Part shown: positions 1-64,000 of the stretch, piece by piece
Position numbering within the stretch: position 1 is the stretch's first letter
How the letters are laid out: each line of letters starts with the position of its first letter
Source: Hydrotalea sp.
GTDB taxonomy: Bacteria > Pseudomonadota > Alphaproteobacteria > JASGCL01
Assembly: GCA_030054115.1 (NCBI GenBank)
Contig: JASGCL010000001.1
Coordinates: 48,788-112,787, forward strand
DNA length: 64,000 nucleotides
Direction: 5' to 3'
Notes under the pieces: generated by a model
Told to the model about the DNA's origin: nothing
Seen by the model: only the letters and a program-made list of their open reading frames with translations
Databases searched by the model: none
Made by a program: the position numbers and the translations under genes

Positions 1-7
1 AATGCTA

Positions 8-1258
8 TTAAAAATAACGCAATCGGAGCTTGTAATGCTCAATCACCGACACGGCGGCAACCCCCGCCCAGGCCAACACCATGGCGCGTATCATGGCAAG
101 GCTCAAGGCCATCACGACGTCACCGCCATCGCCGGTTAAAAAATGCCCCATGCCATTCACCGCCACTGCCATGGTGCCATATTGGGCGAAGCCCTGCATC
201 GCCGTGGCGGTGCCCGCCCTTACGCGAAAATATTTTGTCGAACCGGCGAAGGCATTGCCAATGCCCATGCCATTGCCAAGCGTCGCCACCATCATCGGCA
301 CGGCCACCGCCCACACCTGGTGAATTTGCAATGTCGCCAACGCCCAGAGAATAAAAACCCCCAAGGTCGTAAGCGATACCCCAACCAACATCAGCAGATA
401 CCCCCCGACCCTGTCCTGTATAAGGTTATTGATGGTCGAGCCAACCAAAAACATCACCGCGGTCATGGTGAATATCAATCCAAATTGGTCGGGTTGCAAC
501 CCCAATTGCGTGTAGATAAAAGACGACGCACCGATGTAGGAACCAAAAAAAGCGAAGAAGCCAAACAACACCGCGCCATAGGCCAAAAAACCAAAATGCG
601 ATAAAATCAGCCAATAGGCTTTAAATTCGCCCAGCAGGCTTTTTTCCAATTGCTGTTCAGCGCGGTTTTTTTTCGGCGCGGTTTCGGGCAGGCGAAAGGC
701 AACATACAGCAATATCAAGCCGGCAAAAACGCTCAAGAAATAAAAACTAACCTGCCACACCAGGTATTTTTCAATGAAGCCACCAATCAAGGGCGCGACC
801 ATCGGCGATATCGAAACCACCATGCCGACGAATGAAAAAACCTTGCCCATTTGACTGCGTTCGGTGGTGTCGCGCGCGATGGTGCGGGCGGTGGTGTTGA
901 TAATGGCGGAGGCCACCCCCTGGGCCGCGCGGCCGATAACAAAAACCTCCACCGACCAGCTAAAACCAATCAGCAATGACACGGCAATATACATAACCAG
1001 GCCAATCAACAGCATGATGCGCCGACCGAACCGGTCGACCAAATTGCCGACAAACAAAAACGACCCGGCCAGGGCGATAAAATAATAACTCAACCCCTTA
1101 ACGGTTTGGGTTTTGTCGGTGTGAAAATATTCGGTAATTTTCGGCAGGCTGGGTAAAAAAATGTCGGTGCTGAGAAGCCCCATCATAATCAATAATGCTA
1201 TCAACCCAATATATTTATTGCCACCAGTAATTTTGCTAAGCAGAGACATCTCACCCAC
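8..1258 (-). CDS. MFS transporter (DHA1 / Bcr-CflA-like drug efflux family)
   Basis: 416-aa ORF with about 12 hydrophobic segments and the MFS motif-A-like loop GNLVDRFGRR between TM2 and TM3. The 3' end is near the window edge. Confidence 0.75.
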   Translation of the reverse strand: MGEMSLLSKITGGNKYIGLIALLIMMGLLSTDIFLPSLPKITEYFHTDKTQTVKGLSYYFIALAGSFLFVGNLVDRFGRRIMLLIGLVMYIAVSLLIGFSWSVEVFVIGRAAQGVASAIINTTARTIARDTTERSQMGKVFSFVGMVVSISPMVAPLIGGFIEKYLVWQVSFYFLSVFAGLILLYVAFRLPETAPKKNRAEQQLEKSLLGEFKAYWLILSHFGFLAYGAVLFGFFAFFGSYIGASSFIYTQLGLQPDQFGLIFTMTAVMFLVGSTINNLIQDRVGGYLLMLVGVSLTTLGVFILWALATLQIHQVWAVAVPMMVATLGNGMGIGNAFAGSTKYFRVRAGTATAMQGFAQYGTMAVAVNGMGHFLTGDGGDVVMALSLAMIRAMVLAWAGVAAVSVIEHYKLRLRYF

Positions 1259-1409
1259 CTCTAGATGATTGCCATTGACAAATCAAGTTGCCACGCCCGC
1301 GCCCGCAAAAAAAGTAGCAAAACCAACCGGCTTCGATTATAATTGCGCCATGAATTTATGAGAAAGTTATAAGGCAAAAACGAAGGTATTAAAAATAAAA
1401 CCCATCGCT

Positions 1410-1892
1410 TTGCCGAATCCGCCGCTGAAAAAAAACAACGCGCGTAACTCGATTTCGCCCGCGCCGCTTGCCGCGCGGCCACCCGCCCTTACAAAAAAAA
1501 CATTGCCACCTGCGCCACGGCGGCTAACAACCAATTACGCGCCGGTAACCATCGCGCCGCCGCCCGCCGTGCCCAACACCGTGCCAAATGGCACGATAAA
1601 AAAATCGCAAAAAAACCTGCCCATCGATGGTCGGCTTGACCTGCATGGCATGACGGCGGCCCAGGGCTTCACCGCGCTGGATAATTTTTTTTATAACATG
1701 CGGGCGGGCGGGCGGCGGCATTTGCTTATCATCACGGGCAAGGGCACCGGCGTCATGAAACACACCCTGCAACAATTTTTGGAACGGCACCACGGCATCA
1801 TCGCCAGCCACCAATTGGCCGACCCACGGCGCGGCGGCGACGGCGCGCACTACATCGTCCTAAAAAAATCGGCGATAAGTAAGCAAGTTTAA
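1410..1892 (+). CDS. Smr domain-containing protein
   Basis: C-terminal half carries an Smr-like motif (LDLHGMTAAQ ... LLIITGKGTGV). The N-terminus is Pro-rich and low complexity, so the true start may be internal. Confidence 0.55.
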   Translation: MPNPPLKKNNARNSISPAPLAARPPALTKKTLPPAPRRLTTNYAPVTIAPPPAVPNTVPNGTIKKSQKNLPIDGRLDLHGMTAAQGFTALDNFFYNMRAGGRRHLLIITGKGTGVMKHTLQQFLERHHGIIASHQLADPRRGGDGAHYIVLKKSAISKQV

Positions 1893-2237
1893 TTATCAAG
1901 GAATTGTCAGGGAATGACGGGAGAGGGGCTTTGGAGCAATTTTTTTACGCTACTACTTCAATTCGAAAAATGCCACATTGCCTGTCGGCGTGCTTCAGCC
2001 GCCGACGAGGGATAAAAATACGAACACCGCGACAGCGGTGGAGATATTTTTTGGGTGGGTTCGCCAACTCATCTTTTTATCCTCATATATTTTTTAATAT
2101 AAAAAACGTTACACGACCCCCCCCCTGGCTAAAGCACGCCGACGGGCAATGCGGCATCGCTATCTTCCATGCATTTTTTTTATCATTTGCCTTTTACCAT
2201 TGACAAGGTGCAAAAAATACCCTAAGCAAAAATCATC

Positions 2238-2375
2238 ATGGTTAAAAGAACATATCAACCAAGCAAATTGGTGCGCAAACGCCGCCACGGGTTCAGAACC
2301 CGCATGGCAACCCGCGACGGGCAAAAAATCCTGGCGCGCCGCCGCCGCCAGGGTCGCAAAAAATTATCGGCCTAA
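2238..2375 (+). CDS. rpmH: 50S ribosomal protein L34
   Basis: My own translation gives [45 protein letters not shown], the canonical L34 sequence. The 45-aa ORF is below the 60-aa cutoff of the ORF track. Confidence 0.9.
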
Positions 2376-2522
2376 ACGCCGTCATCAATTTGATGGGCTT
2401 GCCATAAGCTAAGCCATCGTTTGCATCGTCGCCAATGGTGCATGAAACCAGACCAAAACCTAGACCAACCCTAGACAAGGGCTTTTACCCCCCGCTAACA
2501 TTCATCAAAATTCTAAACTTCA

Positions 2523-2894
2523 TTGAAGCTAACCACTATCAAAAAACGAAGCGCGTTTTTGCACACGCAAAAACATGGCCTGGTTGTTAAAAAACCGCTC
2601 ATCTTGGTGGCGGCAACCGCCAATCGCAACAACGCGCCCACTATTGGCCCGCGGGTCGGCTTCACGGTTAGCAAAAAAATTGGCAAGGCCGTCACCCGCA
2701 ACAAAATTAGACGCCGGTTAAAAGTCATCAGCCGCGCTTACCTCGACCAATCGCCGGCCGAAACTTTACCTTTCGATTTTGTTTTCATCGCCACGCCAAA
2801 AACGGCGCGGGCGGGCTTCTTGCCCTTGCAGAATCAAGTGAAAGAAGCTATAGATGCCGTCATCAATCAATATCGGGACAATAAAATTTCTTAA
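2523..2894 (+). CDS. rnpA: Ribonuclease P protein component
   Basis: 123 aa, basic, with KKRSAFLHTQKHG near the N-terminus. Conserved rpmH-rnpA-yidC order. TTG start at 2523. Confidence 0.85.
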   Translation: MKLTTIKKRSAFLHTQKHGLVVKKPLILVAATANRNNAPTIGPRVGFTVSKKIGKAVTRNKIRRRLKVISRAYLDQSPAETLPFDFVFIATPKTARAGFLPLQNQVKEAIDAVINQYRDNKIS

Positions 2895-2924
2895 ATAACT
2901 TTCTAACATTTTGGGGAAAGAGCT

Positions 2925-4730
2925 ATGAATAACAAAAGCAACCTGCTGTTGGCCATTATCCTTTCCACCGTTATTATCGGTGCCTGGAGTTATTTTTTCC
3001 CCGCACCGAAACCACCCGCCACCCCGGCCGCAACGCCGGTCACCACCACAACCGCCGATACCACGGCCGGTAAAAAAACCGCCGCGCAAAAGGATGCGGT
3101 TATTAAACCCCGCGACCAGGCCCTGGCCGATAACCCGCGGGTGCTTATCGACAGCCCAACGATAAAGGGCAGTATCAACCTGCGCGGTTTGCGCTTTGAC
3201 GATATTGTTCTGAAACAATACACCAACGCGGTTGACGACCAATCGCCGGTGACCTTGCTGTCACCCAGCAACAGCGCTAATGGTTACGTCGTTGATTTGG
3301 GTTGGTTGAGCCGCAACGACCGCATCACCCTGCCGAATAGTGATAGTTTATGGACGGCGAATAAAAAAGTTTTAAAAAATGGCGACAATGTCACCCTGAC
3401 CTATAGTTCGGACGGCTTGATTTATAAACTGCTGGTCAGCCTCGACGACAATTACCTTTTCACCATCAAACAATCGGTGCAAAACATCGGCGTCACCAAC
3501 CAAGATATTGCATTTTATGGTTTGACAGCGCGATTTGGCGCGCCGCCGGTTACGGTCGGTAATGTGCGGGAGGGGCCGATGGTCATGCTGGATAAGAAAC
3601 TTACCCAAGAAACCTATGCCAAGATGATAAAAACCCCATTCCAGGGCTCGGGCAAAACCGGCTGGTTTGCCTTTTCTGATAAATATTGGCTGACCGCCCT
3701 GGTCCCCGATATCAGTGGCACGGCGCAGAACAGCAATAAACCAGCAACCACCGCCGACGACGCCACCGCGATACCCGCCAACCCCGACAGCAAACTCGCC
3801 AGCCGCATTACCTATGACAAGGGGGCGTCGCTGGGCCGTGGCCGTTACCAAGTTGATTACACCATGGATTACGATATTTTGCCGCGCCGCCATACGATTG
3901 AAAAAACACTTTATCTTTTTGTCGGGCCGAAAGACACCGGCATTATTAACGATTATGCGACCAGCAAAAATATCGACAAATTTAACCTGACTATCGATTA
4001 TGGTTGGCTTTACATACTGACCAAACCGATGGCCTGGTTGCTTCATTTCCTAAGCGATCAATTGCATTCGGTTGGGTTGGCGATTCTTGCCCTGACGGTG
4101 GTGGTGCGGTTGTTGCTGTTCCCCTTTGCCCAGCATTCATTTAAATCGATGGCGATGATGCGGAAACTCGCGCCAAAGGTCGAGGAATTAAAAAAACGCC
4201 ACAAAACATCGGCCGAGCAGTCGCAGGCGATGATGGCGTTGTATAAAAAAGAAGGCGTCAACCCGCTGGCCGGTTGCTTGCCGATGTTGATTCAAATTCC
4301 AGTATTTTTTGCCCTCTATCACGTCTTCAACATCTCTATCGAATTTCGCCACGCGCCATTTTTTGGCTGGATAAGCGACCTGTCGGTGCCGGATCCCTAT
4401 GGTTTATTGACCGGTTTTGGTTTGTTTCCATGGCAAGTGCCGGCAGTGTTGCATATTGTGAATATCGGCATCTGGCCCATCATCATGGGCTTTACCCTGT
4501 GGTTGCAACAAAAATTTAACCCACCCGCTTCCGACCCATTGCAACAAAAAATCTTCAGCTATTTCCCCTACATCTTTACCTTCATGCTGGGTTCGTCGCC
4601 GGCTGGCCTGGTTATTTATTGGGCGTGGAACAACGCCCTGTCGATATTGCAACAATATGTTATCAACCGCCGTTTGGGCATCCCAACCTACACGCCGTTT
4701 CGCACCGTGAAAAAAACGAGCAAATCGTAA
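2925..4730 (+). CDS. yidC: Membrane protein insertase YidC
   Basis: 601 aa with an N-terminal TM, a large periplasmic domain, and the C-terminal conserved 60-kDa inner-membrane-protein region (LLLFPF..., PLAGCLPMLIQIPVFFALY). GGGGAAAG ribosome-binding site 6 nt upstream. Confidence 0.95.
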   Translation: MNNKSNLLLAIILSTVIIGAWSYFFPAPKPPATPAATPVTTTTADTTAGKKTAAQKDAVIKPRDQALADNPRVLIDSPTIKGSINLRGLRFDDIVLKQYTNAVDDQSPVTLLSPSNSANGYVVDLGWLSRNDRITLPNSDSLWTANKKVLKNGDNVTLTYSSDGLIYKLLVSLDDNYLFTIKQSVQNIGVTNQDIAFYGLTARFGAPPVTVGNVREGPMVMLDKKLTQETYAKMIKTPFQGSGKTGWFAFSDKYWLTALVPDISGTAQNSNKPATTADDATAIPANPDSKLASRITYDKGASLGRGRYQVDYTMDYDILPRRHTIEKTLYLFVGPKDTGIINDYATSKNIDKFNLTIDYGWLYILTKPMAWLLHFLSDQLHSVGLAILALTVVVRLLLFPFAQHSFKSMAMMRKLAPKVEELKKRHKTSAEQSQAMMALYKKEGVNPLAGCLPMLIQIPVFFALYHVFNISIEFRHAPFFGWISDLSVPDPYGLLTGFGLFPWQVPAVLHIVNIGIWPIIMGFTLWLQQKFNPPASDPLQQKIFSYFPYIFTFMLGSSPAGLVIYWAWNNALSILQQYVINRRLGIPTYTPFRTVKKTSKS

Positions 4731-4768
4731 AATTTACAGCGCATCATTCATTGCCCCATTATTGAAGC

Positions 4769-5404
4769 ATGACAAAAAAATGGGAAAGTTATTGGCACGG
4801 CGGCTGGCAATTATTGGCGGTGGCGGCCGCACCCGAACAATTGCCGATGGGGCATTTGGCGGAGGTTGCCTTTTGGGGGCGGTCGAATGTTGGCAAATCA
4901 TCGTTGATTAACAACCTGGTGATGCAAAAAAATTTGGCACGGCAATCGAAAAGCCCGGGCCGAACCCAGGAATTATTTTTCTTTGAAAAAATATTTGGCA
5001 GTGGCGAGCGCGACCGGATGCCGTTTTTATTGGTCGATTTGCCGGGTTATGGTTTTGCCCGCGCCGCCCGCAGTAAAACCGAAATGTGGCAAGACACCAT
5101 CTTGGCTTACCTATCGACCCGCCCCAACCTGCGGCTGATGTGTTTGCTAATCGACGCGCGGCATGGGTTGAAAACCATCGATCTGGCGGCGATACAATTG
5201 TTGTTCGATTGCGGGGTGACGACCCAATTGATTTTTACAAAATGTGATAAGGTGCCAGAAAAATTATTAACCGCCGAAATAAAAAAAACCGAAAATGCGA
5301 TAAAAAAATTTGCCCATTGCTTGCCCAGCATCATCACCACCAGCGCGCACAGCAACCTGGGCAAGGGCGCGCTACAAAACACCATCGCCACCTTGTTGGG
5401 GTAA
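4769..5404 (+). CDS. engB: Ribosome biogenesis GTP-binding protein YihA/EngB
   Basis: 211 aa with G1 motif GRSNVGKSS, DLPGYG and TKCDK motifs. Conserved position downstream of yidC. Confidence 0.9.
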   Translation: MTKKWESYWHGGWQLLAVAAAPEQLPMGHLAEVAFWGRSNVGKSSLINNLVMQKNLARQSKSPGRTQELFFFEKIFGSGERDRMPFLLVDLPGYGFARAARSKTEMWQDTILAYLSTRPNLRLMCLLIDARHGLKTIDLAAIQLLFDCGVTTQLIFTKCDKVPEKLLTAEIKKTENAIKKFAHCLPSIITTSAHSNLGKGALQNTIATLLG

Positions 5405-5437
5405 TCGCCAACGATTGGTTTTTTGCTTGGCGTAAAA

Positions 5438-8209
5438 TTATGCCAGCACCAATTTTTTAATCGCCGCCATTGTATCATCGGCCACCGTGATGTTGCTTCC
5501 GCCCGCCATCTCTGTGGCTGGCAGGCTTCCGCCTGCCCTCTCTGTGGATGGCAGGCTTCCGCCCGCCATGGCAAAATCGGGGCGACCGCCGCCACTGCCG
5601 CCCAGCATTTTGCCGGCCATGGTGGCAATGTCGCCGGCCGAGATAGCTTGCCGCGCCGTGCCATTGACCGCAATGGCGACCGCGACCTTGCCATCGTCAA
5701 CCGCCAACAGGGCAATCACGCTGTTGGCAAGGTCAGGATTTTTTTTGATATTATCGATGATGGGTTTCAGGTCGCGGCCGGTAACGCCATCGATTTTTTT
5801 ACCCACATAGATAAAATCATGACTCGGGTGTTTTTCACCATCAGCCAGCGATAGATTTGATGCCGCCGCAATTTTTTTATCGGCTAACTCCTTGGCCAGT
5901 TTTTTGTTATTCGCCATCACCGCGTCATATTGCTGTTGCAGGGTTTTTATCATAGCTTGCTTTTCGATAATCTCAGTCGGCACCGGTGGAAATACACTCG
6001 CCTTATTTGCCGCTTTTATTTTTGCCTGCCACGCGTTTATTTCTATCTCCAATTTTTTATGCACCATCGCCTTGCCGGTTATGGCCGTAACGCGCCGCAC
6101 GCCCGACGCCACCGATTCTTCGCGCTCTATCATCAGATGTTCAATCTCGGCGACATCGGCCACGTGGGTGCCGCCGCATAATTCTATCGAATAAAAATGT
6201 TGCCGTTCGTTGTTCGCCGATTTATCGGTCGCCGCCCCCATGAAAACCACCCGCACCGCGTCGCCATATTTTTCACCGAACAGGGCAATCGCCCCCAACT
6301 GTTCTGCCGTCGGTTTGTCCATGGTTTTTGTTATCACCCGCCCGCCCCTAGCCACGCGGTCATTCACCGCCGATTCAATCTGGGCCAGGCGCGCCGCGTC
6401 AATCGCCTCGTGATGCGAAAAATCAAAACGCAAATGGTCGTTGGCGACCAACGAACCCTTTTGCGCAACATGCGAGCCCAGTTCCTGGCGCAATGCCTCG
6501 TGCAACAGATGGGTTGCCGAATGGTTGGCGCGCACGCCGTTGCGCCAGGCTTCATCGACTCGCGCTGAAACCTTATCGCCAATTTTTACCGCGCCGCGAT
6601 TTTCGGTTGCGGTAATATGGTGGACGATAATGCCCTGGTATTTTTTTGTGTCCTTCACCTGATATTGCACGCCGTTAATATCGAGCGTGCCGCGGTCGCC
6701 CTTTTGCCCGCCGGCCTCGCCATAAAACGGCGTTTGGTCAAGCACTAGCCAACAATCATCACCCGCCGGCAACTGCGCCATCGATTGCAATTCGTTATCA
6801 AGCAGGGCAATCACCGCGCCGTCGCCCGATAATCCGTCATAGCCCAAAAATTTTGTCTCGCCATGTTTTTCCTTCAACGCAAACCAAATTGGTGCTTGCT
6901 TGTTATCGCCCGACCCGGCCCAGGATTCTTTGCCGCGTTTTTTTTGTTCGGCCATCGCCTTATCAAAACCCGCGACCTCGACCCCGCGCCCATCGCCACG
7001 CATGATGTCGATGGTTAAATCGAGCGGGAAACCAAAGGTGTCATAAAGTTGAAAGGCCACCGCCCCAGGCAAATCCTTTCCCGCCGGAATTTTTTCAATT
7101 TCCTTATTCAACAACCCCATGCCACGCGCCAACAATTCTTCGAACTGTTCTTCCTCGCGCAAAAAAACTTGGTTGATATTTTTTTGCTCCTTGCTCAATT
7201 CGTTGTAATGCCCACCCATCACATCGATTAAGCTCGGCAACAGCCGCCCAAACAATGGCCGGTCGTTGCCCAACATGTGGGCGTGGCGCATGGCGCGGCG
7301 CATGATGCGGCGCAGGACGTAACCCCGTCCCTCGTTCGATGGCGCAACCCCGTCGGCAACCAAAAACGCCATGGCGCGCAAATGGTCGGCGATAACGCGG
7401 AACGAGGCGATGGTTTTCTCGGTTGGTTTTTGGCGAAGCGCGGCCTCAACCGCGGCAATCAACGGCGTAAACAAACTGGTGTCGTAATTGTTCGCAACGC
7501 CCTCCAGCACGGCGGTGATACGCTCCAGCCCCATGCCGGTATCGATAGACGGGCGGGGTAAATCTATCCGCTTGCCGGCGGCCTGCATTTCATATTGCAT
7601 GAAAACCAAATTCCAAATTTCGACAAAGCGGTCGCCGTCTTGGTCTTTGCTCCCCGGTGGGCCGCCAAAAATTTTATCGCCATGGTCATAAAAAATTTCG
7701 GAGCATGGCCCGCAGGGTCCGGTGTCGCCCATTTGCCAAAAATTGTCGTTGGTGGCGATGCGGATAATTTTATCATCGGGGAGGCCGGCAATTTTTTTCC
7801 ACAGGTTATAGGCAGACTCGTCATCGTGATAGACCGTGACGCAAAGTTTATCGCGCGGCAATTTCAGCTCTTGGCTGACAACTTGCCACGCATGGTGAAT
7901 CGCCTGTTCTTTAAAATAATCGCCGAACGAAAAATTGCCGAGCATTTCAAAAAAACTATGGTGGCGCGCGGTGTAGCCAACATTGTCCAAATCGTTATGC
8001 TTGCCGCCGGCACGCACGCATTTTTGCGCGGTGGTGGCGGTTTGATAATCACGTTTTTCCAAACCCAAAAATATATTTTTAAATTGCACCATGCCCGAAT
8101 TGACGAACATCAATGTCGGGTCGTCGTGCGGCACCAACGACGACGACGGCACCACACGGTGGCCGGTGTTTTTAAAATAATCAAGAAATATTTTGCGAAT
8201 ATCGGTCAT
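5438..8209 (-). CDS. alaS: Alanine--tRNA ligase
   Basis: 923 aa with class II aaRS catalytic core, editing domain (HSATHLLHEAL) and C-terminal DHHA1-like region. The C-terminus contains an extra repeat-encoded insertion (see repeat feature). Confidence 0.95.
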   Translation of the reverse strand: MTDIRKIFLDYFKNTGHRVVPSSSLVPHDDPTLMFVNSGMVQFKNIFLGLEKRDYQTATTAQKCVRAGGKHNDLDNVGYTARHHSFFEMLGNFSFGDYFKEQAIHHAWQVVSQELKLPRDKLCVTVYHDDESAYNLWKKIAGLPDDKIIRIATNDNFWQMGDTGPCGPCSEIFYDHGDKIFGGPPGSKDQDGDRFVEIWNLVFMQYEMQAAGKRIDLPRPSIDTGMGLERITAVLEGVANNYDTSLFTPLIAAVEAALRQKPTEKTIASFRVIADHLRAMAFLVADGVAPSNEGRGYVLRRIMRRAMRHAHMLGNDRPLFGRLLPSLIDVMGGHYNELSKEQKNINQVFLREEEQFEELLARGMGLLNKEIEKIPAGKDLPGAVAFQLYDTFGFPLDLTIDIMRGDGRGVEVAGFDKAMAEQKKRGKESWAGSGDNKQAPIWFALKEKHGETKFLGYDGLSGDGAVIALLDNELQSMAQLPAGDDCWLVLDQTPFYGEAGGQKGDRGTLDINGVQYQVKDTKKYQGIIVHHITATENRGAVKIGDKVSARVDEAWRNGVRANHSATHLLHEALRQELGSHVAQKGSLVANDHLRFDFSHHEAIDAARLAQIESAVNDRVARGGRVITKTMDKPTAEQLGAIALFGEKYGDAVRVVFMGAATDKSANNERQHFYSIELCGGTHVADVAEIEHLMIEREESVASGVRRVTAITGKAMVHKKLEIEINAWQAKIKAANKASVFPPVPTEIIEKQAMIKTLQQQYDAVMANNKKLAKELADKKIAAASNLSLADGEKHPSHDFIYVGKKIDGVTGRDLKPIIDNIKKNPDLANSVIALLAVDDGKVAVAIAVNGTARQAISAGDIATMAGKMLGGSGGGRPDFAMAGGSLPSTERAGGSLPATEMAGGSNITVADDTMAAIKKLVLA
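5487..5570. repeat. 30-bp tandem repeat (about 2.5 copies) in-frame inside the alaS 3' region
   Basis: Unit gcttccgcc[c/t]gcc[a/c]tctctgtgg[c/a]tggcag occurs twice in full plus a partial third copy. On the coding strand it encodes the duplicated peptide AGGSLP(S/A)TE(R/M). Confidence 0.8.
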
Positions 8210-8271
8210 GTTTTAGCTATAAAACCTGGCCGCAAAAAAAGCCATCAGATTTTTAAAAACCAGCGAAGACA

Positions 8272-9666
8272 TTAGGCGCGTTTAAAATTCGTTTTCTGCC
8301 AAAACCGCACTGCCAAAATCATGCCGACCAAAAACACACCAACAATAAAGCCCGCAATAATACCCATCGGGTGATGAAAAATATGAAAGCCAAAGATATA
8401 GGCCAGCGGCAGGCTAACCAACATATAACCAATGATGCTAACGATGCTTGAAAAGTTAAAATCACCAAGCCCGCGCAACGCCCCCAGCATGGTCGATTGC
8501 AACCCGTCAACCATCTGGCTGACCGCGCCAATCACCAAAAATCCGGCCGCCAGCGGAATGATAACATCTGCCAACGGCAAGCCCGCGCCAAAAAACGTGG
8601 CCACGCTGTTACCAACCAACAACAAAAACACCACCGACAACAGGGTTAAACAACTGACTATCATCAAGCTCGCCCCACCCGCGATGCGCAACCTTGAGAA
8701 TTGTTTTTTGCCAACAATGTCGGCTATCACAATGGTGGTGGCGTAGGTCATGCTGAGTGGTATCATGTAAAGCATTTCCAAAAAGCCATTGCTGATTTGT
8801 CTTGCCGCCAAGGCCTGAACCCCAAACCACCCAACCATAACGCCGAGCATGGCGTAGCTAACGACTTCAAAAAAACTTTCTATCGCAACGGGGATAGAAT
8901 TTTTTATAAAGTTCTTAATAATTTTTTTATCAAGCGGCGTTCGCAAAAACCATTTCGCCCCACCACCATTTTTTGTGCCATGATATTTTTTCATGCTGGG
9001 GTTTAAGAAGAAATACAAAAAAAATAATGCGTTAGATATCATGTCAGCCATCAACCACGCTATCCCCGCGCCAGCCAACCCAAGGGCGGGCAACCAATCC
9101 GCCACCCCAAAAATAAACCCATAGGCTAAGGGCAAGTTGACAACTATCATCGAAGAGTAAATCAACGTTGCCGTCCATGGTTTTTGCAACGCATCCAACG
9201 TTTGCTTTATCACGTAACCAGTCGCCCAAAAACCAATAGACAGCGACACCGTAATCCAATAACCAAAAACACCCGCCACAACCTCAATCGGTTGACCAAA
9301 TAACCGCAACAAAAAATAACAAGCAAACATCAACAGCCCAAACAATGACCCGGCGGTTATGGCCATGAAACAGCCGACGCGAACCACCTCCCCCACTTTT
9401 TTATATTGTTTACTGCCCGCCGCCTGGGCCACCATAATAACCAGGGGATTTAAAAAACCATAAACCGTGGCATAAAAAACCACCAAGAAAGTTGCTGTCA
9501 AGCCATAACCGGCCAATGGCACCGGCGAATCTAGTCGTGATAAAAAATAACTATCGGTTATGGCCAGTGCCGCCGTGGTCACCGATGATAAAATAATCGG
9601 TATGGCCAAGGCCGTAAGTTTTTTGCTATCCTTCAGCGTCTCGCGCCAAAAACTCTCTATTGTCAT
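8272..9666 (-). CDS. MATE family multidrug efflux transporter
   Basis: 464 aa with 12 predicted TM segments. N-terminal region typical of NorM/MATE (LALPIILSSVT...). Confidence 0.8.
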   Translation of the reverse strand: MTIESFWRETLKDSKKLTALAIPIILSSVTTAALAITDSYFLSRLDSPVPLAGYGLTATFLVVFYATVYGFLNPLVIMVAQAAGSKQYKKVGEVVRVGCFMAITAGSLFGLLMFACYFLLRLFGQPIEVVAGVFGYWITVSLSIGFWATGYVIKQTLDALQKPWTATLIYSSMIVVNLPLAYGFIFGVADWLPALGLAGAGIAWLMADMISNALFFLYFFLNPSMKKYHGTKNGGGAKWFLRTPLDKKIIKNFIKNSIPVAIESFFEVVSYAMLGVMVGWFGVQALAARQISNGFLEMLYMIPLSMTYATTIVIADIVGKKQFSRLRIAGGASLMIVSCLTLLSVVFLLLVGNSVATFFGAGLPLADVIIPLAAGFLVIGAVSQMVDGLQSTMLGALRGLGDFNFSSIVSIIGYMLVSLPLAYIFGFHIFHHPMGIIAGFIVGVFLVGMILAVRFWQKTNFKRA

Positions 9667-9700
9667 ATTTTTTTGCAGACTTTATGCTATAAAAAACACC

Positions 9701-10081
9701 ATGTCAATCTTTCGTGGAATCCTCAGCAACCCACTTGCCACCAGCCAGGGCATCATCCGCCGCGCCATGAAAAAAAATTTCAAATGGCCGAACGAAGCGG
9801 CGGTGTTGGAAAAATTGCAGGAGGAAATAAAGGAATTGCAGGCCGCGCTCAAAAATGGCGATAAAAAAAACCAACAGGAAGAGCTGGGCGATATTATCTT
9901 CACCGTGGTTTGCTTGAGCGAACAGATGAACCTGTCGGCGGAAAAAATCCTGGCACAGGCCAATCAAAAATTTAACCGCCGCTTTGCAAAAATGACGCGG
10001 CTTATCGCCCGCGATAAAAAATCGATGACCGCAATGTCGCCACAGCAATTGGAAGAATATTGGCAAAAAATCAAACATTAA
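9701..10081 (+). CDS. MazG-like nucleotide pyrophosphohydrolase (small all-alpha NTP-PPase)
   Basis: 126-aa product when started at the internal ATG at 9701. The ORF-track start at 9560 would overlap the divergent MATE gene. Contains the EExxE-type motif QEELGDIIFTVVCL characteristic of the MazG/NTP-PPase fold. Confidence 0.7.
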   Translation: MSIFRGILSNPLATSQGIIRRAMKKNFKWPNEAAVLEKLQEEIKELQAALKNGDKKNQQEELGDIIFTVVCLSEQMNLSAEKILAQANQKFNRRFAKMTRLIARDKKSMTAMSPQQLEEYWQKIKH

Positions 10082-10147
10082 GTTTGCTTTGCTAAACCAT
10101 AATTTTGTGGTAAAATAAGACATAAGGGGATTAGCAAATACAGCACC

Positions 10148-12334
10148 ATGCAAGCCGACCAGCTCATTTCTTCGGTTAAAAATTATAACCCGAACATCAA
10201 CGAAAAATTGTTGGCCGCGGCCTATGATTTTTCCGTCGCCGCCCATAAAAACCAAAAACGCCATTCGGGGCGCGATTATTTTGAACATCCCTTGGCGGTG
10301 GCGCAACTCCTCACCGAAAAAAAAATGGACGATGCAACCATCATCACCGCCTTGTTGCACGACACGGTCGAGGACACAACCATCAAACTATCGCAAATCA
10401 AAAAACAATTTGGCGAGGAGGTTTCGTTTTTGGTCGATGGCCTGACCAAAATTGCCCATTTGGAGGAAAGCGAACGCGAGATAAAAGATTCCGAAAATTT
10501 ACGAAAACTTTTGCTCGCCAGCATCGGCGACATCCGCGTTTTGATTGTCAAATTGGCCGACCGATTGCACAACATGCGCACCCTGGCCGGCAAACAAAAC
10601 CCCGACAGCCGCGCGCGCATCGCCGAGCAAACATTAGAAATCTACGTGCCATTGGCCGAGCGCATCGGCCTAAAACGTTGGAGCGAGGAATTGGCGTCCT
10701 TGGCCTTTAAAGAGCTCCACCCGGTGAGCTACGAATTAATCGACAAGCGGTTAAATTTTCTATACCGCGAGCAAGATGTAAACGACATCACGCGCACGCT
10801 GGAGGAATTGTTAAAGATCGAAAAGATGGAGGGGGCGATAAAATTTCGCCTCAAAGACCATTGGTCGATTTATCAAAAAATGCAAAAGAAGCAACGTCAG
10901 ATGGAGGACCTGTCCGACATCATGGCTTTTCGCATCGTTGTCAACAACACGCGCGATTGTTATTTGTGTTTGTGGTTGTTGCACGAACGTTACAAAACCA
11001 TTCCGACCAAACTGAAAGATTATATTTCCTCGCCGAAAAGCAACGGCTACCAAAGCCTGCACACCGTTATCATCGGCCCGGGCGACAAAAGGATAGAGGT
11101 GCAGATTCGCACCCACGCGATGGATGATTTTGCCGAAAATGGTTTGGCGTCTCATTGGTTATACAAACATGAAGCCAATGGTAACGGCGGCCACAACGCC
11201 GATGTTAAAAACAAATACCAACGTTATCACGATTCCGCCTTGACCTGGCTCAAGGATTTTTTTACCGCCATCGAGGAGGAAAAATCTGACCAGCTAAGTT
11301 TTTTAGACAGCAGTCGCACCTTCCTCTACACCGACCGGATTTATGTCTCCTCGCCCAAGGGTGATTTTTACGAACTGCCGATTAATTCCCTGCCGCTCGA
11401 TTTTGCCTTCGCGGTGCATAGCCGAGTCGGCGAGCAATTTTCTCACGCCCTGGTCAATGGGCGGCAGGTTTCGTTCTACACCAATTTAAAAAATGGCGAC
11501 ACGGTCGAAATTATCACCAGCGATAAAAAAATTATGCCAGAACAAAACTGGCTCCATTGGTTGAAAACGGCGCGCGCCAAAACCTTTGTGACAAAAAAAT
11601 TGAAGGAGCGGAAGGAGCAAACCTACCTCGTCCAAGGCCAAGATTTGCTGAAAACCGAATTGTTGCGCTTGGGGTTGATGACGCCCGATGAAACCAACAA
11701 CGTGACGCTCAACCTAAAAAAAGTATATAAAAAATTTGGCGTGGCCAGCGACGAGCAATTATATCGCCTTATCGCCCTGTCGCAAATCAGCGCGCGTGAG
11801 GTTTTATTCGTCCTTTACCCCGAAATGAAACGCGTCACGATTTACCGCGCCCGGCAAAAGAAAGCAAAACAATCAGCCGCCGAGATTGTCGATATTCGCC
11901 ATTTCACCAAAGATGTCTCGCTAAAATTTGCCGAATGTTGCTACCCCCTGCCCGGCGACCAAATTGCCGGCGTTATTAACTTAGGGGAAGGGCTGACCCT
12001 GCATCGCTTGGGTTGTAAAAAACTTTTACCTTTTCAACATCACCCCGACCGGATGATAGCGGTGCACTGGCAAAAAAAATCGGCGCATCAGGAAATCTTC
12101 ACCTCGCGTTTATTATTAAGTTTAAAAAATCGCCCGGGCGCGCTGAACCTGGTGACCGATGTCTTGACCAAAACCGGTAGCAACATCGCCAACGTTCTTT
12201 TTAAACTGCGCACCAAGGACCATGTTGAAATTATTTTAGACATCGAGGTATTCGGCCTGCGCCAAGTCAAAGAAATTATTGAAAAAATAAAATCAGCTGG
12301 TAAAGAAATGGTGCTTGAGATAAAACGCGCTTAA
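10148..12334 (+). CDS. spoT: Bifunctional (p)ppGpp synthetase/hydrolase (Rel/SpoT homolog)
   Basis: 728 aa with N-terminal HD hydrolase domain (HDTVEDT), synthetase domain, TGS and ACT-like C-terminal domains. Confidence 0.95.
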   Translation: MQADQLISSVKNYNPNINEKLLAAAYDFSVAAHKNQKRHSGRDYFEHPLAVAQLLTEKKMDDATIITALLHDTVEDTTIKLSQIKKQFGEEVSFLVDGLTKIAHLEESEREIKDSENLRKLLLASIGDIRVLIVKLADRLHNMRTLAGKQNPDSRARIAEQTLEIYVPLAERIGLKRWSEELASLAFKELHPVSYELIDKRLNFLYREQDVNDITRTLEELLKIEKMEGAIKFRLKDHWSIYQKMQKKQRQMEDLSDIMAFRIVVNNTRDCYLCLWLLHERYKTIPTKLKDYISSPKSNGYQSLHTVIIGPGDKRIEVQIRTHAMDDFAENGLASHWLYKHEANGNGGHNADVKNKYQRYHDSALTWLKDFFTAIEEEKSDQLSFLDSSRTFLYTDRIYVSSPKGDFYELPINSLPLDFAFAVHSRVGEQFSHALVNGRQVSFYTNLKNGDTVEIITSDKKIMPEQNWLHWLKTARAKTFVTKKLKERKEQTYLVQGQDLLKTELLRLGLMTPDETNNVTLNLKKVYKKFGVASDEQLYRLIALSQISAREVLFVLYPEMKRVTIYRARQKKAKQSAAEIVDIRHFTKDVSLKFAECCYPLPGDQIAGVINLGEGLTLHRLGCKKLLPFQHHPDRMIAVHWQKKSAHQEIFTSRLLLSLKNRPGALNLVTDVLTKTGSNIANVLFKLRTKDHVEIILDIEVFGLRQVKEIIEKIKSAGKEMVLEIKRA

Positions 12335-12360
12335 AGAAAATTTAAAACACCTCTTATACC

Positions 12361-12828
12361 TTGCCCCATTTTATGTCGAATAAATTTCTTGTCGCGCTTG
12401 CCAAAAATACCGGGCAAGGCATAAAGCCCATCAGCCATATTGTCGGCACGGGAATCGACCTTGCGCAAATTTCGCGATTTGAAAAAACCTTGCAACGCTT
12501 CCCCAAACGTTTTCCCGAATATGTTTTTACCGAACGCGAACGGCGTTATTGCGACAGCAAACCAATTCGCCGCACCGCCCGTTACGCCATGTTATTCTCG
12601 GCGAAGGAAGCCTGCTCCAAAGCCCTCGGCACTGGCATGCGCCAGGGCGTGCTGTGGCAAAATATGGAGGTCGTGCATTTAATGTCGGGCCAGCCAACCA
12701 TGGTGCTTCATGGTGGGGCGTTGAAACGGGCGAGGAGCCTGATGCCAAAAAATGCGACGCCGGTGGTGCATGTTTCCCTGACCGATGAAGCCGGCCTCGC
12801 CGCCGCCTCGGTCATGCTGGGGTGGTAA
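12361..12828 (+). CDS. acpS: Holo-[acyl-carrier-protein] synthase
   Basis: Core IVGTGIDLAQISRFEK ... FSAKEACSKALGTG matches AcpS. The annotated ATG adds about 28 N-terminal residues, so the true start may be a downstream non-ATG codon. Confidence 0.8.
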   Translation: MPHFMSNKFLVALAKNTGQGIKPISHIVGTGIDLAQISRFEKTLQRFPKRFPEYVFTERERRYCDSKPIRRTARYAMLFSAKEACSKALGTGMRQGVLWQNMEVVHLMSGQPTMVLHGGALKRARSLMPKNATPVVHVSLTDEAGLAAASVMLGW

Positions 12829-12846
12829 GGGTGGCTGATAAATTTT

Positions 12847-13485
12847 TTATCTGTTCTTGCCGGGCTTCCACATGACTTCGCCCTTGCCGCCGAACCGCGG
12901 ATCGCGCGCCAAGATGCGCGACAGCACAAATAACAAATCAGACAAACGATTGAGATATTGAATGGCCAGCGGGTTGACCTCCTCCATGTCCTGCAACGCA
13001 ACCGCACTGCGCTCGGCGCGGCGCGTCACGGTGCGCGCCAAATGCGCCACGGCCGCCAAATAACCACCGCCCGGCAAAATAAAAGATTCCAGCGCGGGCA
13101 AGGCATCGTTCCATGTGTCGATAACCAATTCCAACGATTGAACTTGTTTTTCCACAATTCGCAAATCGTGGCTGGGGGCAATGGGGACAAGCGTCAATGG
13201 TTTGGCCAAATCGGCCCCCAAATCAAACATGTCATGTTGCGCCGCGGTCAGCACCGTAACCATGTTGTCGCGGGTTACCGCGCCAGCAGATTGCCCGCCG
13301 GTCGATTGCTCGACCACCTCAGCATTCGTCAACCCATTCAACAACAGGCCGATGAAACTATTGGCTTCGTCCACATCGCCGTAGGCCGCCACCCGCAAAT
13401 CATTTTTTAAACGGCGCGACCCATCGGCCAACCCCGTGGTGCCATCGTCGCCAGTTTTTGTATAAATTTTATTTAATTTAACCAT
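12847..13485 (-). CDS. PduO-type ATP:cob(I)alamin adenosyltransferase
   Basis: 212 aa. The N-terminus IYTKTGDDGTTGL ... AYGDVDEANSFIGLL is the PduO/MMAB-family signature. Confidence 0.85.
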   Translation of the reverse strand: MVKLNKIYTKTGDDGTTGLADGSRRLKNDLRVAAYGDVDEANSFIGLLLNGLTNAEVVEQSTGGQSAGAVTRDNMVTVLTAAQHDMFDLGADLAKPLTLVPIAPSHDLRIVEKQVQSLELVIDTWNDALPALESFILPGGGYLAAVAHLARTVTRRAERSAVALQDMEEVNPLAIQYLNRLSDLLFVLSRILARDPRFGGKGEVMWKPGKNR

Positions 13486-13495
13486 CTATCAATTG

Positions 13496-13699
13496 CTAAT
13501 ACAGCCGCGCCAGCAAAAACCCAGCCAAAAACATAACGATAGCAAACAATTGCGCGCCGATGCGATAACGCATCAGCATGTTATTCCAACGATAATTTAA
13601 TTCGCCGCCCATCGCCATATTGACAACGCCCAGCACCAATATCACCAACGCCATTGCCATGCCCAGCAACATAAAAATAAATGCAATCAACGATACCAT
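13496..13699 (-). CDS. Small twin-transmembrane protein (HIG1/DUF2909-like)
   Basis: 67 aa with two hydrophobic helices. This is a common small-membrane-protein architecture in alphaproteobacteria. Assigned by topology only. Confidence 0.5.
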   Translation of the reverse strand: MVSLIAFIFMLLGMAMALVILVLGVVNMAMGGELNYRWNNMLMRYRIGAQLFAIVMFLAGFLLARLY

Positions 13700-13703
13700 G
13701 GTT

Positions 13704-14915
13704 TTAAAAACTTTCCTTTAATTGTTTTTCCACCATATCCAAAAATTGTGTAGTCGTCAAATAGCGATTTGCGTCGCCGATAATCGCCGCCAAATCTTTT
13801 GTCACCTGGCCGGCCTCGATGGTGCCAACAATAATTTTTTCCAATTTGTCGGCGAATGATTGCAACGGCGCGTTGCCATCCATCTTGCCACGATAACGCA
13901 ACCCGCCGGTCCAGGCAAAAATCGACGCCACCGGATTGGTCGAGGTCTCCTTGCCCGCCTGGTAATCGCGATAATGGCGCGTCACCGTGCCGTGGGCGGC
14001 CTCGGTCTCGACCGTTTTGCCATCGGGCGATAACAACACCGATGTCATCAACCCCAGCGACCCAAAACCCGCCGCCACCATGTCGGATTGCACATCGCCG
14101 TCGTAATTTTTTAATGCCCACAAATACCCGCCGTGCCCCCAAATGGTCTGCGCCACCATGTCGTCGATGAGGCGATGTTCGTAAAAAAGCTTGGCCTTCT
14201 CGAATTCAGCCTTAAATTCTTTGTCGTAAATTTCTTGGAAGATATTTTTGAATCGGCCGTCGTATAATTTCAACACGGTGTTTTTGGTCGAAAAATAAAC
14301 CGGAATATTTTTTTGCAAACCATAGTGAAAACAGGCGCGGGCGAAAGACATAATCGAGGCGTCGCTGTTAAACATTGCCAGGCCGATGCCGGCCGAATCA
14401 AAATGCCGCACCAATTTTTTTATCGGCGCACCGCCGCCCGCCGGCACAAATTCTAACGTCAAATCGCCCGGGCCATCGGCAATAATTTCGGTCGAGCGAT
14501 ATTGGTCGCCAAAGGCATGCCGCCCGACGACTATCGGTTTATCCCAACCAACCACCAATGGTTTCACATTGTGGCAAATAATTGGTTCACGAAAAATCGT
14601 GCCGTCCAAAAAATTTCTGATGGTCGCGTTGGGCGACGGATACATTTTTTTAAGATTAAATTCCTTGACCCGCGCCTCGTCCGGCGTGATGGTGGCACAT
14701 TTGATACCAACACCATATTGCTTAATCGCCTTCGCCGCATCAACGGTGATGGCATCATCGGTTTTATCGCGGCTTTCAATCCCCAAATCAAAATATTTAA
14801 GGTCAATATCGATATAGGGTAGAATCAATTTTTCCTTTATCATCGCCCACATGACGCGCGTCATTTCGTCGCCGTCCAATTCGACCACCGGGTTGTTGAC
14901 TTTTATTTTGGGCAT
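13704..14915 (-). CDS. icd: NADP-dependent isocitrate dehydrogenase (eukaryotic-like homodimeric type)
   Basis: 403 aa. N-terminal [20 protein letters not shown] and overall length match the IDH1-like bacterial ICDH subfamily. Confidence 0.9.
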
Positions 14916-14927
14916 GGGATTACTCTA

Positions 14928-15920
14928 TCAAGAAAAAATGTTTTGCGCAACCCGCATCTCGCCCGCCGCCAGACCGCGAAAACTTTTCAATTCCTTGCTT
15001 AAGGTTATGCGTTCTTTGGCCTTATCATCCACCAACCCCAATTTATGCAACACGCCGTTTAACGCCAATTGAGAAGCCCGCTCCGCCCCATCATCAATTT
15101 TTATTGCCACGCCAAGCCCAAGATGCGGAATAACCGCGGCGTAAAATGCCTCGGCACCGGTTTTAACAAAAACCTTGCCGGGCAATGTTTCCATCACCAT
15201 CGTGCAATGGCGACCGGTGCCGGCCACGAAATAGGGGTGCGCCATCGCGGCCTGCAACAACAAATCGGCACCGGCCTGGTCATCGCCGGCGTGCGCGCCA
15301 AACCGCGCCAGGCCGCGCGCCATCGCCACCATCGGCAGGGCAAAGGTCGGGGCAGAGCAACCATCGATAGCCGGCAGTGATAATTTTACGTCGCAAAATT
15401 TTTCTATCGTCTTGGCAATCTCGATCTGCACCGCGTGCGCCGGGTCGATATAATTTTTATGGTCGGTTTTTTTTGCATGGGCCAGCATCAACATGCCGCT
15501 GTGTTTGCCGGAACAATTATTATGCAGGGGGCATGGTGCCTCGCCGCGTTTTTCCAAATTAAAACTGGTCGCATGGTCATATGGGTTATGCGACCCGCAT
15601 TCCAACGCATCCATCGTCAGGTCGATTTTTTGCAACAACGCCGCCACCCGCCGCGTGTGCGGCAATTCGCCGCTGTGCGATGCCAACAGCAAAGCGTAAT
15701 CCTCGCCCGATAGCCGCAAGGATTCGGTAACGCCCGATAACACCACCGGCAAGGCCTGAAACATTTTTAACGACGACCGCGGGTAAGAAACCTGCGTCTC
15801 ATCACCCGCCGACCACACCACCTTGCCATCGCCATCGGCAACCACCACCGCGCCACGATGCACCGATTCGACACGGCCACCGCGACATACCTCAACCAAA
15901 ACTGGATTTTCCTGTGCCAT
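14928..15920 (-). CDS. L-asparaginase II family protein (PF06089)
   Basis: 330 aa. Contains NCSGKH, identical to the conserved motif of the Rhizobium etli-type asparaginase II family, and the N-terminal SVHRG segment. Confidence 0.75.
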   Translation of the reverse strand: MAQENPVLVEVCRGGRVESVHRGAVVVADGDGKVVWSAGDETQVSYPRSSLKMFQALPVVLSGVTESLRLSGEDYALLLASHSGELPHTRRVAALLQKIDLTMDALECGSHNPYDHATSFNLEKRGEAPCPLHNNCSGKHSGMLMLAHAKKTDHKNYIDPAHAVQIEIAKTIEKFCDVKLSLPAIDGCSAPTFALPMVAMARGLARFGAHAGDDQAGADLLLQAAMAHPYFVAGTGRHCTMVMETLPGKVFVKTGAEAFYAAVIPHLGLGVAIKIDDGAERASQLALNGVLHKLGLVDDKAKERITLSKELKSFRGLAAGEMRVAQNIFS

Positions 15921-16071
15921 GTCCCATTATAACAATTGGCAATAAAAATTACAAAGCTATAGATGGACAGATGCTTACCGATGCACCCTCTCTAAATTAA
16001 CTTGACAGGCATCAGGCCAAGGGTTATAATGCCACCATTCACGACGAATCCCGTATGGGCGTTTGAATATG

Positions 16072-16101
16072 AAAAAGGCAGTCATTCGACTGCCTTTTTT
16101 T
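16072..16101. terminator. Bidirectional rho-independent terminator
   Basis: gaaaaaGGCAGTCattcGACTGCCttttttt: 7-bp GC-rich stem, 4-nt loop, with an A-run upstream and a T-run downstream. Sits between the asparaginase-II gene and the AT-rich TA islet. Confidence 0.6.
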
Positions 16102-16211
16102 ATGATGCTTAGGGTAATATCTGTCGACAAAAATTACAAAGAATATTACCCGTAAGGACAACTAGCGATATAGATTTCTATAAATATCTATGTTAAGATA
16201 TGGCATAATTT

Positions 16212-16787
16212 GTGCAACAAGCAACGAGTGGTAGTAATATGCAAAATAAAAAAATTTATAGCGTAATTTTTTACATAATAAAAACGTGCCAAGATAAAAA
16301 CTATAAGCTTGGCGCAGTTCGACTCAATAAAATTATTTGGAATTCCGATATTTCTTATCTTAAAGAAAATGGGCGCACAATCACGGAAGAAAAATATGCC
16401 AAGCGCCAATATGGCCCAGTGGTGTTCTCTATGCCTTCTTATATTCGAGAGTTGACACTAAACGGATATATAGACTTTGCTAATAAAATTAGCAATTATG
16501 GAGAAAATGAATATAAAATGACTCTGTACTCTGTCAAAAATAATTTTACAGTAAGCTTATCGAGTAATGAGAAACAAATTATAGATAATTTTATAAATAA
16601 AATATGCAATCAAACTGCTCAAGAAGCAAGTGACGATACTCATGATAATGTCTATGAGCTTACTCCCGATGGTGAAGAAATGCCGTTGGGAGCTTATCTA
16701 TTTGCTGAACCTGCGCCTATAGATGAAAAAGATATAACAGAAGCAAAAAGAACTATTGAACAACTTTCTATAAAATCTAATGCCTAG
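16212..16787 (+). CDS. Panacea (DUF4065)-domain protein, putative type II antitoxin (PanA/SocA-like)
   Basis: 191 aa, AT-rich codon usage. The segment LGAVRLNKIIWNSDISYLKENGRTITEEKYAKRQYGPV resembles the Panacea-domain core (KLxKLLYxAD ... GPV). Its stop overlaps the next ORF by 8 nt. Confidence 0.5.
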   Translation: MQQATSGSNMQNKKIYSVIFYIIKTCQDKNYKLGAVRLNKIIWNSDISYLKENGRTITEEKYAKRQYGPVVFSMPSYIRELTLNGYIDFANKISNYGENEYKMTLYSVKNNFTVSLSSNEKQIIDNFINKICNQTAQEASDDTHDNVYELTPDGEEMPLGAYLFAEPAPIDEKDITEAKRTIEQLSIKSNA

Positions 16788-17064
16788 ATATAAAGTAGAA
16801 TTGTCAGAAAATGCAAAATCTCAATATAATGAGATGCAGCAAGATACTGACCTTCTAAAATTTTTCAATCTCTTGATAGAAAAATTATTGGTGATGCCAA
16901 CTGACGGCGCAACGCCTCTCCGAGCGAATGGAATTCCATATTTCTTATACAAAACTAACCCAAAAATTTGTAAGATAAGTATATTATTTCATGTAGATAA
17001 TAGTAAAAATATTGTGATAATTGAAAACGTTTCTACATACGACGAAAGCCAAGTAGCTTTTTAA
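16780..17064 (+). CDS. RelE/ParE-superfamily-like toxin
   Basis: 94 aa. The N-terminus YKVELSENAKSQYNEM and C-terminal I.ILFHVDNSKNIVIIENV resemble the ParE/RelE pattern (YkIefs.kA.kdl.kl ... yRiiY.id.....i.ilri). It is translationally coupled to the upstream Panacea ORF. Confidence 0.45.
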   Translation: MPRYKVELSENAKSQYNEMQQDTDLLKFFNLLIEKLLVMPTDGATPLRANGIPYFLYKTNPKICKISILFHVDNSKNIVIIENVSTYDESQVAF

Positions 17065-17065
17065 T

Positions 17066-17974
17066 TTATTCATCCGCCACCAATTTGGCGGGGTAGCCAG
17101 GCGCGCGCAGGTCGGTTTTTAATAAATCCTCCAGCAATTTGGCAATTTGCGTCGATTGTGCGTCGCCGCCATAGGCCGCCTTGCCGCTTAAAAAAGTTGG
17201 CATCAGGGCGGAGGCCAAGGTCAGGGGCACGCCAAATTCGCGGCCAAAGCCCAAGGCAAAACCCAAATCCTTTAACGTCAAGTCCATCGTGAAATCGATG
17301 TCGTAGCTACCATTTAAAATCAGCGCGCCCTCGGTCTCATGCACGAAACTATTGCCCGAGCTCGCCTTGATGGCTTCGTAGGCCGTGCCCAGGTCAAGCC
17401 CGCCGCGTTTTGCCAGCATCAGGGCCTCGCTACAGCCGACCAAATTGATGAAGGCCAACATGTTGGTGATGACCTTGATAATTGCCGCCGCACCAACCGG
17501 CCCCATGAAAAAAACCCGCGAGCCGATAAGGCGCAGGGCCTGCTCGTGCTTTTCAAACAGCGATTTATCACCGCCAACCAACACCGTGACCTTGCCCACA
17601 TCGGCCAAATGCACACCGCCAGTGACAGGGCATTCCAATGTTTTCACGCCATGCTCGTCCGCCACGTTGCTCAGGCGCATGATGTTATCGCGGTCAAGCG
17701 TGCTCATTTCTATCCACACCGCGTCTTTTTTAAATGCCGGCAGCATCTCGCGCAACACCCGTTCCGACACCGCGGGCGACGGCAAGCAAGTAATAACCGC
17801 ATCGACGCCGGTGGCGGCAGAACTGGCCGAGGTTGCGGCGGTCGCGCCCTTTTTCACCAAACGCGCCACGGCGTCTTTGCTCAGGTCGAAAACCTTAACC
17901 TGCAAACCGCCGCGCACCAAACAACCCGCCATTTTTTCGCCCAAATGCCCCAGGCCAACAAAACCATATTCCAT
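17066..17974 (-). CDS. NAD(P)-dependent oxidoreductase, 3-hydroxyisobutyrate dehydrogenase family
   Basis: 302 aa. N-terminal Rossmann motif GFVGLGHLG and a 6PGDH-like C-terminal domain, typical of MmsB/GarR-like enzymes. Confidence 0.8.
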   Translation of the reverse strand: MEYGFVGLGHLGEKMAGCLVRGGLQVKVFDLSKDAVARLVKKGATAATSASSAATGVDAVITCLPSPAVSERVLREMLPAFKKDAVWIEMSTLDRDNIMRLSNVADEHGVKTLECPVTGGVHLADVGKVTVLVGGDKSLFEKHEQALRLIGSRVFFMGPVGAAAIIKVITNMLAFINLVGCSEALMLAKRGGLDLGTAYEAIKASSGNSFVHETEGALILNGSYDIDFTMDLTLKDLGFALGFGREFGVPLTLASALMPTFLSGKAAYGGDAQSTQIAKLLEDLLKTDLRAPGYPAKLVADE

Positions 17975-18115
17975 GATACTCTCCGCTTAAAAATAAAATA
18001 TAAAAAATTTAATAAAATAATCCCCACCGACAAGATAACAACATCGTTGTCAAATTGCCGGCGGGGATTTTATATCGTGAAAACCACAATATCAATCAAG
18101 CAATCAAATGCTTGA

Positions 18116-19048
18116 TTACATGCCGAGGGCGGTTTTCACCGCTGGCATGCCGGGTTGGCCGTCAAACGTAGTGACGCCCTTCATCCATTTTTCGACTTGC
18201 GCCGGGTTGGCTTTCAACCAGGCCTTCACCACGCCAGCGGCGGGTTTTTTCTCAATATCGACCATGCCAATCAATTTGCTAATTTCATCGACGTTCATCA
18301 AATAATTAGAAAAGAATTTGGCCACGTTGGGGCAGTCGGATTTATAATCCTTACGGCCAAGGGTAGTAACTTTACCCGCGGCACCCAACCATTTTTCGCC
18401 ACCGGCGAGGTATTGTGGGTTATATTTGCTCATCCAGTGTGGTTCCCACGCCAGGTAAACGATATAACCATCCATTTTTTTACCAACCTCGGACAACATG
18501 GCGTTGGTCGAGGATTCGATAACTTGGAAATCCTTATCGGCTTTGATTTCTTTCAAGAAATCAGTGACGTGTTTATTGCCAGCCGAACCGGGTTCGATGC
18601 CATAGATTTTCCCATTCAATTGCGCCTTGAATTTTGGAATATCTTGCCATTTGGTCAGACCCGCCTTGTAAGCGGCTGGGGTGGTGGCAAGGGTATAACG
18701 AACCTTGGCCATGTTGGTGCCAAGGGTGTCAAAATTGCCCTTATATTGTTTTTCCAGGTCTGCATCAGACGGCAACCAGTTGGCAAGCATGATGTCAAGG
18801 TCTTTGTTCTTTAAAGAAGCAAAGGTGACAGCGGTGCTAACTTGGGTTTGTGACGTTTGATAACCCAACGCTTGCAACATCGCGCTCGCCCAGCCGATGC
18901 TGATGGTCAAATCTGACCAGCCCGGATTGGCAAAACGCACGGTTTTGCAAACGTCTTTGTCTTTTGCCGAGGCAGGGCCAGTGGCCAAAACCGCCGTCGC
19001 AAAAACGCTCAAAGCAAATAATTTTGCTTTATTTGATAATTTTATCAT
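18116..19048 (-). CDS. Glycine betaine/proline betaine ABC transporter substrate-binding protein (OpuAC/ProX family), copy 1
   Basis: 310 aa with Sec signal peptide. The conserved OpuAC core VRFANPGWSDLTISIGWAS and LAWEPHWMSKYNPQYLAGGEKWLG are present. Confidence 0.75.
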   Translation of the reverse strand: MIKLSNKAKLFALSVFATAVLATGPASAKDKDVCKTVRFANPGWSDLTISIGWASAMLQALGYQTSQTQVSTAVTFASLKNKDLDIMLANWLPSDADLEKQYKGNFDTLGTNMAKVRYTLATTPAAYKAGLTKWQDIPKFKAQLNGKIYGIEPGSAGNKHVTDFLKEIKADKDFQVIESSTNAMLSEVGKKMDGYIVYLAWEPHWMSKYNPQYLAGGEKWLGAAGKVTTLGRKDYKSDCPNVAKFFSNYLMNVDEISKLIGMVDIEKKPAAGVVKAWLKANPAQVEKWMKGVTTFDGQPGMPAVKTALGM

Positions 19049-19200
19049 GATGTATTTCCTCCAATCATCATAATGGTTGTTGCCTCATCTTTAGGGAAGG
19101 CCGCCCCAACCTCAGTAATCCTAAAAAAGAAAGACTACTCACTATAGAACAAGTTATAAAAAACACAAGAATAAAATAAACAATAATAGTCACAAAATAC

Positions 19201-19230
19201 AAAAAAAGCGGTGGCGCGCCGTTATTTTCT
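19201..19230. terminator. Bidirectional rho-independent terminator downstream of the cysN-like gene
   Basis: aaaaaaaGCGGTGGCGCGCCGTtattttctc: a GC-rich imperfect hairpin flanked by an A-run and a T-rich run. On the minus strand it reads as a hairpin followed by TTTTTTT directly after the cysN-like stop. Confidence 0.55.
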
Positions 19231-19274
19231 CGCTTCTTTAGCCGATTCGGCGGGGCCAGCCAGGTTTTTTTAAA

Positions 19275-20699
19275 TCATTCGGCCAACACGCCGGCGGCAA
19301 CGGTGTGGTGGGTAACCGGGTCGATAAGGATAAACGACCCCAAATTGCGATTGCCGTAGTAGGACGCGGCCACAATCGGTTGTTGCGATTTTATATTGGC
19401 GGAAAAAATGCTGTTCATCGCCACGACCTTATCCCCTACCGCTCCGCTTACGGCGGCCCTGTCGGTTGCAATATTGTTCAGGTCCATCAATTCCATGTCG
19501 GATAATTTAACAAATGTTTCGCGCGTCGTGTGTTTCAAAATATATTTTGTATTGGGGTTCAACGCGTCGTTATCAAACCAACATAACATGCTGTGTTGTA
19601 AATTGGTGGTGGCTTGCGCGGGCAATGGGGCTGATGAATCTTCTTTGCCATGCGGCACCGCCAGCTTGACAATATAATTACCACGGCCGGCCTCGACCTC
19701 GCCATCGAATTGCATGGTGATGGTTTGTCCCGCCGTCGCCATATCGGTTGCCTCACCATTTTCGTTATAAATGGTTTTGATGGCAATTGTCGCCCCCGCC
19801 GGCATAACCCGCACCTGGTCACCGGTTTTAAAATGGCCGGCTTCAATCCGCCCCTGGTAACCGCGAAATTTCACCCCAACCCCCTGGCCTTCCTTCAGCA
19901 CATATTGCACCGGCAAAATACCGCCAATCTGGTTGGCCAATTTTTCACCGCCAAGCACCGATAATTTATCAAGGTAAGCCAGCAAGGGCTCGCCATCATA
20001 CCAGCCGAGGTTTTTTGATTTATCAACGATGTTATCCCCCTGCTTGGCCGATATGGGAATAATCATGGGGTTGCTTACCGCCCCTACGCCCACTTCTGCA
20101 CCATTGCCATTTTTTGGCTGGCGCAACACCCGCCAAAGTTTTTTATAAAACCCGAGGTAAGCCTCGGCGATTTTTTGATATTTTTGTTCGTCGAAAGCTA
20201 TCGCGTCCATTTTATTCACCGCGACAATAATATGTTGCACCCCCAACATCACCAACACCGCGCTGTGGCGTTTGGTTTGGATAAGCAACAATTCATCGCC
20301 GTCTTTTGTAAAATCCAACTTGGTCGGGTCGAGCAAGATAATCGCCACATCGGCGGTTGAGGCACCGGTAACCATGTTTCTGGTATAGGCCTCGTGCCCC
20401 GGGCAATCGGCCAAAATGTAACGGCGGGTTTCGGTGGTGAAGTAGCGATAGGCCACGTCGATGGTTATGCCCTGTTCTTTTTCGGCGATTAAACCATCGG
20501 TCAGGGCGGCGAAATCGGGTGCGCCGCCAGCTGAACCGGTCGTGCCATCCTCATGCAAAATTTCCAATTGGTCGCGGGTTAAAACCTTGGCGTCGAACAA
20601 CAACCGCCCGATAAGGGTGGATTTTCCATCATCGACACTGCCCGCGGTTATGACCCGCAATGTTTCCTTCATGCCCGCACCCATAGCCAATTTTTCCAC
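19275..20699 (-). CDS. cysN: Sulfate adenylyltransferase subunit 1-like GTPase (CysN family), orphan
   Basis: 474 aa. GSVDDGKSTLIGRLL, QGITIDVAYRYFTTETRRYILADCPGHEAYTRNM and VAVNKMD match CysN/NodQ GTPase motifs almost residue for residue. No cysD lies upstream. Confidence 0.8.
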   Translation of the reverse strand: MEKLAMGAGMKETLRVITAGSVDDGKSTLIGRLLFDAKVLTRDQLEILHEDGTTGSAGGAPDFAALTDGLIAEKEQGITIDVAYRYFTTETRRYILADCPGHEAYTRNMVTGASTADVAIILLDPTKLDFTKDGDELLLIQTKRHSAVLVMLGVQHIIVAVNKMDAIAFDEQKYQKIAEAYLGFYKKLWRVLRQPKNGNGAEVGVGAVSNPMIIPISAKQGDNIVDKSKNLGWYDGEPLLAYLDKLSVLGGEKLANQIGGILPVQYVLKEGQGVGVKFRGYQGRIEAGHFKTGDQVRVMPAGATIAIKTIYNENGEATDMATAGQTITMQFDGEVEAGRGNYIVKLAVPHGKEDSSAPLPAQATTNLQHSMLCWFDNDALNPNTKYILKHTTRETFVKLSDMELMDLNNIATDRAAVSGAVGDKVVAMNSIFSANIKSQQPIVAASYYGNRNLGSFILIDPVTHHTVAAGVLAE

Positions 20700-20736
20700 A
20701 AAACGCTAGACACCTATTTCATAAGTCCCCACCCCA

Positions 20737-21738
20737 CTACATCCCGATATACATGCCGAGGGCGGTTTTTACGATGGGTAATGCCGGTTTGCCGTCGAAT
20801 GTTTTAACGCCCTTTAACCACCGTTCCAGCTGAGCCGGGTGCTGTTGCAACCAATGGCGCGCCACTTGCTCGACGGGTTTTTTGTTAATGTCGACCTCGA
20901 TAATCATTTTGTTCAGCTCGCCCACGTCGAACGCTAAATTGCCAAAAAATTTGGCAAGGTTGGGGCAATCGCTGTCGTAACCTTTTCGCGCTTGGGTCAT
21001 CACCTTGCCCTCGACCCCCAACCATTTTTCGCCACCCGCCAGGTATTGCGGGTTATATTTGCTCATCCAATGGGGTTCCCACGCCAAATAAACAACATAG
21101 CCATTGATATTTTTTTCAACCGCGCTCAGCATGGCGTTGGTCGATGTTTCCACAACTTGGAAATCTTTGTCGGCATCGATGTCTTTTAAAAACTCCTGCA
21201 CATGTTTGTTGCCGGCCGATCCAGGCTCGATAACATAAATTTTTCCATTTAATTGTTTTTTAAATTTGGTGATGTCTTGCCACGTGCGCAGGCCAGCCTT
21301 GTAAGCGGTTGGCGTCGTCGCCAGGCTGTAACGTACCCTCGGCATGTTGGTGCCCAACATGACAAAATCGCCCTGGTATTTTTTTTGCAAATCCTCGCCC
21401 GCTGGCAACCAATCGCCCAATGTAACATCGATGTTGTTGCTTTTGAATCCCTCGTAAACCAGTGTTGACCCGACCGATACCTGTTTCGGCACATAACCCA
21501 TGGCGCGTAATATGGTGCTCGACCAGCCGATGCTGATGGTTAAATCGGACCAGCCCGGGTTGGCGAAGCGCACCGATTTGCAAACCTCTTTATCGCCTGA
21601 CGGGCGACGCGTTTCGTCGGCCGCATGTGATATGGTTGCGGGCAATAATAAGCCAGCGGTTATTATTGCGATTAGTATAGTTAGTGAAGTTTTTTTTGTT
21701 TTGGTTGATATTATTTTTTTGCTTGATTGTTTTATCAT
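20737..21738 (-). CDS. Glycine betaine-type ABC substrate-binding protein (OpuAC/ProX family), copy 2
   Basis: 333 aa with signal peptide. Paralog of 18116-19048 with long stretches of near-identical DNA, for example the gccacc[g/c]gc[g/c]aggtattg[t/c]gggttatatttgctcatcca region. Confidence 0.75.
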   Translation of the reverse strand: MIKQSSKKIISTKTKKTSLTILIAIITAGLLLPATISHAADETRRPSGDKEVCKSVRFANPGWSDLTISIGWSSTILRAMGYVPKQVSVGSTLVYEGFKSNNIDVTLGDWLPAGEDLQKKYQGDFVMLGTNMPRVRYSLATTPTAYKAGLRTWQDITKFKKQLNGKIYVIEPGSAGNKHVQEFLKDIDADKDFQVVETSTNAMLSAVEKNINGYVVYLAWEPHWMSKYNPQYLAGGEKWLGVEGKVMTQARKGYDSDCPNLAKFFGNLAFDVGELNKMIIEVDINKKPVEQVARHWLQQHPAQLERWLKGVKTFDGKPALPIVKTALGMYIGM

Positions 21739-22132
21739 GTCTTTCTTATTGTTTCCTATTTAAGTTACATTTTTATATTGACCAGATACCTAATTTATAC
21801 CGCCGGTCGTTTGCTACCTCGGGTATTCTCTACCCTGTCACGCTGTCCTTAATTCCCCCTTTGTTTCTTTTTGGGGGTGTCGCCTATCTATCTTGCGATT
21901 TATCACCATAGCACTATAAAGAATAAATTAATAAAACAAAACCACCACACCACCGATTGTCGTCATTGGCAAAATTTAAACACAAATGGGCGATATTAAC
22001 CACCGTATTTCTAGGCCATTTCATATTTATAAAAATACCACCGGCGCATGGTTGGCACTTGGGTTGCCGATTAATTACCCATTTGTTGCTCATTGTTGCT
22101 CACGGCGGCGAGCTGTGCTACAAACAAGGGTA

Positions 22133-22936
22133 ATGAATTTTATAAAAAAAATCGCCACCGCTTTTGTCTCCTTGCTCGGCACGATTGGCCAAACGGTTTT
22201 GGCCGTCGTTGATTCGGCGGGCGCGATATTATTGTTTTTTATGCGCGGCCTGTTGGCGGGTATTGTGCCACCCTATTACCCACGCCTGTGGTTGGCGCAA
22301 ATGGCCGAGATTGGTTTTTATTCCTTGCCGGTGGTGGGCTTAACAACGATATTCAGCGGCATGGTACTGGCGATTCAAGCCATCGGCAGTTTAAACGCCA
22401 GCCTGGCCCCGGTTGCCGTGCCCAACTTGGTGGTGTTCGCCATGATTAAGGAATTATCGCCGGTGTTGGTTGGGTTGATGGTCGCCGGCCGTATTGGTTC
22501 GGCCATTTCGGCCGAATTGGGCACTATGCGGGTCAGCGAACAAATCGACGCCTTGCACACCCTTAACACCAACGTATTTTCCTATTTGGTTTTTCCGCGA
22601 TTATTGGCGGCCATGTTGATGATGCCATTGTTGGTGTTGGTCGGCGATTTGCTCGGCATCTTCGGCGGTTACATCATGGCGGTGCAACAGGCCGGCCTGC
22701 CCAGCGACGTTTTCCTTAACAATGCCTGGGCGGCGATAACATTCAGCGGCGTGTTCGGCGGTTTGATTAAGGCCTTTGCCTTCGGCCTTATCGTTGCCCT
22801 GATGGGTTGTTACCACGGGTATCATTGCGGCGGCGGGGCCGAGGGGGTCGGCATTGCCACCACCCGCGCCGTGGTCAGCTCCTCTATCCTTATCCTTATC
22901 GCCAACTTCCTCATCACCATCTGGTGGTATCAATAA
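22133..22936 (+). CDS. mlaE: Phospholipid (Mla) ABC transporter permease MlaE
   Basis: 267 aa from the internal start MNFIKKIATAF. Multi-TM MlaE/Ttg2B-family permease. Confidence 0.85.
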   Translation: MNFIKKIATAFVSLLGTIGQTVLAVVDSAGAILLFFMRGLLAGIVPPYYPRLWLAQMAEIGFYSLPVVGLTTIFSGMVLAIQAIGSLNASLAPVAVPNLVVFAMIKELSPVLVGLMVAGRIGSAISAELGTMRVSEQIDALHTLNTNVFSYLVFPRLLAAMLMMPLLVLVGDLLGIFGGYIMAVQQAGLPSDVFLNNAWAAITFSGVFGGLIKAFAFGLIVALMGCYHGYHCGGGAEGVGIATTRAVVSSSILILIANFLITIWWYQ

Positions 22937-22955
22937 AAAATAAAAAATAAAAAAC

Positions 22956-23732
22956 ATGACCATCGCACCCATGAATAACCAAATGAATAGCCAAGAAAAA
23001 CTTATCACCGTCAACAACCTGTCGGTGGCGTTCGGCAAGAAAAAGGTTCTGCGCAACCTGTCGATTGATTTGGCGCGTGGCGAATCCTTGGCGGTTATTG
23101 GCGCGTCTGGTTCGGGGAAATCGGTGTTGTTTAAATCAATCCTTGGCCTGTTGGATGTGCGTTACAGCGGCCGCGTGTCGTTGCTGGGCATCGAACCCAC
23201 CACGGCGTCGCGCGGCAAATTGACTGAGGCCTTTAAAAAAATTGGCATGTTGTTTCAATATTCGGCGTTATTTGATTCCCTGCCCTTGTGGCAAAATGTT
23301 GCTTTCCAAGCATACCAAACAAAACAATTGTCAAAGGATGAAGCCCGCGCCCAAGCGATTGAATTGATGGAACGGGTCGGTGTGACGCGCGACAACGCAG
23401 ATTTGTTTCCGGCGGAAATTTCGGGCGGCATGAAAAAACGGGTTGGCTTGGCGCGGGCATTGTTCATGAAGCCCGAATTATTATTTATCGACGAACCGAC
23501 GGCCGGCCTTGACCCATTAATGTGCCGCGTGATTGACAATTTGGTGTTGGAAAATATTCGCGCCTATAACGCGACCGCGGTAACCATCACCCACGATTTG
23601 GACACGGTGCGCCACACCGCCAGCCGGGTTGCATTGTTGCACGAGGGGGTTATTGCCTGGCAGGGCACCCCCGCCGAAATGTTCGCCAGCCAAAACCCCA
23701 TTGTCAAATCGTTCGTTGAGGCACGGCGGTAG
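22956..23732 (+). CDS. mlaF: Phospholipid (Mla) ABC transporter ATP-binding protein MlaF
   Basis: 258 aa with Walker A GASGSGKS, the ABC signature ISGGMKKR and Walker B LLFIDEPTAGLDP. Follows mlaE by 19 nt. Confidence 0.85.
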   Translation: MTIAPMNNQMNSQEKLITVNNLSVAFGKKKVLRNLSIDLARGESLAVIGASGSGKSVLFKSILGLLDVRYSGRVSLLGIEPTTASRGKLTEAFKKIGMLFQYSALFDSLPLWQNVAFQAYQTKQLSKDEARAQAIELMERVGVTRDNADLFPAEISGGMKKRVGLARALFMKPELLFIDEPTAGLDPLMCRVIDNLVLENIRAYNATAVTITHDLDTVRHTASRVALLHEGVIAWQGTPAEMFASQNPIVKSFVEARR

Positions 23733-23780
23733 GGACGAATTAGGAAAACCATATCACTAAGGTTATTTTTCCTTGCTATA

Positions 23781-23810
23781 TTGCTTGAATCAAGCTAAGG
23801 TTGGTATAGT
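23781..23810 (+). promoter_or_regulatory. Putative sigma70-type promoter for the AT-rich three-gene cassette
   Basis: TTGCTT - 18 nt - TATAGT, about 25 nt upstream of the first ATG of the cassette. Pattern match only. Confidence 0.35.
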
Positions 23811-23833
23811 GTTAAATATGCTGTGTCTAATAT

Positions 23834-24637
23834 ATGAAAGAAATTAAAATGGCGCAACATCCTAAAAGACTTAAAATTTTGCCGCTGGTTGATGCCGTAT
23901 TTGAAATAAGGTTCAGGCATCCCTTTAAAGCTTATCAGGCAATCGTTGGGACTATTTATAACAATGTTGATTCAGAATATAAAAACAAAGAAATTATTAA
24001 CACCAACGAATCTGTGTTGCCAAAGCCCGTGAGGGATTCTCAGCCCCAATTCGAATACGCAATGTTAAATATAATCTCCCTAGATGGAATTTTTATTGGA
24101 GTGGGAGAGAAAGCACTTAACCTGGTTGCTAAATATCCTTATCCAGGTTGGGACGTTTTTAAGCAGAAAATTTTTAAAGTGTTAGATATTCTACAAGAGG
24201 GCACAGACGACACCTCTATAAATCGCTTCAGTTTAAAATACATTGATGTTATAGATAATAGCAGATTAATTAACCCTAGCAATCACTTGGACTCTTTAAA
24301 AATACAATTAAATATATTAGAGCAAAACTACCAAAAAGATATTTTCCATTTTATAATTACCACAAAAGATGAAAAAAATCATGCTATAAGTACTATACTT
24401 AATTTATCAGCACCAGCTGAGGTTAAAATTAATGGCGAAGCAACATATGAAGCAACCAATGGTATTAGAATTGACATAGATGTTATAAAAAATGTTGAAG
24501 AAGACCTAACCATACGCTCTCTATTAACAACAATAAAAAATCAGGACTCAGTTCTAGATGAAATGCATATAAAGGTTAAAAATTTATTCTTTAATATATT
24601 GGACGCAAAAGTAATAAAGAATCATGATCCCGAGTAA
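23834..24637 (+). CDS. Hypothetical protein, TIGR04255-like N-terminus
   Basis: 267 aa, strongly AT-rich codons. N-terminal LPLVDAVFEIRF resembles the conserved start of TIGR04255-family proteins. No catalytic motif recognised. Confidence 0.55.
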   Translation: MKEIKMAQHPKRLKILPLVDAVFEIRFRHPFKAYQAIVGTIYNNVDSEYKNKEIINTNESVLPKPVRDSQPQFEYAMLNIISLDGIFIGVGEKALNLVAKYPYPGWDVFKQKIFKVLDILQEGTDDTSINRFSLKYIDVIDNSRLINPSNHLDSLKIQLNILEQNYQKDIFHFIITTKDEKNHAISTILNLSAPAEVKINGEATYEATNGIRIDIDVIKNVEEDLTIRSLLTTIKNQDSVLDEMHIKVKNLFFNILDAKVIKNHDPE

Positions 24638-24646
24638 GTTTTAAAA

Positions 24647-25204
24647 ATGACATACGCTTTGCCCCTGCCCCTGTCTTCTTTCAATAATTTGGAGAAGTCT
24701 GCTACGCCATTAAATTTATTTAATGGTCTAAAACAATCGGAGAGATTTAATTACATTTCACGCCAATCTGGCCGTCAAATGAGTATTATCAAATCTATTT
24801 TAAATATAGATGATAACAACTCATATTATAACGCTAATATTAAATTTGAAATAGAAAAAAAGATTGCACAAGCTATTCAGAGGACACGAGAAGAGGATGA
24901 AAAAATCAGACCAAATGCAACATCCCAAACGAACCTGTTGGCATTTCTTTCTACTGGTAATTTTGATTTGCCATCAGTTTTTTTACTTGAAAATGGTGTA
25001 TTCCAAATAGTTTGGTCTAAAGGGGCGGGAGAAAGAATAGAAGTTCAATTTCTAGAAGATGGCTTCATAGAGCTAGCGGCGATTATTAAAGAAGGAAATA
25101 AAAATGTTCCTAGATATTTTGTATATCAAGAGAAAGAAAACGTTATTAGACAAATTAAAAATGATAGATTAGACAGAATCATCAATGAAAAAAAACATAC
25201 CTGA
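24647..25204 (+). CDS. Hypothetical protein (orphan ORF 2 of the cassette)
   Basis: 185 aa. Begins 10 nt after ORF1 on the same strand with AT-rich composition. No recognisable domain. Confidence 0.5.
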   Translation: MTYALPLPLSSFNNLEKSATPLNLFNGLKQSERFNYISRQSGRQMSIIKSILNIDDNNSYYNANIKFEIEKKIAQAIQRTREEDEKIRPNATSQTNLLAFLSTGNFDLPSVFLLENGVFQIVWSKGAGERIEVQFLEDGFIELAAIIKEGNKNVPRYFVYQEKENVIRQIKNDRLDRIINEKKHT

Positions 25205-25619
25205 TAATGATAATGTGCTTCGTCATATTAAAGGCTCTTGGCTAGATGCTGAGAAAAATACTGTTACGTCTGAGGCGTTTATGCTAAGAGAGCACGAACA
25301 AGGTATATCTGTAAACTGGCTAGAGCATGATATAATCAAATATCCGAATACAAAATCTCAGATTAATTTTATCAGAGGTTCTATCAATCTAGAATTAAAA
25401 AAAAGCCATCGTTTTCTAAAATTGAATGTTGGTAAAACCAAAAATATAATAAAAGAAAAAATAAAAAAAACTATTATTATAGAACACCAACCGAATAAGC
25501 ATGATAATTCTCATTCTTGCATTGCTATAGAAAAAAATAAAATTATTAATAAGTTAATAGCGCTATGCATTGTAGAAGAATTTGGGAAAAAGGATAATCT
25601 TATCGATGCCGCATCCTAA
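25185..25619 (+). CDS. Hypothetical protein (orphan ORF 3 of the cassette)
   Basis: 144 aa, overlaps ORF2 by 20 nt, very Lys/Ile/Asn-rich. The N-terminal HIKGSWLD ... ISVNWLEH block has no confident family assignment. Confidence 0.5.
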   Translation: MKKNIPDNDNVLRHIKGSWLDAEKNTVTSEAFMLREHEQGISVNWLEHDIIKYPNTKSQINFIRGSINLELKKSHRFLKLNVGKTKNIIKEKIKKTIIIEHQPNKHDNSHSCIAIEKNKIINKLIALCIVEEFGKKDNLIDAAS

Positions 25620-25798
25620 TATTTTTTGCCCCCGATTTGGCATCGCCGAATAGAATTATAGTATTATTCTTTAAAGAATAATGAATGGTTTTAGACGCTG
25701 GCTAAAATAGCTCCCTACTTGCAAGACCCCGAACAAATATACTTGACCACACTGGCCTGTTTACTAACGCTGGTGCCGGCCATGCTGTTAGTAATAAA

Positions 25799-26803
25799 TT
25801 AAAATTCGATTTGCGAGACCACCGCCCGATGGTCAGACGGCCAGGGCGCAATGGCGATATCGGCATGTTGCTTGTCTTCGCCAATTACCATACTGCTGTT
25901 TACTTTTAAATTTTTTGCCTTGGCAAAAATAAAATCGATTCGGTCGTGGTGGTCTTCGGGGTCGGTTTGGGCCGTGGTCGGTGTCCAGGTTAAGCCGGGT
26001 TTTGCCACTTCATCTTGGTTGATGGCGCGATAGGTATCAACAAAACCCATTTTTTCCAATTTCTGCGTGGTGGGCCAAGCAACCTTGACCGGGTGTAATT
26101 TCGCCGCCACCGCCGCCTTTGTCCAATCGCGGTGCGATGGTTCGTTAAAATCACCCATGACAATCACCGCGTCCGATTTTTTTGTTTCATTTTTAATCTC
26201 CGCGCTTAATTCTTTAAAAGCGGCACCATGGGCAATCTCGGCATAATGAATGGCTTCCTTTTCCGTTTTGATAAAGGGGTAACCTTCATATTCGATATTG
26301 TTAATTTGATAGGGCGGGTATGGTTTATAATCAAGGTTCAGCGAAAAAACATAAATCTTTCGACCATTGTTGAGATTGATTTCCGCCCCCAACCCCAGCG
26401 GTGTGCCCTTTTCAATTGGGTATTTGCTTAAAATTGCATTTGCCCAAATGGCGGGGTGGTCGCCGGTGCGTTTTTTGTCAGCGTCATAAAAATTTGATTG
26501 GTCATAATAATAATAACCCATGGCCTTGGCCAATTTCGGCGTTATCGATGGGCCGGTCGGCCCCGGGTTTTTTTCATCGGGGTTGTCCAATCGAACCTCC
26601 GACAGGGCGATAATATCGGCCTTGCTTTCTTTCATAATTTTTATGGTTTGTTTAAATCCGGCCTCGTTGCCGCCAGCATTTAATATATTAAATTGCAACA
26701 GGGTCAATTTCGTCGTTTCGGCATGGGCGACCCGGCCACCGCCAAACACGCCCATAACTGCCATCGCGGCCACCAAGATTGAGGACAAATAAAATCTTTT
26801 CAT
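25799..26803 (-). CDS. Secreted endonuclease/exonuclease/phosphatase (EEP) family protein
   Basis: 334 aa with a signal peptide (AMAVMGVFGGGRVAHA). Contains EEP-fold blocks: LLQFNILNAGG, IIALSEV, and a C-terminal SDHRAV. Confidence 0.75.
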   Translation of the reverse strand: MKRFYLSSILVAAMAVMGVFGGGRVAHAETTKLTLLQFNILNAGGNEAGFKQTIKIMKESKADIIALSEVRLDNPDEKNPGPTGPSITPKLAKAMGYYYYDQSNFYDADKKRTGDHPAIWANAILSKYPIEKGTPLGLGAEINLNNGRKIYVFSLNLDYKPYPPYQINNIEYEGYPFIKTEKEAIHYAEIAHGAAFKELSAEIKNETKKSDAVIVMGDFNEPSHRDWTKAAVAAKLHPVKVAWPTTQKLEKMGFVDTYRAINQDEVAKPGLTWTPTTAQTDPEDHHDRIDFIFAKAKNLKVNSSMVIGEDKQHADIAIAPWPSDHRAVVSQIEF

Positions 26804-26910
26804 GCGATAATTTTAACTTTTCTGTAAAAAATTGCAAGCGGAAAAGTAGTTTTTTTTTGAAAAAAACGGTGGGGGATAGCCATGCCGCAATGCCCCATTG
26901 CTTCATTAAA

Positions 26911-28308
26911 TTAATTGCTTTCTAACGCCTTAATAATTTTTTCGACCACGGCCTTGGCATCGCCGAATAACATCATGGTGTTGTCTTTAAAAAATAATGG
27001 GTTTTCCACGCCGGCGTAACCCGACGCCATCGAACGTTTAATAAATAACACCGTGCCGGATTTTTCAACCTCCAATATCGGCATGCCATAAATCGGGCTG
27101 GAACTATCGGTTTTGGCCGACGGGTTGGTAACATCGTTCGCGCCAATAACAAACGCCACGTCGGTGGTGGCAAAATCGCGATTGATATGGTCTAATTCAA
27201 ACACGTCGTCATATGGCACCGACGCCTCGGCCAGCAAAACATTCATATGCCCGGGCATGCGCCCAGCCACCGGGTGAATGGCGTAACGCACCGTGATGCC
27301 GCGTTTTTTTAACATGTCGGCCATTTCCTTCAACGCATGTTGCGCCTGGCTGACCGCCATGCCGTAACCCGGCACAATAATCACCGACGCGGCATTGCGC
27401 ATTAAAAACGCCGCGTCATCGCCCGACCCCTGCTTCACCGGTTTTTGCGGGCCGGTTGATTTTTTGGTGGCGGGGCCGGAATCTTGCAACCCGCCAAAAA
27501 TTACATTAAATATCGACCGGTTCATCCCCTTGCACATGATGTAGGAAAGAATAGCCCCCGACGACCCAACCAACGCGCCGGTGATAATCAACGCCACATT
27601 GCCCAGGGTAAAACCAATGCCCGACGCCGCCCAGCCGGAGTAGCTATTCAGCATCGACACCACCACCGGCATGTCGGCCCCGCCAATGGGAATAATCAGC
27701 AGGAAGCCCAGCAAAAACGCAACCGCCATCAGCCCCCAAAAATACATCGGCGAGGCGGTTTGGCAAAACATCACCAGCCCCGCGACCAACCCCACCGCCA
27801 ATAACAAATTCAATAGTTGCTGGCCAAAAAACCGCACCGGGTTGCCGGAAATTATCCCCTGCAACTTGCCAAAGGCTATGACCGAGCCAGAAAAAGTTAT
27901 CGCGCCGATGATACCGCCCAGCGACATCTCCACCAAATTACCAACTGGAATATTGCCGTCGATTAATTCGACGCCCAAATTATCCGGCCGATAAAATGCC
28001 GCGGCGGCGACAAACACCGCCGACAGGCCGACCAAACTGTGAAATGCCGCCACCAATTGCGGCAGGGCGGTCATGCTGATGCGCCGCGCCACCACGCCGC
28101 CAATCGCGCCGCCCAATAAAAACAACGGCAAAAACCATAAAATAGTTTGCATCGGCAACAGCAAAAGCGTCGTGCCAATGGCCACCACCATGCCGATGAT
28201 GCCCAGCAAATTGCCGCGCCGCGATGTATCGGGGTGCGACAAACCCTTCAACGCCAAAATAAATAATACGCCGGCCAACAGGTAAAGATAAGGTGCGATG
28301 TTTGTCAT
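26911..28308 (-). CDS. pntB: NAD(P) transhydrogenase subunit beta
   Basis: 465 aa with an N-terminal multi-TM domain and a C-terminal NADP(H)-binding dIII domain (GYGMAVSQAQ ... IGANDVTNP). Confidence 0.9.
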   Translation of the reverse strand: MTNIAPYLYLLAGVLFILALKGLSHPDTSRRGNLLGIIGMVVAIGTTLLLLPMQTILWFLPLFLLGGAIGGVVARRISMTALPQLVAAFHSLVGLSAVFVAAAAFYRPDNLGVELIDGNIPVGNLVEMSLGGIIGAITFSGSVIAFGKLQGIISGNPVRFFGQQLLNLLLAVGLVAGLVMFCQTASPMYFWGLMAVAFLLGFLLIIPIGGADMPVVVSMLNSYSGWAASGIGFTLGNVALIITGALVGSSGAILSYIMCKGMNRSIFNVIFGGLQDSGPATKKSTGPQKPVKQGSGDDAAFLMRNAASVIIVPGYGMAVSQAQHALKEMADMLKKRGITVRYAIHPVAGRMPGHMNVLLAEASVPYDDVFELDHINRDFATTDVAFVIGANDVTNPSAKTDSSSPIYGMPILEVEKSGTVLFIKRSMASGYAGVENPLFFKDNTMMLFGDAKAVVEKIIKALESN

Positions 28309-28704
28309 TTATTTTTTCTTACCCCGTTTTTTCGCGCTGGTTTTTTTCGCGACGATTTTTTTCTTTTGAAACATGGCGAGCATACGTTGCGTAACCAAAA
28401 ACCCGCCGACGATATTCACCGCCGCCAACACCACCGCCGCCGAACCGAACAGCTTATTCGGCGATAATTCAAACGCGCCATCGTCGCCGCCGACCAAGGC
28501 CAATATCGCCCCGACAATAATCACCGATGAAATGGCGTTGGTAACGCCCATCAGCGGTGAATGCAGGGCCGGCGTCACCGACCAGACAACAAAATAACCA
28601 ATGAAGCACGCCAGGACGAAGGCCATCAGCAAGACAAAAAAATGGCTGAAGCCACCGCCGCCACTCAACGCCGCCCCCGCCAACATATAAGAATAATGAG
28701 TCAT
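28309..28704 (-). CDS. pntAB: NAD(P) transhydrogenase subunit alpha part 2 (membrane part)
   Basis: 131 aa with about four TM helices. Lies immediately upstream of pntB with a 1-nt junction, the typical split-alpha arrangement. Confidence 0.85.
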   Translation of the reverse strand: MTHYSYMLAGAALSGGGGFSHFFVLLMAFVLACFIGYFVVWSVTPALHSPLMGVTNAISSVIIVGAILALVGGDDGAFELSPNKLFGSAAVVLAAVNIVGGFLVTQRMLAMFQKKKIVAKKTSAKKRGKKK

Positions 28705-28723
28705 GTTTTTTCCTTTTTATTAT

Positions 28724-29863
28724 TTAGGCCAATAAAATTTTTCCATCGTGCGCGACCAATGAACCCTTGATAATATCATCGGTCAGGTTAATCACCAATT
28801 TTTTTTCATCATTATGCCATAAATTGCCAATAAAATTGACAATGTTTTTTGCAAACAGGGCGGAGGCCGAGGCCGGCAGAAGCCGCGCCAAATTCGCCCC
28901 CGGGACAATTTTCACGCCATTGCCGGTTTCAACAATTTTATCGGGCGCATTGCCCGCGACATTACCACCCGATTCAACCGCCATATCAACCACCACCGCG
29001 CCGGTTTTTATTTTTTTCACCATCTCCGCCGTCAATAATTGCGGCGCGGCGCGCCCGGGGATAAGGGCGGTGGTTATGACAATATCAACCTGCGGCAGGG
29101 TTTCCATTATCAAGGCCTGCTGTTTTTTTTGATAGGCCGCGCTCATCGGCTTGGCGTAGCCGCCGGCGGTTTGCGCGTTTTTGAATTCTTTATCCATCAC
29201 CGCCAAAAATTGCCCGCCGAGGCTTTCGACCTGTTCCTTGGTATCGGGGCGCACGTCGGTCGCCATGACCACGCCGCCCAATCGTTTCGCGGTGGCAATT
29301 GCCTGCAACCCCGCGACCCCCACCCCCATGATTAAAAACTTCGCGGGTTTTAATGTGCCGGCGGCGGTCATCATCATTGGCGCGGCCTGACCATAATGTT
29401 GCAGGGCGAGGAGCACCGCACGATACCCCGCCAGGTTCGATTGCGACGATAAAATATCCATATTTTGCGCACGCGAAATACGCGGAATCATTTCCAGGGC
29501 GAAGGCCGAAATTTTTTGGCCAGCCAGCACCTGCAACAATGCGTTATCTTGCCGCGCGTTCAGCGGCGCGATGAGCCACGCCCCGGGTTTCATTTTTTTC
29601 ACCATCGCCGCGGTTGGTGCCATGACCGAGGTAACAATATCCGCACCGGCCAGGGCGGAATCATTATCGGCGATAATATCGCCGCCAATTTTTTTATAAT
29701 CATCGTCAGAAAAACCGGCCGCCGCACCGGCGTTTTTCACCACCGCAATCGACAGATTGTTTTTTTCGCGCAACAATTTCAACGATTCGGGGGTCGCGCT
29801 GACGCGTGTTTCATGGTCGTCACCCCAGCCACCGACCATGTTGTTTAATGCGGACAATTTCAT
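28724..29863 (-). CDS. pntAA: NAD(P) transhydrogenase subunit alpha part 1 (dI, NAD(H)-binding)
   Basis: 379 aa. Alanine-dehydrogenase/PNT-like domain with the Rossmann motif IMGVGVAGLQAIATAKRLGG. Confidence 0.9.
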   Translation of the reverse strand: MKLSALNNMVGGWGDDHETRVSATPESLKLLREKNNLSIAVVKNAGAAAGFSDDDYKKIGGDIIADNDSALAGADIVTSVMAPTAAMVKKMKPGAWLIAPLNARQDNALLQVLAGQKISAFALEMIPRISRAQNMDILSSQSNLAGYRAVLLALQHYGQAAPMMMTAAGTLKPAKFLIMGVGVAGLQAIATAKRLGGVVMATDVRPDTKEQVESLGGQFLAVMDKEFKNAQTAGGYAKPMSAAYQKKQQALIMETLPQVDIVITTALIPGRAAPQLLTAEMVKKIKTGAVVVDMAVESGGNVAGNAPDKIVETGNGVKIVPGANLARLLPASASALFAKNIVNFIGNLWHNDEKKLVINLTDDIIKGSLVAHDGKILLA

Positions 29864-30123
29864 GTGACAACACTAGGCAATCTGGTAAAATTTTTCAATT
29901 GCTAATATGAAAAAAAATTTCTTAAGCGTAATCATTTTTTTTCATCATAAAAAAAGAGGAATAAAAACCAAATGCAAACCCACCATTGCAAATAAAATTA
30001 AACTTAATAATCAACGATATAAACATCGGCGGTGGGGTTGTAATATAATTGATTTGGTTTAGAATCCCCCAAGGTAATTAACCGGCAATAAAATATCACA
30101 AAAAAAACCCTAGGAGAACGCGC

Positions 30124-30249
30124 ATGAATTTTTTAAAAAAATTATTAGCAAGACGTATCTTTCGCAAAAAAAATTTCATGAACATCATCCGGTTATTTTT
30201 TACCATGACCGCGATATTGTCGGTCGCGCAGGGTTTGGCGGCGGCGTAA
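30124..30249 (+). CDS. Putative 41-aa small hydrophobic peptide
   Basis: MNFLKKLLARRIFRKKNFMNIIRLFFTMTAILSVAQGLAAA, with an AGGAGA Shine-Dalgarno 6 nt upstream. Basic N-terminus and hydrophobic C-terminus. Speculative. Confidence 0.2.
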   Translation: MNFLKKLLARRIFRKKNFMNIIRLFFTMTAILSVAQGLAAA

Positions 30250-30431
30250 AAACGCGCGATATACAACCAACCGCGTGGTATTCAAGACGCCTGTCGCCAC
30301 CCTGCCCTCGGCAATAATTGCAAGGTTGATGCTATCCAGCGGGGTGTTTTAGATTCATTTTTTAACTGCGAGCGGTTACAAAAAACACGCTTATAGCTTG
30401 TTTTCTTGGGAGAGATGTTTAATAGAAAGGC

Positions 30432-31070
30432 GTGTCTTTATTTGATAATTTAAATCCTGCTAGTTTTCTAAAATCCTTGTTAGATAACAAGGACGCTGTG
30501 TTTTTCATCATGGCTTTTATTCTGCCGGGTTTTATTTGCGTTAAGTTTTATGAAATTTTGACTGGCCAAAAACGAACTGACGCTAGCCAATTTAGAATGG
30601 ATTTTTTTGCTTACAGCTTAATAAATAATTTTTTTGCTTTGCTATTGGATATAACAATTAATCATTTTCTTGCGTCAAAAACAGATATTGTTAGCTACCT
30701 GCTCTATTTCTTATATTTTGTCATCTTGCCAATTTGTTTAACTTATATCCTTTATTTATCTAGGAAAGCTAACTGGTCTATATGGTTGTTTCAGCATCCT
30801 GATGCTTATGCCTGGGACCATGCCTTTAAGAATGCTAAAAATGGATGTTTTGTCATCGTAACTTTAAACGATGGTAAAAAATATGCTGGGAAATATATTA
30901 GCAAACCACAAGAGAAAAAAACATCCTTTGCCGCCTCTGGTTATTTAGCAAAAGACATATACCTTGCCGAACAATGGGAGTTAAATAAAAATGCCAGCTT
31001 TAAGAAAAAAACTAATCAAACTGGCGGAATATATTTATCAGACATTAAGACTATTGAATTTTTTGAGTAA
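30432..31070 (+). CDS. Hypothetical membrane protein (N-terminal multi-TM region, C-terminal soluble domain)
   Basis: 212 aa, AT-rich. Three to four hydrophobic helices in residues 20-110, then a soluble C-terminal part (CFVIVTLNDGKKYAGKYIS ... GGIYLSDIKTIEFFE). No family recognised. Confidence 0.55.
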   Translation: MSLFDNLNPASFLKSLLDNKDAVFFIMAFILPGFICVKFYEILTGQKRTDASQFRMDFFAYSLINNFFALLLDITINHFLASKTDIVSYLLYFLYFVILPICLTYILYLSRKANWSIWLFQHPDAYAWDHAFKNAKNGCFVIVTLNDGKKYAGKYISKPQEKKTSFAASGYLAKDIYLAEQWELNKNASFKKKTNQTGGIYLSDIKTIEFFE

Positions 31071-31111
31071 AAGTGATAAATTTTGTAATATAATTTAAAG
31101 GAGCGTTAACA

Positions 31112-31280
31112 ATGACTGGAAAATTAATATATACTAAAGATGGACATACACCGCCGAAGTCTACGGGTAACAACGACCAACCAAATAATATAAAAATGAT
31201 ACCCACTCGCGAGGGGTATTTGCCTTTTGGACATACGCCACAAGGGCGAGTCATTGAAGTAAAGCCCCCCAAAACACGTT
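31112..31280 (+). CDS. Putative 55-aa small protein
   Basis: MTGKLIYTKDGHTPPKSTGNNDQPNNIKMIPTREGYLPFGHTPQGRVIEVKPPKTR, with a strong AAAGGAG Shine-Dalgarno 8 nt upstream. Contains an internal repeat (DGHTPPK / FGHTPQG). Not in the ORF track because it is under 60 aa. Confidence 0.35.
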
Positions 31281-31320
31281 AGAATTTTCGGGTGGGTTCG
31301 CGGATAAGATTTTTTATAAA

Positions 31321-31358
31321 AAAAAGGGCGGTTATTACTAACCGCCCTTTTTTATTTT
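31321..31358. terminator. Strong bidirectional rho-independent terminator
   Basis: aaaaAGGGCGGTTAttacTAACCGCCCTttttttattttt: perfect 10-bp stem, 4-nt loop, with an A-run before and a T-run after. It terminates both the small plus-strand ORFs and convergent aroC. Confidence 0.8.
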
Positions 31359-31471
31359 TCTTGAAACTTCTGCGTATTATTAAACGCTCATAACGTAGCT
31401 ATATCGTCAGACGAACACTGCGTCAGCAGTTTTCGTAATTTAAATTGTCAAATCGCGGAGCGATTTTTTTA

Positions 31472-32563
31472 TCAAATAACTTCTCCACACTGCCCGCGAT
31501 GCAATAATAAATGGTCGAGGATGGTTATCGCCATCATCGCCATGGTTATCGGCACGGCGCGAATCGCAACGCATGGGTCGTGTCGCCCCTTCGTCACAAT
31601 GTCGGTGTTGTCGCCATTGGTGGTCACGGTTTTTTGCGGGATAAGGATACTGCTGGTCGGTTTTATCGCCACCCGCACCATAATATCTTGGCCGGTGCTG
31701 ATGCCGCCCAATATGCCGCCGGCGTGGTTCGATAAAAATTCAACCTCACCTTTTTTATTTGCTTGCATCTCATCATTGTTGTCGGTGCCCTCCATCCCCG
31801 CGACATTCATGCCGTCGCCAATCGCCACCGCCTTCACCGCGTTTATCGACATCATGGCGCTTGCCAAATCGGCCGATAATTTGCCGTAAATCGGCGCGCC
31901 AATGCCCGCCGGCACGCCGCGCGCCACCACCTGAACCATGCCGCCAACCGACGAACCTTTTTTCCTTATGCTGTCTAAATAATCGGCAAAGGTTGCGACG
32001 ATTTTTTTATCGGGGGTGTAAAAATCATTGTTCCACACGCCGCCCCAATCGTAATTTTTTTCGTCGCTGTGGTGCCTGCCCATTTGGATAAGCCCGGCAT
32101 CAATGCCATAATCTTTGCCCAATATATGTTGCAACACCTGGTGCGCCACCGCCCCCACCGCCACCCGCATCGCCGTTTCGCGCGCCGACGACCGACCGCC
32201 ACCGCGATAATCGCGCAGGCCGTATTTTTGTTGATACGTATAATCAGCATGGCCCGGGCGAAATTTTTGCGCAATCTCGCCATAATCTTTCGACCGTTGG
32301 TCTTGGTTTTCAATAACCATGACAATCGGCGTGCCGGTGGTAACGCCGTCAAATAGCCCGGAAACAATTTTTACCTTATCCTCCTCCTGCCGTTGCGTCG
32401 TGAAACGGCTTTGCCCGGGGCGACGGCGGTCAAGCCATTGTTGCACCATGGCTTCATCAATTTTTATACGCGGCGGGCACCCGTCAATCACCGCGCCAAT
32501 CATCACCCCGTGGCTTTCGCCAAAGGTGGTGAAACGAAACAAACGGCCAAAACTATTCGACAT
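31472..32563 (-). CDS. aroC: Chorismate synthase
   Basis: 363 aa. N-terminal FGESHG and overall conservation match chorismate synthase. Confidence 0.95.
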
Positions 32564-32659
32564 GATTTTTTAACATAAATTTATTATCCCATTTTTACAA
32601 TAGTTCGCGGCGAATGGCAAAGCAATCTGCGTAAGGTTATGCCTTACCCGCCCATAATT

Positions 32660-33628
32660 TTAAGCATCGCCGCGAATGATCAACAACCCGGCGACCAAAA
32701 TCATGAATGCCCCGACCATCGCCAAGATAGTTGGCACCTCACCCCATATCATGAAACCCGCAATAAAGCTTATCAACAACGCGCCATATTCAAACGGCGC
32801 GACCACGCCGGCCGGCGCGGCGCGATAGGCCTTGGCCAGGAATGTCATGCCAAAGGTGCCAACCACGCCGGTCGTCATCAACAACAACAAATCGGATAGC
32901 GTGAACGTCACCCAATCGCGGGTTAAAAAGATTAAGCTTAGATGATGGGGTTCAAATTGAAAAAAATGAAAAACCATTGTCGCCACACCGGCGGCAATGA
33001 AAAACAACGCGGTTTGGTATATCGCCATTACCAGCGGGCTGTCGCCCTGCAAATATTTTCGATTGATGGTTTGCGACAGGGCATAAAAAATCGCCGCCCC
33101 CAATGGTAATAATCCGGCAAAATCAAACACATGTCCCGGGCTGTTCCACGGGCGTAAAATAATCAACGAACCGGCAAAGCCAATGATAATCGCCAATAAT
33201 TGGCGCGGCGTTATGGCATCGCCGACGAACAAAAAACTAAACAACACCAAAAACAATGGCGCGGTTAAAAACATCGACGCGATGGTGGCTATCGGCAATA
33301 CGGGAAAGGCGAGGTAATAGGTGTTGTAGGCCAACACCGCGGTGCAACCGCGAATTGCCAACCACCGCCAGCGCGGCGACCAAATGGCACCGACGCCAAC
33401 CGGTTTGCCATCCAACGACCAACGCGCCATCAACCACAATAATAATGGCATGGCGATAATGCAACGCACCACCATCAATTGGCTGATGGCGTAATCGTGG
33501 CTGACAAATTTTATCACCATATCCTGCAGGGAAAAAACCATGACGCCGATGTTTATATCGATAATCGCACGGCGTTTTATGCGCCGCGATTCATGGTGCG
33601 CGCGCGATGATGTGGTTGCTGTGGGCAT
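32660..33628 (-). CDS. DMT superfamily (EamA-like) transporter
   Basis: 322 aa with about 10 TM helices arranged as two EamA-like halves. Confidence 0.75.
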   Translation of the reverse strand: MPTATTSSRAHHESRRIKRRAIIDINIGVMVFSLQDMVIKFVSHDYAISQLMVVRCIIAMPLLLWLMARWSLDGKPVGVGAIWSPRWRWLAIRGCTAVLAYNTYYLAFPVLPIATIASMFLTAPLFLVLFSFLFVGDAITPRQLLAIIIGFAGSLIILRPWNSPGHVFDFAGLLPLGAAIFYALSQTINRKYLQGDSPLVMAIYQTALFFIAAGVATMVFHFFQFEPHHLSLIFLTRDWVTFTLSDLLLLMTTGVVGTFGMTFLAKAYRAAPAGVVAPFEYGALLISFIAGFMIWGEVPTILAMVGAFMILVAGLLIIRGDA

Positions 33629-33745
33629 GGTCTATCGATTTTTTTTCTCAACGCGGCCACCATACAGCGGCGAACTTGGCATCGCAAGTCATATCATTTA
33701 GCCGTTGATAGGAAAAATATGCGCAATCACAGGTTGATAAGATTC

Positions 33746-33774
33746 TTGACAAGCCGCCCACTATTTGGTATAAA
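33746..33774 (+). promoter_or_regulatory. Near-consensus sigma70 promoter upstream of the tandem secreted-protein genes
   Basis: TTGACA - 17 nt - TATAAA, 24 nt upstream of the ATG at 33798. AGGGGG ribosome-binding site 7 nt before the start. Confidence 0.5.
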
Positions 33775-33797
33775 GAAGGACATTATAGGGGGCATTA

Positions 33798-34508
33798 ATG
33801 AAAAAGCATTTTAAGCAAGCTTTATTTTTAGCTGGTGGTCTGTTTGTATTACTAGCGGGTGACAATGGCCTTTATATAACCCAAGCGCAGGCGCAAGCGA
33901 ACAATGCGGGTAACAGATTCTTCATCAGCGCCGCGCCACAATTTTCATACAGCAATTTTATTGGTATCGGCTGGGGTGGTGGTGTATCGCTGGGCACGAC
34001 CAACGACCGTCGTACCGACGCCTTTAATGTCGATTACCAAAACATGTCGCAAACCTTTGACGCTGGCGGCGACATCAGCAATTTATTAAAAAGCATTCCC
34101 GGGGTTAACCTCAACGTGGACGCCAACGCCAGCGCGACCATGAAAACCCAATTTGCCGCCATAACCTATGATTACGTTGCCAAATTGGAATATGACCAGT
34201 TTGTTGGCTTGATTGGCACCGGCGCAGGGATTGAGGGTTGGATTCTGCACGTAACCGCCGCCGCCGTGGCCAATGCCACGGCCACCGTGTCGGGCGGTGG
34301 GCAAACCCAAACCCAAACCCAATCACAATCAAGCGGCACCGATAAGGAAGTAATCCTTGGCGGGTTATTATTGACGCCGCGCATTGGTTTTGAATGGAAC
34401 GCCACCGATTTATTAGCCCTTGGCATGAACATACGTGGCTTTATCGATTTGCCGGCATTTCCCCTGTCGCGCGGCACGATCGACGTAACGGCAAAATTAA
34501 CATTCTAA
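33798..34508 (+). CDS. Secreted/outer-membrane beta-barrel-like protein, paralog A
   Basis: 236 aa with signal peptide. Gly-rich alternating pattern and a C-terminal Phe, as in OMP beta-barrels. Paralogous to the next gene (IGIGWGGGVSLGTTNDRRTDAFNVDY vs LGIGVGGGISIGLDSGDKTDAGNIDF, and LLTPRIGFEW vs LLTPRVGVEW). Confidence 0.5.
   Translation: MKKHFKQALFLAGGLFVLLAGDNGLYITQAQAQANNAGNRFFISAAPQFSYSNFIGIGWGGGVSLGTTNDRRTDAFNVDYQNMSQTFDAGGDISNLLKSIPGVNLNVDANASATMKTQFAAITYDYVAKLEYDQFVGLIGTGAGIEGWILHVTAAAVANATATVSGGGQTQTQTQSQSSGTDKEVILGGLLLTPRIGFEWNATDLLALGMNIRGFIDLPAFPLSRGTIDVTAKLTF
34302..34331. repeat. In-frame hexanucleotide microsatellite (CAAACC)x3 followed by (CAATCA)x2 inside paralog A
   Basis: caaacccaaacccaaacccaatcacaatca encodes QTQTQTQSQS in a predicted surface loop. 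Confidence 0.6.
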
Positions 34509-34518
34509 AAAAAACATC

Positions 34519-35310
34519 ATGGGCATTAAAACAAAAAAATCTTCCTTCACAACCATTGCGGCCATAGGCCTGTTTGGCATGCTGGCCGGCCTGGCGACCC
34601 GCACCGCGCCGGCAATGGCGGCAGACGACAACGACACAGCAATAACATTGCCAACGGGCAAAAATATCGACTTCAGATGGGTGGACATTAGTGATGATTA
34701 TACTGATGATTATAACAGCGCCAGCCAAAAGCAACCCATCGCCGTTAACAACGCCCGTGCAAATGTGCCATTTACCGTTATCGAACCAACTGTGACCTTT
34801 GGCATGTTGGGCATTGGCGTCGGCGGGGGTATTTCTATCGGCCTGGATTCCGGTGACAAAACCGATGCCGGCAATATCGATTTTCACTATTTGTCGGTCA
34901 CCAACGAAAAGCTTAACCAATTTATTACCGCCGTTAAAGACGCCTATGGCCTGACGTCGTTGGGTCACGTGCCCGCCGCCGCCTCCTTTACCATGTTAAA
35001 CATACCGGTGACATATGATTGGACGGCAAAATTTGGTGGCAACCTCAAACTATTGGTGGGCTCTGGCGTTGGGCTTGACCTTTTCATTTTTTACCCCAAG
35101 GTTGATACCGGCGTTGGCGCGGCCAACGATGCCATATCGAAACTAAACATACCGATTATACCAGAATTTTTATTGACACCACGGGTTGGCGTTGAATGGA
35201 CTATCGACGATGGGTTAGCGATTGGTCTGGACGCACGTGCCTTTGTTGACTTGCCGGCCTATCAACTTTCGCGCATCGCAGTTGATGGTTTGGTGAAGTT
35301 TATATTCTAA
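34519..35310 (+). CDS. Secreted/outer-membrane beta-barrel-like protein, paralog B
   Basis: 263 aa with signal peptide and C-terminal ...VKFIF. Tandem duplicate of the upstream gene, 10-nt spacing. Confidence 0.5.
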   Translation: MGIKTKKSSFTTIAAIGLFGMLAGLATRTAPAMAADDNDTAITLPTGKNIDFRWVDISDDYTDDYNSASQKQPIAVNNARANVPFTVIEPTVTFGMLGIGVGGGISIGLDSGDKTDAGNIDFHYLSVTNEKLNQFITAVKDAYGLTSLGHVPAAASFTMLNIPVTYDWTAKFGGNLKLLVGSGVGLDLFIFYPKVDTGVGAANDAISKLNIPIIPEFLLTPRVGVEWTIDDGLAIGLDARAFVDLPAYQLSRIAVDGLVKFIF

Positions 35311-35360
35311 AAATTTTGTTCCGGTTTGTCGGCTGTCGCTTTTAGCGCAAAGCCCTCCCC

Positions 35361-37976
35361 TTAACGCAATGAAATATGGCCGAAGCTTGGCTTGCCAGGT
35401 GCTGGTGATGGTTGCGCTGTTTGTTGCGTCGTTGCTTGTGCCGGGCGCGCGCCGGCTTGCGGTGGCTGTTGCGGCGCCATTGCTTGGGGCGCGCCACCGC
35501 CCATCATCTGTGCCAGCTGTCCCATCATCTGTGCCGGCATTCCACCCGGCATACCGCCAGCGGGCATCATCATGCCGGCGGGCATTCCACCCGGTGTGCC
35601 CGCGCCGCCCTGTTGTTGTTTGGTTTGTTGTTGCAAATACATCGGCAATATTTTTTCGGTTTCAGCCATTGCCACCATCTTGCCATCCTGCATCACCATC
35701 ATCATGTCGGCCACCGACAATAATTTGGTGTTGTGGGTGATGAAAATCACGGTGCGGCCGGCTTGCTTCAGGGCGGTAATGGCGTTCAGCAGGGCGACTT
35801 CGCCCGCGGTATCAAGGTTCGAATTGGGTTCATCCATCACGATAACCGCCGGGTCGGTATAAAGCGCGCGCGCCAGGGCGATTTTCTGCCTTTGCCCGGC
35901 GGATAATTTTACACCATCGATACCGATATCGGTTTCATAATTTTTATCCAACCGCATGATAATCTCGTGGCAATTGGCTAGCTCGGCCATTGCCACCACC
36001 CGTTCCATGTCGGGGGTTTGAAAACGGGCGATGTTTTCGGCGACCGACCCTTCAAACAATTCGACCGTTTGTGGAACATAACCAATAAAATTCGGCCGGT
36101 CGTTGGGGTTTAAATTATTAATATCGGCACCATCGATACGAACAAAACCGCGCATCGGTCGCCACACGCCACACAAAAATTGGGCAAAGGTGGTTTTTCC
36201 CGCGCCCGATGGCCCGACCACCGCCGTCACCGTGCCGGGCATAAATTGCGCGCTGATGCCTTGGATAATGGGGCGGGTTGCGCCGGGGGGCGAACCAACC
36301 AATTCCTCGACCGCGACGATTCCTTTCGGCCGGGGCAGGCGCAATTCGTTGTCGATGTTCGGCGGGAATTGGCTGAGCATTGTGCTGAGGCGCAGGTAAG
36401 CAAACCGCGCGGTTGAAAATGACCGCCAGCCGCCAATCGCCATATCCACCGGTTGCAAAACCTTGCCAACAATAATCGAACAGGCGACAATCAACCCGGG
36501 GCTTAATTGGTCGGTCAAGACAAGGTAGCTCGCCAAACCCAAAACCAACGATTGCAACAATTGCCGCAACGACCGCGACAGGGTGGACAGGGTCGCCACC
36601 GTGTCCTGCGCCTTGGTCATTAAATTAACCGTCGGTTCATAATTTTCGCGCCATTTTTTTTGCATCGACCGCATCATGCCCATTGCCTGCAACACGTCGG
36701 TGTTGCGCAATGATGTTTCGATAAATTGCGATGCCTGGTTTGAATAGGTTGCCGAATTGCGGAAGGGGGTTTTGGAGGCAACCTCGGTCATGACCGCCAA
36801 GATAAAAACCAACACCATGCCGACCAGGGCAAAAATACCCATGACAGTATTGATATAAAACAATATGCCCAAAAACATAAATGCCCATGGCGTGTCGTAA
36901 ATCACAAATATCAGGGGCGAGGTGATGAACATTCGCACCTGTTCCATATCGCGCACCGCGCCCGACCCGACCGGCCGGTTGCGCATTAGGTTATTAAGGA
37001 ACGCCGATTCAAAAACACTATCCTGCATCGCAAAGTTGATATAGGCACCGATGCGCCCCATGATTTTTAGGCGAATCGCCTCGAGCATCGATTGAAACCC
37101 CATCAAAAAAATGGCGATGGCGGTCATCGACACCAGCGTGCTGGTGTTGGCCGACCCGAGGACGCGGTTATAAATTTGCATCATAAAAATCGGCGGCACC
37201 AGCATCAAGACATTAATAAACACCGAAAAAAACCCGATGGTTATCAAGGTCGAGCGATAATAGCTGATAAGTTGCCTTATCGGGTCGCGTTTCCATTGCA
37301 CCGATTGGCGAATATGTTTTGCCGACAGCACAAAATTGCCGTCGCTGGTGATTTCGGGTCGCGGTCTTTTATTGAGGAAAATATCCTTCAAAAAATTCCA
37401 CAGCGATTCCACATCGGCCCCCGCGCCATCCCCTGCTGACGCCTTACCATTTGGCCGTTGCCCGCGCGGCCGCGCGGTGTTTTGCCTCGGCGGTTGTTGC
37501 GCGCTTGCTTGGTAATTTTGTTGTGGATTTTGTTGATAAGATGTTTGACCACCGCCATCGGTTGCGGGTGGCGGTTCGGTGGTTGTGCCTGGCGTAATAC
37601 CTTGATTGGCGACCTGCGCCATTTGCGTCATGGCCTGGGCAACGGCTTGCTCCATGGTTCGTTCGGGCAATGGTTGCGGTGCGAATGATTGCGGTTGAGA
37701 TTGCATCGGTGGTGTTTGCGGCCGCGCACCATTACCATTGCTTACTGGTCGCCTTATCGGGCGTCTCATCGGTTGTCTTATGGTGGGGCGGGGTGGCCTG
37801 GGAGATTGCGCCGGCATGGTTGCCATGGCCGGCCGTTCGGCGGTTGATTGCATTGGCGGCTGACCTTGTGGACGGGCTTGCGGGCGACCGCGGTATTGAC
37901 CTTGCGGGCGCGGCCTCATCCCCGGTCGCGATGGTCGCGGGCGAAATTGGTTTGGTCGTGGGGGTTGCTGGGCCAT
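35361..37976 (-). CDS. Type I secretion system permease/ATPase (PrtD/HlyB-like, no C39 peptidase domain) with long low-complexity N- and C-terminal extensions
   Basis: 871 aa. The central 560 aa are a typical T1SS ABC exporter (6-TM domain, Walker A GPSGAGKT, signature LSAGQRQ, Walker B VIVMDEP). About 200 aa of P/Q/R/G-rich sequence precede the first TM. About 100 aa of Q/G/M/P-rich sequence follow the nucleotide-binding domain. Confidence 0.8.
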   Translation of the reverse strand: MAQQPPRPNQFRPRPSRPGMRPRPQGQYRGRPQARPQGQPPMQSTAERPAMATMPAQSPRPPRPTIRQPMRRPIRRPVSNGNGARPQTPPMQSQPQSFAPQPLPERTMEQAVAQAMTQMAQVANQGITPGTTTEPPPATDGGGQTSYQQNPQQNYQASAQQPPRQNTARPRGQRPNGKASAGDGAGADVESLWNFLKDIFLNKRPRPEITSDGNFVLSAKHIRQSVQWKRDPIRQLISYYRSTLITIGFFSVFINVLMLVPPIFMMQIYNRVLGSANTSTLVSMTAIAIFLMGFQSMLEAIRLKIMGRIGAYINFAMQDSVFESAFLNNLMRNRPVGSGAVRDMEQVRMFITSPLIFVIYDTPWAFMFLGILFYINTVMGIFALVGMVLVFILAVMTEVASKTPFRNSATYSNQASQFIETSLRNTDVLQAMGMMRSMQKKWRENYEPTVNLMTKAQDTVATLSTLSRSLRQLLQSLVLGLASYLVLTDQLSPGLIVACSIIVGKVLQPVDMAIGGWRSFSTARFAYLRLSTMLSQFPPNIDNELRLPRPKGIVAVEELVGSPPGATRPIIQGISAQFMPGTVTAVVGPSGAGKTTFAQFLCGVWRPMRGFVRIDGADINNLNPNDRPNFIGYVPQTVELFEGSVAENIARFQTPDMERVVAMAELANCHEIIMRLDKNYETDIGIDGVKLSAGQRQKIALARALYTDPAVIVMDEPNSNLDTAGEVALLNAITALKQAGRTVIFITHNTKLLSVADMMMVMQDGKMVAMAETEKILPMYLQQQTKQQQGGAGTPGGMPAGMMMPAGGMPGGMPAQMMGQLAQMMGGGAPQAMAPQQPPQAGARPAQATTQQTAQPSPAPGKPSFGHISLR

Positions 37977-38112
37977 GGTAAAAATGCAAGGTGGGACAAG
38001 AGCAGGGTATTTACCTGTCTTTTATGCAAATTAAGACTTTTTTATGATAATTGCAACTGCCAAGAAAGGCAGGGGGTATTTTATATTTTTTACTAGCAAT
38101 TCTTCCCTACTC

Positions 38113-38141
38113 TTGACTATTTAAGGAAATGCTACTATTAT
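38113..38141 (+). promoter_or_regulatory. Putative sigma70 promoter for the DUF262/DUF1524 gene
   Basis: TTGACT - 17 nt - TATTAT, about 22 nt upstream of the ATG at 38164. Confidence 0.4.
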
Positions 38142-38163
38142 ATCATCATAGATAGCATAAAAG

Positions 38164-39912
38164 ATGACTCAAGCTACATCCACTGACAGAATTAGAAAAA
38201 ATCTTTTTATCCCTACTAATATTTCTATTGGAGATATGTTGGGTAATGGCAAAAAATATATTGTGCCAAAATACCAACGGAATTACTCATGGGAGCAAGA
38301 ACAATGGCAAGAGTTATGGGATGATATAAAAAAATGCTATGAAGATGAAAATTATTATCACTTCTTAGGAAATATTGTTTTATCAGAACAAATCGGTAGA
38401 AAAGAGTTTGAAATTATTGATGGCCAACAACGACTGGCTAGCATAAGCATCGTTGCCATTGTCTTAATAGATTTCTTACAGCAACTTGTTAATGAGAGCA
38501 TCAGCAAGGACGAGAATCAAAAACGCGTTTCTTATTATAAAGAAAGATTAATTTCAAGCACCGATGGCACGACCCTTTACTCCTATCCAAAGTTACAACT
38601 TAATAAAAACAACAATGACTACTATAAAGATTACTTAAGCCAAATAAATATTGTTAGACCTTCCGATAATAATTCTAAGCCGCTTTATGACTCCATAATT
38701 TTTTTTAAAAAGCGGCTAAATGAAGACTATCCTAATGTCATTAAGGATGGCGAACAGATATCAAAAATACTAGAGTCAATAATCGACAAGTTATTTTTAA
38801 TACAAATCACCGTTGCTAATGAGAATGACGCCTACATTCTTTTTGAATGTTTAAATGCACGTGGCTTAGACCTTTCCCCCGCTGATTTAATTAAAAATTA
38901 TATTTTCTCTCAAATAAGAACCCCTCACGATGCTGACATCATTTCATCAAAATGGCAAGAGCTTGAAGGTATTACTAAAGCGAATAAACTTGCTTCTTTT
39001 ATAAGGTATTTTCATAATTGTACTGAAGCCGGGGTTATTAAAGAAAAGCAATTATTTTTAGAATTACAAAACATTATTAAAGAAACTTATCACGGCAATA
39101 TAGATAAATTTATTAACCAGCTTATAGAATATGCAAAGATTTATAGAGCCTTAAAAAATTATACTGATGATGAATGGCATAAGGAGGGGGGGCAAGATAT
39201 TAAAAACGCAGTTAGGGTATTAACTGATTTAGGGGTGCAACAACCTCTAATTGTTCTGATGCCTGCATATCAAAAATTCAAAACAAGGGATTTTATTCAA
39301 ACCATAAAATATCTTTCAATTGTAGCAATAAGATACAATATTGTCTGCCATAAAAATCCTAACGCGCAAGAAAGCCTGTATAATAAAATTGCCATAGACA
39401 TCCATGCTGGCAAAATAAAAGGATCTTCGGATATAAAGGACAGAGTCATAAAAGGGGGAATATATCCAAATGATAATGAATTTAAGGCAAGCTTTCAGAC
39501 CTTGTCTATAACGAAAACTAAGGTCATTATATATTTTTTAAAAGAATTAGAAAATTATATTTCTGGCAACAATCGGGGCACGGCTGATACTGCAGGCACT
39601 ATAGAGCATATATTGCCTGAAAGCTGGAACGAAAATTGGGCTGATTTCTTTGATACAAAGCAACATGAGGAGTATTATAAAAAGTTTGGTAACTATTGTC
39701 TCTTAGAGGCAGAGATTAATAGTTCAAACGAAATGGCTGATATAAAAACATTTTCAGAAAAAAAAGCAGGCTATAAGAAATCAAATTATGCTCTAGCGAA
39801 GCAGTTATTAAAATATGACGAATGGAATGAAGATTCTATTAATACTCGTCAAGAAAATTTAGCCGAGCAAGCAATAAAAATTTGGTCGTTTGATAATATT
39901 GATAATCTATAA
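38164..39912 (+). CDS. DUF262 + DUF1524 fusion protein (GmrSD / BrxU-like modification-dependent nuclease; putative type IV restriction/defence)
   Basis: 582 aa, AT-rich. The N-terminus has the DUF262 (ParB/Srx-like NTPase) signature IDGQQRL. The C-terminus has a DUF1524 His-Me finger-like block IEHILPESW ... GNYCLLEAEINSS. Confidence 0.75.
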   Translation: MTQATSTDRIRKNLFIPTNISIGDMLGNGKKYIVPKYQRNYSWEQEQWQELWDDIKKCYEDENYYHFLGNIVLSEQIGRKEFEIIDGQQRLASISIVAIVLIDFLQQLVNESISKDENQKRVSYYKERLISSTDGTTLYSYPKLQLNKNNNDYYKDYLSQINIVRPSDNNSKPLYDSIIFFKKRLNEDYPNVIKDGEQISKILESIIDKLFLIQITVANENDAYILFECLNARGLDLSPADLIKNYIFSQIRTPHDADIISSKWQELEGITKANKLASFIRYFHNCTEAGVIKEKQLFLELQNIIKETYHGNIDKFINQLIEYAKIYRALKNYTDDEWHKEGGQDIKNAVRVLTDLGVQQPLIVLMPAYQKFKTRDFIQTIKYLSIVAIRYNIVCHKNPNAQESLYNKIAIDIHAGKIKGSSDIKDRVIKGGIYPNDNEFKASFQTLSITKTKVIIYFLKELENYISGNNRGTADTAGTIEHILPESWNENWADFFDTKQHEEYYKKFGNYCLLEAEINSSNEMADIKTFSEKKAGYKKSNYALAKQLLKYDEWNEDSINTRQENLAEQAIKIWSFDNIDNL

Positions 39913-39919
39913 TCAACCG

Positions 39920-40732
39920 CTAGGCCGTTGCCAGCATTTTTTTGATTTCGCCAATCGCCTTCGCCGGGTTTAACCCCTTGGGGCAGGCCGAGGTGCAATT
40001 CATAATCGTGTGGCAACGATAAACCTTAAAAGCACCCTGCAATTGATCCAATCGTTCTTGTTTTGCGTCGTCGCGGCTGTCGGCCAAAAACCGATAGGCC
40101 TGCAACAAAATCGCCGGGCCCAAATATTCATCTTGCTTTTCGTCTTGGTTTTTAAGGTCGCTCTTATCGCCGTTCCACCAATAGCTGGGGCAAGATGTGG
40201 CGCAGGCAAAACACAAAATACATTCGATAGAACCATCCAACTTTTCGCGTTGCGCCGGTGTTTGCAACGATTCGCGTTGGCCGGTGTGGTAACCATCGTT
40301 TTTATCGTTACCGGTTTTTTGCGCCTCGCTATCGTTTCTTTTTAACCATGGTTCGATAGATGCCAATTGGCGATAGGGCGTCGACAGGTCGGGCACCAAA
40401 TCCTTCAACACCGGCAAATGGGGCAAGGGCGCGATGGTGATGGTATCACCCATGTCCTTATCGGCCAGCGACTTGGTGCAGGCCAAACCATTTTTACCAT
40501 TCATGTTCATGGCGCAGGAGCCGCAAATCCCCTCTCTGCATGACCGGCGAAAGCTCAGGCTGGAATCGATGGTGTTTTTAATCGCCAGCAAACTATCCAG
40601 CACCATGCTACCGGCGGTTTCTGCGTCTAACATAAATTCTTGCCAATAGGGTTTGCTGTCGGTCGCCGGGTCGTAGCGATAGACGCGAATTTTTTTGCTG
40701 GCTGGGGTTAAGGTCATGTTATTTATTTTCAA
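39920..40732 (-). CDS. sdhB: Succinate dehydrogenase iron-sulfur subunit
   Basis: 270 aa with 2Fe-2S, 4Fe-4S and 3Fe-4S cysteine clusters ([36 protein letters not shown]). Confidence 0.95.
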
Positions 40733-40785
40733 TTATAAGCCTTTTATAAGTTGCTTGCAACGCGCTTGTAACGCAATTGGCATTT

Positions 40786-42624
40786 TTAATATACTCGCGC
40801 TTTCGGCGGGATTGATTTGACTTCCTTGGTGGCGAAGGAAACCGGCCGATAGGCGTAATCAATCTCGCCCGCCATAAAATCGCTGGGGTTATTGCCGGCG
40901 GCGGTTTCAAACGCAATGTGGCTATGCACCAGCCATTGGTCGTCGTCGCGGTTTTTAAAATCCTCGCGCGCGTGGGCACCGCGCGATTCCTCGCGCCGTA
41001 ACGCGCCGGCCATGCTGACAATTGCCATGCCCAGCAGGTTGTAAAATTCGTAGGTCTCGGCCAAATCGCTGTTCCACAGCATGCCGGTATCCTTCAGCGT
41101 CAGCCCGACGCTGTCGCTCGCCAGGGTTTGTAATTTTTGCAGGCCGATTTGTAAATTTTGTTTGTCGCGAAACACGCCGCAATATTGTTGCATGGTATGT
41201 TGCATTTCCAACCGCGCGGTTGCGGTGGTCATGCCACTGCCACTGCCAAAGCGGACGCGGTCAAACCGGTCGATAATTTTTTCACCATTGTCGTCATTGT
41301 TATTAACCATTGCGCCCTGGCGCACCGATTTTTTAATTGTCTCGCGGCAGGTGGTGGCCACCGCACGGCCAAACACCACCAAATCCAGCAGGCTGTTCGA
41401 CCCCAAACGATTCGCGCCATGCACCGAAACACATGCCCCCTCCCCCGCCGCCAACAAACCGGCGACGACCGATGTTTTTCCTTTTTTATCGGTATAAATA
41501 ACCTCGCCCCGCACATTGGTCGGGATGCCGCCCATGTTGTAATGGCAGGTCGGAATAACCGGTATCGGGTCGCGTGTTACATCCAGGCCGGTAAAGGTTT
41601 TCACCGTATCGGCAATCCCCGGCAATTTTTCATGTATCGTTTTGGGCGACAGGTGCATCAAGCATAAATAAGCATGGTCTTTTTTCGGCCCGACACCGCG
41701 ACCGGCACGAACCTCCATCGCGATGGCGCGGCTGACAACATCGCGCGATGCCAAATCCTTAACATGCGGCGCGTATTTCGCCATGAATTTTTCGCCCTCG
41801 CTGTTGATAAGGTAACCGCCCTCGCCGCGCGCCCCCTCGGTTATCAAACAGCCAACACCATAAAGGCCGGTCGGGTGAAATTGCACGAACTCCATATCCT
41901 CCAACTGCAGGCCGGCGCGGAGCACCATGCCGCCGCCATCACCAGTGCAGGTGTGGGCCGAGGTCGAACTGAAATATGCCCGCCCATAACCGCCGGTCGC
42001 CAGCACGGTTTTTTGCCCGTAAAAGCGATGCAACGTGCCGTCGGCCAAATTCCACGCCAAGACGCCCAAGATTTCAATGTCCTTACCCGTGCCGCTGGTC
42101 AATAAATCAATCGCGACATATTCAACAAAAAATTCGGCCTTGGCCTTGAGCGACTGTTGGTAAAGGGTGTGAAGCATGGCATGACCGGTGCGGTCGGCCG
42201 CGGCGCAGGTGCGCAGGGCCGGCGGCCCATCGCCAAATTGTGTGGTCATGCCGCCAAACGGCCGTTGATAAATTTTACCATCGGCGTTGCGGCTAAACGG
42301 CAAACCATAACGTTCTAATTCGATAACCGCGGGAATAGCCTCGTGCGTCATATATTCAATCGCATCTTGGTCGCCCAGCCAATCGCTTCCCTTCACCGTG
42401 TCATAAAAATGCCATTGCCAATCATCGGCGGCTTCGTTGCCTAAGGCCGCCGAAATGCCGCCCTGCGCCGCGACGGTGTGACTGCGGGTTGGGAAAACCT
42501 TGCTGATGACGGCGGTTTTTAAATCGGCCTCGGCCAGGCCCAATGTCGCGCGCAACCCCGCGCCACCCGAACCCACCACCACCACGTCATAATAATGGTC
42601 GATAATGTTGTATGATTTTGTCAT
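40786..42624 (-). CDS. sdhA: Succinate dehydrogenase flavoprotein subunit
   Basis: 612 aa. FAD-binding N-terminus [14 protein letters not shown] and the covalent-FAD His region [10 protein letters not shown]. Confidence 0.95.
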
Positions 42625-42977
42625 CAGATTTCCCCCCTAAATATATAATAGGCCACCACCAGGGTGAGTATTTTAAAAACCCACGCCGCCGCATTGTTAA
42701 AAAACAACGCGACATGTTGCGGGGTGGTCTCATGCACGTAATCCTCGATAATGACCTCGAACCCCAATTTGCCATGGTCGAACAACACCAAAAACCCCAA
42801 GGCCATAACAACAACCAATCCATTGCCCGCCAAATCGGCAAGTTGTGGCAAGGCAAAATTATTATCGGCCAGCACCGACGCCAGGTAAACAGCAATCACC
42901 AACATCAACACCGCCGACACACGTTGGCCAAGCCAATGGCGCGTGGTTTTTTTACGCTTGCTGAAAAAATTGGCCAT
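42624..42977 (-). CDS. sdhD: Succinate dehydrogenase hydrophobic membrane anchor subunit
   Basis: 117 aa with 3 TM helices. Its stop overlaps the sdhA start (ATGA). Confidence 0.8.
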
Positions 42978-42998
42978 GATGTTATATTTTTTATTTTA

Positions 42999-43463
42999 TT
43001 ATGAATGTAGACGCCACATTGTCATAGCAATAATCACGGTCGCCAGCAACGACAGACCGATGACCAGCCACGCGCTGGCACGGGCAACCTTGATATTATA
43101 ACCGAAACCCATGTCCCAAAAAAAATGGCGTATGCCATTTAGGCCGTGAAAAAACAGGGCAAAAAACACTGGTGCCAAAATAATATAAGAAAAATCTTTG
43201 GCAATGGTCGCAATAAAACCAACCAGCGGCGCAACGAAACTATCGGGCGCGGTAAAAAAATGCAATAGCACGCGGTCGCTGAGCAGTAACAAGGCCACCA
43301 CCGCCACCAACCATAAAAACACGCCGCTGAAGCGATGCAATATCGACAGCACCATGGTTATCTCCCACCGGTAGATCCCAAGACCGGGCGACAAAATTTT
43401 TCGCCGTTGGTGCTGGGGGATGCTTGGGGATTTCTCCCCATTGGTGGAGGAGCTATTTTCCAT
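42999..43463 (-). CDS. sdhC: Succinate dehydrogenase cytochrome b556 subunit
   Basis: 154 aa. GIYRWEITMVLSILHRFSG matches the SdhC signature (RP.SPHLQIY ... SI.HRITG). Confidence 0.8.
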   Translation of the reverse strand: MENSSSTNGEKSPSIPQHQRRKILSPGLGIYRWEITMVLSILHRFSGVFLWLVAVVALLLLSDRVLLHFFTAPDSFVAPLVGFIATIAKDFSYIILAPVFFALFFHGLNGIRHFFWDMGFGYNIKVARASAWLVIGLSLLATVIIAMTMWRLHS

Positions 43464-43583
43464 GATGTTTTTTTTACCCTCTTGACGCTTTGCTATTTAA
43501 TCGTCCCAGATAATGACCCTATCCCATTCCCGTGGCCATTATCTTGCGCCCTTCATAAAAAATAAAGGGCGATCTATTCTATA

Positions 43584-44975
43584 TTATTTATTGACGTCTT
43601 TCCATGTTAAATCAAGACAGGTTTTAATCACGGCAAACATGTCGTCGATTTGATTCTTGTCAATAATCAGCGGCGGCGATATCAACATGGTATCGCGCGT
43701 CGCACGCAAAATAACATTATGGGCGAAGAAATGGTCGCGACAGACCGTGCCGGTTGACCCCTCGTTCGGGAAGCGCGCCCGCGTTTTTTTATCCTTAACC
43801 AATTCGATGGCACCGATAAGCCCCAGGGAACGCACCTGACCAACAATTGGCATGTCGCTTATCTCCGCCAATTTTTTGGCAAGATATGGCCCGGTTTCGT
43901 TTTTAACCTTCTCAATCAATTTTTGGTCTTCGATGATTTCCAAATTTTTCAAGGCCGCGGCCGCACCCACCGGGTGGCCGCTGTAGGTGTAGCCATGGGC
44001 AAAATCGTCATTGGCGGTATCCAGCGTGTCGAGCACGTGTTTTTTCACCGCCACGCCCGACATCGGCACATAGCCCGATGACAAGCCCTTGGCCATGGTT
44101 ACCAAATCGGGGTCGAGGTCGTAATGTTGATGACCGAACCACGTGCCCAACCGGCCAAAGCCGCAGATAACCTCGTCCATTACCAGCAGGATGCCGTGTT
44201 TTTTACAAATCTCAGCAACCGCTGGCCAATAGGTTTTTGGCGGAATAATAACGCCGCCCGCCCCCTGCACCGGTTCGCCGATAAAGGCCGCGACCTTATC
44301 AACCCCCAGTTCGTTTATTTTATCCTCAACCGCCTTGGCGCAGAGCAAACCGAATTCGTCCTCGCTCATCTCGCCGCCCTCGCCATACCAATATGGTTGG
44401 CGCACATGGTGGATGCCGGGAATCATCCCCGGGGTTTGGTCGTGCATGTAACCCATGCCGCCCAAGCTTAAACCGGCGATGGTCGAACCATGGTAGGCAT
44501 TTTTGCGCGAAATGACGTGCATTTTTTCGGGTTTGCCCTTTAATTGCCAATAACGTCGCACCAAACGCAAAACCGTGTCGTTCGATTCAGAGCCCGAGGA
44601 GCCAAAGAAAAAATAATTTAATTGCTTGTCGCGCGGTTTGTTATGAAGCTCCGCCAATTTTTTTGACAGGGCAATCACCGGCGGGTGGCTGGTTTTAAAA
44701 AATGTATTGTAATAGGAAAGTTCCTTAACCTGGTCGCTGACGGCCTTGGCCATGTCGGTGTTGCCATAACCGATGGTGGCGCACCACAGGCCAGCCATGC
44801 CGTCCAAAATTTTATTGCCGAGTTTATCGGTCAGGTAACAACCCGAGGCCGAGGTGATGATGCGTGGTCCGCCAGCGTCGGCAAGTGCCTTATGGTCGGT
44901 GAAGGGGTGAATATGATGCGCGATGTCGTATTTTTTTAATGTCGCGTCGTCCACATTATGTAGAATATTTGTCAT
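43584..44975 (-). CDS. Class III (omega) aminotransferase, aspartate aminotransferase superfamily
   Basis: 463 aa. PLP fold-type I, class III pattern with the lysine region LLVMDEVICGFGRLG. Confidence 0.85.
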   Translation of the reverse strand: MTNILHNVDDATLKKYDIAHHIHPFTDHKALADAGGPRIITSASGCYLTDKLGNKILDGMAGLWCATIGYGNTDMAKAVSDQVKELSYYNTFFKTSHPPVIALSKKLAELHNKPRDKQLNYFFFGSSGSESNDTVLRLVRRYWQLKGKPEKMHVISRKNAYHGSTIAGLSLGGMGYMHDQTPGMIPGIHHVRQPYWYGEGGEMSEDEFGLLCAKAVEDKINELGVDKVAAFIGEPVQGAGGVIIPPKTYWPAVAEICKKHGILLVMDEVICGFGRLGTWFGHQHYDLDPDLVTMAKGLSSGYVPMSGVAVKKHVLDTLDTANDDFAHGYTYSGHPVGAAAALKNLEIIEDQKLIEKVKNETGPYLAKKLAEISDMPIVGQVRSLGLIGAIELVKDKKTRARFPNEGSTGTVCRDHFFAHNVILRATRDTMLISPPLIIDKNQIDDMFAVIKTCLDLTWKDVNK

Positions 44976-45034
44976 TGATAACCTCTCCTATTTGGTTAAG
45001 AAATATTTTATTTTTCTAATAAAAATATATCTGA

Positions 45035-46405
45035 TTAGATATTCAAAAGCAAGTGCTCTCTCTCCCACGAGCTGATAACGCGGTGAAATTTATTATATTC
45101 GTGCAATTTGACCGCGCTGAAAAGCGCGATGAAATCCTCGCCGATGATGGATTTCATTTGTTTCGAGTGGCTCATTTTATAAATAGCATCCTGCAAATTA
45201 TGCGGCAGGCTGAAGGCCAATTTGTAGGCATCGCCCTCGGTCGGGCGGCCGGGCGAAACCCGCTCGCGCAGGCCCAAGAGGCCGGCGGCAAGGCTGGCGG
45301 CGAAGGCAAGATAGGGGTTGCAATCGGCACCGATGATGCGGTTTTCGACGCGGCGATTTTTCACCTCAGACGCCGGCACGCGAAGCCCGACCGTGCGGTT
45401 ATCCAGCCCCCAGTGGGTGTTAATCGGTGCGTCGCTGTATGGTGTGATGCGCCGATAACTATTGATATTGGGCGCGAACATTGGGAAGCAATGGGAAATA
45501 TATTTACGTAGCCCGCCGATGTAATAAAACAACTTGCGGCTATTGCGGCCGTCGAGCTCGGCGAATAGATTTTGACCGGTGACCTTATCCACCACCGATT
45601 GGTGAAGATGCATCGCCGAACCAGTGTGGTTTTCATAGGGCCGCGCCATGAAGGTAACGAACATACCTTTTTCTAACCCGACCTGGCGCGCCATGCGCTT
45701 GAACATAAAAACTTGGTCGGCCAGCGACAATGGGTCGCCGTGGTTAAAATTAAATTCGACCTGCGCCGGCCCAGATTCCAAGGCGATGGTATCGACGTCG
45801 ATATCCATTTTTTCGGAGTAATTATAAAGTTGGTCGACCACATGGTCAAAATTATTCAATCGTTCGATGCCGTAACCTTGCCCCGATTGGTCTTGGCGAC
45901 CAGTTAAGGATTCGGGGGTGAGCAATGGCAAATCGGGGTCGAGGTTTTTTTGCACCAAATAAAATTCCAATTCGGGCGCGACCACCGGTTTTAACCCCAT
46001 GTCGTCATATAATTTTAACACATGTTTTAAAACCGAGCGCGGCGCGAAGGGTAATTCTTGGCCGGCCTTGTCATTATGTTTGCCGTCGCTGGGGTAGACC
46101 ACGTCGCACACCACCTGCGCCGTTGGGTTTTTATACCACGGCACCAGGCTGAGGGACGAAAAATCCGGCACCATCTGCAGGTCGCCGTCGGTATCTTGGA
46201 TGACTTCGTCATCCCAGATATATTCGCCATTGACGGTTTCTTTCAAAACCTCCATCGGCATGCGAATGCCGCGTTCGTAATCTTCCAAAAATTTTTTAGC
46301 GGGAATTATCTTCCCGCGCATGATGCCATTTAAATCTGGCATCGAGCATTCAACTTCGTCAATTTTACGTTCTTCCAGCCATGCCGCCACTTCCGCCTTT
46401 TTCAT
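45035..46405 (-). CDS. Glutamine synthetase family protein (gamma-glutamyl-amine synthetase, PuuA/GlnA3-like)
   Basis: 456 aa with a GS beta-grasp N-domain and catalytic domain (MPDLNGIMRGKIIP ..., ELEFYL, SAMHLHQS). Confidence 0.85.
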   Translation of the reverse strand: MKKAEVAAWLEERKIDEVECSMPDLNGIMRGKIIPAKKFLEDYERGIRMPMEVLKETVNGEYIWDDEVIQDTDGDLQMVPDFSSLSLVPWYKNPTAQVVCDVVYPSDGKHNDKAGQELPFAPRSVLKHVLKLYDDMGLKPVVAPELEFYLVQKNLDPDLPLLTPESLTGRQDQSGQGYGIERLNNFDHVVDQLYNYSEKMDIDVDTIALESGPAQVEFNFNHGDPLSLADQVFMFKRMARQVGLEKGMFVTFMARPYENHTGSAMHLHQSVVDKVTGQNLFAELDGRNSRKLFYYIGGLRKYISHCFPMFAPNINSYRRITPYSDAPINTHWGLDNRTVGLRVPASEVKNRRVENRIIGADCNPYLAFAASLAAGLLGLRERVSPGRPTEGDAYKLAFSLPHNLQDAIYKMSHSKQMKSIIGEDFIALFSAVKLHEYNKFHRVISSWEREHLLLNI

Positions 46406-46549
46406 GTTACACCTAATTTCTATTGGTCGCCCCCATCAATAATAACGGGTAGAAAGCAACCAACGCGACTATAGCAGAGCAAAAGGATAATGGCAAATGC
46501 CACCTATTAGTTTTAAAATCGATTCTGCAAAAAAATTATAAGAGACTAT

Positions 46550-46909
46550 TTATTTATTTTTTCTATAACGATTGGATCGAATAATTAACAATGGCACCCC
46601 TATTAATAACAATAAAAATACCACGTCTCTTTCAAACCAAGACCATGCAATCACCACGGCATAAAAAATAACCACGCTAGTGACATTTATTCCTATATCT
46701 CTTGCTCTAGCACTCCAGACCATTGCCATAGATACAATAGCTACTACATATAATATTAAGTAACTATTATAACTGATTTCTTCATTTTGATTAAGCAATG
46801 CAAGGAAGAAAAATAACACAACATAAGATACAAAATATCCTACCCTAGCCATTCTCAACGAAGTGAAAAATGAAACGATAAATTGCAAAAATGATTTTTG
46901 TTTTTTCAT
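46550..46909 (-). CDS. Small inner-membrane protein, DUF805-like
   Basis: 119 aa, AT-rich. Three to four TM segments, with SARARDIG resembling the DUF805 R.HDxGxSGW core. Weak assignment. Confidence 0.35.
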   Translation of the reverse strand: MKKQKSFLQFIVSFFTSLRMARVGYFVSYVVLFFFLALLNQNEEISYNSYLILYVVAIVSMAMVWSARARDIGINVTSVVIFYAVVIAWSWFERDVVFLLLLIGVPLLIIRSNRYRKNK

Positions 46910-46946
46910 TTATAATTTCTTAAAAAATAATATATTTTTATTCCTT

Positions 46947-47657
46947 TTAAAAACTATAGCTTGCCCCCAGTCCGAAGCTATAATAAAATATATCAGAATC
47001 ATTATCGCTGGTTGTTTTATTACTTGTCGTCGTTCCTGAGGTAAAACCAGAAACTCTATCTACGTCATAAGGAGCAGACCTTATCAACCCAGCAAAATCA
47101 TTGGCCAATGTCAACTGAAACGACGGCGTTACGGAATAATTAAGGTCAAACGTGCCACCGACTATCGGATGAGTGCTACTTTCTTTTATATAATACTCAG
47201 CAAAGTTACTCCTCCTCCCCGTTATAACCTCCGTATAAAAAGCCACTCCCGCGTACACCCCGCTCGACAGAGATAATTTATCTGTTAGTCTTATCTTGAG
47301 GGCGTTTGTGCCTATAACCAAAGGAACGTAAGACACATAACTTGTGCTGTTATATAGGCCAATATTTTCTAAACTATTTTTCCCAAGATATGTTAACGCA
47401 TCGCCACTATAGTTAAAACCCGTGCCAATATAGATATAATCTTTATAGCCGACAGAAGCTTTGAATCCCCCCATTATCACATCGCATTTTGACAAAAGGC
47501 CAGAACAACCACCCTCAGCAACAACAACGCCAACGCCAACTTGAGGAGTAATGGATAGTTTTAATCCTATTTCAGCTTTAGCATTTTTGGGTACAAACCC
47601 AACCATGCCAAACACAGCCAAAACCATAGCGAAAGTTAGTAATACTCTTTTTATCAT
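46947..47657 (-). CDS. Outer-membrane beta-barrel protein
   Basis: 236 aa with signal peptide. Alternating hydrophobic pattern and a C-terminal ...GLGASYSF with terminal Phe. AT-rich. Confidence 0.55.
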   Translation of the reverse strand: MIKRVLLTFAMVLAVFGMVGFVPKNAKAEIGLKLSITPQVGVGVVVAEGGCSGLLSKCDVIMGGFKASVGYKDYIYIGTGFNYSGDALTYLGKNSLENIGLYNSTSYVSYVPLVIGTNALKIRLTDKLSLSSGVYAGVAFYTEVITGRRSNFAEYYIKESSTHPIVGGTFDLNYSVTPSFQLTLANDFAGLIRSAPYDVDRVSGFTSGTTTSNKTTSDNDSDIFYYSFGLGASYSF

Positions 47658-47724
47658 TATCTTTAAACTAGTATACTAATAATAATTATAGTCAAGAGAG
47701 AAAATGAAGCGAGTGTTGGTCTTT

Positions 47725-49347
47725 CTACTCTACCGCCGCGTCTATCAACCCGATGAATTTTTCGCGACCAAATAGGGTGATAAAACTGCCCAGGCGTGGC
47801 CCCTCGACCTGGCCCAGCAATGTTTCATAAAGCAATTGAAACCAGGCGCGTAATTCTAAAGTGGTTTTTTTGCCCCGTTCGTAGATGATGGTTTGCAAAT
47901 CCTCGGGCGTGGTGGCGTCGGTGGCTTGCAAATCAGCAGACAAATCGACCAGCCATTGTTTTTCCGTCTCGTTTGGTTTTTTAAATTTCTTGTGGGGTTT
48001 GACAAAATCCTCGTAATAACGAATCGCAAAGCCAACCAACGCGTCGAGGGCTTTGTCCTTGGCCGCATCGACATCTTTATAATAATTATTAATAAAACCC
48101 CAGAGGATTTTTTTATCGCTGGCGTCAGACGCCGAAACCAAATGAAGCAGGAGCGAAAATGACACCGCCGGCGCAAGGCTGTCTTGCCAATGTTCTGGGG
48201 ATATATGGAACACCGTGTTGTCGAGCATCTCGCCGTATTTTTTCTCGCCAGATTGTTTATGCAGGGCGTTTAATTGCTGGTAATATTCGTCGACATTTTT
48301 GGGGATAATGTCAAAAAATAATCGCTTGGCGGTTTTTGGTTTTTGATACATGAAGTAAGCCAAGGATTCCTTTGGCGCGTAGCGCAACCATTCCTCCATC
48401 GTTAGGCCGTTGCCTTTGCTTTTTGAAATTTTTTGCCCCTTGTCATCCAAAAACAATTCGTAGTGAAATACCAGCGGCGGCGTGCCACCGGTTTTGCCGA
48501 TGATATCGAGCGCGAGCTCGGCCGATGGAATCAAGTCCTTGCCCGCCATTTCGTAATCGATATTCAGTGCCTGCATCCGCATTGACCAATCGGGTTTCCA
48601 TTGCAATTTGCATTGGCCACCCAATATCGATTGTTCGATTTCCTTGCCGTCATGCAGATAGGTAATGGTATTTTTGTCGACATTGGTTTTGATAACCGGC
48701 ACCTGCAACACCACACCGGTTTCGGGGTGAATTGGCAAAAATGGCGAATAGGTCGACTGCCGTTCCGCCCCCAGGGTTGGCAACATCACCGCCAAAATAT
48801 CATCATGGTGTTTCAAGTATTTTTTTAATTGCGCGTCAAAAAAACCCGACGTATATTGTTCGGTCGATGACATAAATTCATAATCAAACCAAAATTGGTC
48901 GAGGAAGTCGCGCAATCGCGCGTTATTTTGTTCGCCGTAGCTTTTGTATTTGGCATAGGCACCGTCGGTAAATGGATTGGGCACGCGGGTCAAGGGGATG
49001 CCCAAGTATTTTTGGAGCATTTCCTGGTTCGGCACGTTGGTTGGGACTTTGCGGAAGCCGTCCATATCGTCGGAAAAGCAAATTAATTTGGTTGGGATGT
49101 CGGACAAAATGGCGAAGGCTTGGCGCACCATGGTGGTGCGGAGAACCTCGCCAAATGTGCCGATATGCGGCAGGCCCGATGGGCCGTAACCGGTTTCAAA
49201 CACCACCGCGCCGGTGATTGGTTTTTTATTTTCGTAGCGCGCGACCAATTTTTTGGCTTCGTCAAACGCCCAAGATTTCGCCGCCGCCGCGAGGGGGCGA
49301 TAATGCGGCCGCCACGCCGCCAAAAATTTATCTGATACAAATGCCAT
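47725..49347 (-). CDS. lysK: Lysine--tRNA ligase, class I
   Basis: HIGH-type motif region GLPHIGTFGEV and KMSKS-type KISKSKGNG. The start is set at the internal MAFVSDKF, since the upstream extension overlaps the small lipoprotein gene. Confidence 0.9.
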   Translation of the reverse strand: MAFVSDKFLAAWRPHYRPLAAAAKSWAFDEAKKLVARYENKKPITGAVVFETGYGPSGLPHIGTFGEVLRTTMVRQAFAILSDIPTKLICFSDDMDGFRKVPTNVPNQEMLQKYLGIPLTRVPNPFTDGAYAKYKSYGEQNNARLRDFLDQFWFDYEFMSSTEQYTSGFFDAQLKKYLKHHDDILAVMLPTLGAERQSTYSPFLPIHPETGVVLQVPVIKTNVDKNTITYLHDGKEIEQSILGGQCKLQWKPDWSMRMQALNIDYEMAGKDLIPSAELALDIIGKTGGTPPLVFHYELFLDDKGQKISKSKGNGLTMEEWLRYAPKESLAYFMYQKPKTAKRLFFDIIPKNVDEYYQQLNALHKQSGEKKYGEMLDNTVFHISPEHWQDSLAPAVSFSLLLHLVSASDASDKKILWGFINNYYKDVDAAKDKALDALVGFAIRYYEDFVKPHKKFKKPNETEKQWLVDLSADLQATDATTPEDLQTIIYERGKKTTLELRAWFQLLYETLLGQVEGPRLGSFITLFGREKFIGLIDAAVE

Positions 49348-49571
49348 TAGCCACCTATAAATGGTTTTGCAATAAAAGCAAATTGCTGTTTGTTGCAATT
49401 GCTGAGGGCGAAACTGACTCGGTCGGTTACCTGGTCGGCTTGCGTGGCTTGTGCTTGGTTTTTGTCTTGCCGGCTGGGGTAGGTTCTATCCAACGGCGCG
49501 CATTTTGAACGGCACCCATTGGTCACCGTCACCATGGCGAGCAATAAAAATAAGGTGAGAATTTTTTTCAT
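49347..49571 (-). CDS. Small secreted / putative lipoprotein
   Basis: 74 aa with signal peptide MKKILTLFLLLAMVTVTNGC. Its TAA stop overlaps the lysK ATG (TAATG). Confidence 0.4.
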   Translation of the reverse strand: MKKILTLFLLLAMVTVTNGCRSKCAPLDRTYPSRQDKNQAQATQADQVTDRVSFALSNCNKQQFAFIAKPFIGG

Positions 49572-49572
49572 G

Positions 49573-51060
49573 TTATTTGTTTAATAAATCTTTTAGCACT
49601 TGGTTGGCAAGGGACGGGTTGGCTGAACCTTTCGATAATTTCATCAACTGCCCGACCAGGAAGCCAAAAACCTTTTCATTGCCCGATTTGTAATCGGCGA
49701 CTTGGGTCGGGTTTTGCGCCATGACATCGGCGGCGAGTTTTTCAATCGCCCCCTTGTCTGAAACCTGCGCCAGGCCTTTTTCCTTGATAATATCGGCGGC
49801 GGTTTTGCCCCCACCATCATGCCCCCACATGTCGGCAAAAACATCCTTCGCCATTTTGCCGGAGATGCTACCGGCCTGCAATTCATTAACCAACCCGGCC
49901 AGGTTGCTGGCGATAATCGGGCTGTCGCCTATGGTTAAATTATGTTTGTTCAGGTTGGCGAACAAATCGCCCAATATCCAATTGGCGAGAATTTTGGCGG
50001 CTGATTTTTCTTTCAACGCCGCCACCGCGGTTTCAAAATAATCGGCGATGTCGCGTTCGGCCAACAATTGGCTGGCGTCGTAACCGCTGAGGCCGTAATC
50101 TGCTTCCCATTGTTTTTTTTGTTCGTCGGGCAGGATAGGAATCGAATCCTCGCATTCGGCGATGAATTCATCGCTTAGCACCAAGGGCAAAAGGTCGGGG
50201 TCGGGGAAGTAGCGGTAATCGGCGGCATCTTCCTTATCCCGCATCGGGCGGGTTTCGTTTTTGTCGGCATCATAAAGCCGCGTTTCCTGCACCATTTTTT
50301 CACCCCGTTCAAGGAGCGCGATTTGCCGTTTCGCCTCGACCACTATTGCATCGCGCACGAATTTTATCGAATTGATATTTTTTAATTCGGCGCGAATCCC
50401 CAAATTTTTGTCGCCGACTTTTCTTACCGAGACATTAACGTCGGCGCGCAGGCTACCCTCCTGCATATTGCCATCGCACGTGCCAATATGGCGAAGGAGG
50501 GCGCGCAATTTGGTGACATACAAACCGGCTTCCTCGGGCGAGGTCATGTCGGGTTTTGAAACAATTTCCATCAGGGCGACACCCGACCGATTAAGGTCGA
50601 TATAGGATTCTGTCGGCGATAGATCGTGAATCGATTTGCCGGCGTCTTGTTCCAAATGCAATCGTTCGATGCCGATGGTTTTTTGCGTGCCATTTTCCAG
50701 GTCGATGGTGATGGCCCCCTCCCCCACCACCGGTTTATCAAATTGCGAAATTTGATACCCTTGGGGCAGGTCGGCGTAGAAATAATTTTTGCGGGCAAAG
50801 ACCGAAACTGGGTTTATTTTTGCCCCTAATGCCAGGCCGGTGCGCACCGCCTGGCGCACGCATTCGCGGTTGATGACCGGCAATTGCCCGGGGAGCGCGG
50901 CGTCGAACAATGCCACGTGGCTGTTTGGTGCGCCGCCGAAATCGGTGCTGGCGCGCGAAAATAATTTTGAATTTGAAATCACTTGGGCGTGAACCTCCAA
51001 CCCGACGACCAATTCCCAATCGCCGGTTTTGCCCTTCAAAATAAATTGTTGTTGCGTCAT
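49573..51060 (-). CDS. gatB: Asp-tRNA(Asn)/Glu-tRNA(Gln) amidotransferase subunit B
   Basis: 495 aa. N-terminal WELVVGLEVHAQ is the GatB signature. Confidence 0.95.
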   Translation of the reverse strand: MTQQQFILKGKTGDWELVVGLEVHAQVISNSKLFSRASTDFGGAPNSHVALFDAALPGQLPVINRECVRQAVRTGLALGAKINPVSVFARKNYFYADLPQGYQISQFDKPVVGEGAITIDLENGTQKTIGIERLHLEQDAGKSIHDLSPTESYIDLNRSGVALMEIVSKPDMTSPEEAGLYVTKLRALLRHIGTCDGNMQEGSLRADVNVSVRKVGDKNLGIRAELKNINSIKFVRDAIVVEAKRQIALLERGEKMVQETRLYDADKNETRPMRDKEDAADYRYFPDPDLLPLVLSDEFIAECEDSIPILPDEQKKQWEADYGLSGYDASQLLAERDIADYFETAVAALKEKSAAKILANWILGDLFANLNKHNLTIGDSPIIASNLAGLVNELQAGSISGKMAKDVFADMWGHDGGGKTAADIIKEKGLAQVSDKGAIEKLAADVMAQNPTQVADYKSGNEKVFGFLVGQLMKLSKGSANPSLANQVLKDLLNK

Positions 51061-52604
51061 GTTATGTTGTTTCTTTTTAGGAGGTTGTCGGTGGTGGGGA
51101 TATTAAATGCTTGCTCCAGCGCGCCCATGACGCGGAACATGGTTGCTTCGTCGTAATGTTTGCAGATGACTTGTAACCCTGCTGGCAACACGCCTTCTCT
51201 TCTTGGTGGTAATGGCAATACACCTGCGGGCACTCCCGCCAAGGATGCTGGTATAGTTAAAAAATCTTGTTTGTATATTTCGGTCGGGTCACTAAATTTT
51301 GTATTCAAGGCAAAGGCACCATAAGTATTTGTTGTAGGTAAGAGAATAACATCATAATCTCTAAATAATTTAAAAAATTCTTCGCACATCATGCGTCTTA
51401 TCTGTTGCGCCTTTTTGAAATAGGCGTCGTAATAGCCAGCCGAGAGCACATAATTGCCGATAAGAATCCTGCGTTTTACTTCATTGCCAAACCCATCGCG
51501 CCGCGTGTTTTCATACATATCATTTAGGTTCTTGCCATCACTGCGCAAACCATACCGCACCCCATCGTAACGGGCGAGGTTGGATGCCGCCTCGGCCGGC
51601 GCAATGATATAATAGGTTGATATGCCATTATTAAATTTTTCTTTAACCTGCAAATATTCGTTAGCAATATCTAAACATTTTATTTTTTCATACTTCTTGG
51701 TTAATAAATTAAATATCTCTGAATTTGCCCCACCTAAATAACCTACCCGCAACCCCTTCAACCCCTCATTCTTGCCCTTCTCCACCGCGTCGAGCCATTG
51801 TTTTTTTGGCACGGGTAAATTCGCGCTGGTCGAATCGCGCTGGTCATGGCCGGCGATTACCCCCAGCATCAATGCCGCGTCGCGCACCGACCGCGTCATC
51901 ACCCCCGCCTGGTCCAGCGAGCTGGCAAATGCCACCATGCCGTAACGCGAACACCGGCCATAGGTCGGCTTCACCCCGACCAAACCGGTGAAGGCGCAGG
52001 GTTGGCGAATCGACCCGCCGGTGTCACTGCCGGTTGCGCCAAGTGCCATCAACCCCGCCACCGCCGCCGCCGACCCGCCCGACGACCCACCAGCGGTCAG
52101 GGGGTCGCGTTCCATATTAAAATTCTTAGTCCATAAATTCGGACTCCACGGGTTTATCGTCGGCACGACGCGTTTTTTTTCGCGGTGATAACCGGTGCTG
52201 GTGGTTGACCCCATGGCAAATTCGTCCATGTTGGTTTTGCCCAAACACACCGCGCCGGCGTCCCACAATTTTTGCGTCACGGTTGATTCATACGGCGGCA
52301 CAAAATCAGCCAGCATTTTCGACGCGGCGGTGGTGTAAATCCCCTTGGTGCAAAACAAATCTTTTATCCCCAGCGGTATGCCGGTTAAGTCTTTAAAATT
52401 CTTATCAGCAATATCTTTATCGGCCTGCTTTGCATCGGCCAATGCGCGGTCGGGGGTAACGGTGATGTAGGCATTGAGGGTATCATTCCGCGCCGCAATT
52501 TCATCAAGGTAAGTTTGCGTCAATTCCACCGCGCTGATTTCCATGTTGCGCAAGGCCGTTACTGCCCCAACCATGTCCAACGATAGAATTTGTTTTTTAT
52601 CCAT
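51057..52604 (-). CDS. gatA: Glutamyl-tRNA(Gln) amidotransferase subunit A
   Basis: Amidase-signature family (GGSSGGSAAAVA). Start chosen at the internal MDKKQILSL, since the ORF-track start at 52712 would overlap gatC. Its 3' end overlaps the gatB start by 4 nt. Confidence 0.9.
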   Translation of the reverse strand: MDKKQILSLDMVGAVTALRNMEISAVELTQTYLDEIAARNDTLNAYITVTPDRALADAKQADKDIADKNFKDLTGIPLGIKDLFCTKGIYTTAASKMLADFVPPYESTVTQKLWDAGAVCLGKTNMDEFAMGSTTSTGYHREKKRVVPTINPWSPNLWTKNFNMERDPLTAGGSSGGSAAAVAGLMALGATGSDTGGSIRQPCAFTGLVGVKPTYGRCSRYGMVAFASSLDQAGVMTRSVRDAALMLGVIAGHDQRDSTSANLPVPKKQWLDAVEKGKNEGLKGLRVGYLGGANSEIFNLLTKKYEKIKCLDIANEYLQVKEKFNNGISTYYIIAPAEAASNLARYDGVRYGLRSDGKNLNDMYENTRRDGFGNEVKRRILIGNYVLSAGYYDAYFKKAQQIRRMMCEEFFKLFRDYDVILLPTTNTYGAFALNTKFSDPTEIYKQDFLTIPASLAGVPAGVLPLPPRREGVLPAGLQVICKHYDEATMFRVMGALEQAFNIPTTDNLLKRNNIT

Positions 52605-52635
52605 GATGTTATCTCTGTTGTTATTTTTTCGACTA

Positions 52636-52998
52636 TTACTCGCCATTATCGCCGACGCCGCCGACAACCTTTGGCACGACAAAAAAACCGCCCTCGCCCA
52701 TTTCTTTGGCATTACGCGCTATTTTTAACAAATCGACGGCGTTGTTTTTTTCGCCAACCTCATCGGGCATCATGGGCAATATCGCTTCTTGCGCTTCGGG
52801 CAAGTTGCTTAAGGCCACCTCCAACACCGACATCAATGGTTCTACGCTATCCGGTATGTCTTTCAATTTACTCACCAGCGATAAAATATTGTTTAATTCG
52901 GGGATGAGTCGTTCCTTCTCCGCGTCGGTCAATTTTATTTTGCTCAACCGCGCGATATGCTCCACGGTTTTTTTGTCGATTATTTTGTCGTTGCTCAT
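52636..52998 (-). CDS. gatC: Asp/Glu-tRNA amidotransferase subunit C
   Basis: Small acidic protein: MSNDKIIDKKTVEHIARLSKIKLTDAEKERLIPELNNILSLV is the GatC pattern. Conserved gatC-gatA-gatB order. Confidence 0.8.
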   Translation of the reverse strand: MSNDKIIDKKTVEHIARLSKIKLTDAEKERLIPELNNILSLVSKLKDIPDSVEPLMSVLEVALSNLPEAQEAILPMMPDEVGEKNNAVDLLKIARNAKEMGEGGFFVVPKVVGGVGDNGE

Positions 52999-53028
52999 CG
53001 TCGAAACCATCCATCAATTTTGCAAAAT

Positions 53029-55704
53029 TTAAACAATCGCCCCGTGGCAATGTTTGTATTTTTTACCCGACCCGCATGGGCATGGGCTGTTGCGCGACGG
53101 CGGTGGGGTAATGCCGCCGCCATTCGCCCCAGCCATCTCGCCGGCAATGTTGCGCGCCGCAAGCCCGGCCTCGCCCATTGCCGCTAGGTTTTCGCTATTG
53201 CCCTCACCATCGGCCGATTTTTTTTCAACCTGCAGGTGGCTCATCATCCCGACCACGGTTTCTTGAATCATCGCCAATAATTGTTCAAACATGGCGAAGG
53301 CCTCCTGCTTATATTCATTCAGCGGGTCGCGCTGGCCATAGGCACGCAGGCCGATACCACTCCGCAAATGATCCAGATGGCGCAAATGCTCTTTCCACAA
53401 ATGGTCCAACACCTGCAGGAACAAACCGACCGTGAGTTGTTGCCAATCTTCCTTGCCCAGTTTTTTTTGCAAACTTTTCCATTTTTCGCTTGTGGTTTTT
53501 TCGACCAAGGCGGTGATGTTTTTTTCGTTTAATGTGTTTTCTTCCTGCCACTTGGCGACCGGCAAATCGACGTCGAATGTTTTTTTACAAAATTCGGCCA
53601 GGGCCGGCAATTGCCATTGTTCCGGCAACGCCTTGGCCGGCATGAATCGCTCCAGCGCACCGCTTAACAACGGCGCGACAAATCCGGCGGCAACCTCGGC
53701 GGCGTTTTGCTCGCGCATCACCTGTTTGCGCAAATTGAAAATAATTTTGCGCTGGTCGTTCATCACATCGTCGTATTTTAACAAATGTTTTCTAATTTCA
53801 AAATTGCGCTCCTCGACCTTTTTCTGCGCCTTTTCCAACGCCTTGGAAATCCACGGGTGGATAATCGCCTCACCCCGTTGCAACCCCAAGGTTTTCAACA
53901 TCGAATCAATTTTTTCCGAACCAAAAATCCGCATCAAATCATCTTGCAATGATATAAAAAATTTAGACGCCCCCGGGTCGCCCTGCCGCCCGGCGCGACC
54001 GCGCAATTGGTTGTCGATACGGCGACTTTCGTGGCGTTCGGTGCCGATGATATATAACCCGCCGGCCTTTAAAACCTTTTCCTTGTTTTCTTTTATTTCT
54101 TTTTCCAATTTGGCTAGCTCCCTTTTCAACACACTGGTGTCGTTTATTTCGGCCCCGAGCATTTTTGCATGAAGTTCAAAATTGCCACCAAGTTGAATGT
54201 CGGTGCCGCGCCCCGCCATGTTGGTGGCGATTGTTACCGCGCCAATCCGGCCGGCATCGGCGATAATCGTTGCCTCGCTCTCATGGTGGCGGGCGTTCAA
54301 AACTTGGAAATCAATATTTTTTTTCTTCAGCAGGGCGGCAAATTCTTCCGACTTTTCAATCGACACCGTGCCGACCAACACCGGTTGGCCATTTTTTTGC
54401 GCCGCCAGAATTTCCTTCACCACGGCCTCGTCGCGTTCCTCGGCGGTGCGATAAATTTCATCGTCGTAATCTTTCCGCACCATGTTTTGATTGGTCGGAA
54501 TGGCGATGACTTGTAATTTATAAATTTCGTCAAACTCAGCCGATTCGGTCATGGCGGTGCCGGTCATGCCCGATAATTTTTCATAAAGCCGGAAATAATT
54601 CTGGAACGTGGTCGATGCAATGGTTTGGTTTTCGGGTTCGACCGCGACCTTTTCCTTGGCCTCCAACGCCTGGTGCAAGCCGTCTGAATACCGCCGGCCA
54701 ATCATCATGCGGCCGGTAAATTCATCGATGATAATCACTTGGCCGTCCTTGACAATATAATCCTTGTCGCGCTTGAATAAATAATGGGCGCGCAGTGCCT
54801 GGTCGGCGTGATGCAACAGCCGCAGGTTTTCAAAATCAAACAGCCCGCCTTCGGGCATTAGCTTGGTTTTTTGTTTTATCAATTCTTCCAATCGTTGGTG
54901 GCCAGCGTCGGTCAGGTTAATGGTGCGTTCTTTTTCGCTCAATTCAAAATCGCCCTTTTTCAACAGCGGCATCAACGCGTCTATCGCGTAATAAAGGTCA
55001 GATGTTTCGTTGGTCGGGCCAGAAATAATCAGCGGCGTGCGTGCCTCGTCGATTAAAATCGAATCGACCTCGTCAACCACGGCAAAAAAATGCCCGCGTT
55101 GCACCAGCGTATCAAGCGATAATTTTAAATTGTCGCGCAGGTAATCAAAACCAAATTCGTTGTTGGTGCCATAGGTAATGTCGGCGGCGTAGGCAAGTTT
55201 CCGCGCGTCATCCTCCAGCCCGGGCACAATCGCGCCAACCGATAACCCCAAAAATTCATAAACCTTACCCATCCAATTGGCGTCGCGCTTCGCCAAATAA
55301 TCATTAACCGTTACCACATGCACGCCGCGCCCGGCCAGGGAATTAAGCACCGCCGCCAGGGTTGCGACCAATGTTTTACCCTCACCGGTTTTCATTTCGC
55401 AAATCGCCCCCTGATGCAAGACGATACCGCCCATCAATTGCACGTCAAAATGGCGCAGGGCCAGAGTGCGTTTGGCGGCCTCGCGCGTTAGGGCAAAAAC
55501 CTCGGGCAATAATTTATCCAATGTCGCCTTGATATCTTTGCTGGCGGCGACTTGTTTTTTCCAGGTTTCGATTTTATTTCGGCAATCGCGCGCCGACAAT
55601 TTTTCCATCGCCCCCTCCAGCCCATTGATGCGCGTTATCAAGGGGTGAAATTTCTTTATTACCCGTTCGTTATCGCTCGAAAATAAATTGGAAAAAATAG
55701 ACAT
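53029..55704 (-). CDS. secA: Preprotein translocase ATPase SecA
   Basis: 891 aa with DEAD-like motor domains and the C-terminal zinc finger CPCGSGKKYKHCHG. Confidence 0.95.
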   Translation of the reverse strand: MSIFSNLFSSDNERVIKKFHPLITRINGLEGAMEKLSARDCRNKIETWKKQVAASKDIKATLDKLLPEVFALTREAAKRTLALRHFDVQLMGGIVLHQGAICEMKTGEGKTLVATLAAVLNSLAGRGVHVVTVNDYLAKRDANWMGKVYEFLGLSVGAIVPGLEDDARKLAYAADITYGTNNEFGFDYLRDNLKLSLDTLVQRGHFFAVVDEVDSILIDEARTPLIISGPTNETSDLYYAIDALMPLLKKGDFELSEKERTINLTDAGHQRLEELIKQKTKLMPEGGLFDFENLRLLHHADQALRAHYLFKRDKDYIVKDGQVIIIDEFTGRMMIGRRYSDGLHQALEAKEKVAVEPENQTIASTTFQNYFRLYEKLSGMTGTAMTESAEFDEIYKLQVIAIPTNQNMVRKDYDDEIYRTAEERDEAVVKEILAAQKNGQPVLVGTVSIEKSEEFAALLKKKNIDFQVLNARHHESEATIIADAGRIGAVTIATNMAGRGTDIQLGGNFELHAKMLGAEINDTSVLKRELAKLEKEIKENKEKVLKAGGLYIIGTERHESRRIDNQLRGRAGRQGDPGASKFFISLQDDLMRIFGSEKIDSMLKTLGLQRGEAIIHPWISKALEKAQKKVEERNFEIRKHLLKYDDVMNDQRKIIFNLRKQVMREQNAAEVAAGFVAPLLSGALERFMPAKALPEQWQLPALAEFCKKTFDVDLPVAKWQEENTLNEKNITALVEKTTSEKWKSLQKKLGKEDWQQLTVGLFLQVLDHLWKEHLRHLDHLRSGIGLRAYGQRDPLNEYKQEAFAMFEQLLAMIQETVVGMMSHLQVEKKSADGEGNSENLAAMGEAGLAARNIAGEMAGANGGGITPPPSRNSPCPCGSGKKYKHCHGAIV

Positions 55705-55875
55705 AAACTGAAAAAAATAAAAATAAATAAAACGCGCCTTATGCTACCTATAACCTACGTGGCGAAAAGTCAAGATAAAGCACGCCAAGCCTTAACCTTT
55801 ACAAAAACCAGGCCAAAATAAGCAAAAAACAAACAATCTTGCCAAAATTAGAAAAAAACTCTAGGTTCTCGGCAA

Positions 55876-56400
55876 ATGGCCAAGATGTTCCCCCGCCCTA
55901 TTTCCACGCAACCCATACCAACGCTGACCCGCCGGTTGGCCGGCGTCTTGACCGCCATGTTGGCCACCTTGTTGTTAATCGGCTGTAGCGGTTATCGCCC
56001 AAACAGCGGGTTATTTGGCGGGTTTGCTTCGCAAAAACTTTCGGCCAATATGTATCATGTTTATTTTTTGGGCAATGGTTACACCAGCCAAGCCCGTGCC
56101 AGCAACCTGGCCCTTCTGCGGTCGGCCGACATCACCCTGCAAAGCGGAATGAATTATTTTGTGCTGGTGCGCGGCACGCCGGCGGTTGACGTCGGTAATA
56201 GCAATAAAAATAATAGCGATAGCTTTACTTATCAAGGTCGCCGTTATTACATCGCGGCACCCAGCAACGACAATCTTATGATAATGTTTAAAACCCCACC
56301 GGGTGGCGTCCGCAATAACTTCTATACCGCGAAAAAAATTTGTGATACCATGGCCGCGGATTATGATACAACCTGTGGCGATTTTAAGCTAGATAAATAA
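55876..56400 (+). CDS. Lipoprotein of unknown function
   Basis: 174 aa with a long n-region then the lipobox LLIGCSG. No family assigned with confidence. Confidence 0.5.
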   Translation: MAKMFPRPISTQPIPTLTRRLAGVLTAMLATLLLIGCSGYRPNSGLFGGFASQKLSANMYHVYFLGNGYTSQARASNLALLRSADITLQSGMNYFVLVRGTPAVDVGNSNKNNSDSFTYQGRRYYIAAPSNDNLMIMFKTPPGGVRNNFYTAKKICDTMAADYDTTCGDFKLDK

Positions 56401-56427
56401 AGCTAGACAAATAAAAAAATAAAAAGC

Positions 56428-58926
56428 ATGGAAAGAAACATGGCAAACGAAAAATATGACGTAGTGGTGTTGGGCGGCGGCGCGGTGGGGGCGGCGACCC
56501 TGTGGCATTTGGCCCAGATGGGCCTGTCGGCGGTTTTGCTCGAACGGAAAAAATTAACCTCCGGCACCACGTGGCACGCCGCCGGTTTGGTTGGGCAAAT
56601 GCGCCTGACCCATGCCCTGGCGCGTATTGCCTGCTACGGGGTTGAATTTATGAAAGATTTAAGCAAAAACGCCGGCACCGATATTGGTTTCAAACAACCC
56701 GGGTCGATATCGGTCGCGCTCAATGACGAGCGTTTCCATGAATTTAAGCGGCTGAAGGACATCAGCCGTTACCATGGCGTGAAGATTGAGGTCTTGCCGC
56801 CCGAGGGGTTGAGGGAACGTTACCCCTATTTAAATATCGACGGCGTGGTCGGCGCGACCTATACCCATGGCGATGGTCAGGTCAACCCCATCGACCTGAC
56901 CCAGGCGATGGTCAAGGCGGCACGGCAAAAGGGCGCGGTGGTGAAGGAAAATTGCAAGGTAACAAAAATTATCACCGCCGGGCGGAAAGTGCTGGGGGTC
57001 GAAACCGAGGCCGGCACCATCGATTGCGATAATATTATTTTATGCGGCGGCATGTGGTCGCGCGACATTGCCAAATCGGTCGGGGTGTCCTTGCCATTGC
57101 AGGCCGCCGAGCATTTTTACATCGTCACCGAACCAATGGCCGATTGCCCACGCGACATGCCGGTCATCCGCGTGCCAGACGAATTTGCCTATTACAAGGA
57201 AGATGCTGGCAAGATATTGCTCGGCGCGTTTGAGCCCGGGGCGAAAACCTGGGGGCTGGATGGTATCCCCGAGGATTTTGAATTCGATACCTTGCCCGAG
57301 GATTTCGACCATTTCGAGCAGGTTTTTAACATGGCCCTGAACCGCTTCCCCATGCTGGAAAAGGCCGGCATCAATTTATTCTTCAACGGCCCCGAAAGTT
57401 TTACACCCGATGTGAAATTTCACATTGGTCGCGCGCCGGCTATCGATAATTTTTTTGTCGCGACTGGTTTTAATTCGACCGGTATTCAAACCGCGCCTGG
57501 CGCGGGGAAAATGATCGCCGAGTGGGTGAAGAACGGTTACCCGTCGGAGGATCTTTCGGGGAACGAACCCAGCCGTTTGCAATTTTACACCAACAGCAAA
57601 GAATTTTTGAAGGACCGCACCACCGAGACCTTGGGGTTGCTTTATGCGTTGCATTACCCTTATCGCCAATTTGAAACCGGTCGCGGCGTGCGGCGGTCGC
57701 CGTTCCACCATGCCATGTTGGCGCAGGGCGCGGTGATGAGCGAGGCCGGCGGCTGGGAACGCCCCGGGTTTTTTAAAGGCCCCGACAACAATGGCAAGCT
57801 GGTCGATGGCTACCACTATTCTTGGTTTTTGCAAAATTGGCACGACCGCGCCATGATGGAGGGTATCACCACCCGCGACCGCGTTGCCCTCTATGACCAA
57901 TGTTCGTTCCACAAATTCATGGTAATGGGCACGGGCGCGTTGCCGTTGCTAAACCATTTGTCATGCAACAACATCGATGTAAAAATTGGCAAGGTGGTTT
58001 ATACGCAATGGCTGAACGACCACGGCGGGGTGGAGGCCGACCTGACCATCACGCGGCTTGGCGAAAACCAATTCATGGTGGTTACCGGTTCGGCATCGGG
58101 CGTGCGCGATTTGACGCGCCTGCAAAAATACCAATCACAATTTTCGGGGGTCGAGGTTATTGATATTTCGGCCGGCATGGCGATGCTCGGCATCATGGGG
58201 CCGGAATCGCGAAAATTATTATCGCTGGTCACCGGCGAAAAATTAGAAAACCTTGATAACCAGCATTTCCCATTTGGCACGTCGCGCGAATTTGAAATTG
58301 GCTACGCGCCGGTGCGGGTATCGCGCCTGACCTATGTTGGTGAGCTGGGTTACGAAATTTATGTCTCGAGCGAGATGGGCGAGTATGTGATAGAAAAAAT
58401 TTTGGCGGCGGGAAAGGATGTCGGGCTTGGCATGGCGGGTTATCATTGTTTGAATAGTTGTCGGTTAGAAAAAGCCTATCGCCACTATGGTCACGACATG
58501 GCGTGGCATGATAATTTGGTGGAATCTGGTTTGGCCTTCACCGCCCGCATGAACAAAAAAGATTTCATCGGCAAGGCCGCCACCGCCACCGCGATGGAGA
58601 AAGCCGAAAAACTTGGCGCGCCGTCACGTCGATTGGTGCAATTTTATTTTAATGATGCCACGCCAAAGGCACCACTTTGTTATCACGAGGAAGCCATCGT
58701 GATGCAGGGCAAGCCCGACCAGATGGTGGGGATGGTGACATCGGGCGCGTGGGGTTACCGGCTGAATAAATCCATCGGCATGGGTTATGTTACCAATAAA
58801 GACGGCGTTAGCGATGACTGGTTGAAGCAACAAAAATTGGCCGTCGTGATTGGCGACCAAGAACATGGTATTACGGCGCAAATCGATGCCCTATACGACC
58901 CGAGCAACCAAAAAATAAAAAGCTAA
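56428..58926 (+). CDS. FAD-dependent dimethylglycine/sarcosine dehydrogenase-like protein (DAO domain + GcvT aminomethyltransferase domain)
   Basis: 832 aa. N-terminal FAD motif VVVLGGGAVGAA, then a glycine-cleavage T-protein-like C-terminal half. This is the architecture of DMGDH/SARDH-family enzymes. Confidence 0.85.
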   Translation: MERNMANEKYDVVVLGGGAVGAATLWHLAQMGLSAVLLERKKLTSGTTWHAAGLVGQMRLTHALARIACYGVEFMKDLSKNAGTDIGFKQPGSISVALNDERFHEFKRLKDISRYHGVKIEVLPPEGLRERYPYLNIDGVVGATYTHGDGQVNPIDLTQAMVKAARQKGAVVKENCKVTKIITAGRKVLGVETEAGTIDCDNIILCGGMWSRDIAKSVGVSLPLQAAEHFYIVTEPMADCPRDMPVIRVPDEFAYYKEDAGKILLGAFEPGAKTWGLDGIPEDFEFDTLPEDFDHFEQVFNMALNRFPMLEKAGINLFFNGPESFTPDVKFHIGRAPAIDNFFVATGFNSTGIQTAPGAGKMIAEWVKNGYPSEDLSGNEPSRLQFYTNSKEFLKDRTTETLGLLYALHYPYRQFETGRGVRRSPFHHAMLAQGAVMSEAGGWERPGFFKGPDNNGKLVDGYHYSWFLQNWHDRAMMEGITTRDRVALYDQCSFHKFMVMGTGALPLLNHLSCNNIDVKIGKVVYTQWLNDHGGVEADLTITRLGENQFMVVTGSASGVRDLTRLQKYQSQFSGVEVIDISAGMAMLGIMGPESRKLLSLVTGEKLENLDNQHFPFGTSREFEIGYAPVRVSRLTYVGELGYEIYVSSEMGEYVIEKILAAGKDVGLGMAGYHCLNSCRLEKAYRHYGHDMAWHDNLVESGLAFTARMNKKDFIGKAATATAMEKAEKLGAPSRRLVQFYFNDATPKAPLCYHEEAIVMQGKPDQMVGMVTSGAWGYRLNKSIGMGYVTNKDGVSDDWLKQQKLAVVIGDQEHGITAQIDALYDPSNQKIKS

Positions 58927-58957
58927 AAAAACACAGCAAGGATAAATTATCGCTATC

Positions 58958-60115
58958 GTGGCTATTTATAATATCTTAGGTTCAATGACGGGGACATCCG
59001 CCGATGGTATCGACCTTGGCATTATTACCACCGATGGTGAAAAAATTATAAAGTTCGGCGCGCAAGGTTTTTTTGCCTATGATGCAAATGTTCGCGACAA
59101 CATAAAATCATGGTTCGGGCGCGATGACATCGACCCGATTTTTTCTGAACCGGCGGCGGTTATCACCAACCTGCATCGCGTCGCCATCGACCAGTTCTTG
59201 GCCGACCATCGGTTATCACCGCAGGCTATAGACGCGATTGGTTTTCATGGCCAAACCATTTACCACGCGCCGCAAAAAAAAATGACATGTCAATTGGGTG
59301 ATGGCAAGGCCTTGGCCGAAACATTTAACACCCCGGTGGTATGGCAATTTCGCCAGCGCGATGTGATGATGGGCGGCCAGGGCGCGCCGTTGATGCCGTT
59401 GATGCACCAGGCGGTGGCGGATTTTTTTAACCTGCCCCGGCCGGTGGTTTTTTTAAATATCGGCGGGGTGGCCAATATCACGCTGGTTGCGCAAGATGAT
59501 ATTTCCGCCGGCGATCTCGGCCATGATAATTTCCAAAATAATTTATGGGCCGCCGACGTCGGCCCAGGCAACGCGCTGATTGACGATTACGCAAAAAAAT
59601 ATATGAAAAAAGAAAGGGATAAAGATGGCGCAATGGCATCGCAGGGTAAGGCCGATGAAGCCTTGGTGGCGCGCTGGATGGCAGATGGTTTTTTTAACCG
59701 TGCCATGCCAAAATCGCTCGACCGCGATTATTTTGCAAAAATGGTGTGGCGCGATATCCCCAGCAAACCAGCCAATAATGCAATCAACAACGATTTGGCG
59801 ACCTTAAGTTTTTTTACGGCGCGCGCCATTATTCATGCGGTTGATAACTTGCCCGCCGCGCCAAAAATAATATTGGTGGCCGGCGGCGGGCGGCACAACC
59901 AAACTATTATGAATTATTTACAGGCCGGCCTTAAAAAAAACACCGCGCTAAAAAGCCTCGACGCCGTAACCGATAAAATCATCGCCGACAATTTGGAGGC
60001 CTATGGTTTCGGCTTTTTGGCGGCGCGGGTATTGCGCGGCCTGCCCCTGACCCTGCGGACCACCACCGGCGTCATCGCCCCGACACCCGGCGGCGTAGTA
60101 AGCCGGCCAAAATAA
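58958..60115 (+). CDS. anmK: Anhydro-N-acetylmuramic acid kinase
   Basis: 385 aa. The N-terminus GSMTGTSADGIDLGI is the AnmK signature (MSGTS.DG.D). Confidence 0.85.
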   Translation: MAIYNILGSMTGTSADGIDLGIITTDGEKIIKFGAQGFFAYDANVRDNIKSWFGRDDIDPIFSEPAAVITNLHRVAIDQFLADHRLSPQAIDAIGFHGQTIYHAPQKKMTCQLGDGKALAETFNTPVVWQFRQRDVMMGGQGAPLMPLMHQAVADFFNLPRPVVFLNIGGVANITLVAQDDISAGDLGHDNFQNNLWAADVGPGNALIDDYAKKYMKKERDKDGAMASQGKADEALVARWMADGFFNRAMPKSLDRDYFAKMVWRDIPSKPANNAINNDLATLSFFTARAIIHAVDNLPAAPKIILVAGGGRHNQTIMNYLQAGLKKNTALKSLDAVTDKIIADNLEAYGFGFLAARVLRGLPLTLRTTTGVIAPTPGGVVSRPK

Positions 60116-60156
60116 TTTGATTGCAGGCAAGATAATAATTCTGTAGAATTCAAATA

Positions 60157-61248
60157 ATGATTGCAAACCTTAAAAACAACCAGCTGGCAATATCTACAGA
60201 AACAGATGGGGGAATCACAAAAAAAACATCTCGCGCGATAGATACAACAGCCATCGCGCCCATAGCATTATTATTGGCGATGCTCGCCATAACGCACCAG
60301 GCACAGGCTAACCAATTTGACATCACGGCCAACAGCAACCAACCCACCAAGCGCGTGGCGCAACTTGGCACACCCCTGTTGCCCGCCGATTCCACCACAA
60401 CGCCACCCGTTATCAATAATGGAAATAACGTTAATGCGGCGCAGGTCAAACCGACTTGTGTTGACCTTATAAAAAAATATAACGACATCATTCAATCAAG
60501 CGCGAAGGCTAGCGACCTGCGCCTTGCCTATTGGGGACGCGCCGGTTGTAATTATCGTTTGGGGCGTTTTCAATTCACGTTGGACGATTACAATTTTATG
60601 CTCCAAAAAAATTGGATAGGTAAAAAAGACATGGCGATGTTTTATAACAATCGCGGCAATGCCTATTTCAATCTAAAAAGTTACGGCCCAGCAATTAGCA
60701 ATTACACCCAGGCGATTGGTGAAAAACCGAATGCGGTTTATTACCTGAATCGCGGCAACGCCCACCAGGCCTCGGGCGATTATGAAAATGCGATGCAAGA
60801 TTATAACAAGGCCATCAGCATCGACCCGAACCAAGCCGACTCCTACGCCAACCGTGGCAACCTTTACCTCAACAGCGACAAAAATGACTTGGCCATGGCC
60901 GATTACAACCGCGCCCTGAACCTTGGTAATTTGCAGGGCCTGCGTCCCGCCACGGTGTATTTTTATCGCGGCCTGAGCAATGTCGCGCTCAACAAAAATG
61001 ACGATGCGATGAATGATTTCAATCGTGCCATTTCGCTCGACCAAAAAAATGCTGACAGCTATATTGAGCGCGGCAAGTTGCTTATCAAAAACAATCAAGC
61101 CCTGTTGGCGATTGATGATTTTAACAAGGCCATCAACCTTAATAAAAATTTTGCCCTGGCCTATCAATTGCGTGGCTTGGCAAAAAAATCGGTCGGGCAA
61201 AACGGCGACAATGATTTGCAAACCGCCGAGCAATTAAAAAAGCAATAG
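60157..61248 (+). CDS. Tetratricopeptide-repeat protein with N-terminal membrane anchor/signal
   Basis: 363 aa. A hydrophobic segment IAPIALLLAMLAI follows a 30-aa n-region, and at least 7 TPR-like repeats follow (A.YNNRGNAYF..., YLNRGNAHQ ...). Confidence 0.7.
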   Translation: MIANLKNNQLAISTETDGGITKKTSRAIDTTAIAPIALLLAMLAITHQAQANQFDITANSNQPTKRVAQLGTPLLPADSTTTPPVINNGNNVNAAQVKPTCVDLIKKYNDIIQSSAKASDLRLAYWGRAGCNYRLGRFQFTLDDYNFMLQKNWIGKKDMAMFYNNRGNAYFNLKSYGPAISNYTQAIGEKPNAVYYLNRGNAHQASGDYENAMQDYNKAISIDPNQADSYANRGNLYLNSDKNDLAMADYNRALNLGNLQGLRPATVYFYRGLSNVALNKNDDAMNDFNRAISLDQKNADSYIERGKLLIKNNQALLAIDDFNKAINLNKNFALAYQLRGLAKKSVGQNGDNDLQTAEQLKKQ

Positions 61249-61466
61249 AGATTCTCTCATAAAATAATGGTGGGCTTCAGGGGTCTACCCCACTGGCCTA
61301 AAATGGCATTGTCATGATGATGGCATGGTGATGGCGGCGCGCCAATATGCCACCCCCGCGCCAAAATGGCGTAAAAATTGCATTAAATTGGCAATCGAAG
61401 CCACTATTATTTACCTTGGTTGTTATTTTTTATAAAAAAATTACCGGTAGAAATGGCGGCGCAATA

Positions 61467-62816
61467 ATGAGAGAAGATGGAGGAATGTCCCCCGTGCAAG
61501 CACCAATGTTTGACCCCAATATGGTTCGCCCCAAGCCGGCGGGGCGCGACCGCGATATTGTTTTGGGTTCGGTTACCATTGTCGTTGGCCTGTTGATATT
61601 TTTTATTTGGGCGTTTTTTTCACCATTGCACGAGGGCGTGATGGCGCAGGGCACTATCGTGGTTGAGGGGCAACGAAAAGTTATCCAACATTTGGAGGGC
61701 GGCATCGTTAAAAATATATTGGTCAAGGAAGGCGACACGGTAAAAACCAACGATGTGTTGGTGGAGATGGAAGGCACGCAAAGCCGCGCCAATTTTGATA
61801 TTGTAACCGGCCGTTATGAATCTGCCCTGGCGCAGGTCACGCGCTTGACCGCAACCTACAGCAATCAACCGACATTGGTTTTCCCCAATGAATTGTTGCA
61901 GTCCGCCAAAACCAACAAGCAATTACAAAGCACCTTGACCGCGCAACAGGAAATTTTTAAGGCCTATCGCGAACAATATGCTAACCAAGTAAAAATTTAC
62001 CAAGAACGATTAGCCGGCTTAATCAGCCAACAACGCGCCAAGCAATCTTATTTGGGCGGCATCAAAAAAGAACTCATCAATTTACAATCGCTGGAGCGGG
62101 ATCGCTTGGTCGACCATGCCACGGTGATTGCACGGCAACGCGATTACGAAGAAACCAACAGCGACATCAATCGCTTGGGGTCAGACATAGCCTCTACCCA
62201 ATTGTCCTTGTCGCAAATCAAAATTGATTCGTTGGAGAAAATCTCTCGCGAATTGGCCGAGGCACAAAAAGAAATGAACGACCTAAAAGCGCAAAGGGAT
62301 AATTTGGCGGATGTTGTTAGCCGAATTGAGATTCGCTCGCCGGTCGACGGAAAAATTCTTCGCCTCGCCATCACTGGTGCTGGCCAGGTTGTCCCCCCGG
62401 GTGGCGCGCTGATGGAAATTGTGCCGATTGATGACAAATTGGTTATCCACGCCATGGTGAATGCGACCGACCGACCCGGGTTGGTCGAAGGGCAAAAGGT
62501 GCGGGTTAGTTTTCCATCGTTAAAATCGCGCGTCTTGCCAACAATTTATGGCACGCTCAATCTGATTTCGGCCGACGTAATTCAAAACCCCAACGCCGCC
62601 CCAACCACCAGCATCCAAGCCAACAAGGTCAACCCCAGTAGTTTTTACAGCGCGACCATCAGCGTCACCCCCGAGGAATTAAAAAAATTGGACGATAACA
62701 AACTTGACCCAGGCATGCCGGTCACCGTGATGATTGAGGGTAAAAAAAGAACACCGATGGCCTATTTTCTGAAGCCATTTAGCGGCCTGTGGGATGAAGC
62801 ATTCATCGAAAAATAA
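61467..62816 (+). CDS. HlyD-family type I secretion periplasmic adaptor subunit
   Basis: Single N-terminal TM (IVLGSVTIVVGLLIFFIW), long coiled-coil middle, and a C-terminal beta domain. Start taken at the internal MREDGG. The ORF track extends to 61347. Confidence 0.85.
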   Translation: MREDGGMSPVQAPMFDPNMVRPKPAGRDRDIVLGSVTIVVGLLIFFIWAFFSPLHEGVMAQGTIVVEGQRKVIQHLEGGIVKNILVKEGDTVKTNDVLVEMEGTQSRANFDIVTGRYESALAQVTRLTATYSNQPTLVFPNELLQSAKTNKQLQSTLTAQQEIFKAYREQYANQVKIYQERLAGLISQQRAKQSYLGGIKKELINLQSLERDRLVDHATVIARQRDYEETNSDINRLGSDIASTQLSLSQIKIDSLEKISRELAEAQKEMNDLKAQRDNLADVVSRIEIRSPVDGKILRLAITGAGQVVPPGGALMEIVPIDDKLVIHAMVNATDRPGLVEGQKVRVSFPSLKSRVLPTIYGTLNLISADVIQNPNAAPTTSIQANKVNPSSFYSATISVTPEELKKLDDNKLDPGMPVTVMIEGKKRTPMAYFLKPFSGLWDEAFIEK

Positions 62817-62832
62817 AATCAAAAATAAAATC

Positions 62833-64000
62833 ATGAGACAACCTTCACACCGCCCATTCGGCTATTCGCAAAAAGCCATCTGGCATTTTTTTATCTTAAC
62901 GGCGATTGCCCTGGCACCGCAGGATTTGCGGGCGCAGGATTCATCGGGCCAAGCCCAGACAGCCACTCCAGCCACAACGGCAACCTATGATTTTGTCACG
63001 GCCTTGAGGGATGCCCTGGCCAACGACCCACGGCTGGCTGCCGCCAACGAAGCATTAACCGCGCAAGCCGCCAGCGCGCAGATAACAAAAATGTCGGCCC
63101 TGCCGCAACTTACCACCAGCGGTTATATCGGCAACTATACCCAAAAAAAATTCCAACAGATTCCGAATTATTATACTCTGAGTGGCCCATTTGGCAACCA
63201 ACGGATTCAAGTTGGCTCGACCGCCGGCACGGTAACCATTAGCGGCACCCTGAGCGAGGCCAACCTGACCGCCAGTCAAAATTTATTAACCTTTGGCCGG
63301 CAACAGGCCAACGAAGGAATCAGCGACAGCCAATATCGCCTGGCGCAATGGCAACAGAAAAAAATCGCCTATCAAATCACCACCGACGTCGCCAACAATT
63401 ATATTGGTTGCGCCACCGCCGGGGAAATCGCCAAAACCAAACAATTTTACCGCTCCAGTTTGCAATCGATATACAACAATGTGAAAAGAAAATATGACGT
63501 CAATGCCGCAACCAACACCGACCTTAACCTGGCGGCCATCAATTACCGCAACGCCGCAAATGATTTGTTATTGCAACAGCAACAGGTTGCAACATCCTGC
63601 CAAAAATTATTACGCCTCACGGCGCAGGACATGGATTACAAGCAATTGTTACCCCGCCTGTCGCTGGCCGACCTTGACCAATATGATAAATTAATTCCAA
63701 ATAATTTTGACGATATCAAAAATACCACCCTGGCCAATAACCCCGACCTGGGGACGGCGGTTGAAAGCCTGACCCTGCGGCAAAAGCAAAAGGAGCAGGC
63801 GGTCGCCAATTTAATGCCGATAGCCAGTTGGAGTGCCAAGGTCGAACAGCTGACCGTGCCCGGCTCGGTCAGCCGCAACGGCGTCACCCCCAGCGCGACC
63901 ATCAACAACCAATCGGCGACCATCACCCTCAATTACCAACAAAACATCATGCAAAGTATTTTTCAATTGTCGGCCAGCAATCATAAGGCCACGGCGCAAT
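62833..64000 (+). CDS. TolC-family outer-membrane efflux protein (3' partial, runs off window)
   Basis: Open frame from the ATG at 62833 to the window end with no stop (my translation). The N-terminus DFVTALRDALANDPRLAAANEAL matches the TolC N-terminal helix pattern. Follows HlyD by 16 nt. Confidence 0.7.
   Translation, partial: MRQPSHRPFGYSQKAIWHFFILTAIALAPQDLRAQDSSGQAQTATPATTATYDFVTALRDALANDPRLAAANEALTAQAASAQITKMSALPQLTTSGYIGNYTQKKFQQIPNYYTLSGPFGNQRIQVGSTAGTVTISGTLSEANLTASQNLLTFGRQQANEGISDSQYRLAQWQQKKIAYQITTDVANNYIGCATAGEIAKTKQFYRSSLQSIYNNVKRKYDVNAATNTDLNLAAINYRNAANDLLLQQQQVATSCQKLLRLTAQDMDYKQLLPRLSLADLDQYDKLIPNNFDDIKNTTLANNPDLGTAVESLTLRQKQKEQAVANLMPIASWSAKVEQLTVPGSVSRNGVTPSATINNQSATITLNYQQNIMQSIFQLSASNHKATAQ

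Follow-up and report, generated by a model that had tools for sequence, protein, structure and literature searches.

Panacea has been described as a hyperpromiscuous antitoxin domain, with ParE named among the CDD domains of its partners (Kurata et al. 2022, PMC8832971). In that study the PanAT pairs were treated as type II systems, and PanAs other than SocA were tested as ClpXP proteolytic adaptors. The accompanying Dataset S1 holds clusters T14, T28, T59 and T60, for which HHpred points to RelE, ParE, HigB-2 or YoeB-like partners (HigB-2 at 99.7% in T14), and in which a PanA without N-terminal domain ('noNTD') comes first and overlaps its partner by -4 to -32 nt. Among the RelE/ParE-like clusters seen in this dataset, none carries a test result and they are marked as untested. 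Eight PanTs were reported as non-toxic in E. coli, two of them labelled mRNase, and the 'mRNase' candidates of Table S1 were non-toxic, not neutralisable or not clonable (PMC8832971). In a later study RelE/ParE is listed among the recurrent network folds, a standalone Panacea domain is found to be able to neutralise a toxin directly, and Panacea is proposed to act as a sensor, the toxin-antitoxin networks being linked to phage defence (Ernits et al. 2023, PMC10440598).

The window analysed here, a stretch of 64,000 nucleotides, contains a low-GC islet of about 1.1 kb in an alphaproteobacterial chromosome, which probably carries a minimal two-gene PanAT-type (type II-like) toxin-antitoxin module acquired horizontally. 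A sequence-only reading of this DNA had proposed such a pair and suggested that the pairing might be novel, a suggestion that does not hold given that clusters T14, T28, T59 and T60, as seen in the catalogue of Kurata et al. 2022 (PMC8832971), already include it. The fold-level pairing and the arrangement are thus already known bioinformatically, and the only new item is the orphan sequence of the putative toxin. The features of the locus are the following.

15921-17065, no strand assigned: low-GC islet between the start of an asparaginase-II gene and the stop of a dehydrogenase gene (composition profile)
16002-16030, plus strand: consensus sigma-70 promoter TTGACA-17-TATAAT, 12 of 12 positions matching (promoter scan, a consensus match only)
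16036-16106, plus strand: RNA-like element of 71 nt with two hairpins and an intrinsic terminator at its end (RNA fold, inverted repeat)
16112-16151, no strand assigned: perfect 9-bp inverted repeat GGGTAATAT ... ATATTACCC, arms at 16112-16120 and 16143-16151, 22-nt spacer (read from the sequence)
16201-16209, plus strand: extended -10-like element TGGCATAAT (read from the sequence; absent from the output of the two-hexamer scan)
16239-16787, plus strand: panA-like gene (ORF1) for a 182-aa standalone Panacea-domain protein (ORF list, Pfam, phrog_1281)
16323-16649, plus strand: core of the Panacea domain, residues 29-137 in the 182-aa numbering (Pfam match)
16650-16784, plus strand: acidic C-terminal tail of PanA, residues 138-182 (45 residues), pI 4.2 (charge calculation)
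16780-16787, plus strand: 8-nt overlap ATGCCTAG, the start of ORF2 lying inside the end of panA (sequence)
16780-17064, plus strand: ORF2, putative toxin (PanT), a 94-aa sequence orphan with a predicted RelE/ParE-superfamily fold

By its profile matches ORF1 is a genuine Panacea-domain protein, as the earlier reading had proposed: with the Pfam model PF13274 (SocA_Panacea) it scores 53.7 bits, where the gathering threshold is 25.7, at an E value of 4.8e-14, the alignment taking in positions 1-109 of the 113 in the profile, and phrog_1281 matches with an E value of 7.8e-14, residue 2 of the protein being aligned to profile position 6. ORF1 has no extra N-terminal domain. The NCBI protein MDI9313115.1, which is identical to it, is named 'Panacea domain-containing protein', and in the alignment of PanA with two phage homologues the pairs G59-P60 and H135-D136 are invariant. 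The SocA equivalog NF047745 (NCBIfam SocA_antitoxin) reaches only 13.7 bits, below its cut-off of 190. The acidic tail is alignable with that of the Helicobacter canis prophage homologue, and we infer that it is a candidate toxin-contacting or regulatory extension. A tblastn search of plasmids with PanA and ORF2 gave no match.

The 191-aa and 94-aa ORFs, their 8-nt overlap and the peptides quoted by the sequence-only reading are all present, but that reading let the feature begin at 16148, which is upstream non-coding DNA, coding starting at 16212 or 16239. The former is an alternative GTG start giving 191 aa (16212-16787), as in the NCBI and Logan calls. If the TGGCATAAT element is used, transcription would start past the GTG at 16212 and the ATG at 16239, hence the 182-aa protein, would be the true start. 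At the other end of the gene, the TAG of ORF1 (16785-16787) lies within the start of ORF2, the junction reading ATGCCTAGATA. Since ORF2 is not preceded by a Shine-Dalgarno sequence, translational coupling is likely, and ORF2 is probably translated by coupling to panA.

The RelE/ParE part of the earlier proposal is supported by the predicted structure and by no sequence family model. Against Pfam, NCBIfam and PADLOC ORF2 gave nothing, even at E values up to 10, and no match was found by sequence in the PDB; the PHROG 'RelE-like toxin' profile aligned with ORF2 from end to end of both, at a non-significant E value of 0.11. Searches for homologues (a word-indexed search of 5.8 billion clusters and phmmer on 1.84 billion representatives) returned ORF2 itself, along with two further matches to low-complexity, repetitive giant proteins that are spurious. 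The single-sequence AlphaFold2 model of ORF2, with a pLDDT of 69.3, has a beta1-alpha1-alpha2-beta2-5 topology (strand 5-8, helices 10-19 and 23-38, strands 45-49, 52-56, 65-73 and 78-87), that is, the N-terminal strand, two-helix hairpin and antiparallel sheet of three to four strands that define the RelE/ParE fold. Such quality is not what the method yields for any input, because PanA modelled in the same way reached a pLDDT of only 35. When the model was searched with Foldseek, RelE, YoeB and HigB2 were placed far higher than the classical ParDE entry, which stood at rank 36; a search of a viral fold library returned nothing informative. A local alignment of ORF2 with E. coli RelE, the sequence of which was checked and is identical to PDB 4v7k, is collinear and scores 3.9 standard deviations above shuffles, 3 of 1000 shuffles reaching it. 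We therefore hold, with moderate to good confidence and from a single medium-confidence single-sequence model, that ORF2 is predicted to have a RelE/ParE-superfamily fold, and we lean towards the RelE/YoeB/HigB2 branch.

The activity of ORF2 is uncertain, because the protein is mildly acidic and keeps one of five RelE catalytic residues. The catalytic residues of RelE are K52, K54, R61, R81 and Y87; in a pairwise alignment that is unreliable at about 15% identity, K52 is kept as K58, and K54, R61, R81 and Y87 are replaced by N60, S67, Y87 and A93. RelE-family active sites are notoriously variable, so that the absent residues are not proof of inactivity. The pI of ORF2 is 5.7 and its net charge -1.4, as against a pI of 9.7 for E. 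coli RelE, and this acidity is atypical for a ribosome-binding mRNA endonuclease. We favour, with low confidence, a putative translation-targeting toxin; the RNase, ParE-like and inactive readings also stand. In the NCBI protein collection ORF2 is without accession and it is present only as a Logan gene call, and the GenBank record of the MAG seems to lack an annotation for this putative toxin gene.

In order to place PanA among its relatives, phage records were searched by tblastn, and homologues with 26-30% identity were found in a prophage of Helicobacter canis and in a virus of Methanobacteriales, both overlapped by a small downstream ORF, by 4 or 8 nt. With a profile built from PanA and these two homologues, a set of 265 standalone Panacea proteins, each about 170 aa long, was collected. 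Seven of them were examined in their contigs, giving with the two phage homologues nine relatives from phages, Campylobacterota and Methanobacteriales. In eight of the nine a small ORF lies directly downstream, overlapping or abutting, and the ninth has a decayed, frameshifted remnant. The seven examined in contigs are listed here by protein and contig.

P0017, contig L084: 53-aa ORF, a truncated copy, 1 nt past the PanA stop
P0018, contig L086: 84-aa ORF, 11-nt overlap
P0015, contig L088: 91-aa ORF, 1 nt past the PanA stop
P0033, contig L090: 93-aa ORF, 4-nt overlap
P0065, contig L093: 123-aa ORF, 12-nt gap
P0022, contig L094: 147-aa ORF, 11-nt overlap
P0068, contig L092: remnant of a toxin gene, frameshifted

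The partners fall into three mutually unlinked groups, namely a Campylobacterota/phage family, a Methanobacteriales family and ORF2 of the window. The PanA relatives from Campylobacterota, phages and unclassified metagenomes have a coherent partner family of 84-93 aa (MQxNTPDDLFKIY...INALCL...), found at L082 3019-3282, L086 2530-2784, L088 2524-2799 and L090 2534-2815, with the truncated 53-aa copy in L084. This family had no match in Pfam, PHROG or the PDB, and its profile (A2) no RelE/ParE match in the PDB; it is a candidate for an uncharacterised PanT family. The Methanobacteriales partners show weak HigB-2 matches (E 0.008-0.013) and correspond to T14, since the Methanobrevibacter curvatus pair of that cluster is the recovered P0065 pair. 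With hhalign, ORF2 gave a non-significant probability of 0.2% against A2 and likewise against the Methanobacteriales HigB2-like profile (A3), and there was no significant link among the three partner groups.

In Methanobrevibacter filiformis LWMT01000047.1 (L092 2001-2715), an intact PanA (P0068) that is 35% identical to that of the window has behind it the remains of a HigB2-like toxin, frameshifted and riddled with stops, with fragments such as ...FRCKSIKKRNRSGFRLIFD ending in a stop. This is a case of toxin decay beside a retained Panacea gene.

The base composition of the islet is foreign to its surroundings, which is the basis for regarding the two-gene module as probably acquired horizontally. 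As the sequence-only reading had noted, the islet is AT-rich (GC 33.1%, against 48.4% for the window), a hairpin terminator precedes the genes and the convergent dehydrogenase stop is 1 nt away. The GC profile stays at 0.31-0.37 over approximately 15921-17065 and at 0.50-0.60 in the flanks, the neighbouring genes having 55-60% GC, and GC at third codon positions is 0.25 in ORF1 and 0.27 in ORF2, compared to 0.63 and 0.69 in the flanking asparaginase-II and dehydrogenase genes. At the right edge the stop of ORF2 ends at 17064 and the convergent ORF of a 302-aa NAD-binding dehydrogenase ends at 17066; the C-terminus of the dehydrogenase is neither longer nor shorter than that of its 87%-identical relative, and the insert therefore ends exactly at the stop codon. 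In 17062-17068 a single nucleotide separates the two convergent stops and no terminator lies between them, so the ORF2 and dehydrogenase transcripts must overlap.

We also looked for an empty site among genomes. None of the 80 dehydrogenase loci compared has an adjacent asparaginase II and the nearest one (87% identical) has other genes downstream, so that the insertion is not demonstrable by synteny. Nothing matched in metagenomes, whether they were scanned with peptides of PanA or, for the empty site, with a degenerate pattern of the dehydrogenase C-terminus. No tRNA genes lie within positions 8000-26000 of the window, and no integrase or transposase is found among the called genes of an identical 9-kb contig (L001). 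A 14-nt inverted repeat on the two sides of the islet (15946-15959, 17054-17067) could, in our judgement, have arisen by chance in DNA so rich in AT. The 185-bp promoter-hairpin element lies between the copies of an imperfect 27-nt direct repeat (15930-15956 and 16115-16141), which are 78% identical and share an exact core of 11 nt, AAAAATTACAA; they may be the scar of a duplication or insertion, or a product of chance in AT-rich DNA.

Upstream of panA, the 71-nt element folds at -27.2 kcal/mol (z -5.2), none of 200 shuffles being as stable, and in its terminator 12 perfect base pairs form the stem (16072-16099) and 4 nt the loop, with T7 following up to 16101. Rfam gave nothing above threshold for it. 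It may be a candidate sRNA that is unannotated, or a leader or attenuator for panAT. The occurrence of promoter and 71-nt element together (16002-16106) is limited to the window and the identical contig L001. The 9-bp inverted repeat is possibly an operator, and the signs of type II autoregulation upstream consist solely of such candidate promoter and operator motifs. A 28-aa ORF at 16069-16155 was considered as an upstream membrane-peptide toxin and rejected, its start codon being inside the terminator stem and its translation having no uninterrupted hydrophobic span.

Judging from the flanking sequence, the host is an alphaproteobacterium, and the dehydrogenase shares 87% identity with a protein of an Alphaproteobacteria MAG and about 67% with homologues from Rhodobacterales. 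NCBI assigns MDI9313115.1 to a 'Hydrotalea sp.' MAG, a Bacteroidota genus, although the genes on either side are plainly of alphaproteobacterial type; an error of binning or labelling probably affects the contig.

The reading that we consider probable is that PanA, encoded first, would be a standalone Panacea-domain antitoxin, and that the second gene, coupled to it by the 8-nt overlap, would encode a 94-aa PanT with a RelE/ParE-superfamily fold. Free ORF2 would arrest growth, and its most likely target would be translation: it would be an mRNA endonuclease that associates with the ribosome and belongs to the RelE/YoeB/HigB2 branch, its active site being non-canonical. PanA would bind ORF2 directly and so neutralise it, by way of the Panacea core, the acidic C-terminal tail or both, and the module would act as an addiction or abortive-infection element. 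It is unlikely, though worth weighing, that the pair is a relic or non-toxic derivative and no longer a toxin-antitoxin system, ORF2 having kept the RelE/ParE fold and lost its toxic activity or never had one. The acidity of ORF2 and the replacement of most canonical RelE catalytic residues would fit a relic, as would its singleton status without relatives, owing to which purifying selection is not demonstrable; PanA-linked toxins do decay, as in the frameshifted M. filiformis copy and the truncated L084 copy, and Kurata et al. saw no toxicity for eight PanTs in E. coli (PMC8832971). However, both ORFs are intact with their tight 8-nt coupling kept, ORF2 is predicted to still encode a foldable domain, and given the variability of RelE-family active sites the missing residues are no proof of inactivity. 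We give very little credit to a ParE-type DNA gyrase poison in place of an mRNA cleaver, against which stand the Foldseek ranking of RelE, YoeB and HigB2 well above classical ParDE, the HigB2-like rather than ParE-like partners of the closest PanA relatives with an identifiable partner, and a model that does not extend into a long C-terminal segment past the last strand.

That ORF2 is a chance ORF in AT-rich DNA beside a solo PanA, the RelE-like model being a single-sequence artefact, seems highly improbable to us. In its favour, ORF2 has no homologue anywhere and no NCBI accession, the pLDDT is only 69, and in 2000 composition-matched first-order Markov simulations of the islet the longest ATG-initiated ORF was at least 94 aa in 3.7%. 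An ORF of 182 aa arose in none of these simulations, nor did the pair of 182-aa and 94-aa ORFs (0 of 2000). As to the role of the module, anti-phage abortive infection with Panacea as the trigger sensor, instead of addiction or stabilisation, is compatible with the main mechanism and is a tentative option, somewhat on the unlikely side. The sensor proposal and the link to phage defence of Ernits et al. 2023 (PMC10440598) speak for it, together with the location of the closest PanA relatives in phages or prophages beside integrase or portal genes; against it, the PADLOC models match neither ORF1 nor ORF2 and no phage or defence genes are adjacent to the pair in the window. Finally, it is rather improbable that ORF2, being acidic, devoid of the RelE catalytic set and without relatives in sequence, founds an unseen branch of the RelE/ParE fold with a new target or mechanism, directly neutralised by a standalone Panacea domain and perhaps controlled by the 71-nt RNA or attenuator with its strong promoter just upstream, which would make this a three-part regulated module.

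On the preferred reading of a PanAT-type module, the locus is a further case of the hyperpromiscuity of Panacea as an antitoxin domain. It also illustrates the fast divergence of the partners, given that three PanA relatives with approximately 26-33% identity have partners that are unlinkable by sequence or profile search, at least two of which appear to share the RelE-superfamily fold. Standard annotation can miss small toxin genes such as ORF2, which are recoverable only through gene context and structure prediction. Because the RelE/ParE-like PanT clusters seen in the dataset of Kurata et al. (PMC8832971) carry no test result, the pair could serve as a test case for them, without being a conceptual advance.

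Compared with the ParDE gyrase-poison systems, the antitoxin is a different one, ParDE ranks far below RelE and YoeB in the Foldseek search and ORF2 has no ParE_toxin HMM match. RelBE, YefM-YoeB and HigBA, which are ribosome-dependent mRNA endonuclease systems, have RelB, YefM/Phd or HigA as antitoxin whereas here it is a Panacea protein, and ORF2 differs from RelBE-type toxins in being unmatched by the Pfam and NCBIfam RelE/ParE models, in not conserving, in the weak pairwise alignment, K54, R61, R81 and Y87 of RelE and in its negative net charge. The type VI system SocAB of Caulobacter is alike in that SocA bears the Panacea domain that names PF13274, but PanA scores 13.7 bits where the SocA model asks for 190, and its partner is not SocB-like, a RelE-like fold being predicted instead. 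Unlike the PanTs of Kurata et al., ORF2 resembles no catalogued or public protein in sequence and, being a singleton, would not pass the conservation and reciprocity filters of that study; it is also acidic, whereas the T14-like partner is basic (pI 9.15). The resemblance to the RelE/ParE-type PanAT pairs of that catalogue lies in the arrangement, with a standalone PanA first and a small partner of predicted RelE/ParE fold second, overlapping by -8 here, in the accessory nature of the module, which occurs there in chromosomes and phages, and in the PanA itself, which belongs to the same profile family as the T14 PanA of M. curvatus.

Follow-up and report, generated by a model that had tools for sequence, protein, structure and literature searches.

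A cysN gene between two ChoX-like binding-protein genes: probable 3' half of a split sulfate-assimilation operon

How does a cysN gene come to lie between two genes for periplasmic solute-binding proteins (SBPs) and away from cysD, which it normally adjoins? The gene is found in a 64-kb window (the whole stretch of DNA analysed, 64,000 nucleotides). The layout given in the original prediction, two same-strand SBP paralogs around a GTPase, is real; all three minus-strand open reading frames were recovered with exactly the same boundaries. Probably a rearrangement has split a lineage-specific sulfate-assimilation operon, and the locus is its 3' half, cut from the 5' half. The features are as follows.

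17066 to 17974, minus strand: beta-hydroxyacid dehydrogenase of the HIBADH family (PF03446 and PF14833)
17975 to 18115, minus strand: SBP1-dehydrogenase spacer with three strong hairpins, the last one terminator-like
18116 to 19048, minus strand: SBP1, a ChoX-like SBP of 310 aa (PF04069, ChoX 2REG)
19049 to 19274, minus strand: cysN-SBP1 spacer, with a hairpin and U7 after the cysN stop and a conserved SBP1 leader
19275 to 20699, minus strand: cysN, GTPase subunit of sulfate adenylyltransferase (TIGR02034, 1ZUN_B, G motifs)
20673 to 20736, minus strand: SBP2-cysN spacer of 64 bp (terminator scan and RNA fold)
20737 to 21738, minus strand: SBP2, a ChoX-like (OpuAC-fold) periplasmic SBP of 333 aa, diverged extra copy upstream of cysN
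20713 to 22100, no strand: some 1.39 kb of DNA, comprising SBP2 and about 360 bp upstream of it, missing from the mlaE-cysN spacer of the relative L072
22133 to 23732, plus strand: mlaE and mlaF, divergent neighbours (PF02405, ABC_tran)

The GTPase belongs to the CysN family, as its textbook motifs had suggested. Its product scores 375.8 bits against the NCBIfam model TIGR02034 (cutoff 336.1), which outscores the SelB, EF-Tu and EF-1alpha models, the last of these reaching 189-200 bits. PF00009 and PF22594 are both found, corresponding to the translational-GTPase fold with domains II and III. The alignment with chain B of 1ZUN is full-length (E 3e-78), and motifs G1 to G5 are intact, including GSVDDGKST (G1), GITID, DCPGHE (G3), NKMD (G4) and SAKQGDN. 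The longest open reading frame has 474 codons; the probable start is the ATG at 20672, which opens a conserved MKETLRV and gives the 465-aa protein of the NCBI call. The protein has the same three-domain EF-Tu-like GTPase as CysN in the CysD-CysN ATP sulfurylases of Pseudomonas syringae (1ZUN chain B) and E. coli (cysDNC). It differs from the known proteins in lacking a fused APS-kinase (CysC) domain and, together with its clade, in having DCPGHE in place of DTPGHE and several loop insertions. Unlike the P. syringae and E. coli genes, the window cysN is not next to cysD, but lies behind an SBP gene and faces mlaE.

The ancestral context can be read from related small-genome Alphaproteobacteria, represented by metagenome-assembled genomes (MAGs). 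Their gene order is hom / pyr_redox-fer2-cysG-DUF2849-cysI-DUF934-cysH-cysD-(FkbM methyltransferase)-cysN-SBP(x1-2)-HIBADH-like. The full operon, with cysN, one or two SBP genes and the dehydrogenase, is present in L001/L005 (OZ241918.1, 1.63 Mb), L004 and L006; in L003 it extends as far as cysN and is followed by a truncated open reading frame, and L002 shows cysN-SBP-dehydrogenase. The window carries the same genes in the same 3' order, with identities to L001 of 56% for cysN, 70% for SBP1 and 86% for the dehydrogenase. However, in L001, L004 and L006 the segment from cysG to cysH-cysD-(methyltransferase) immediately precedes cysN, whereas in the window organism this 5' half lies elsewhere. 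The predicted absence of cysD on either side of the GTPase gene was borne out by tblastn with a relative's cys proteins, which detected no cysD, cysH, cysI or cysG in the 64 kb.

A Logan contig, L088, has the order hom-pyr_redox-fer2-cysG-DUF2849-cysI-DUF934-cysH-cysD-methyltransferase. It was assembled from the same sequencing run that yielded contigs 100% identical to the window, and its GC content is 49.3%, compared with 48.4% for the window. The CysD of L088, P0256 (MDI9313774.1), carries the MAG label "[Hydrotalea sp.]", as do the window proteins MDI9313104-155. The pyr_redox, cysI and cysD products of L088 are 81-85% identical to those of L001, and its CysD exceeds the cutoff of the NCBIfam equivalog NF009214 (421.6 against 413). 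The operon pieces on L088 and in the window are complementary and do not overlap. From the run, the MAG label, the GC content and the phylogenetic affinity, and not from a physical link, we infer that both contigs derive from one organism. The GTPase is probably not the orphan it was taken for, an intact cysD being present on another contig assigned to that organism. The usual adjacency is replaced by a cysD on a separate contig, followed there by the methyltransferase. It would be an ordinary CysN, separated from cysD by a gene-order rearrangement of an ordinary kind. No second clade-type cysN turned up in a protein search; the 41-kb NCBI contig might conceivably hold another, very divergent copy beyond the methyltransferase.

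The new junction is shared with the closest relative, L072, in which mlaE and cysN are divergent and only 86 bp apart, so that the breakpoint is common to both. Identities between L072 and the window are 88-89% for mlaE (BLAST) and, for cysN, 69% (BLASTP) or 74% over aligned codons. By blastn and tblastx, positions 1-616 of L072 correspond to 22728-22113 of the window and positions 658-1964 to 20709-19313. The mlaE gene (PF02405, E 4e-74) probably starts at 22133 and not at 21986, as indicated by the L072 alignment and the MNFIKK N-terminus; mlaF matches ABC_tran. Both genes became divergent neighbours through the rearrangement, and neither has any relation to the SBPs. The segment 20713-22100, SBP2 with its upstream DNA, has no counterpart at this position in L072, and by this comparison would be either an insertion in the window lineage or a deletion in L072. 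No remnants of cys genes were found in it. In relatives with two SBP genes the copies are in tandem downstream of cysN, whereas the window has one copy upstream.

In the course of events that we propose, the operon would have broken directly upstream of cysN, leaving the half from hom to cysD-methyltransferase elsewhere in the genome and bringing cysN-SBP1-dehydrogenase to abut mlaE divergently. The former 86-bp mlaE-cysN spacer would now hold SBP2, an old and diverged paralog, together with the roughly 360 bp that precede it. Judging from what is known of the family, CysN would still serve as the GTPase subunit of ATP sulfurylase, partnering in trans with the unlinked CysD. GTP hydrolysis would drive the formation of APS, which would then be reduced by CysH and CysI, both encoded with cysD.

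Both flanking genes encode OpuAC-type proteins matching PF04069 over the full-length profile (SBP1, E 1e-40; SBP2, E 4e-39). They are paralogs, with 66% identity over 281 aa (BLASTP, E 3e-148), and SBP1 is the closest relative of SBP2 in a database of 5.8 billion proteins. The copies are separated by 1.69 kb (2633 nt from start to start). The original prediction saw in them long stretches of nearly identical DNA that formed recombination-prone direct repeats. Neither claim was upheld: blastn gives 71.7% identity over 854 nt and the in-register comparison 67% over 933 nt, the longest exact run is 20 nt (three such runs), and identity outside the genes falls to a random 23-26%. The minimal processing segment for RecA-mediated exchange is roughly 25-30 nt of perfect identity. 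With about 72% DNA identity, exact runs of at most 20 nt, dissimilar flanks and a dS of about 1.5 (more closely, about 1.47, with dN/dS 0.20), the copies are therefore poor recombination substrates. By their divergence they are old copies. In the tree, the SBP gene was duplicated at least two times independently, in L001 (copies a and b) and in the window, with weak support (61-68%) for the placement of SBP2. SBP1 is 88% identical to the SBP of L074 and 70% to SBPb of L001, and is the positional ortholog of the clade-wide SBP that adjoins the HIBADH-like gene.

The best match of SBP1 among solved structures is ChoX (2REG, E 5e-61), which binds choline and acetylcholine for the ChoXWV transporter of Sinorhizobium meliloti. 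Residues W43, W90, Y119 and W205, which form the aromatic cage of ChoX around the onium head group, have been named critical (PMC4125059). In our alignment of SBP1 and SBP2 with 10 clade relatives, none of these four positions varies, nor does D45. Oswald et al. in 2008 are said to have found a role in choline binding for N156 and D157 of ChoX. These two positions are S and A in SBP1 and SBP2, and S followed by A, G or S across the clade; the ligand tail may thus differ from that bound by ChoX. The curated choline-SBP subfamily TIGR03414 gives 277.3 bits for SBP1 and 264.9 bits for SBP2, both below its cutoff of 379.05. A Sec-type signal-peptide-like N-terminus is readable in the SBP sequence, the segment in SBP2 being N-terminal. 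Both proteins would be secreted and would bind a ligand of quaternary-ammonium type in the aromatic cage.

It is true, as had been noted, that no permease or ATPase for the SBPs is encoded nearby, since the sole ABC pair in the window is mlaE/mlaF. To our knowledge, OpuAC-type binding proteins do not serve the Mla lipid-transport family. Neither the 64-kb window nor the relatives' loci yielded a choW/choV-type permease, and the window SBPs, unlike S. meliloti ChoX, are not encoded beside choW/choV. Chen et al. in 2010 reportedly described BetX as an orphan SBP of the Pseudomonas Cbc system that docks on a shared CbcWV core. To lack a permease gene nearby is familiar among these SBPs: CaiX, for example, is encoded in the catabolic operon caiX-cdhCAB-hocS and uses CbcWV from the separate cbcXWV locus (PMC5806209). 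The window SBPs resemble CaiX and BetX in fold and gene location, having the same fold and lying away from permease and ATPase genes and beside metabolic genes. By this analogy SBP1 and SBP2 are probably "orphan" binding proteins serving a permease encoded elsewhere, to which they would hand their ligand as CaiX does to CbcWV.

The spacers differ in character. Within the 64 bp between SBP2 and cysN, a terminator scan found no terminator-like structure on the minus strand, and the RNA folds weakly (-12.2 kcal/mol, z -0.57). In the absence of a terminator, cysN is probably transcribed with SBP2 from the mlaE-SBP2 spacer. Between cysN and SBP1, the cysN stop is followed by a hairpin and U7, the fold being not significant against shuffled sequences; this spacer gave no Rfam match and no consensus structure. 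An alignment of SBP upstream regions shows that its part proximal to SBP1 (19049-19184, about 135 bp) is a conserved leader with a TATAGT-like element. L074, which lacks cysN, aligns with the window from 19184 downward at 82% and retains the SBP-dehydrogenase pair and the downstream synteny. The SBP1-dehydrogenase spacer folds strongly (-54.9 kcal/mol, z -8.3; 0 of 200 shuffles as good), and its last hairpin, whose long GC stem runs into a U-rich tail, resembles an intrinsic terminator. It seems that SBP1 and the dehydrogenase gene are transcribed separately, and together they would make up a module independent of sulfate activation. As judged from gene order, in which the dehydrogenase adjoins the SBP downstream in every clade member, the pair is a clade-conserved module that persists also without cysN.

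Three other origins of the arrangement were weighed. The original prediction had suggested a regulatory GTPase used outside sulfate activation, and a recruitment of this sort, for instance to act with the SBPs independently of CysD, would agree with a cysN that has been kept unlinked from cysD in two lineages, has extra loops and misses the stricter CysN equivalog NF003478 (388 against a cutoff of 590). All the clade-specific residues and insertions, however, are present in the cysD-linked orthologs as well, which share GSVDDGKST, DCPGHE and NKMD with the window protein. There is no rate acceleration: dN/dS between the window and L072 is 0.169 at a dS of 1.16, compared with 0.135-0.21 for cysD-linked pairs, and all lineages lie at a dN of 0.45-0.47 from the outgroup L003. 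Moreover, the GTPase is cytoplasmic and the SBPs periplasmic, and intact cysD, cysH and cysI need the only cysN copy detected. A new role is therefore highly improbable. The gene might instead be on its way to a pseudogene, sulfate assimilation being lost from a reduced genome; the relatives' genomes are small (1.63 Mb), L074 already lacks cysN at this position, and the cys content beside the SBP gene varies among relatives. Such decay is very unlikely in view of an intact reading frame with every GTPase motif, purifying selection (dN/dS 0.17 over a dS of about 1.2 since the common breakpoint) and intact cysG, cysI, cysH and cysD in the same run. Of the "decayed or rearranged cys locus" proposed originally, the rearrangement stands, the operon being split with cysD on L088, and the decay does not. 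Finally, the mla region could have been joined to a cys fragment in assembly or binning. Hydrotalea, the label of the MAG that contains the contig, is a genus of Bacteroidota, while all relatives of the contig are alphaproteobacterial, which makes the binning or taxonomy of the MAG questionable. However, run SRR23378604 as assembled independently in Logan is 100% identical over 14665-23734, so that the arrangement is not a chimera of assembly, and the same mlaE-cysN junction occurs on L072, a scaffold from an unrelated metagenome; an artefact is hardly credible.

A further possibility is that the SBPs take choline-O-sulfate, DMSP or another organosulfur onium compound as their ligand and are kept beside cysN to feed sulfur into assimilation, with SBP2 and cysN co-regulated. 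A ChoX-like SBP gene follows cysN directly in five of the five sequenced lineages that show the junction, at least two independent duplications of it have occurred, and SBP2 is only 64 bp from cysN with no terminator between them. The clade-wide replacements at N156/D157 with retention of the cage would also agree, and proteins of the OpuAC fold can take sulfonium compounds, as DmpX does (PMC10030565). The pocket of DmpX is built otherwise, however, from four Trp and Tyr200 (PMC10030565), and no sulfatase or DMSP-catabolic gene was found at any examined locus. L074 keeps the SBP-dehydrogenase pair and the conserved leader in the absence of cysN, the cysN-SBP spacers are long (226 bp in the window, 325-371 bp in L001), SBP1 has its own conserved promoter-like element, and the closest relative, L072, has no SBP gene upstream of cysN. 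Taken together, this makes the sulfur-feeding role unlikely. That a previously undescribed ChoX-like subfamily beside cysN in uncultured small-genome Alphaproteobacteria is an organosulfur onium receptor wired into the sulfate-assimilation regulon is a slightly more doubtful proposal still. If it were true, SBP2-cysN would be a newly built co-transcribed pair joining organosulfur uptake to sulfate activation.

The HIBADH-like dehydrogenase is 86-91% identical to its counterparts in L001, L004 and L074. It scores below the cutoffs of all NCBIfam equivalogs. A gene of dimethylglycine/sarcosine-dehydrogenase type is present at 56428-58926 in the window and fits a metabolism of methylated amines.

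The GTPase gene is flanked by two genes for substrate-binding proteins (SBPs). The coordinates of the three open reading frames (ORFs) are as originally predicted, and all three lie on the minus strand.

The SBP-cysN-SBP locus and the next gene downstream (window coordinates)
20737-21738, minus strand: SBP2, ORF of 333 aa with a full-length OpuAC domain (PF04069, E 4e-39)
19275-20699, minus strand: cysN, longest ORF, 474 aa from a GTG start
18116-19048, minus strand: SBP1, ORF of 310 aa with a full-length OpuAC domain (PF04069, E 1e-40)
17066-17974, minus strand: beta-hydroxyacid dehydrogenase of the HIBADH family, next gene downstream of SBP1

The middle ORF scores 375.8 bits against TIGR02034 (cutoff 336.1) and only 189-200 bits against EF-1alpha models, and its predicted product is classed as a CysN-family GTPase. 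Its GTPase motifs are intact, and it can be aligned from end to end with CysN in the solved structure of the CysD-CysN complex (1ZUN, E 3e-78). The N-terminus MKETLRV is common to this protein and all its relatives, placing the true start at the ATG at 20672, consistent with the 465 aa called by NCBI.

A tblastn search of the 64-kb window with the cys proteins of a relative detected no cysD, cysH, cysI or cysG. The only matches were cysN, the two SBPs and the HIBADH-family dehydrogenase. The absence of cysD on both sides of the GTPase, noted in the original prediction, thus holds for the entire window. Outside this locus, the window has ordinary chromosomal content (YidC, AlaRS, SpoT, PntAB, chorismate synthase, SDH, GlnA, LysRS, GatAB and SecA), interrupted by small low-GC islands.

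The gene order was compared with that in related small-genome Alphaproteobacteria. In a closed 1.63-Mb chromosome (OZ241918.1; loci L001 and L005) and in locus L004, the 5' part of the operon reads hom / pyr_redox-fer2-cysG-DUF2849-cysI-DUF934-cysH-cysD, and cysD is followed by FkbM methyltransferase-cysN-SBP-SBP-HIBADH-like dehydrogenase. Locus L006 has the same order with the methyltransferase missing and a single SBP, the outgroup L003 shows it from DUF2849 through cysN, and L002 contains cysN-SBP-dehydrogenase. The SBP and dehydrogenase genes after cysN are therefore conserved in the clade, and define a clade-specific module of a ChoX-like SBP and a beta-hydroxyacid dehydrogenase adjoining cys genes. 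By its gene order, the window carries the 3' half of the clade's cys operon. A scan of genome contigs with the window CysN gave 100 pattern matches and no relatives, and a scan of metagenome contigs with the dehydrogenase alignment gave only Rhizobium-like homologs (~62%) and no clade members. The 60%-identical homologs of the dehydrogenase in Rhizobiaceae have neither SBP nor cys genes in their neighborhood; one such locus (LysR-aldehyde DH-enolase superfamily-GMC oxidoreductase) is uninformative on the substrate.

The cysD half is situated on another contig. A protein annotated as "sulfate adenylyltransferase subunit CysD [Hydrotalea sp.]" (P0256, MDI9313774.1) lies on a 41-kb contig and has the same metagenome-assembled genome (MAG) label as the window proteins, MDI9313104 to MDI9313155. 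It was found in the member list of the best 90% cluster, the representative of which is an ENA protein. This overturned a first protein search, with the CysD of a relative as query, from which the MAG had seemed to lack CysD. The Logan contig encoding this protein, L088, comes from run SRR23378604, which also gives contigs matching window positions 2119-14694 and 14665-23734 at 100% identity. L088 reads hom-pyr_redox-fer2-cysG-DUF2849-cysI-DUF934-cysH-cysD and ends inside the start of the methyltransferase gene. Its CysD exceeds the equivalog cutoff of NCBIfam; the CysH matches phosphoadenylyl-sulfate/APS reductase models. The GC contents of L088 and the window are 49.3% and 48.4%, and the pyr_redox, cysI and cysD proteins are 81-85% identical to those of L001, comparable to the window dehydrogenase (86%). 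The window and L088 are complementary, non-overlapping halves of the ancestral operon, and we conclude from their gene content that it was in all likelihood split between the methyltransferase and cysN. The two contigs are assigned to one organism by shared run, label, GC and phylogenetic affinity, not by physical linkage. The rearranged cys locus proposed originally is thus borne out, with the cysD half on a separate contig from the same run and under the same MAG label. Remnants of cysD, the methyltransferase and other cys genes were searched for in three spacers of the window, and only noise was found.

The FkbM-family methyltransferase (TIGR01444) lies between cysD and cysN in L001 (9148-9996) and L004 (5162-6007), occurs also in L088 (9280-10047), and is not present in L006 and L003. 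The operon break in the window organism falls exactly between this gene and cysN. In L001 (15970-21362) and L002 (4937-9367), atpI and a giant cadherin-repeat protein of >2800 aa come after the dehydrogenase, whereas the window has asparaginase II and IDH in that place. This replacement amounts to a second synteny break, at the opposite end of the module.

The closest relative of the window CysN, P0002, is 69% identical by BLASTP (74% over aligned codons) and is encoded on scaffold L072, where mlaE is 88-89% identical to that of the window (BLAST). There, mlaE and cysN are divergent and 86 bp apart, with no SBP in between. The cysN/mlaE breakpoint is an old one, common to both genomes. The homology between L072 and the window ends at ~22100 on the mlaE side and restarts at ~20713, about 25 bp beyond the stop codon of SBP2. 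As a result, SBP2 with ~360 bp upstream represents either a ~1.39-kb insertion in the window or a deletion in L072. Another relative's locus, L074, is syntenic with the window over the SBP, dehydrogenase, asparaginase II, IDH, cobalamin adenosyltransferase, ACPS and SpoT genes. Its SBP is 88% identical to SBP1 and its dehydrogenase 91% to that of the window. The nucleotide alignment stops 135 bp before the start of the SBP gene; L074 contains neither cysN nor a remnant of it. Since L074 keeps the pair without cysN, the SBP and dehydrogenase form a stable unit with variable linkage to cys genes.

The cysN genes of the window and L072 differ by a dN of 0.196 and a dS of 1.16, a dN/dS of 0.169. 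For pairs of cysD-linked cysN genes, the ratio is 0.135 (L001/L004), 0.175 (L001/L006) and 0.21 (L004/L006). The dN to the outgroup L003 is 0.45-0.47 in every lineage, showing that cysN has not accelerated after the split. The G3 motif DCPGHE and the loop insertions are common to unlinked and cysD-linked copies. The protein-search matches included no further clade-type cysN from this MAG or this run. These observations speak against both a decayed locus, as cysN is constrained and cysD-cysH-cysI is intact, and a regulatory GTPase used outside sulfate activation, as there is no acceleration and the traits are those of cysD-linked copies. With an intact cysD-cysH-cysI set and a single constrained cysN, the simplest reading is that CysN would still pair with CysD in the ATP sulfurylase heterodimer, the two being expressed from separate loci. 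What had looked like an orphan CysN between unstable repeats would be the normal ATP-sulfurylase GTPase of a split operon, with repeats that are too diverged to be of consequence. The locus has a rearranged gene order, and its CysN and its two ChoX-like SBP paralogs are ordinary. It provides a natural case of cysD and cysN kept unlinked under purifying selection through a dS of ~1, and adjacency would therefore not be needed for the heterodimer.

SBP1 and SBP2 are 66% identical over 281 residues (BLASTP, E 3e-148), as expected of clear paralogs. The original prediction held that their genes are nearly identical over long stretches of DNA and form a recombination-prone structure. However, blastn identity is 71.7% over 854 nt, the whole 933 nt are 67% identical in register, gapless blocks range from 71 to 82%, and the flanks are unrelated (23-26%). 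The longest exact shared run is 20 nt. As a general rule, RecA-mediated exchange requires ~25-30 nt of perfect identity and drops steeply with divergence, so that the two genes are poor recombination substrates. A dS of 1.47, near saturation, and a dN/dS of 0.20 show that both copies are old and under purifying selection. In a neighbor-joining tree SBP2 falls outside the pair of SBP1 and the L074 protein (100% support), which together with the dS rules out a recent in-place duplicate; its deeper placement is weak (61-68%). Origin from a distant donor is also unsupported, the nearest relative of SBP2 in a 5.8-billion-protein database being SBP1 of the same genome. The tandem SBP pair of L001/L004 arose by a separate duplication (74% in the same tree).

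Among solved structures, ChoX from S. meliloti is the best relative of the SBPs (2REG, E 5e-61). The residues W43, W90, Y119 and W205, critical in ligand binding by ChoX (PMC4125059), are invariant, together with D45, in SBP1, SBP2 and ten clade relatives. In contrast, N156/D157 of ChoX is replaced by S-[A/G/S] across the whole clade, and neither SBP reaches the cutoff of the choline-SBP model TIGR03414. By eye, both N-termini have a basic n-region and a hydrophobic core followed by ASA/KD (SBP1) or SHA/AD (SBP2), and are read as probable Sec signal peptides. On account of the likeness to ChoX, the kept cage residues, the change at 156/157 and these N-termini, SBP1 and SBP2 are taken to be putative periplasmic receptors for a quaternary-ammonium-type ligand, the tail of which may differ from that of choline. 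The conserved adjacency to cys genes might instead indicate that the subfamily has an organosulfur onium compound as its ligand and a functional link to these genes, and the OpuAC-fold protein DmpX does bind DMSP (PMC10030565). Nevertheless, the SBP is kept without cysN in L074 and apparently has its own promoter and terminator, and sulfatase or DMSP genes are absent from all loci, making this link improbable. The quaternary-ammonium-type receptor is the reading adopted here. An 832-aa protein with DAO, FAO_M, GCV_T and GCV_T_C domains, the architecture of dimethylglycine/sarcosine dehydrogenases, is encoded at 56428-58926 (plus strand), which suggests a fit with methylated-amine catabolism in an organism with orphan ChoX-like SBPs.

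The sole nearby ABC permease and ATPase genes are mlaE and mlaF, divergent from SBP2. Mla serves lipid trafficking and is not known to employ binding proteins of the OpuAC type. The SBPs thus have no cognate permease or ATPase genes nearby, in agreement with the original prediction. Such separation from a permease has been seen before in this family. CaiX of P. aeruginosa is an example: its gene lies in the catabolic operon caiX-cdhCAB-hocS, and the protein needs the core transporter CbcWV from the separate cbcXWV locus (PMC5806209).

The 64-bp gap between SBP2 and cysN has no terminator-like structure, and joint transcription of the two genes probably starts in the 394-bp mlaE-SBP2 spacer. 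Downstream of cysN there is a modest hairpin with U7 after it. The 135 bp 5' of SBP1 are conserved with L074; a TATAGT-like element within them is found again 5' of the SBP genes of the relatives. Between SBP1 and the dehydrogenase, the spacer (17975-18118, minus strand; about 141 bp) has a fold with three strong hairpins (-54.9 kcal/mol, z -8.3; none of 200 shuffles folds as well), the last with a long GC stem and a U-rich tail, and is read as a putative terminator cluster. A conserved SBP 5' leader (...TTGAGGTTGGG...GAGGCAATAAC...ATTATGATGA...) is found at 19049-19150 (minus strand), at L074 9899-10000 and upstream of the L001/L004 SBP genes. In the window and L074 it contains a mini-ORF of 8 codons (ATGATGATTGGAGGAAATACATCATGA), the stop of which overlaps the start of SBP1. 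Consensus folding of the leader gave no structure, Rfam at gathering thresholds had no match in the window and four loci, and promoter and terminator scans did no better than on shuffles.

One protein of the window matches an NCBI protein from the MAG labelled Hydrotalea sp. at 100% identity, and its closest relatives come from uncultured Alphaproteobacteria MAGs. Hydrotalea is a Bacteroidota label; every informative window gene has alphaproteobacterial MAG relatives, followed for the dehydrogenase by Rhizobiaceae, and the matches of CysN and CysD outside the clade are betaproteobacterial. Because at least two contigs of the MAG (152 kb and 41 kb) are of alphaproteobacterial type under this label, the MAG is either mislabelled or mixed; we flag it as probably mislabelled.

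The longest mlaE ORF (316 aa from 21986) is probably over-extended at 21986-22132 (plus strand), as homology to L072 and MlaE profiles start near the ATG at 22133 (MNFIKK...), giving about 267 aa. Directly after mlaF, in the place expected for mlaD, three ORFs of low GC content (34%; 267, 185 and 144 aa; 23834-25619, plus strand) match no Pfam family and have faint PADLOC matches to PDC-M32A (E 0.0016) and AbiEii (E 1.4e-4). Between the dehydrogenase and asparaginase II, positions 16212-17064 (plus strand) carry a SocA/Panacea-domain antitoxin-like gene (PF13274), with no PADLOC match, and an overlapping 94-aa ORF. The corresponding spot in L074 (12027-13636) is occupied by a restriction-modification pair, RE_EcoO109I and an N6_N4 methylase, and the gap resembles a small hot spot at which defence or TA cassettes integrate. 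A further low-GC (33%) island at 38164-39912 (plus strand) carries the gene for a type IV restriction enzyme of the GmrSD type (PF03235, PF07510; PADLOC HEC-06, E 1e-162).

What the first reader, a model, noticed from the sequence alone, without database searches (positions are those of the whole stretch)
23733..25798. AT-rich three-gene cassette (TIGR04255-like ORF plus two orphan ORFs) inserted after mlaEF where mlaD is expected: candidate undescribed defence or toxin module
Seen in sequence. Three co-directional ORFs (267, 185 and 144 aa) sit with a 10-nt gap and a 20-nt overlap, so they are very likely one operon with translational coupling. Their composition is conspicuously AT-rich and Lys/Asn/Ile-rich, unlike the flanking mlaF and EEP genes. 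A plausible promoter (TTGCTT-18-TATAGT) sits just upstream, and an 18-nt perfect palindrome ttattctttaaagaataa sits just downstream. ORF1 begins LPLVDAVFEIRF, which I recognise as resembling the TIGR04255 family N-terminus, a sporadically distributed uncharacterised family. ORF2 and ORF3 show no recognisable catalytic or structural motif. The cassette follows mlaE-mlaF directly, and the next gene is convergent and unrelated, so no mlaD is present. Inference. This looks like a horizontally acquired accessory module; compact multi-gene cassettes of unknown proteins in such islets are frequently anti-phage or toxin-immunity systems. None of the three proteins matches a described system that I can name.
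Basis: partly seen in the sequence, partly recalled or inferred. Interest (0 to 1): 0.75.

Follow-up and report, generated by a model that had tools for sequence, protein, structure and literature searches.

The report
TIGR04255-led toxin cassette with ART-fold effector
A horizontally acquired three-gene operon joins a TIGR04255 protein and an adaptor/antitoxin-like protein to a small, previously unnamed enzyme with the fold of NAD-using ADP-ribosyltransferase toxins. It is one member of a large, undescribed family of mix-and-match toxin cassettes found in prophages and defence islands.

Summary
Three tightly coupled co-directional ORFs (23834-25619) form the most AT-rich segment of the window (GC 0.315 vs 0.484), directly after mlaF.

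In every ORF3-family locus sampled the same triad recurs. Across 117 TIGR04255 loci, 107 show two coupled downstream genes. These fall into co-varying pairs (PIN toxin, ORF3-like and others), often in prophage moron or hotspot positions or next to integrases, IS elements, PglZ or SIR2-STAND genes.

Best reading: a tripartite toxin-antitoxin/abortive-infection-type module with an ART-fold toxin and a TIGR04255 hub. It is analogous to, but unrelated to, SecB-type TAC systems such as CmdTAC. No PADLOC model and no searchable paper covers it.

The "mlaD expected here" premise is not supported. Function is inferred, not tested.

The parts
23740..25700 (.). AT-rich islet (about 1.95 kb) that holds the cassette. 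No flanking direct repeats, integrase or tRNA.
   Evidence: GC 0.28-0.35 against about 0.50 in the flanks. Lowest-GC 1786-bp segment of the 64-kb window. No meaningful flanking repeats. No tRNA in the window.
23781..23810 (+). Possible promoter: TTGCTT, 18 nt, TATAGT, with TGg before the -10 (extended -10 context). Weak -35. Unverified.
   Evidence: Read directly from the sequence. Not listed by the consensus scan, and promoter-like sites in the region are not above chance.
23834..24637 (+). ORF1 (g1), 267 aa: a TIGR04255 family protein and the conserved 'hub' gene of the cassette family. Proposed regulator, sensor or chaperone-like partner of the middle protein (inferred).
   Evidence: NCBIfam TIGR04255 at 80.8 bits against cut-off 30. 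phrog_5464 at E = 2e-38. Keeps the family's conserved polar residues E24, R26, Y103, W106, R131, S133, K135, Y136, D214, D216, H245, K249. No Pfam, PADLOC or PDB-sequence hit.
24647..25204 (+). ORF2 (g2), 185 aa: a divergent, N-terminally short member of the middle-gene family that always accompanies ORF3 homologs. Proposed cognate antitoxin/adaptor (inferred).
   Evidence: The C-terminal ~130 residues align with the g2 proteins of 12 other ORF3-family loci (best BLASTP E = 1e-3). hhalign against type III g2 gives P = 0.0045 (controls 0.24-0.31). Weak partial PADLOC PDC-M32A hit, E = 1.6e-3. Only itself in the word-indexed search.
25185..25619 (+). ORF3 (g3), 144 aa: a minimal ADP-ribosyltransferase-fold protein of a large unnamed family. 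Proposed NAD+-dependent toxin/effector.
25663..25682 (.). 20-nt perfect AT-only palindrome (ATTATTCTTTAAAGAATAAT), 44 nt after the ORF3 stop codon. Role unknown: possibly a weak terminator, a protein-binding site or a boundary relic.
   Evidence: Reached in 4 of 500 shuffles. Not scored as an intrinsic terminator.

Best explanation
The cassette is a horizontally acquired tripartite toxin-antitoxin / abortive-infection-type module.

ORF3 is the effector. It is a minimal ADP-ribosyltransferase-fold enzyme that, when released, would use NAD+ to ADP-ribosylate an essential macromolecule or to destroy NAD+, arresting the cell. Its nearest structural neighbours include the nucleic-acid-directed Tpt1 and DarT, so RNA or DNA is a plausible target.

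ORF2 is the cognate neutralising partner. Its C-terminal domain co-varies with the ORF3-type toxin.

ORF1 (TIGR04255) is a hub shared by cassettes that carry unrelated toxins. It probably controls the stability or activity of the middle protein and may act as the sensor of the trigger, such as a phage protein. This is analogous in logic to the SecB-like chaperone of TAC systems such as CmdTAC.

Shown: operon structure, foreign composition, family memberships, the ART fold, conserved triad architecture, modular swapping of g2/g3 pairs, and location in prophages and defence islands.

Inferred: toxicity, neutralisation by ORF2, the role of ORF1, and anti-phage function.
For: (1) Coupled operon of foreign composition.

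(3) Triad conservation. Every ORF3-family locus examined is TIGR04255, then a g2 of 180-275 aa, then g3, with overlaps: L001, L002, L175-L185.

(4) Hub behaviour of TIGR04255. Of 117 loci, 107 have two chained downstream genes. These form co-varying families: c0+c1 (42 distinct combinations), c2+c3 where c3 is a PIN domain (PF01850, 41.8 bits; 24 distinct), c4+c5 (12 distinct), c0+c8, c0+c15, and ours.

(5) g2 is modular. g2 proteins paired with different g3 families share only their N-terminal ~80 residues.

(6) Context.
- Pseudomonas phage VW-6S: between cI and int.
- The P2-like phage Dobby: next to the portal gene, which is the documented gpA-gpQ defence hotspot (PMC9122126).
- L176: a moron between the prohead protease and capsid genes.
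- L177: next to a serine recombinase.
- L006: next to an integrase and a SIR2-STAND gene.
- Type II cassettes: abutting PglZ.
- L182: next to IS21 and a transposase.
- 33 loci come from IMG/VR viral contigs.

(7) The same genome keeps other defence/TA genes in AT-rich islets: GmrSD/HEC-06 and a Panacea antitoxin pair.

(8) Precedent for an ART toxin, an antitoxin and a third sensing component: CmdTAC (PMC11618068; 10.1101/2024.02.24.581848).
Against: - There is no experimental evidence of toxicity, neutralisation or phage defence for any member.
- The canonical third catalytic residue (Glu on the fifth core strand of the ART fold) is not evident; a His (H110) occupies that region.
- No structure could be obtained for ORF1 or ORF2, so their roles are inferred purely from gene-neighbourhood logic.
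- ORF1's many conserved polar residues fit an enzyme or ligand binder better than a passive chaperone.
- The N-terminal g2 module shared in other cassette types is not detectable in ORF2.
- The islet has no integrase or repeats that would explain its mobility.
- The gene order (hub, then A, then T) differs from TAC.
Confidence: 0.6

Rival explanations
1. The cassette is a purely selfish addiction (post-segregational killing) module. The same toxin/antitoxin biochemistry serves only to stabilise the mobile DNA that carries it, with no role in phage defence.
For: The TA-like architecture and frequent carriage on prophages, IS-flanked segments and integrase-associated islands are equally expected for addiction modules. 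In this window the islet stands alone, with no neighbouring defence genes.
Against: Members occupy classical prophage defence/moron hotspots (the P2 gpA-gpQ locus; between cI and int) and abut PglZ, SIR2-STAND and restriction genes. A third conserved 'hub' gene with swappable warheads is the pattern seen in sensing systems (TAC), not in minimal addiction modules.
Confidence: 0.2
2. The cassette is a phage-side weapon rather than a host defence. The triad would be a prophage-encoded effector that modifies host or competitor components for the phage's benefit (as T4 Alt/ModA/ModB ARTs do), or a counter-defence.
For: 33 homologous loci lie on viral contigs, and one is inserted among structural genes. 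Phage ARTs that remodel the host are well known (established knowledge).
Against: Many loci are chromosomal and beside integrases, IS elements or defence genes rather than in phages. Interchangeability with PIN toxins and the tight three-gene coupling fit self-restrained toxins. In this window there is no prophage.
Confidence: 0.08
3. ORF3 is a non-toxic NAD+-dependent nucleic-acid processing enzyme of the Tpt1/KptA type (RNA 2'-phosphotransferase or end-modifying enzyme), and ORF1 and ORF2 are accessory repair factors.
Against: ORF3 (144 aa) matches only about 98 residues of the 206-residue Tpt1 chain. From established knowledge, it has no room for the separate N-terminal RNA-binding lobe that Tpt1 enzymes carry. 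No Tpt1 sequence model matches. The remaining hits are overwhelmingly toxins. Its sporadic, mobile, AT-rich distribution and the swapping of this slot with PIN toxins argue against housekeeping repair.
Confidence: 0.07
4. The cassette is a decaying or inert relic of horizontally transferred DNA with no current function.
For: Extreme compositional mismatch with the host, no clear Shine-Dalgarno sequences, a weak promoter, a shortened ORF2 N-terminus, and the fact that one relative (L006) has a frameshifted third gene.
Against: All three ORFs are intact and still coupled. ORF1 and ORF3 keep every near-invariant family residue.
Confidence: 0.05

Closest known systems
Toxin-antitoxin-chaperone (TAC) systems, especially CmdTAC (PD-T4-9): PMC11618068; 10.1101/2024.02.24.581848
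   Same: Both are three-gene modules in which an ADP-ribosyltransferase-fold toxin is held in check by an antitoxin, and a third, conserved component is shared across unrelated toxin-antitoxin 'warheads'. TAC modularity was shown experimentally. Here modularity is seen as co-varying g2/g3 pairs behind one TIGR04255 gene. Both occur in prophages and defence islands.
   Different: The third component here is TIGR04255 (about 250 aa), not a SecB-like chaperone: there is no Pfam SecB hit and no PADLOC PD-T4-9/CmdTAC hit. The gene order is hub, antitoxin-like, toxin rather than T-A-C. ORF3 has no detectable sequence similarity to CmdT. Where a shared g2 module is detectable it is N-terminal, whereas, from established knowledge, the chaperone-addiction (ChAD) element of TAC antitoxins is a C-terminal extension. 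No trigger or activity is known.
ART/RES-fold toxin-antitoxin systems: DarTG, ParST, MbcTA, Xre-RES
   Different: The partners are unrelated: ORF2 shows no macrodomain, Xre or ParS/MbcA-like match. Those systems are two-gene modules with no TIGR04255 gene. No Pfam RES or DarT model matches ORF3 or 46 of its relatives.
tRNA 2'-phosphotransferase Tpt1/KptA
   Different: 5% identity. ORF3 (144 aa) covers only about 98 residues of the 206-residue Tpt1 chain and, from established knowledge, has no room for Tpt1's separate RNA-binding lobe. The genomic context is mobile and toxin-like rather than housekeeping.
TIGR04255 family (NCBIfam 'sporadically distributed' hypothetical protein; PHROG 5464)
   Same: ORF1 is a full-length member scoring above the curated cut-off.
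   Different: The family has no assigned function and no literature in the searchable library. Its consistent role as first gene of three-gene toxin-type cassettes is, as far as these searches show, undescribed.
PADLOC candidate system PDC-M32 (uncharacterised, two genes; reported in S. meliloti prophages, PMC12429752)
   Same: PDC-M32A shares the C-terminal domain found in type III and type IV g2 proteins (L011_g2 E = 3.5e-7; ORF2 E = 1.6e-3).
   Different: The match is partial, covering only the C-terminal ~85 of 375 profile positions. Neither ORF1 nor ORF3 hits PDC-M32A or PDC-M32B. PDC-M32 itself is only a computational candidate.

Membership tests
TIGR04255 family (ORF1) | Score above the curated NCBIfam cut-off with near full-length coverage of the model | tested here: met
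   80.8 bits against cut-off 30; profile positions 5-243 of 252.
TIGR04255 family (ORF1) | Retention of the family's conserved residues | tested here: met
   E24, R26, F27, P63, Y103, G105, W106, R131, S133, K135, Y136, G210, D214, D216, H245 and K249 are each the majority residue in at least 89% of 93 unique sequences. All are present in ORF1.
ADP-ribosyltransferase (ART) superfamily (ORF3) | ART core fold (split beta-sheet NAD+-binding domain) | tested here: met
ADP-ribosyltransferase (ART) superfamily (ORF3) | Canonical catalytic triad (R-S-E or H-Y-E) on the first, second and fifth core strands | tested here: inconclusive
   R13 (98%) lies on the strand at residues 10-15 and S42 (100%) on the strand at 40-45, which fits R-S-x. 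No conserved Glu lies on the later strand; instead E47 (98%) follows the second strand and H110 (98%) begins the strand at 110-114.
ADP-ribosyltransferase (ART) superfamily (ORF3) | NAD+ binding and ADP-ribosyl transfer or NAD+ cleavage | not testable with these tools
   Requires biochemistry.
ADP-ribosyltransferase (ART) superfamily (ORF3) | Match to a named ART sequence family (Pfam or NCBIfam) | tested here: not met
   No Pfam or NCBIfam family matches ORF3 or 46 relatives. No PDB sequence hit with the profile.
TAC / CmdTAC (PD-T4-9) | SecB-like chaperone as the third component | tested here: not met
   ORF1 has no Pfam hit at E <= 1, so no SecB hit, and is TIGR04255 instead.
TAC / CmdTAC (PD-T4-9) | Homology of the toxin and antitoxin to CmdT and CmdA (PADLOC models) | tested here: not met
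   No PADLOC hit other than weak AbiEii, PDC-M32A and PDC-M01B matches. That PADLOC v2.0.0 includes PD-T4-9 models is from my own knowledge.
TAC / CmdTAC (PD-T4-9) | Chaperone-addiction element on the antitoxin, recognised by the third component | not testable with these tools
   A shared ~80-aa N-terminal g2 module exists in other cassette types but is not detectable in ORF2. Binding was not tested.
Type II toxin-antitoxin module (generic) | Adjacent, translationally coupled small genes, one of which has a toxin fold | tested here: met
   20-nt overlap between ORF2 and ORF3. ART fold of ORF3.
Type II toxin-antitoxin module (generic) | Toxicity of the toxin and its neutralisation by direct binding of the antitoxin | not testable with these tools
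   Requires expression and interaction experiments.
DarTG / Xre-RES / ParST / MbcTA | Cognate antitoxin type (macrodomain, Xre HTH, ParS/MbcA) | tested here: not met
   ORF2 and its relatives have no Pfam or NCBIfam hits.
AbiE (AbiEii nucleotidyltransferase toxin) | Membership of the AbiEii/DUF1814 NTase family | tested here: not met
   Only ORF3 gives a weak PADLOC hit (E = 1.4e-4, 19.3 bits). Its homologs P0002, P0003, L176_g3 and L182_g3 give none. The predicted fold is ART, not a polymerase-beta-type NTase.
PADLOC PDC-M32 candidate system | Both PDC-M32A and PDC-M32B present with full-length matches | tested here: not met
   ORF2 gives only a partial, weak PDC-M32A hit (E = 1.6e-3, profile positions 294-368 of 375). 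No PDC-M32B hit.
Rousset 'three genes without predicted domain' system (3HP) from the P2 hotspot | Homology to its three proteins (PADLOC models) | tested here: not met
   No PADLOC hits for ORF1-3 or for the Dobby and VW-6S triads. That 3HP models are in PADLOC v2.0.0 is from my own knowledge and was not verified here. The system is described in PMC9122126.
Mla operon (mlaFEDCB) | The cassette replaces or interrupts an mlaD that follows mlaF in this lineage | tested here: not met
   In the three closest genomes mlaF is not followed by mlaD. No credible mlaD is present in the window.

The most novel reading that the evidence does not exclude
TIGR04255 is the conserved sensor/hub of a large, previously undescribed class of modular tripartite abortive-infection systems. 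A single hub protein docks onto a shared segment of an adaptor/antitoxin, and interchangeable toxin warheads sit behind it: PIN, a new 1,670-cluster ART-fold family, the 'SNSCDI' family and others. On this reading the class arose by convergence with SecB-type TAC systems but is built from entirely different parts, and ORF3 founds a new ART family with an unusual R-S-(E/H) active site.
Probability: 0.35. Interest if true: 0.8.

Novelty: new variant of a known kind. Interest (0 to 1): 0.66.

Why it matters
If this is correct, a 'hypothetical protein' family that NCBI already labels in its genome annotation (TIGR04255) becomes the signature gene of a widespread family of swappable toxin cassettes carried by temperate phages and defence islands. 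It would also give a function and a fold to a large unnamed protein family (1,670 representative clusters): a new minimal ADP-ribosyltransferase.

It would provide a second, independent example of the TAC-like design principle, one sensor hub with many toxin warheads. The module is compact (1.8 kb) and easy to test.

It also gives defence-system annotators a new marker. None of these proteins is detected by PADLOC 2.0.0.

Tried and rejected
- Word-indexed homolog searches made ORF2 and ORF3 look like orphans. The exhaustive profile search overturned this for ORF3.
- AF2 on ORF3 with a 3-sequence alignment failed (pLDDT 35). It succeeded only with 47 homologs.
- Foldseek against the PDB and BFVD gave nothing significant. 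AFDB50 was unavailable.
- The PADLOC AbiEii hit for ORF3 was rejected. It is not shared by homologs, and the predicted fold is different.
- Single-protein locus searches for ORF1 found nothing in genomes or viral contigs.
- tblastn of an ORF3 relative against annotated phages and plasmids found nothing.
- PDB sequence and profile searches for ORF1 and ORF3 found nothing.
- An empty-site comparison was not possible, because synteny ends at mlaF in the relatives and their AT-rich DNA there is unrelated.
- Internal duplication in TIGR04255: none detected.
- Homology between ORF3-type and type III g3 proteins: motifs are collinear but the score is not significant (P = 0.06-0.14).
- By eye, the c8 third gene resembled HEPN, but Pfam gave no hit, so this is not claimed.
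- A weak MlaD-like tblastn hit at 1955-2095 lies in no ORF of at least 100 aa and is judged spurious.
Full report
**1. The observation**

- ORF1, 23834-24637, 267 aa
- ORF2, 24647-25204, 185 aa
- ORF3, 25185-25619, 144 aa

ORF2 and ORF3 overlap by 20 nt. ORF1 and ORF2 are separated by 9 nt, not 10.

The segment is strongly foreign in composition:
- GC is 0.315 against 0.484 for the whole window.
- It is the lowest of 623 sliding windows of the same size (mean 0.483, sd 0.046).
- GC3 is 0.24-0.29 against 0.52-0.70 for cysN, mlaE, mlaF, EEP and pntAB.
- Lys+Asn+Ile make up 28-39% of residues against 13-22%.

The proposed promoter (TTGCTT, 18 nt, TATAGT at 23781-23810) exists and has a TGn extended -10 context. 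Its -35 is weak, and promoter-like sites in the region are no more frequent than in shuffles.

The downstream palindrome is a 20-nt perfect AT-only palindrome at 25663-25682. Only 4 of 500 shuffles reach that length. It is not a canonical terminator.

There is no tRNA in the window, and there are no flanking direct repeats or integrase at the islet.

**2. The host and the 'missing mlaD'**

Public sources label the source contig 'MAG: Hydrotalea sp.'. MlaF, however, is 77-84% identical to three Alphaproteobacteria MAGs, one of them a complete 1.63-Mb chromosome.

In those relatives mlaE-mlaF is conserved, but nothing downstream is. EEP, pntAB and ORF1-3 are all absent within 6 kb. In the one relative read in detail (L124), mlaF is followed by an unrelated AT-rich patch and then leuC, not mlaD. 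No credible mlaD is present in the window.

So the cassette sits at a variable spot after mlaF. The idea that it occupies the place of mlaD is not supported, and a clean empty site cannot be shown.

**3. ORF1**

ORF1 is a bona fide TIGR04255 protein (80.8 bits, curated cut-off 30, near full length) and matches PHROG 5464 (E = 2e-38). It has no Pfam, PADLOC or PDB-sequence match.

Across 93 unique family members, a constellation of polar residues is at least 89% conserved: E24, R26, Y103, W106, R131, S133, K135, Y136, D214, D216, H245, K249. ORF1 keeps all of them. No internal duplication is detectable.

No paper in the searchable library mentions the family under any of its names.

**4. ORF3 is not an orphan, and it has an ART fold**

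The word-indexed search found only two relatives. An exhaustive HMMER profile search of 1.84 billion representatives found 1,670 clusters at E <= 1e-3 and 825 at E <= 1e-10. All 150 best hits listed are proteins of 87-172 aa, most about 140 aa.

None of 47 aligned members matches a Pfam or NCBIfam family, and the profile hits no PDB sequence. Sources call the proteins 'hypothetical', and they come almost entirely from metagenomes.

With 3 sequences AlphaFold failed (pLDDT 35). With 47 it gave pLDDT 92.9 and pTM 0.86.

- Rhs toxin TreX: 6.1
- ArtA: 5.8
- heat-labile enterotoxin: 5.7
- DarT: 5.7
- Scabin: 5.6
- a RES toxin: 5.5
- CARDS toxin: 5.5
- Tse2: 5.3
- CC0527: 5.3
- pertussis S1: 5.2
- further down: OspC3, pierisin, NarE, TreTu, ParT and MbcT

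The near-invariant residues are R13 on the first core strand, S42 on the second, then W45, E47, H101 and H110. ORF3 retains all of them. R-on-first-strand and S-on-second-strand is the R-S-E arrangement, but the third catalytic position is not a canonical Glu. This is therefore a new, minimal ART-fold family with an atypical active site. It is probably catalytically competent in ORF3.

The weak PADLOC AbiEii hit is not shared by homologs and does not fit the fold, so I reject it.

**5. ORF2**

ORF2 finds only itself in the word-indexed search. Every ORF3 homolog examined is preceded by an overlapping gene of 180-275 aa. The C-terminal ~130 residues of those genes align with ORF2, sharing a pattern of the form A-x-R...S-[LF]...F-L...P-x-[hydrophobic]-x-L...G...W...[hydrophobic]-x-F...G...F-V.

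ORF2 is a divergent, N-terminally shortened member. The same C-terminal domain is detectable in two other places:
- in the middle genes of 'type III' TIGR04255 cassettes (hhalign P = 0.0045 against 0.24-0.31 for controls);
- in the PADLOC candidate protein PDC-M32A (L011_g2 E = 3.5e-7; ORF2 E = 1.6e-3).

**6. The triad is conserved**

All ORF3-family loci examined have the layout TIGR04255, g2, g3, with overlaps. These are L001, L002, L175-L185 and the window. Complete first genes score 57-123 bits on the curated TIGR04255 model. Of five truncated first genes, four match the correct C-terminal part of the profile and L175's gives no hit.

These loci range from GC 0.33 to 0.63. The closest relatives of ORF3 lie on AT-rich contigs, consistent with an AT-rich donor.

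**7. TIGR04255 is a hub with swappable partners**

Using an alignment of six diverse members, I fetched 33 viral and 80 metagenomic loci. Together with the two phage loci and two metagenome loci found earlier, that makes 117. Of these, 114 have a chained co-directional downstream gene and 107 have two. The first and second genes typically overlap by 8 nt.

The second and third genes fall into co-varying family pairs:

| Type | g2 | g3 | Distinct combinations |
|---|---|---|---|
| I | c0, about 105-120 aa | c1, about 198 aa, 'SNSCDI' motif | 42 |
| II | c2, about 122 aa | c3, about 140 aa, PIN domain (PF01850, 41.8 bits vs 23.6) | 24 |
| III | c4 | c5 | 12 |
| others | c0 | c8 or c15 | 4 and 2 |
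| IV (this cassette) | ORF2-type | ORF3-type | not in this sample (window and 12 further loci, section 6) |

The middle proteins are modular. c0 members paired with three different third-gene families share only their N-terminal ~80 residues, and that module is also detectable in some PIN-type middle genes. It is not detectable in ORF2.

**8. Context**

- Pseudomonas phage VW-6S carries a type I triad between cI and int.
- The P2-like phage Dobby carries one directly beside the portal gene. This is the cos-proximal gpA-gpQ locus shown experimentally to be a defence hotspot (PMC9122126).
- L176 has a type IV triad inserted between the prohead protease and major capsid genes. L177 has one beside a serine recombinase.
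- A gammaproteobacterial MAG has a triad next to an integrase and a SIR2-STAND gene.
- Type II triads are followed, with a 4-nt overlap, by an ~842-aa PglZ protein in several loci. Others abut a gene that by eye looks like a restriction-type helicase, or one that looks like a methyltransferase.
- L182 is flanked by IS21 and a DDE transposase.
- Within this window, the other AT-rich islets also carry defence or TA genes: a GmrSD/HEC-06 type IV restriction enzyme (38164-39912) and a Panacea-domain antitoxin with an overlapping partner (16212-17064).

**9. Mechanism (inference)**

The simplest model consistent with all of this is a tripartite toxin-antitoxin/abortive-infection-type module:
- ORF3 is a NAD+-dependent ART-fold toxin.
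- ORF2 is its cognate neutraliser. Its C-terminal domain co-varies with the toxin type.
- ORF1 is a hub shared among unrelated toxins. It controls or senses through the middle protein.

The closest functional precedent is TAC/CmdTAC. There, an ART toxin (CmdT) is restrained by an antitoxin stabilised by a SecB-like chaperone that senses phage capsid protein, and chaperone and warhead are interchangeable (PMC11618068; 10.1101/2024.02.24.581848).

Membership in TAC fails on every testable feature: there is no SecB-like protein, no CmdT or CmdA homology, and the gene order differs. This is therefore an analogy of design, not homology.

ORF1's richly conserved polar site suggests it may bind a ligand or act enzymatically rather than as a passive chaperone. 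That is the least certain part of the model.

**10. Novelty and verdict**

No PADLOC 2.0.0 model detects any component, and no searchable paper mentions TIGR04255. The P2-hotspot 'three genes without predicted domain' system shows no detectable relationship through PADLOC.

I classify the finding as a new variant of a known kind: a toxin-antitoxin/Abi module with an ART-fold toxin, built with a new hub protein and new toxin and antitoxin families.

My confidence in each part:

| Claim | Confidence |
|---|---|
| ORF3 has an ART fold | about 0.85 |
| The cassette is a toxin-neutraliser module | about 0.6 |
| It has anti-phage function | about 0.45 |
| ORF1 has a sensor/chaperone-like role | about 0.3 |

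Nothing here has been tested experimentally.

Noticed in passing
window 38164-39912 (+): A second AT-rich islet (GC about 0.32), between a type I secretion ABC transporter gene and sdhB, encodes a 582-aa GmrSD-type type IV restriction enzyme. Pfam GmrSD_N and GmrSD_C match, and PADLOC HEC-06 matches at E = 1e-162.
   Followed up: partly
window 16212-17064 (+): A third AT-rich islet holds an overlapping gene pair. A 191-aa SocA/Panacea-domain antitoxin (PF13274, 53.7 bits) is followed, with an 8-nt overlap, by a 94-aa protein with no family match. This is probably a PanA-type toxin-antitoxin pair.
   Followed up: partly
window 30432-31070 (+) and 46550-46909 (-): Two further AT-rich patches. 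One encodes a DUF6338 protein (80.9 bits). The other encodes a 119-aa hydrophobic protein with no family match. All the low-GC patches of this window look like accessory insertions.
   Followed up: partly
whole window; L123, L124, L125: Public sources label the source contig 'MAG: Hydrotalea sp.' (a Bacteroidota genus). Its MlaE and MlaF, however, are 77-89% identical to those of small-genome Alphaproteobacteria MAGs (for example OZ241918.1, 1.63 Mb). The taxonomic label is probably wrong.
   Followed up: partly
L123 and L124, about 7000-7750 (downstream of mlaF): The relatives also have an AT-rich patch (GC 0.22-0.39) right after mlaF. It is unrelated in sequence to the cassette, and in L124 it holds a 121-aa orphan ORF. 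The site after mlaF therefore seems to be a recurrent variable spot in this lineage.
   Followed up: partly
L054, L071, L078, L088, L090, L099, L100 (fourth gene after the triad): In PIN-type (type II) TIGR04255 cassettes the PIN gene is followed by an ~842-aa PglZ-domain protein (PF08665, 31.6 bits), with a 4-nt overlap in most of these loci and a 57-nt gap in L078. This suggests either a four-gene unit or embedding within BREX-like loci.
   Followed up: no
L006 6079-6728: In the gammaproteobacterial MAG the type I third gene is split into 144-aa and 79-aa ORFs. This is a frameshift or an assembly error. The cassette lies next to an integrase and a SIR2-STAND gene.
   Followed up: no
L176 2599-4456: A complete type IV triad (TIGR04255, g2, ORF3 homolog) is inserted as a moron between ORFs that by eye look like the prohead protease and major capsid genes of a GC-rich viral contig. 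This is an unusual position within a structural module.
   Followed up: partly
g2 proteins of L003, L004, L043, L055, L058, L061 and others: Middle-gene proteins paired with unrelated third genes share a conserved N-terminal ~80-residue module that contains a short hydrophobic stretch. It is a candidate docking element for TIGR04255 and is not detectable in ORF2.
   Followed up: partly
L003 5045-5641; L004 2187-2786 (type I third genes): The commonest TIGR04255 partner is a ~198-aa family with a conserved 'ILSNSCDI' motif and no Pfam or PADLOC match. It is presumably another unnamed toxin family, carried by the Pseudomonas phages VW-6S and Dobby.
   Followed up: no

Follow-up and report, generated by a model that had tools for sequence, protein, structure and literature searches.

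The AT-rich islet between pntAA and aroC in the window (the whole stretch of 64,000 nt analysed here) holds a gene for a DUF6338 membrane protein followed by a gene for a small, basic partner. Partners of this kind (Pro/Gly/Gln-rich, basic, and disordered) directly follow the DUF6338 genes of Proteobacteria, Clostridia, plasmids, and phages. Variability among related genomes and gene neighbourhoods elsewhere lead us to favour, tentatively and with somewhat less than even confidence, a joint reading. The slot between pntAA and aroC in this alphaproteobacterial lineage would house a hypervariable cassette of two genes, of which the islet is one allele, and the pair would be a membrane-acting conflict module (phage defence, exclusion, abortive infection, or addiction-type).

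An earlier note had delimited an AT-rich islet of three small ORFs at this site. The composition holds (GC 0.352 against 0.53-0.54 in pntAA and aroC; 0.29-0.34 within the islet and 0.50-0.58 in its flanks), as do the coordinates of the first two ORFs, the second with a GTG start. The third ends at 31282 rather than 31280 and encodes 56 rather than 55 aa. The features are as follows.

29864..31471, no strand: variable cassette slot, from the pntAA start codon to the aroC stop codon (1608 bp, GC 0.352)
30124..30249, + strand: 41-aa ORF with a basic N-terminus and a hydrophobic C-terminus; doubtful gene
30432..31070, + strand: DUF6338 (PF19865) gene, 212 aa, GTG start, Pfam match
30489..30767, + strand: membrane part of three long helices (residues 20-44, 51-79, and 86-112), predicted from the AlphaFold2 model and hydropathy
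30810..31067, + strand: predicted cytoplasmic Sm/LSm/Hfq-like small beta-barrel (residues 127-212), one helix and bent strands
31112..31282, + strand: 56-aa partner, basic and disordered, with three G-[YH]-x-P motifs (GHTP, GYLP, GHTP) and a KPPKTR C-terminus
31141..31152, + strand: 12-nt repeat copy 1, TGGACATACACC, coding for (D)GHTP; repeat family D18
31228..31239, + strand: 12-nt repeat copy 2, TGGACATACGCC, coding for (F)GHTP; repeat family D18
31320..31353, no strand: bidirectional intrinsic terminator common to the cassette and convergent aroC, with a perfect 15-bp stem and a 4-nt loop

The DUF6338 protein and its partner class

The 212-aa protein, for which no homolog family had been recognised, belongs to Pfam DUF6338 (PF19865). 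It scores 80.9 bits against a cut-off of 26.5 (E 1.3e-22), and its residues 22-211 align to profile positions 7-200 of 205, nearly the full length. Against a profile built on 74 members, of which the window protein is one, the score is 163.9 bits. P32, G33, S62, W128, D129, and G153 are invariant in the corresponding alignment, so that the window protein carries the family's conserved residues: P-G in the first helix, S in the second, W-D ahead of the barrel, and G within it. Its length is typical of stand-alone members (~200 aa), and it represents a divergent alphaproteobacterial branch with 23-34% identity to most aligned members; the closest homolog (P0002) shares 42%. The gene is single-copy in the window, and a profile search returned 3393 family representatives at E<=1e-3. 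PHROGs and NCBIfam gave no match for the protein, and the sources covered by a literature search for PF19865 assign it no function, fold, or partner.

The start codon deserves comment. A Shine-Dalgarno had been reported before each ORF, which holds for the 41-aa ORF (a good one); that of the 212-aa ORF is badly spaced, with AAAGG 1 nt upstream of the GTG. Alternative starts are a TTG at 30477 and a GTG at 30498, from which databases list a 190-aa form. Compared with the allele of one relative (L006), codons 8-22 show six synonymous and three conservative changes, which supports the long form. The resulting extended N-terminal helix is otherwise found in the L006 allele only.

In an AlphaFold2 model (mean pLDDT 87.5), three membrane helices precede an Sm/Hfq-like barrel at the C-terminus, in agreement with the multi-helix N-terminus and beta-rich C-domain first seen in the sequence. 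Hydropathy peaks fall at residues 22-40 and 86-104, with positive loops at 45-56 and beyond residue 109; an N-out/C-in topology is predicted. The C-domain comprises an N-terminal helix and a strongly bent five-strand barrel that superposes on solved Sm-fold proteins, the arrangement that characterises this fold, and structurally it comes closest to the RNA-binding proteins Hfq, LSm, and Sm. It departs from these in being tethered to three membrane helices, in an insertion between strands 2 and 3 with a conserved SFASS motif, and in that no relationship with Hfq or LSm can be detected at the sequence level.

The partner ORF starts 42 nt past the DUF6338 stop codon and encodes a hydrophilic protein (GRAVY -1.09) with a net charge of +5. 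Its internal DGHTP/FGHTP repeat, noticed earlier, is real and extends to the DNA as the 12-nt copies at 31141 and 31228; it is best read as a degenerate form of the G-[YH]-x-P motif. Two or more motifs of this type have a probability of 0.002 given the protein's composition, and the strict G[YH]QP form is missing. A homolog search by word index, with the 56-aa protein as query, returned a self-match only. PHROGs, PADLOC, and NCBIfam gave no match for the ORF, nor did Pfam for any of eight partner proteins scanned.

We defined a GYQP partner class by position (same strand, start within about 60 nt after the DUF6338 stop), by size and composition (40-95 aa, hydrophilic, basic), and by sequence (at least one G-[YHF]-x-P motif and a PP-K/R-type C-terminal tail). 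The window partner has the position, size, charge, motifs, and tail of this class, and occupies the same slot as partners at other loci. It is homologous to a 54-aa ORF in two relatives (L003 and L005), with a local score of 68 that none of 5000 shuffles reached (p<=2e-4). Against the family HMM, the 54-aa ORF scores 19-21 bits (E 3e-4 to 1e-3), and the window partner 6.4 bits, unreported at E<=1 in a search of 14,432 segments. Since only the L003/L005 homolog scores significantly, the window partner's place in the class is probably transitive, and the protein itself a weak family member.

Conserved co-occurrence of the membrane protein and the miniprotein in other genomes, proposed earlier as a check, is borne out. 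G[YH]QP occurs in 18 of the 22 sequence windows directly downstream of DUF6338 and in 5 of 864 background windows (Fisher 1.6e-29). The partner HMM, trained without the window's lineage, matched at E<1e-3 only slots downstream of DUF6338 among the 14,432 six-frame segments, held-out loci included. In the reciprocal direction, all seven plasmid matches to a partner protein adjoin a DUF6338 gene (7/7). The loci were located with a tighter Clostridia-type alignment; the broad alignment (A1) had no sufficiently conserved stretch. Partner genes number one to three per locus, in tandem, and some variants are TM-anchored, with a basic stretch after the helix. Natural fusions of DUF6338 and partner also exist (P0262, P0197, P0180, and P0139), and an AlphaFold2 model of one gives the tail a pLDDT of 51-67, without confident docking on the barrel.

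Part of this class has been detected experimentally. In P. stutzeri ATCC 14405, the DUF6338 gene Pstu14405_RS12030 forms an operon with SEP1, SEP5, and SEP2, three Pro-rich small proteins detected by mass spectrometry, which that study viewed as possible new genes confined to P. stutzeri (PMC10433244). These proteins follow DUF6338, are basic and proline-rich, and carry PPPPKK-like tails, much as the window partner ends in KPPKTR and the L006 partner in RPPPPPPTKRT. They belong to a poly-proline type, the window partner to the G-[YH]-x-P type. The P. stutzeri proteins appear to be one subclass of a partner class that spans several phyla. A literature search for GYQP itself returned SARS-CoV-2 spike papers only.

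Allele exchange in the pntAA-aroC slot

Two related alphaproteobacterial genomes (L005 and L006) share the layout of pntAA, DUF6338, small ORF, and aroC. Their DNA identity of ~97% ends at the aroC stop codon and restarts ~43 nt before the pntAA ATG, and no DNA similarity is found inside the slot. At the protein level, PntAA is 96.8% and AroC 99.2% identical between the two, against 35% for DUF6338, and the partners cannot be aligned. In the window allele, the first 48 aa of DUF6338 are 72% identical to L006, and the Sm part shares 62.5% identity with L005, which also carries the homolog of the window's partner. Judged from these alignments, the window allele is a mosaic.

L003 and L005 differ by 13 synonymous and 5 non-synonymous changes in DUF6338, and by 5 synonymous and 2 non-synonymous changes, with no indels, in the small ORF. 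These counts show purifying selection on both genes within an allele type.

Such comparisons modify the idea of an acquired islet. The islet is no one-off acquisition, because related genomes have DUF6338 pairs in the same slot; what stands is a cassette that is hypervariable between near-identical genomes. The earlier note had held that syntenic conservation in related species as core genes would speak against its reading. Synteny is present in form (the same slot) but not in spirit, since what the slot contains is exchanged between genomes and does not descend with them as a core gene would.

The three-ORF module is reduced to two genes, without the 41-aa ORF. A gene finder predicts this ORF in L001 and L002, whose sequences are identical to the window, and it has no family match in Pfam, PHROGs, PADLOC, or NCBIfam. 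No counterpart was found in L003, L005, or L006, nor in any other DUF6338 locus examined, and in two related genomes the spacer measures only ~135-300 bp and contains none. Its membership in the conserved module is not supported, and it probably lies outside. As a candidate type I toxin-like peptide it was discarded because it shows no conservation at all.

Possible functions of the pair

The neighbourhoods considered amount to about 15 independent contexts rather than a genome-wide statistic of enrichment. One operon type reads ResIII, methylase, DUF6338, partner, and then HEPN, and AbiEii, Abi_alpha, and PDC-S32 occur in the same operons. Further pairs adjoin, or share operons with, TIR and caspase genes, SIR2 and an Eco57I-type methylase, a nucleotidyltransferase and SLATT (an adjacent nucleotidyltransferase at one plasmid locus only), an MPN/JAB gene, and RelE/MazF toxin-antitoxin genes and DUF4062. 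Mobile carriers include plasmids, Tn7-like cargo, a phage in which the pair sits between the terminase and portal genes, and a phage-plasmid; a P2-like phage-plasmid has a disrupted DUF6338 gene. The phage-borne loci are L050, L053, and L073. An Abi, exclusion, or toxin-immunity role at the membrane, as first proposed, thus gains circumstantial support from mobile-element contexts, defence neighbours, and hypervariability.

Under the conflict-module reading, DUF6338 would be a membrane effector that oligomerises via its Sm-like domain. The abundant disordered partner may bind the cytoplasmic barrel through its short linear motifs, and would either hold the effector inactive or serve as bait. 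Upon infection, the partner might be lost, sequestered, or cleaved, which would release a membrane-perturbing activity. That the effector would be encoded first and the inhibitor second, and that the small proteins are constitutively abundant, suits other roles as much as this scheme. Weighing against the scheme are the housekeeping flanks of the slot, loci without evident defence neighbours, the lack of a PADLOC, PHROGs, or NCBIfam match, the low HMM score of the window partner, and the undocked tail in the modelled fusion.

Comparable logic is known from OptE of the Panoptes system, an S-2TM-beta effector that a constitutively made ligand keeps inactive; when a phage protein removes this ligand, OptE disrupts the membrane (PMC12657218). 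Like DUF6338, the S-2TM-beta effectors Cap15 (CBASS) and OptE combine N-terminal membrane helices with a small soluble ligand-binding beta-barrel. DUF6338 is not placed among them, with no PADLOC match and no cyclase in the window. Toxin-antitoxin and abortive-infection pairs provide a second comparison. The DUF6338 pair is likewise a two-gene, translationally coupled operon on mobile elements, hypervariable, situated beside toxin-antitoxin/Abi genes, and equipped with a small disordered second component; it differs in having no known toxin or antitoxin domain and a partner without a DNA-binding domain.

A broader proposal, which we consider doubtful as a whole, is that DUF6338 and its GYQP/proline-rich partners constitute an anti-phage or exclusion system of two components that is widespread and has so far gone unrecognised. 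Here, a membrane-tethered Sm-like ring effector would be paired with a fast-diversifying disordered mini-protein, at times tandem or fused, as its inhibitory ligand or bait, with alleles exchanged between strains at fixed chromosomal slots. If true, it would supply a first fold, an obligate partner, and a likely role for a DUF of ~3,400 diverse sequence clusters. Proline-rich proteins taken as species-specific would become a fast-evolving cross-phylum partner class, many of them missing from annotations. At two genes and <1 kb, the pair would also be a compact candidate for assays of phage defence or exclusion, which its natural alleles, fusions, and tandem variants could guide, and the slot would be a clean case of allele swapping at a fixed chromosomal position in a small-genome alphaproteobacterium.

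Among the alternatives, a function outside conflict fares best, and we regard it as rather improbable. DUF6338 would then be an accessory envelope, stress, or transport-related protein, the small partners ordinary regulatory subunits, and the variability a result of relaxed constraint. The slot is filled in all three related genomes, one of only 1.63 Mb, which suggests retention, and P. stutzeri makes its small proteins in abundance during normal growth (PMC10433244). Two loci (L004 and L051) have no obvious defence neighbours. PADLOC (2023) likewise offered no matching model for the window protein and six other DUF6338 proteins, with one weak AbiEi match (E 0.0045). Relaxed constraint, however, is unlike the clean cassette replacement between 97% identical flanks and the mosaic alleles, and the purifying selection on both genes within an allele type also speaks against it. 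So does the repeated presence of the pair inside restriction-modification, Abi, HEPN, TIR, and toxin-antitoxin operons and mobile elements.

Peptide production with immunity has, in our estimate, a slim chance. The cationic proline-rich proteins would be the active products (PrAMP-type or intracellular effectors) and DUF6338 the immunity or export component. Tandem divergent small genes and strain-level hypervariability recall bacteriocin/RiPP precursor loci, and the authors of the P. stutzeri study remarked that so much proline might be an antimicrobial signature and that DUF6338 is found in biosynthetic clusters (PMC10433244). Yet the small proteins carry no leader or signal sequence, and their loci show no consistent link to a modifying enzyme, protease, or ABC exporter. 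C-terminal fusions to the cytoplasmic domain and TM-anchored variants place the motifs inside the cell, and the cell lysate that yielded the P. stutzeri peptides was not a membrane fraction (PMC10433244).

An equally slight prospect is given to a membrane-tethered Hfq-like RNA-binding protein, in which the Sm-like ring would bind RNA at the membrane and the basic partner would be an RNA-binding cofactor or competitor. The structural matches to RNA-binding proteins and the strongly basic partner are in its favour. The reading of a recently acquired three-gene islet, with the 41-aa peptide as toxin or immunity component, draws on the AT-rich composition and on a gene-finder call with a good Shine-Dalgarno, and is very improbable and largely refuted by the absence of this ORF from the relatives and all other loci examined and by the pairs that fill the same slot in related species.

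Borders and signals of the slot

The cassette sits between housekeeping flanks in the window and its relatives; in the window these are pntAA/AB/B, aroC, and an EamA gene, with pntAA and aroC identified by AlaDh_PNT and Chorismate_synt matches. No integrase or att-like repeats were found at its flanks, in the window or its relatives, no direct or inverted repeats at its borders suggest att sites or target duplications, and no tRNA occurs in the 64,000 nt. With such flanks and no tRNA, carriage by a (pro)phage, which defines prophage-encoded superinfection exclusion, was not found in the window. Promoter-like sites in the islet are as frequent as in shuffled sequence (6 against 6.0 expected), and the structure of the 5' leader (30250-30440) is not unusual (z -0.85). 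An Rfam search of the islet gave sub-threshold matches only, all but two of them in the terminator region.

The terminator itself had been described as a perfect bidirectional one with a 10-bp stem at 31321-31358. Its bidirectional and perfect nature is retained, and its extent is corrected to a 15-bp stem at 31320-31353. Nine pairs form a G/C-rich core, six A-U pairs complete the stem, and the whole lies between an A-run and a T-run. The hairpin has the G/C-rich stem, the U-tract on both strands, and the convergent genes that define an intrinsic bidirectional terminator, and it folds at -29.3 kcal/mol (z -4.1), a stability that none of 200 shuffles equalled.

The islet and its DUF6338 gene

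The gap between pntAA and aroC spans 1608 bp and is AT-rich: its GC content is 0.352, whereas the flanking genes, both Pfam-confirmed, have 0.53-0.54. The composition, the three ORFs and the internal DGHTP/FGHTP repeat described in the earlier note all hold, the last also being visible in the DNA as a 12-nt repeat. The small protein has 56 residues rather than 55, and the terminator is real and strong, with a stem of 15 bp at 31320-31353 instead of 10 bp at 31321-31358.

28724-29863, minus strand: pntAA, divergent flank
30124-30249: 41-aa ORF
30432-31070: DUF6338 ORF, 212 aa, GTG start
31112-31282: partner ORF, 56 aa
31320-31353: terminator, perfect 15-bp stem, A-run before and T-run after (-29.3 kcal/mol, z -4.1)
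31472-32563, minus strand: aroC, convergent flank

Rfam searches of the islet region returned sub-threshold matches only, nearly all on or around the terminator hairpin.

The 212-aa protein, previously assigned to no recognisable homolog family, aligns almost end to end with Pfam DUF6338 (PF19865), at 80.9 bits (cut-off 26.5), and its gene is a new member of this catalogued, uncharacterised family. A 74-member profile searched against 1.84 billion proteins recovered, with E<=1e-3, 3393 representatives of clusters formed at 50% identity, nearly all stand-alone proteins of about 200 aa. PADLOC, PHROGs and NCBIfam contain no model covering DUF6338 itself; a viral structure library yielded one full-length structural match, from a siphovirus. 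The AlphaFold model points to a C-terminal Sm-like barrel, a fold assignment that appears undescribed in the literature searched. The hydropathy profile and the placement of charges favour an N-out, C-in orientation, which would turn this barrel towards the cytoplasm. Public databases call a 190-aa form from GTG 30498. Relative to the allele of L006, a related alphaproteobacterial genome, codons 8-22 of the long form carry six synonymous and three conservative changes, a pattern that supports translation of the 212-aa form.

Several minor observations concern the window. The 190-aa protein (P0001) is deposited at NCBI under a 'Hydrotalea sp.' MAG (Bacteroidota); because the flanking genes, like the sole close relatives, are alphaproteobacterial, the contig was probably mis-binned. 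An exact 13-nt repeat, TTGTAATATAATT, resembles an extended -10 box and occurs upstream of the 41-aa ORF (30038-30050) and between the DUF6338 stop and the small-ORF start (31083-31095). Its copies could be promoters, yet its frequency is about that expected by chance in AT-rich DNA. A patch of GC ~0.44 (30200-30350) lies within the AT-rich spacer and covers the 41-aa ORF at its 3' end; the relatives lack this patch, and it has no significant RNA structure. Further along, a 236-aa ORF (33798-34508) without a Pfam match may encode an outer-membrane beta-barrel protein, given its signal-peptide-like N-terminus and C-terminal Phe.

Allele exchange at the pntAA-aroC slot

A genome scan for close PntAA relatives identified only L005 and L006 (a 1.63-Mb chromosome), both from uncultured Alphaproteobacteria. 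Both share the window's layout of pntAA, divergent DUF6338 gene, small ORF and convergent aroC. The metagenomic contig L003 has a matching layout, but ends before aroC. Between L005 and L006, conservation of the flanks contrasts with divergence of the genes they enclose.

Identity between L005 and L006 across the locus
PntAA protein: 96.8%
AroC protein: 99.2%
Flanking DNA: about 97%
DUF6338 protein: 35%
Partner proteins: not alignable

Their DNA similarity breaks off precisely at the aroC stop codon, restarting ~43 nt before the pntAA ATG. The window's allele is, as judged by alignment, a mosaic of L006-like and L005-like parts. The first 48 residues of its DUF6338 protein share 72% identity with L006 (DNA 83% over 113 nt), while its Sm-like part shares 62.5% with L005 (DNA 77% over 111 nt), the same allele that carries the homologue of its partner. 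All three cassettes have a GC content of 0.31-0.35 between flanks of 0.49-0.54. Within one allele type, the DUF6338 genes of L003 and L005 differ by 13 synonymous and 5 non-synonymous changes. The swap, the mosaic and these changes together point to old functional alleles traded by recombination at a fixed slot.

The islet is thus best read as a swappable cassette rather than a one-off acquisition; the earlier view of an acquired islet was right in that the cassette is exchanged between genomes, but the slot is filled likewise in L005 and L006. Such swapping at this locus appears undescribed in the literature searched. Searches for an integrase, a tRNA or att-like repeats found none. Only the window's species has the 41-aa ORF with its 568-bp spacer, and there is no support for this ORF as part of the module. 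The terminator lies in a 190-nt spacer (31283-31471) between the small ORF and aroC; in L005 a distance of 15 nt separates the end of the small ORF from the aroC stop (4875-4889), and in L006 the two overlap by 4 nt (5006-5009), leaving no space for a terminator.

The small-protein partner of DUF6338

The only paper naming DUF6338 in our literature search reports three abundant, basic, proline-rich small proteins from P. stutzeri that were detected by digest-free proteomics and judged species-restricted; their genes and a DUF6338 gene are predicted to form one operon (PMC10433244). The DUF6338 loci compared here come from metagenomes, a viral contig, plasmids, a phage-plasmid and long assemblies. 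Where enough downstream sequence was available, nearly all had one to three same-strand ORFs of 40-95 aa, beginning within ~60 nt of the DUF6338 stop and encoding hydrophilic, basic proteins. They have between one and three G-[YH]-Q-P motifs and then a type-specific end, either a PP..GSxV..P tail (Clostridia type) or PPKKP/PPRKP (Proteobacteria). G[YH]QP is present in 18/22 windows downstream of DUF6338 versus 5/864 background windows (Fisher 1.6e-29).

An HMM built from 19 training partners, with the window's lineage left out, was searched against 14,432 six-frame segments (905,000 residues). At E<1e-3 it matched only the slot immediately downstream of DUF6338, including held-out loci and ORFs overlooked by annotators. 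In the reverse test, 7/7 plasmid matches to an Acinetobacter partner adjoined a DUF6338 gene. Pfam has no family covering these proteins, and a cross-phylum partner of DUF6338 appears undescribed in the literature searched; it revises the species-specific view of the P. stutzeri peptides.

The window's 56-aa protein, with motifs GHTP, GYLP and GHTP and a C-terminal KPPKTR, can be placed in this class as a degenerate member. Alone it scores only 6.4 bits against the HMM, but it shows clear homology to a 54-aa ORF present in L003 and L005 (local score 68, reached by 0/5000 shuffles), and the HMM recognises that ORF with E-values of 3e-4 to 1e-3. The 56-aa protein therefore belongs to the class by position, by motif and by transitive homology. 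The L003 and L005 copies of the 54-aa ORF are separated by five synonymous and two non-synonymous substitutions, without indels; in the adjacent intergenic DNA 12% of positions differ, with ten indels.

In several of the longer family members the partner is fused to DUF6338. P0262 runs on in frame from the domain into '...MSDNERKDRLQEGYQP...KGYQPPPSPPP...', P0197 ends in '...HGYQPSVSASSPPPPSPPP...', the tails of P0180 and P0139 read 'RGYQ/RGYT...NPPK...', and that of P0164 is long and rich in proline. Some could be sequencing or gene-calling artefacts, though several are independent. The order of parts follows gene order, which argues that the partner would act at the cytoplasmic C-domain. The predicted P0262 tail has low confidence (pLDDT 51-67), consistent with disorder, and the model places it on the barrel in no confident docked pose.

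Other partner types were also observed. A poly-proline type with a K/R tail ('...NRPPPPPPTKRT' in L006, 5006-5161, minus strand) takes the place of GYQP partners in a subset of alleles, and the GYQP HMM misses it (-0.4 bits). The small proteins of P. stutzeri (CP036186.1, 2666728-2667116), published as possible new genes, have '...PPPPKK' ends and probably belong to it. In a third type (L004, 10687-11284; L047, 900-1154) an N-terminal membrane helix (P-I/V-W-I-A-L-I...) precedes a basic stretch, followed in L004 by DGYQPKP or SGFQPKP; this helix points to membrane anchoring of some partners. In many proteobacterial partners (L053, L054, L056, L071) PPKKP/PPRKP forms the exact C-terminus, directly before the stop codon; a C-terminal proline in this position slows translation termination. 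Unannotated GYQP ORFs occur on several GenBank/RefSeq plasmids and one assembly (L054 ~4601-4738, L056 ~3771-3950, L057 4585-4770, L058 4610-4804, L069 7585-7767), where neighbouring copies are annotated 'hypothetical protein'.

Genomic neighbourhoods and possible function

Across the loci gathered, the surroundings of the pair are enriched in mobile elements and defence genes.

Neighbourhoods of the DUF6338-partner pair
L064-L070 (three distinct Clostridia-type proteins, ~700-7600): pair begins 2-7 nt after a ResIII-helicase / variable gene / N6_N4-methylase operon; relaxase, integrase and HipA genes in the vicinity
L064-L068: HEPN_LA2681 gene immediately after the pair; AbiEii, Abi_alpha and PADLOC candidate family PDC-S32 in the operons
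L059-L063: pair abuts DUF4062-STAND-TPR, ThsB-type TIR and caspase genes
L055, Proteus plasmid: pair, then TIR and caspase; cargo immediately after Tn7-like tnsD/tnsE
L057, Mesorhizobium plasmid: pair after nucleotidyltransferase and SLATT genes
L054 / L072, Acinetobacter plasmids: pair after an MPN/JAB gene, or among RelE toxin-antitoxin pairs beside a DUF4062 gene
L056, Fluviibacter plasmid: MazF near the pair
L038: pair between Eco57I-type methylase and SIR2_2 genes
L050, phage fragment: pair between large terminase and SPP1-type portal
L053: pair on a Klebsiella phage-plasmid
L073: disrupted copy near integrase and CI genes of a P2-like element

The pair couples a membrane protein bearing a small beta-barrel with a co-translated, disordered, motif-rich partner that is sometimes duplicated, fused or membrane-anchored, and the cassette diversifies strongly through allele exchange. 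From this we infer, tentatively and at a little under even chances, a conflict module. Sm- and SH3-type small beta-barrels commonly bind short linear peptides or RNA, and the partner motifs may bind the Sm-like barrel, which would drive oligomerisation of the membrane part. Infection would remove the partner through sequestration, proteolysis or synthesis shut-off, and the freed effector would perturb the membrane, so that infection is aborted or excluded. This specific gating model we rate considerably less probable than the broad reading. A characterised precedent for its logic is OptE of Panoptes, a 2TM and beta-barrel effector that is inactive while a constitutively made ligand is present and activated once a phage protein depletes it (PMC12657218), although DUF6338 is not a member of OptE's family.

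A non-conflict accessory function at the membrane is unlikely given the contexts listed; nothing defence-related surrounds the L004 and L051 copies. It is improbable that the locus encodes a peptide with its immunity protein, and equally so that DUF6338 is a membrane-tethered RNA-binding protein, a role within the known repertoire of such barrels. The earlier note's guess at function pointed to the right general area, but its three-gene acquired islet, which included the unsupported 41-aa ORF, is very improbable.

The ResIII / methylase / pair arrangement of L064-L070, which spans three distinct Clostridia-type lineages and includes HEPN_LA2681 in L064-L068, looks like a larger composite system. 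The pair also recurs beside TIR and caspase (Peptidase_C14) or DUF4062 genes in the unrelated hosts Proteus, Clostridia and Acinetobacter (L055 4835-6203, L059 11107-12488, L072 7002-7952), which could mean that these genes are functionally linked instead of sharing islands by chance.
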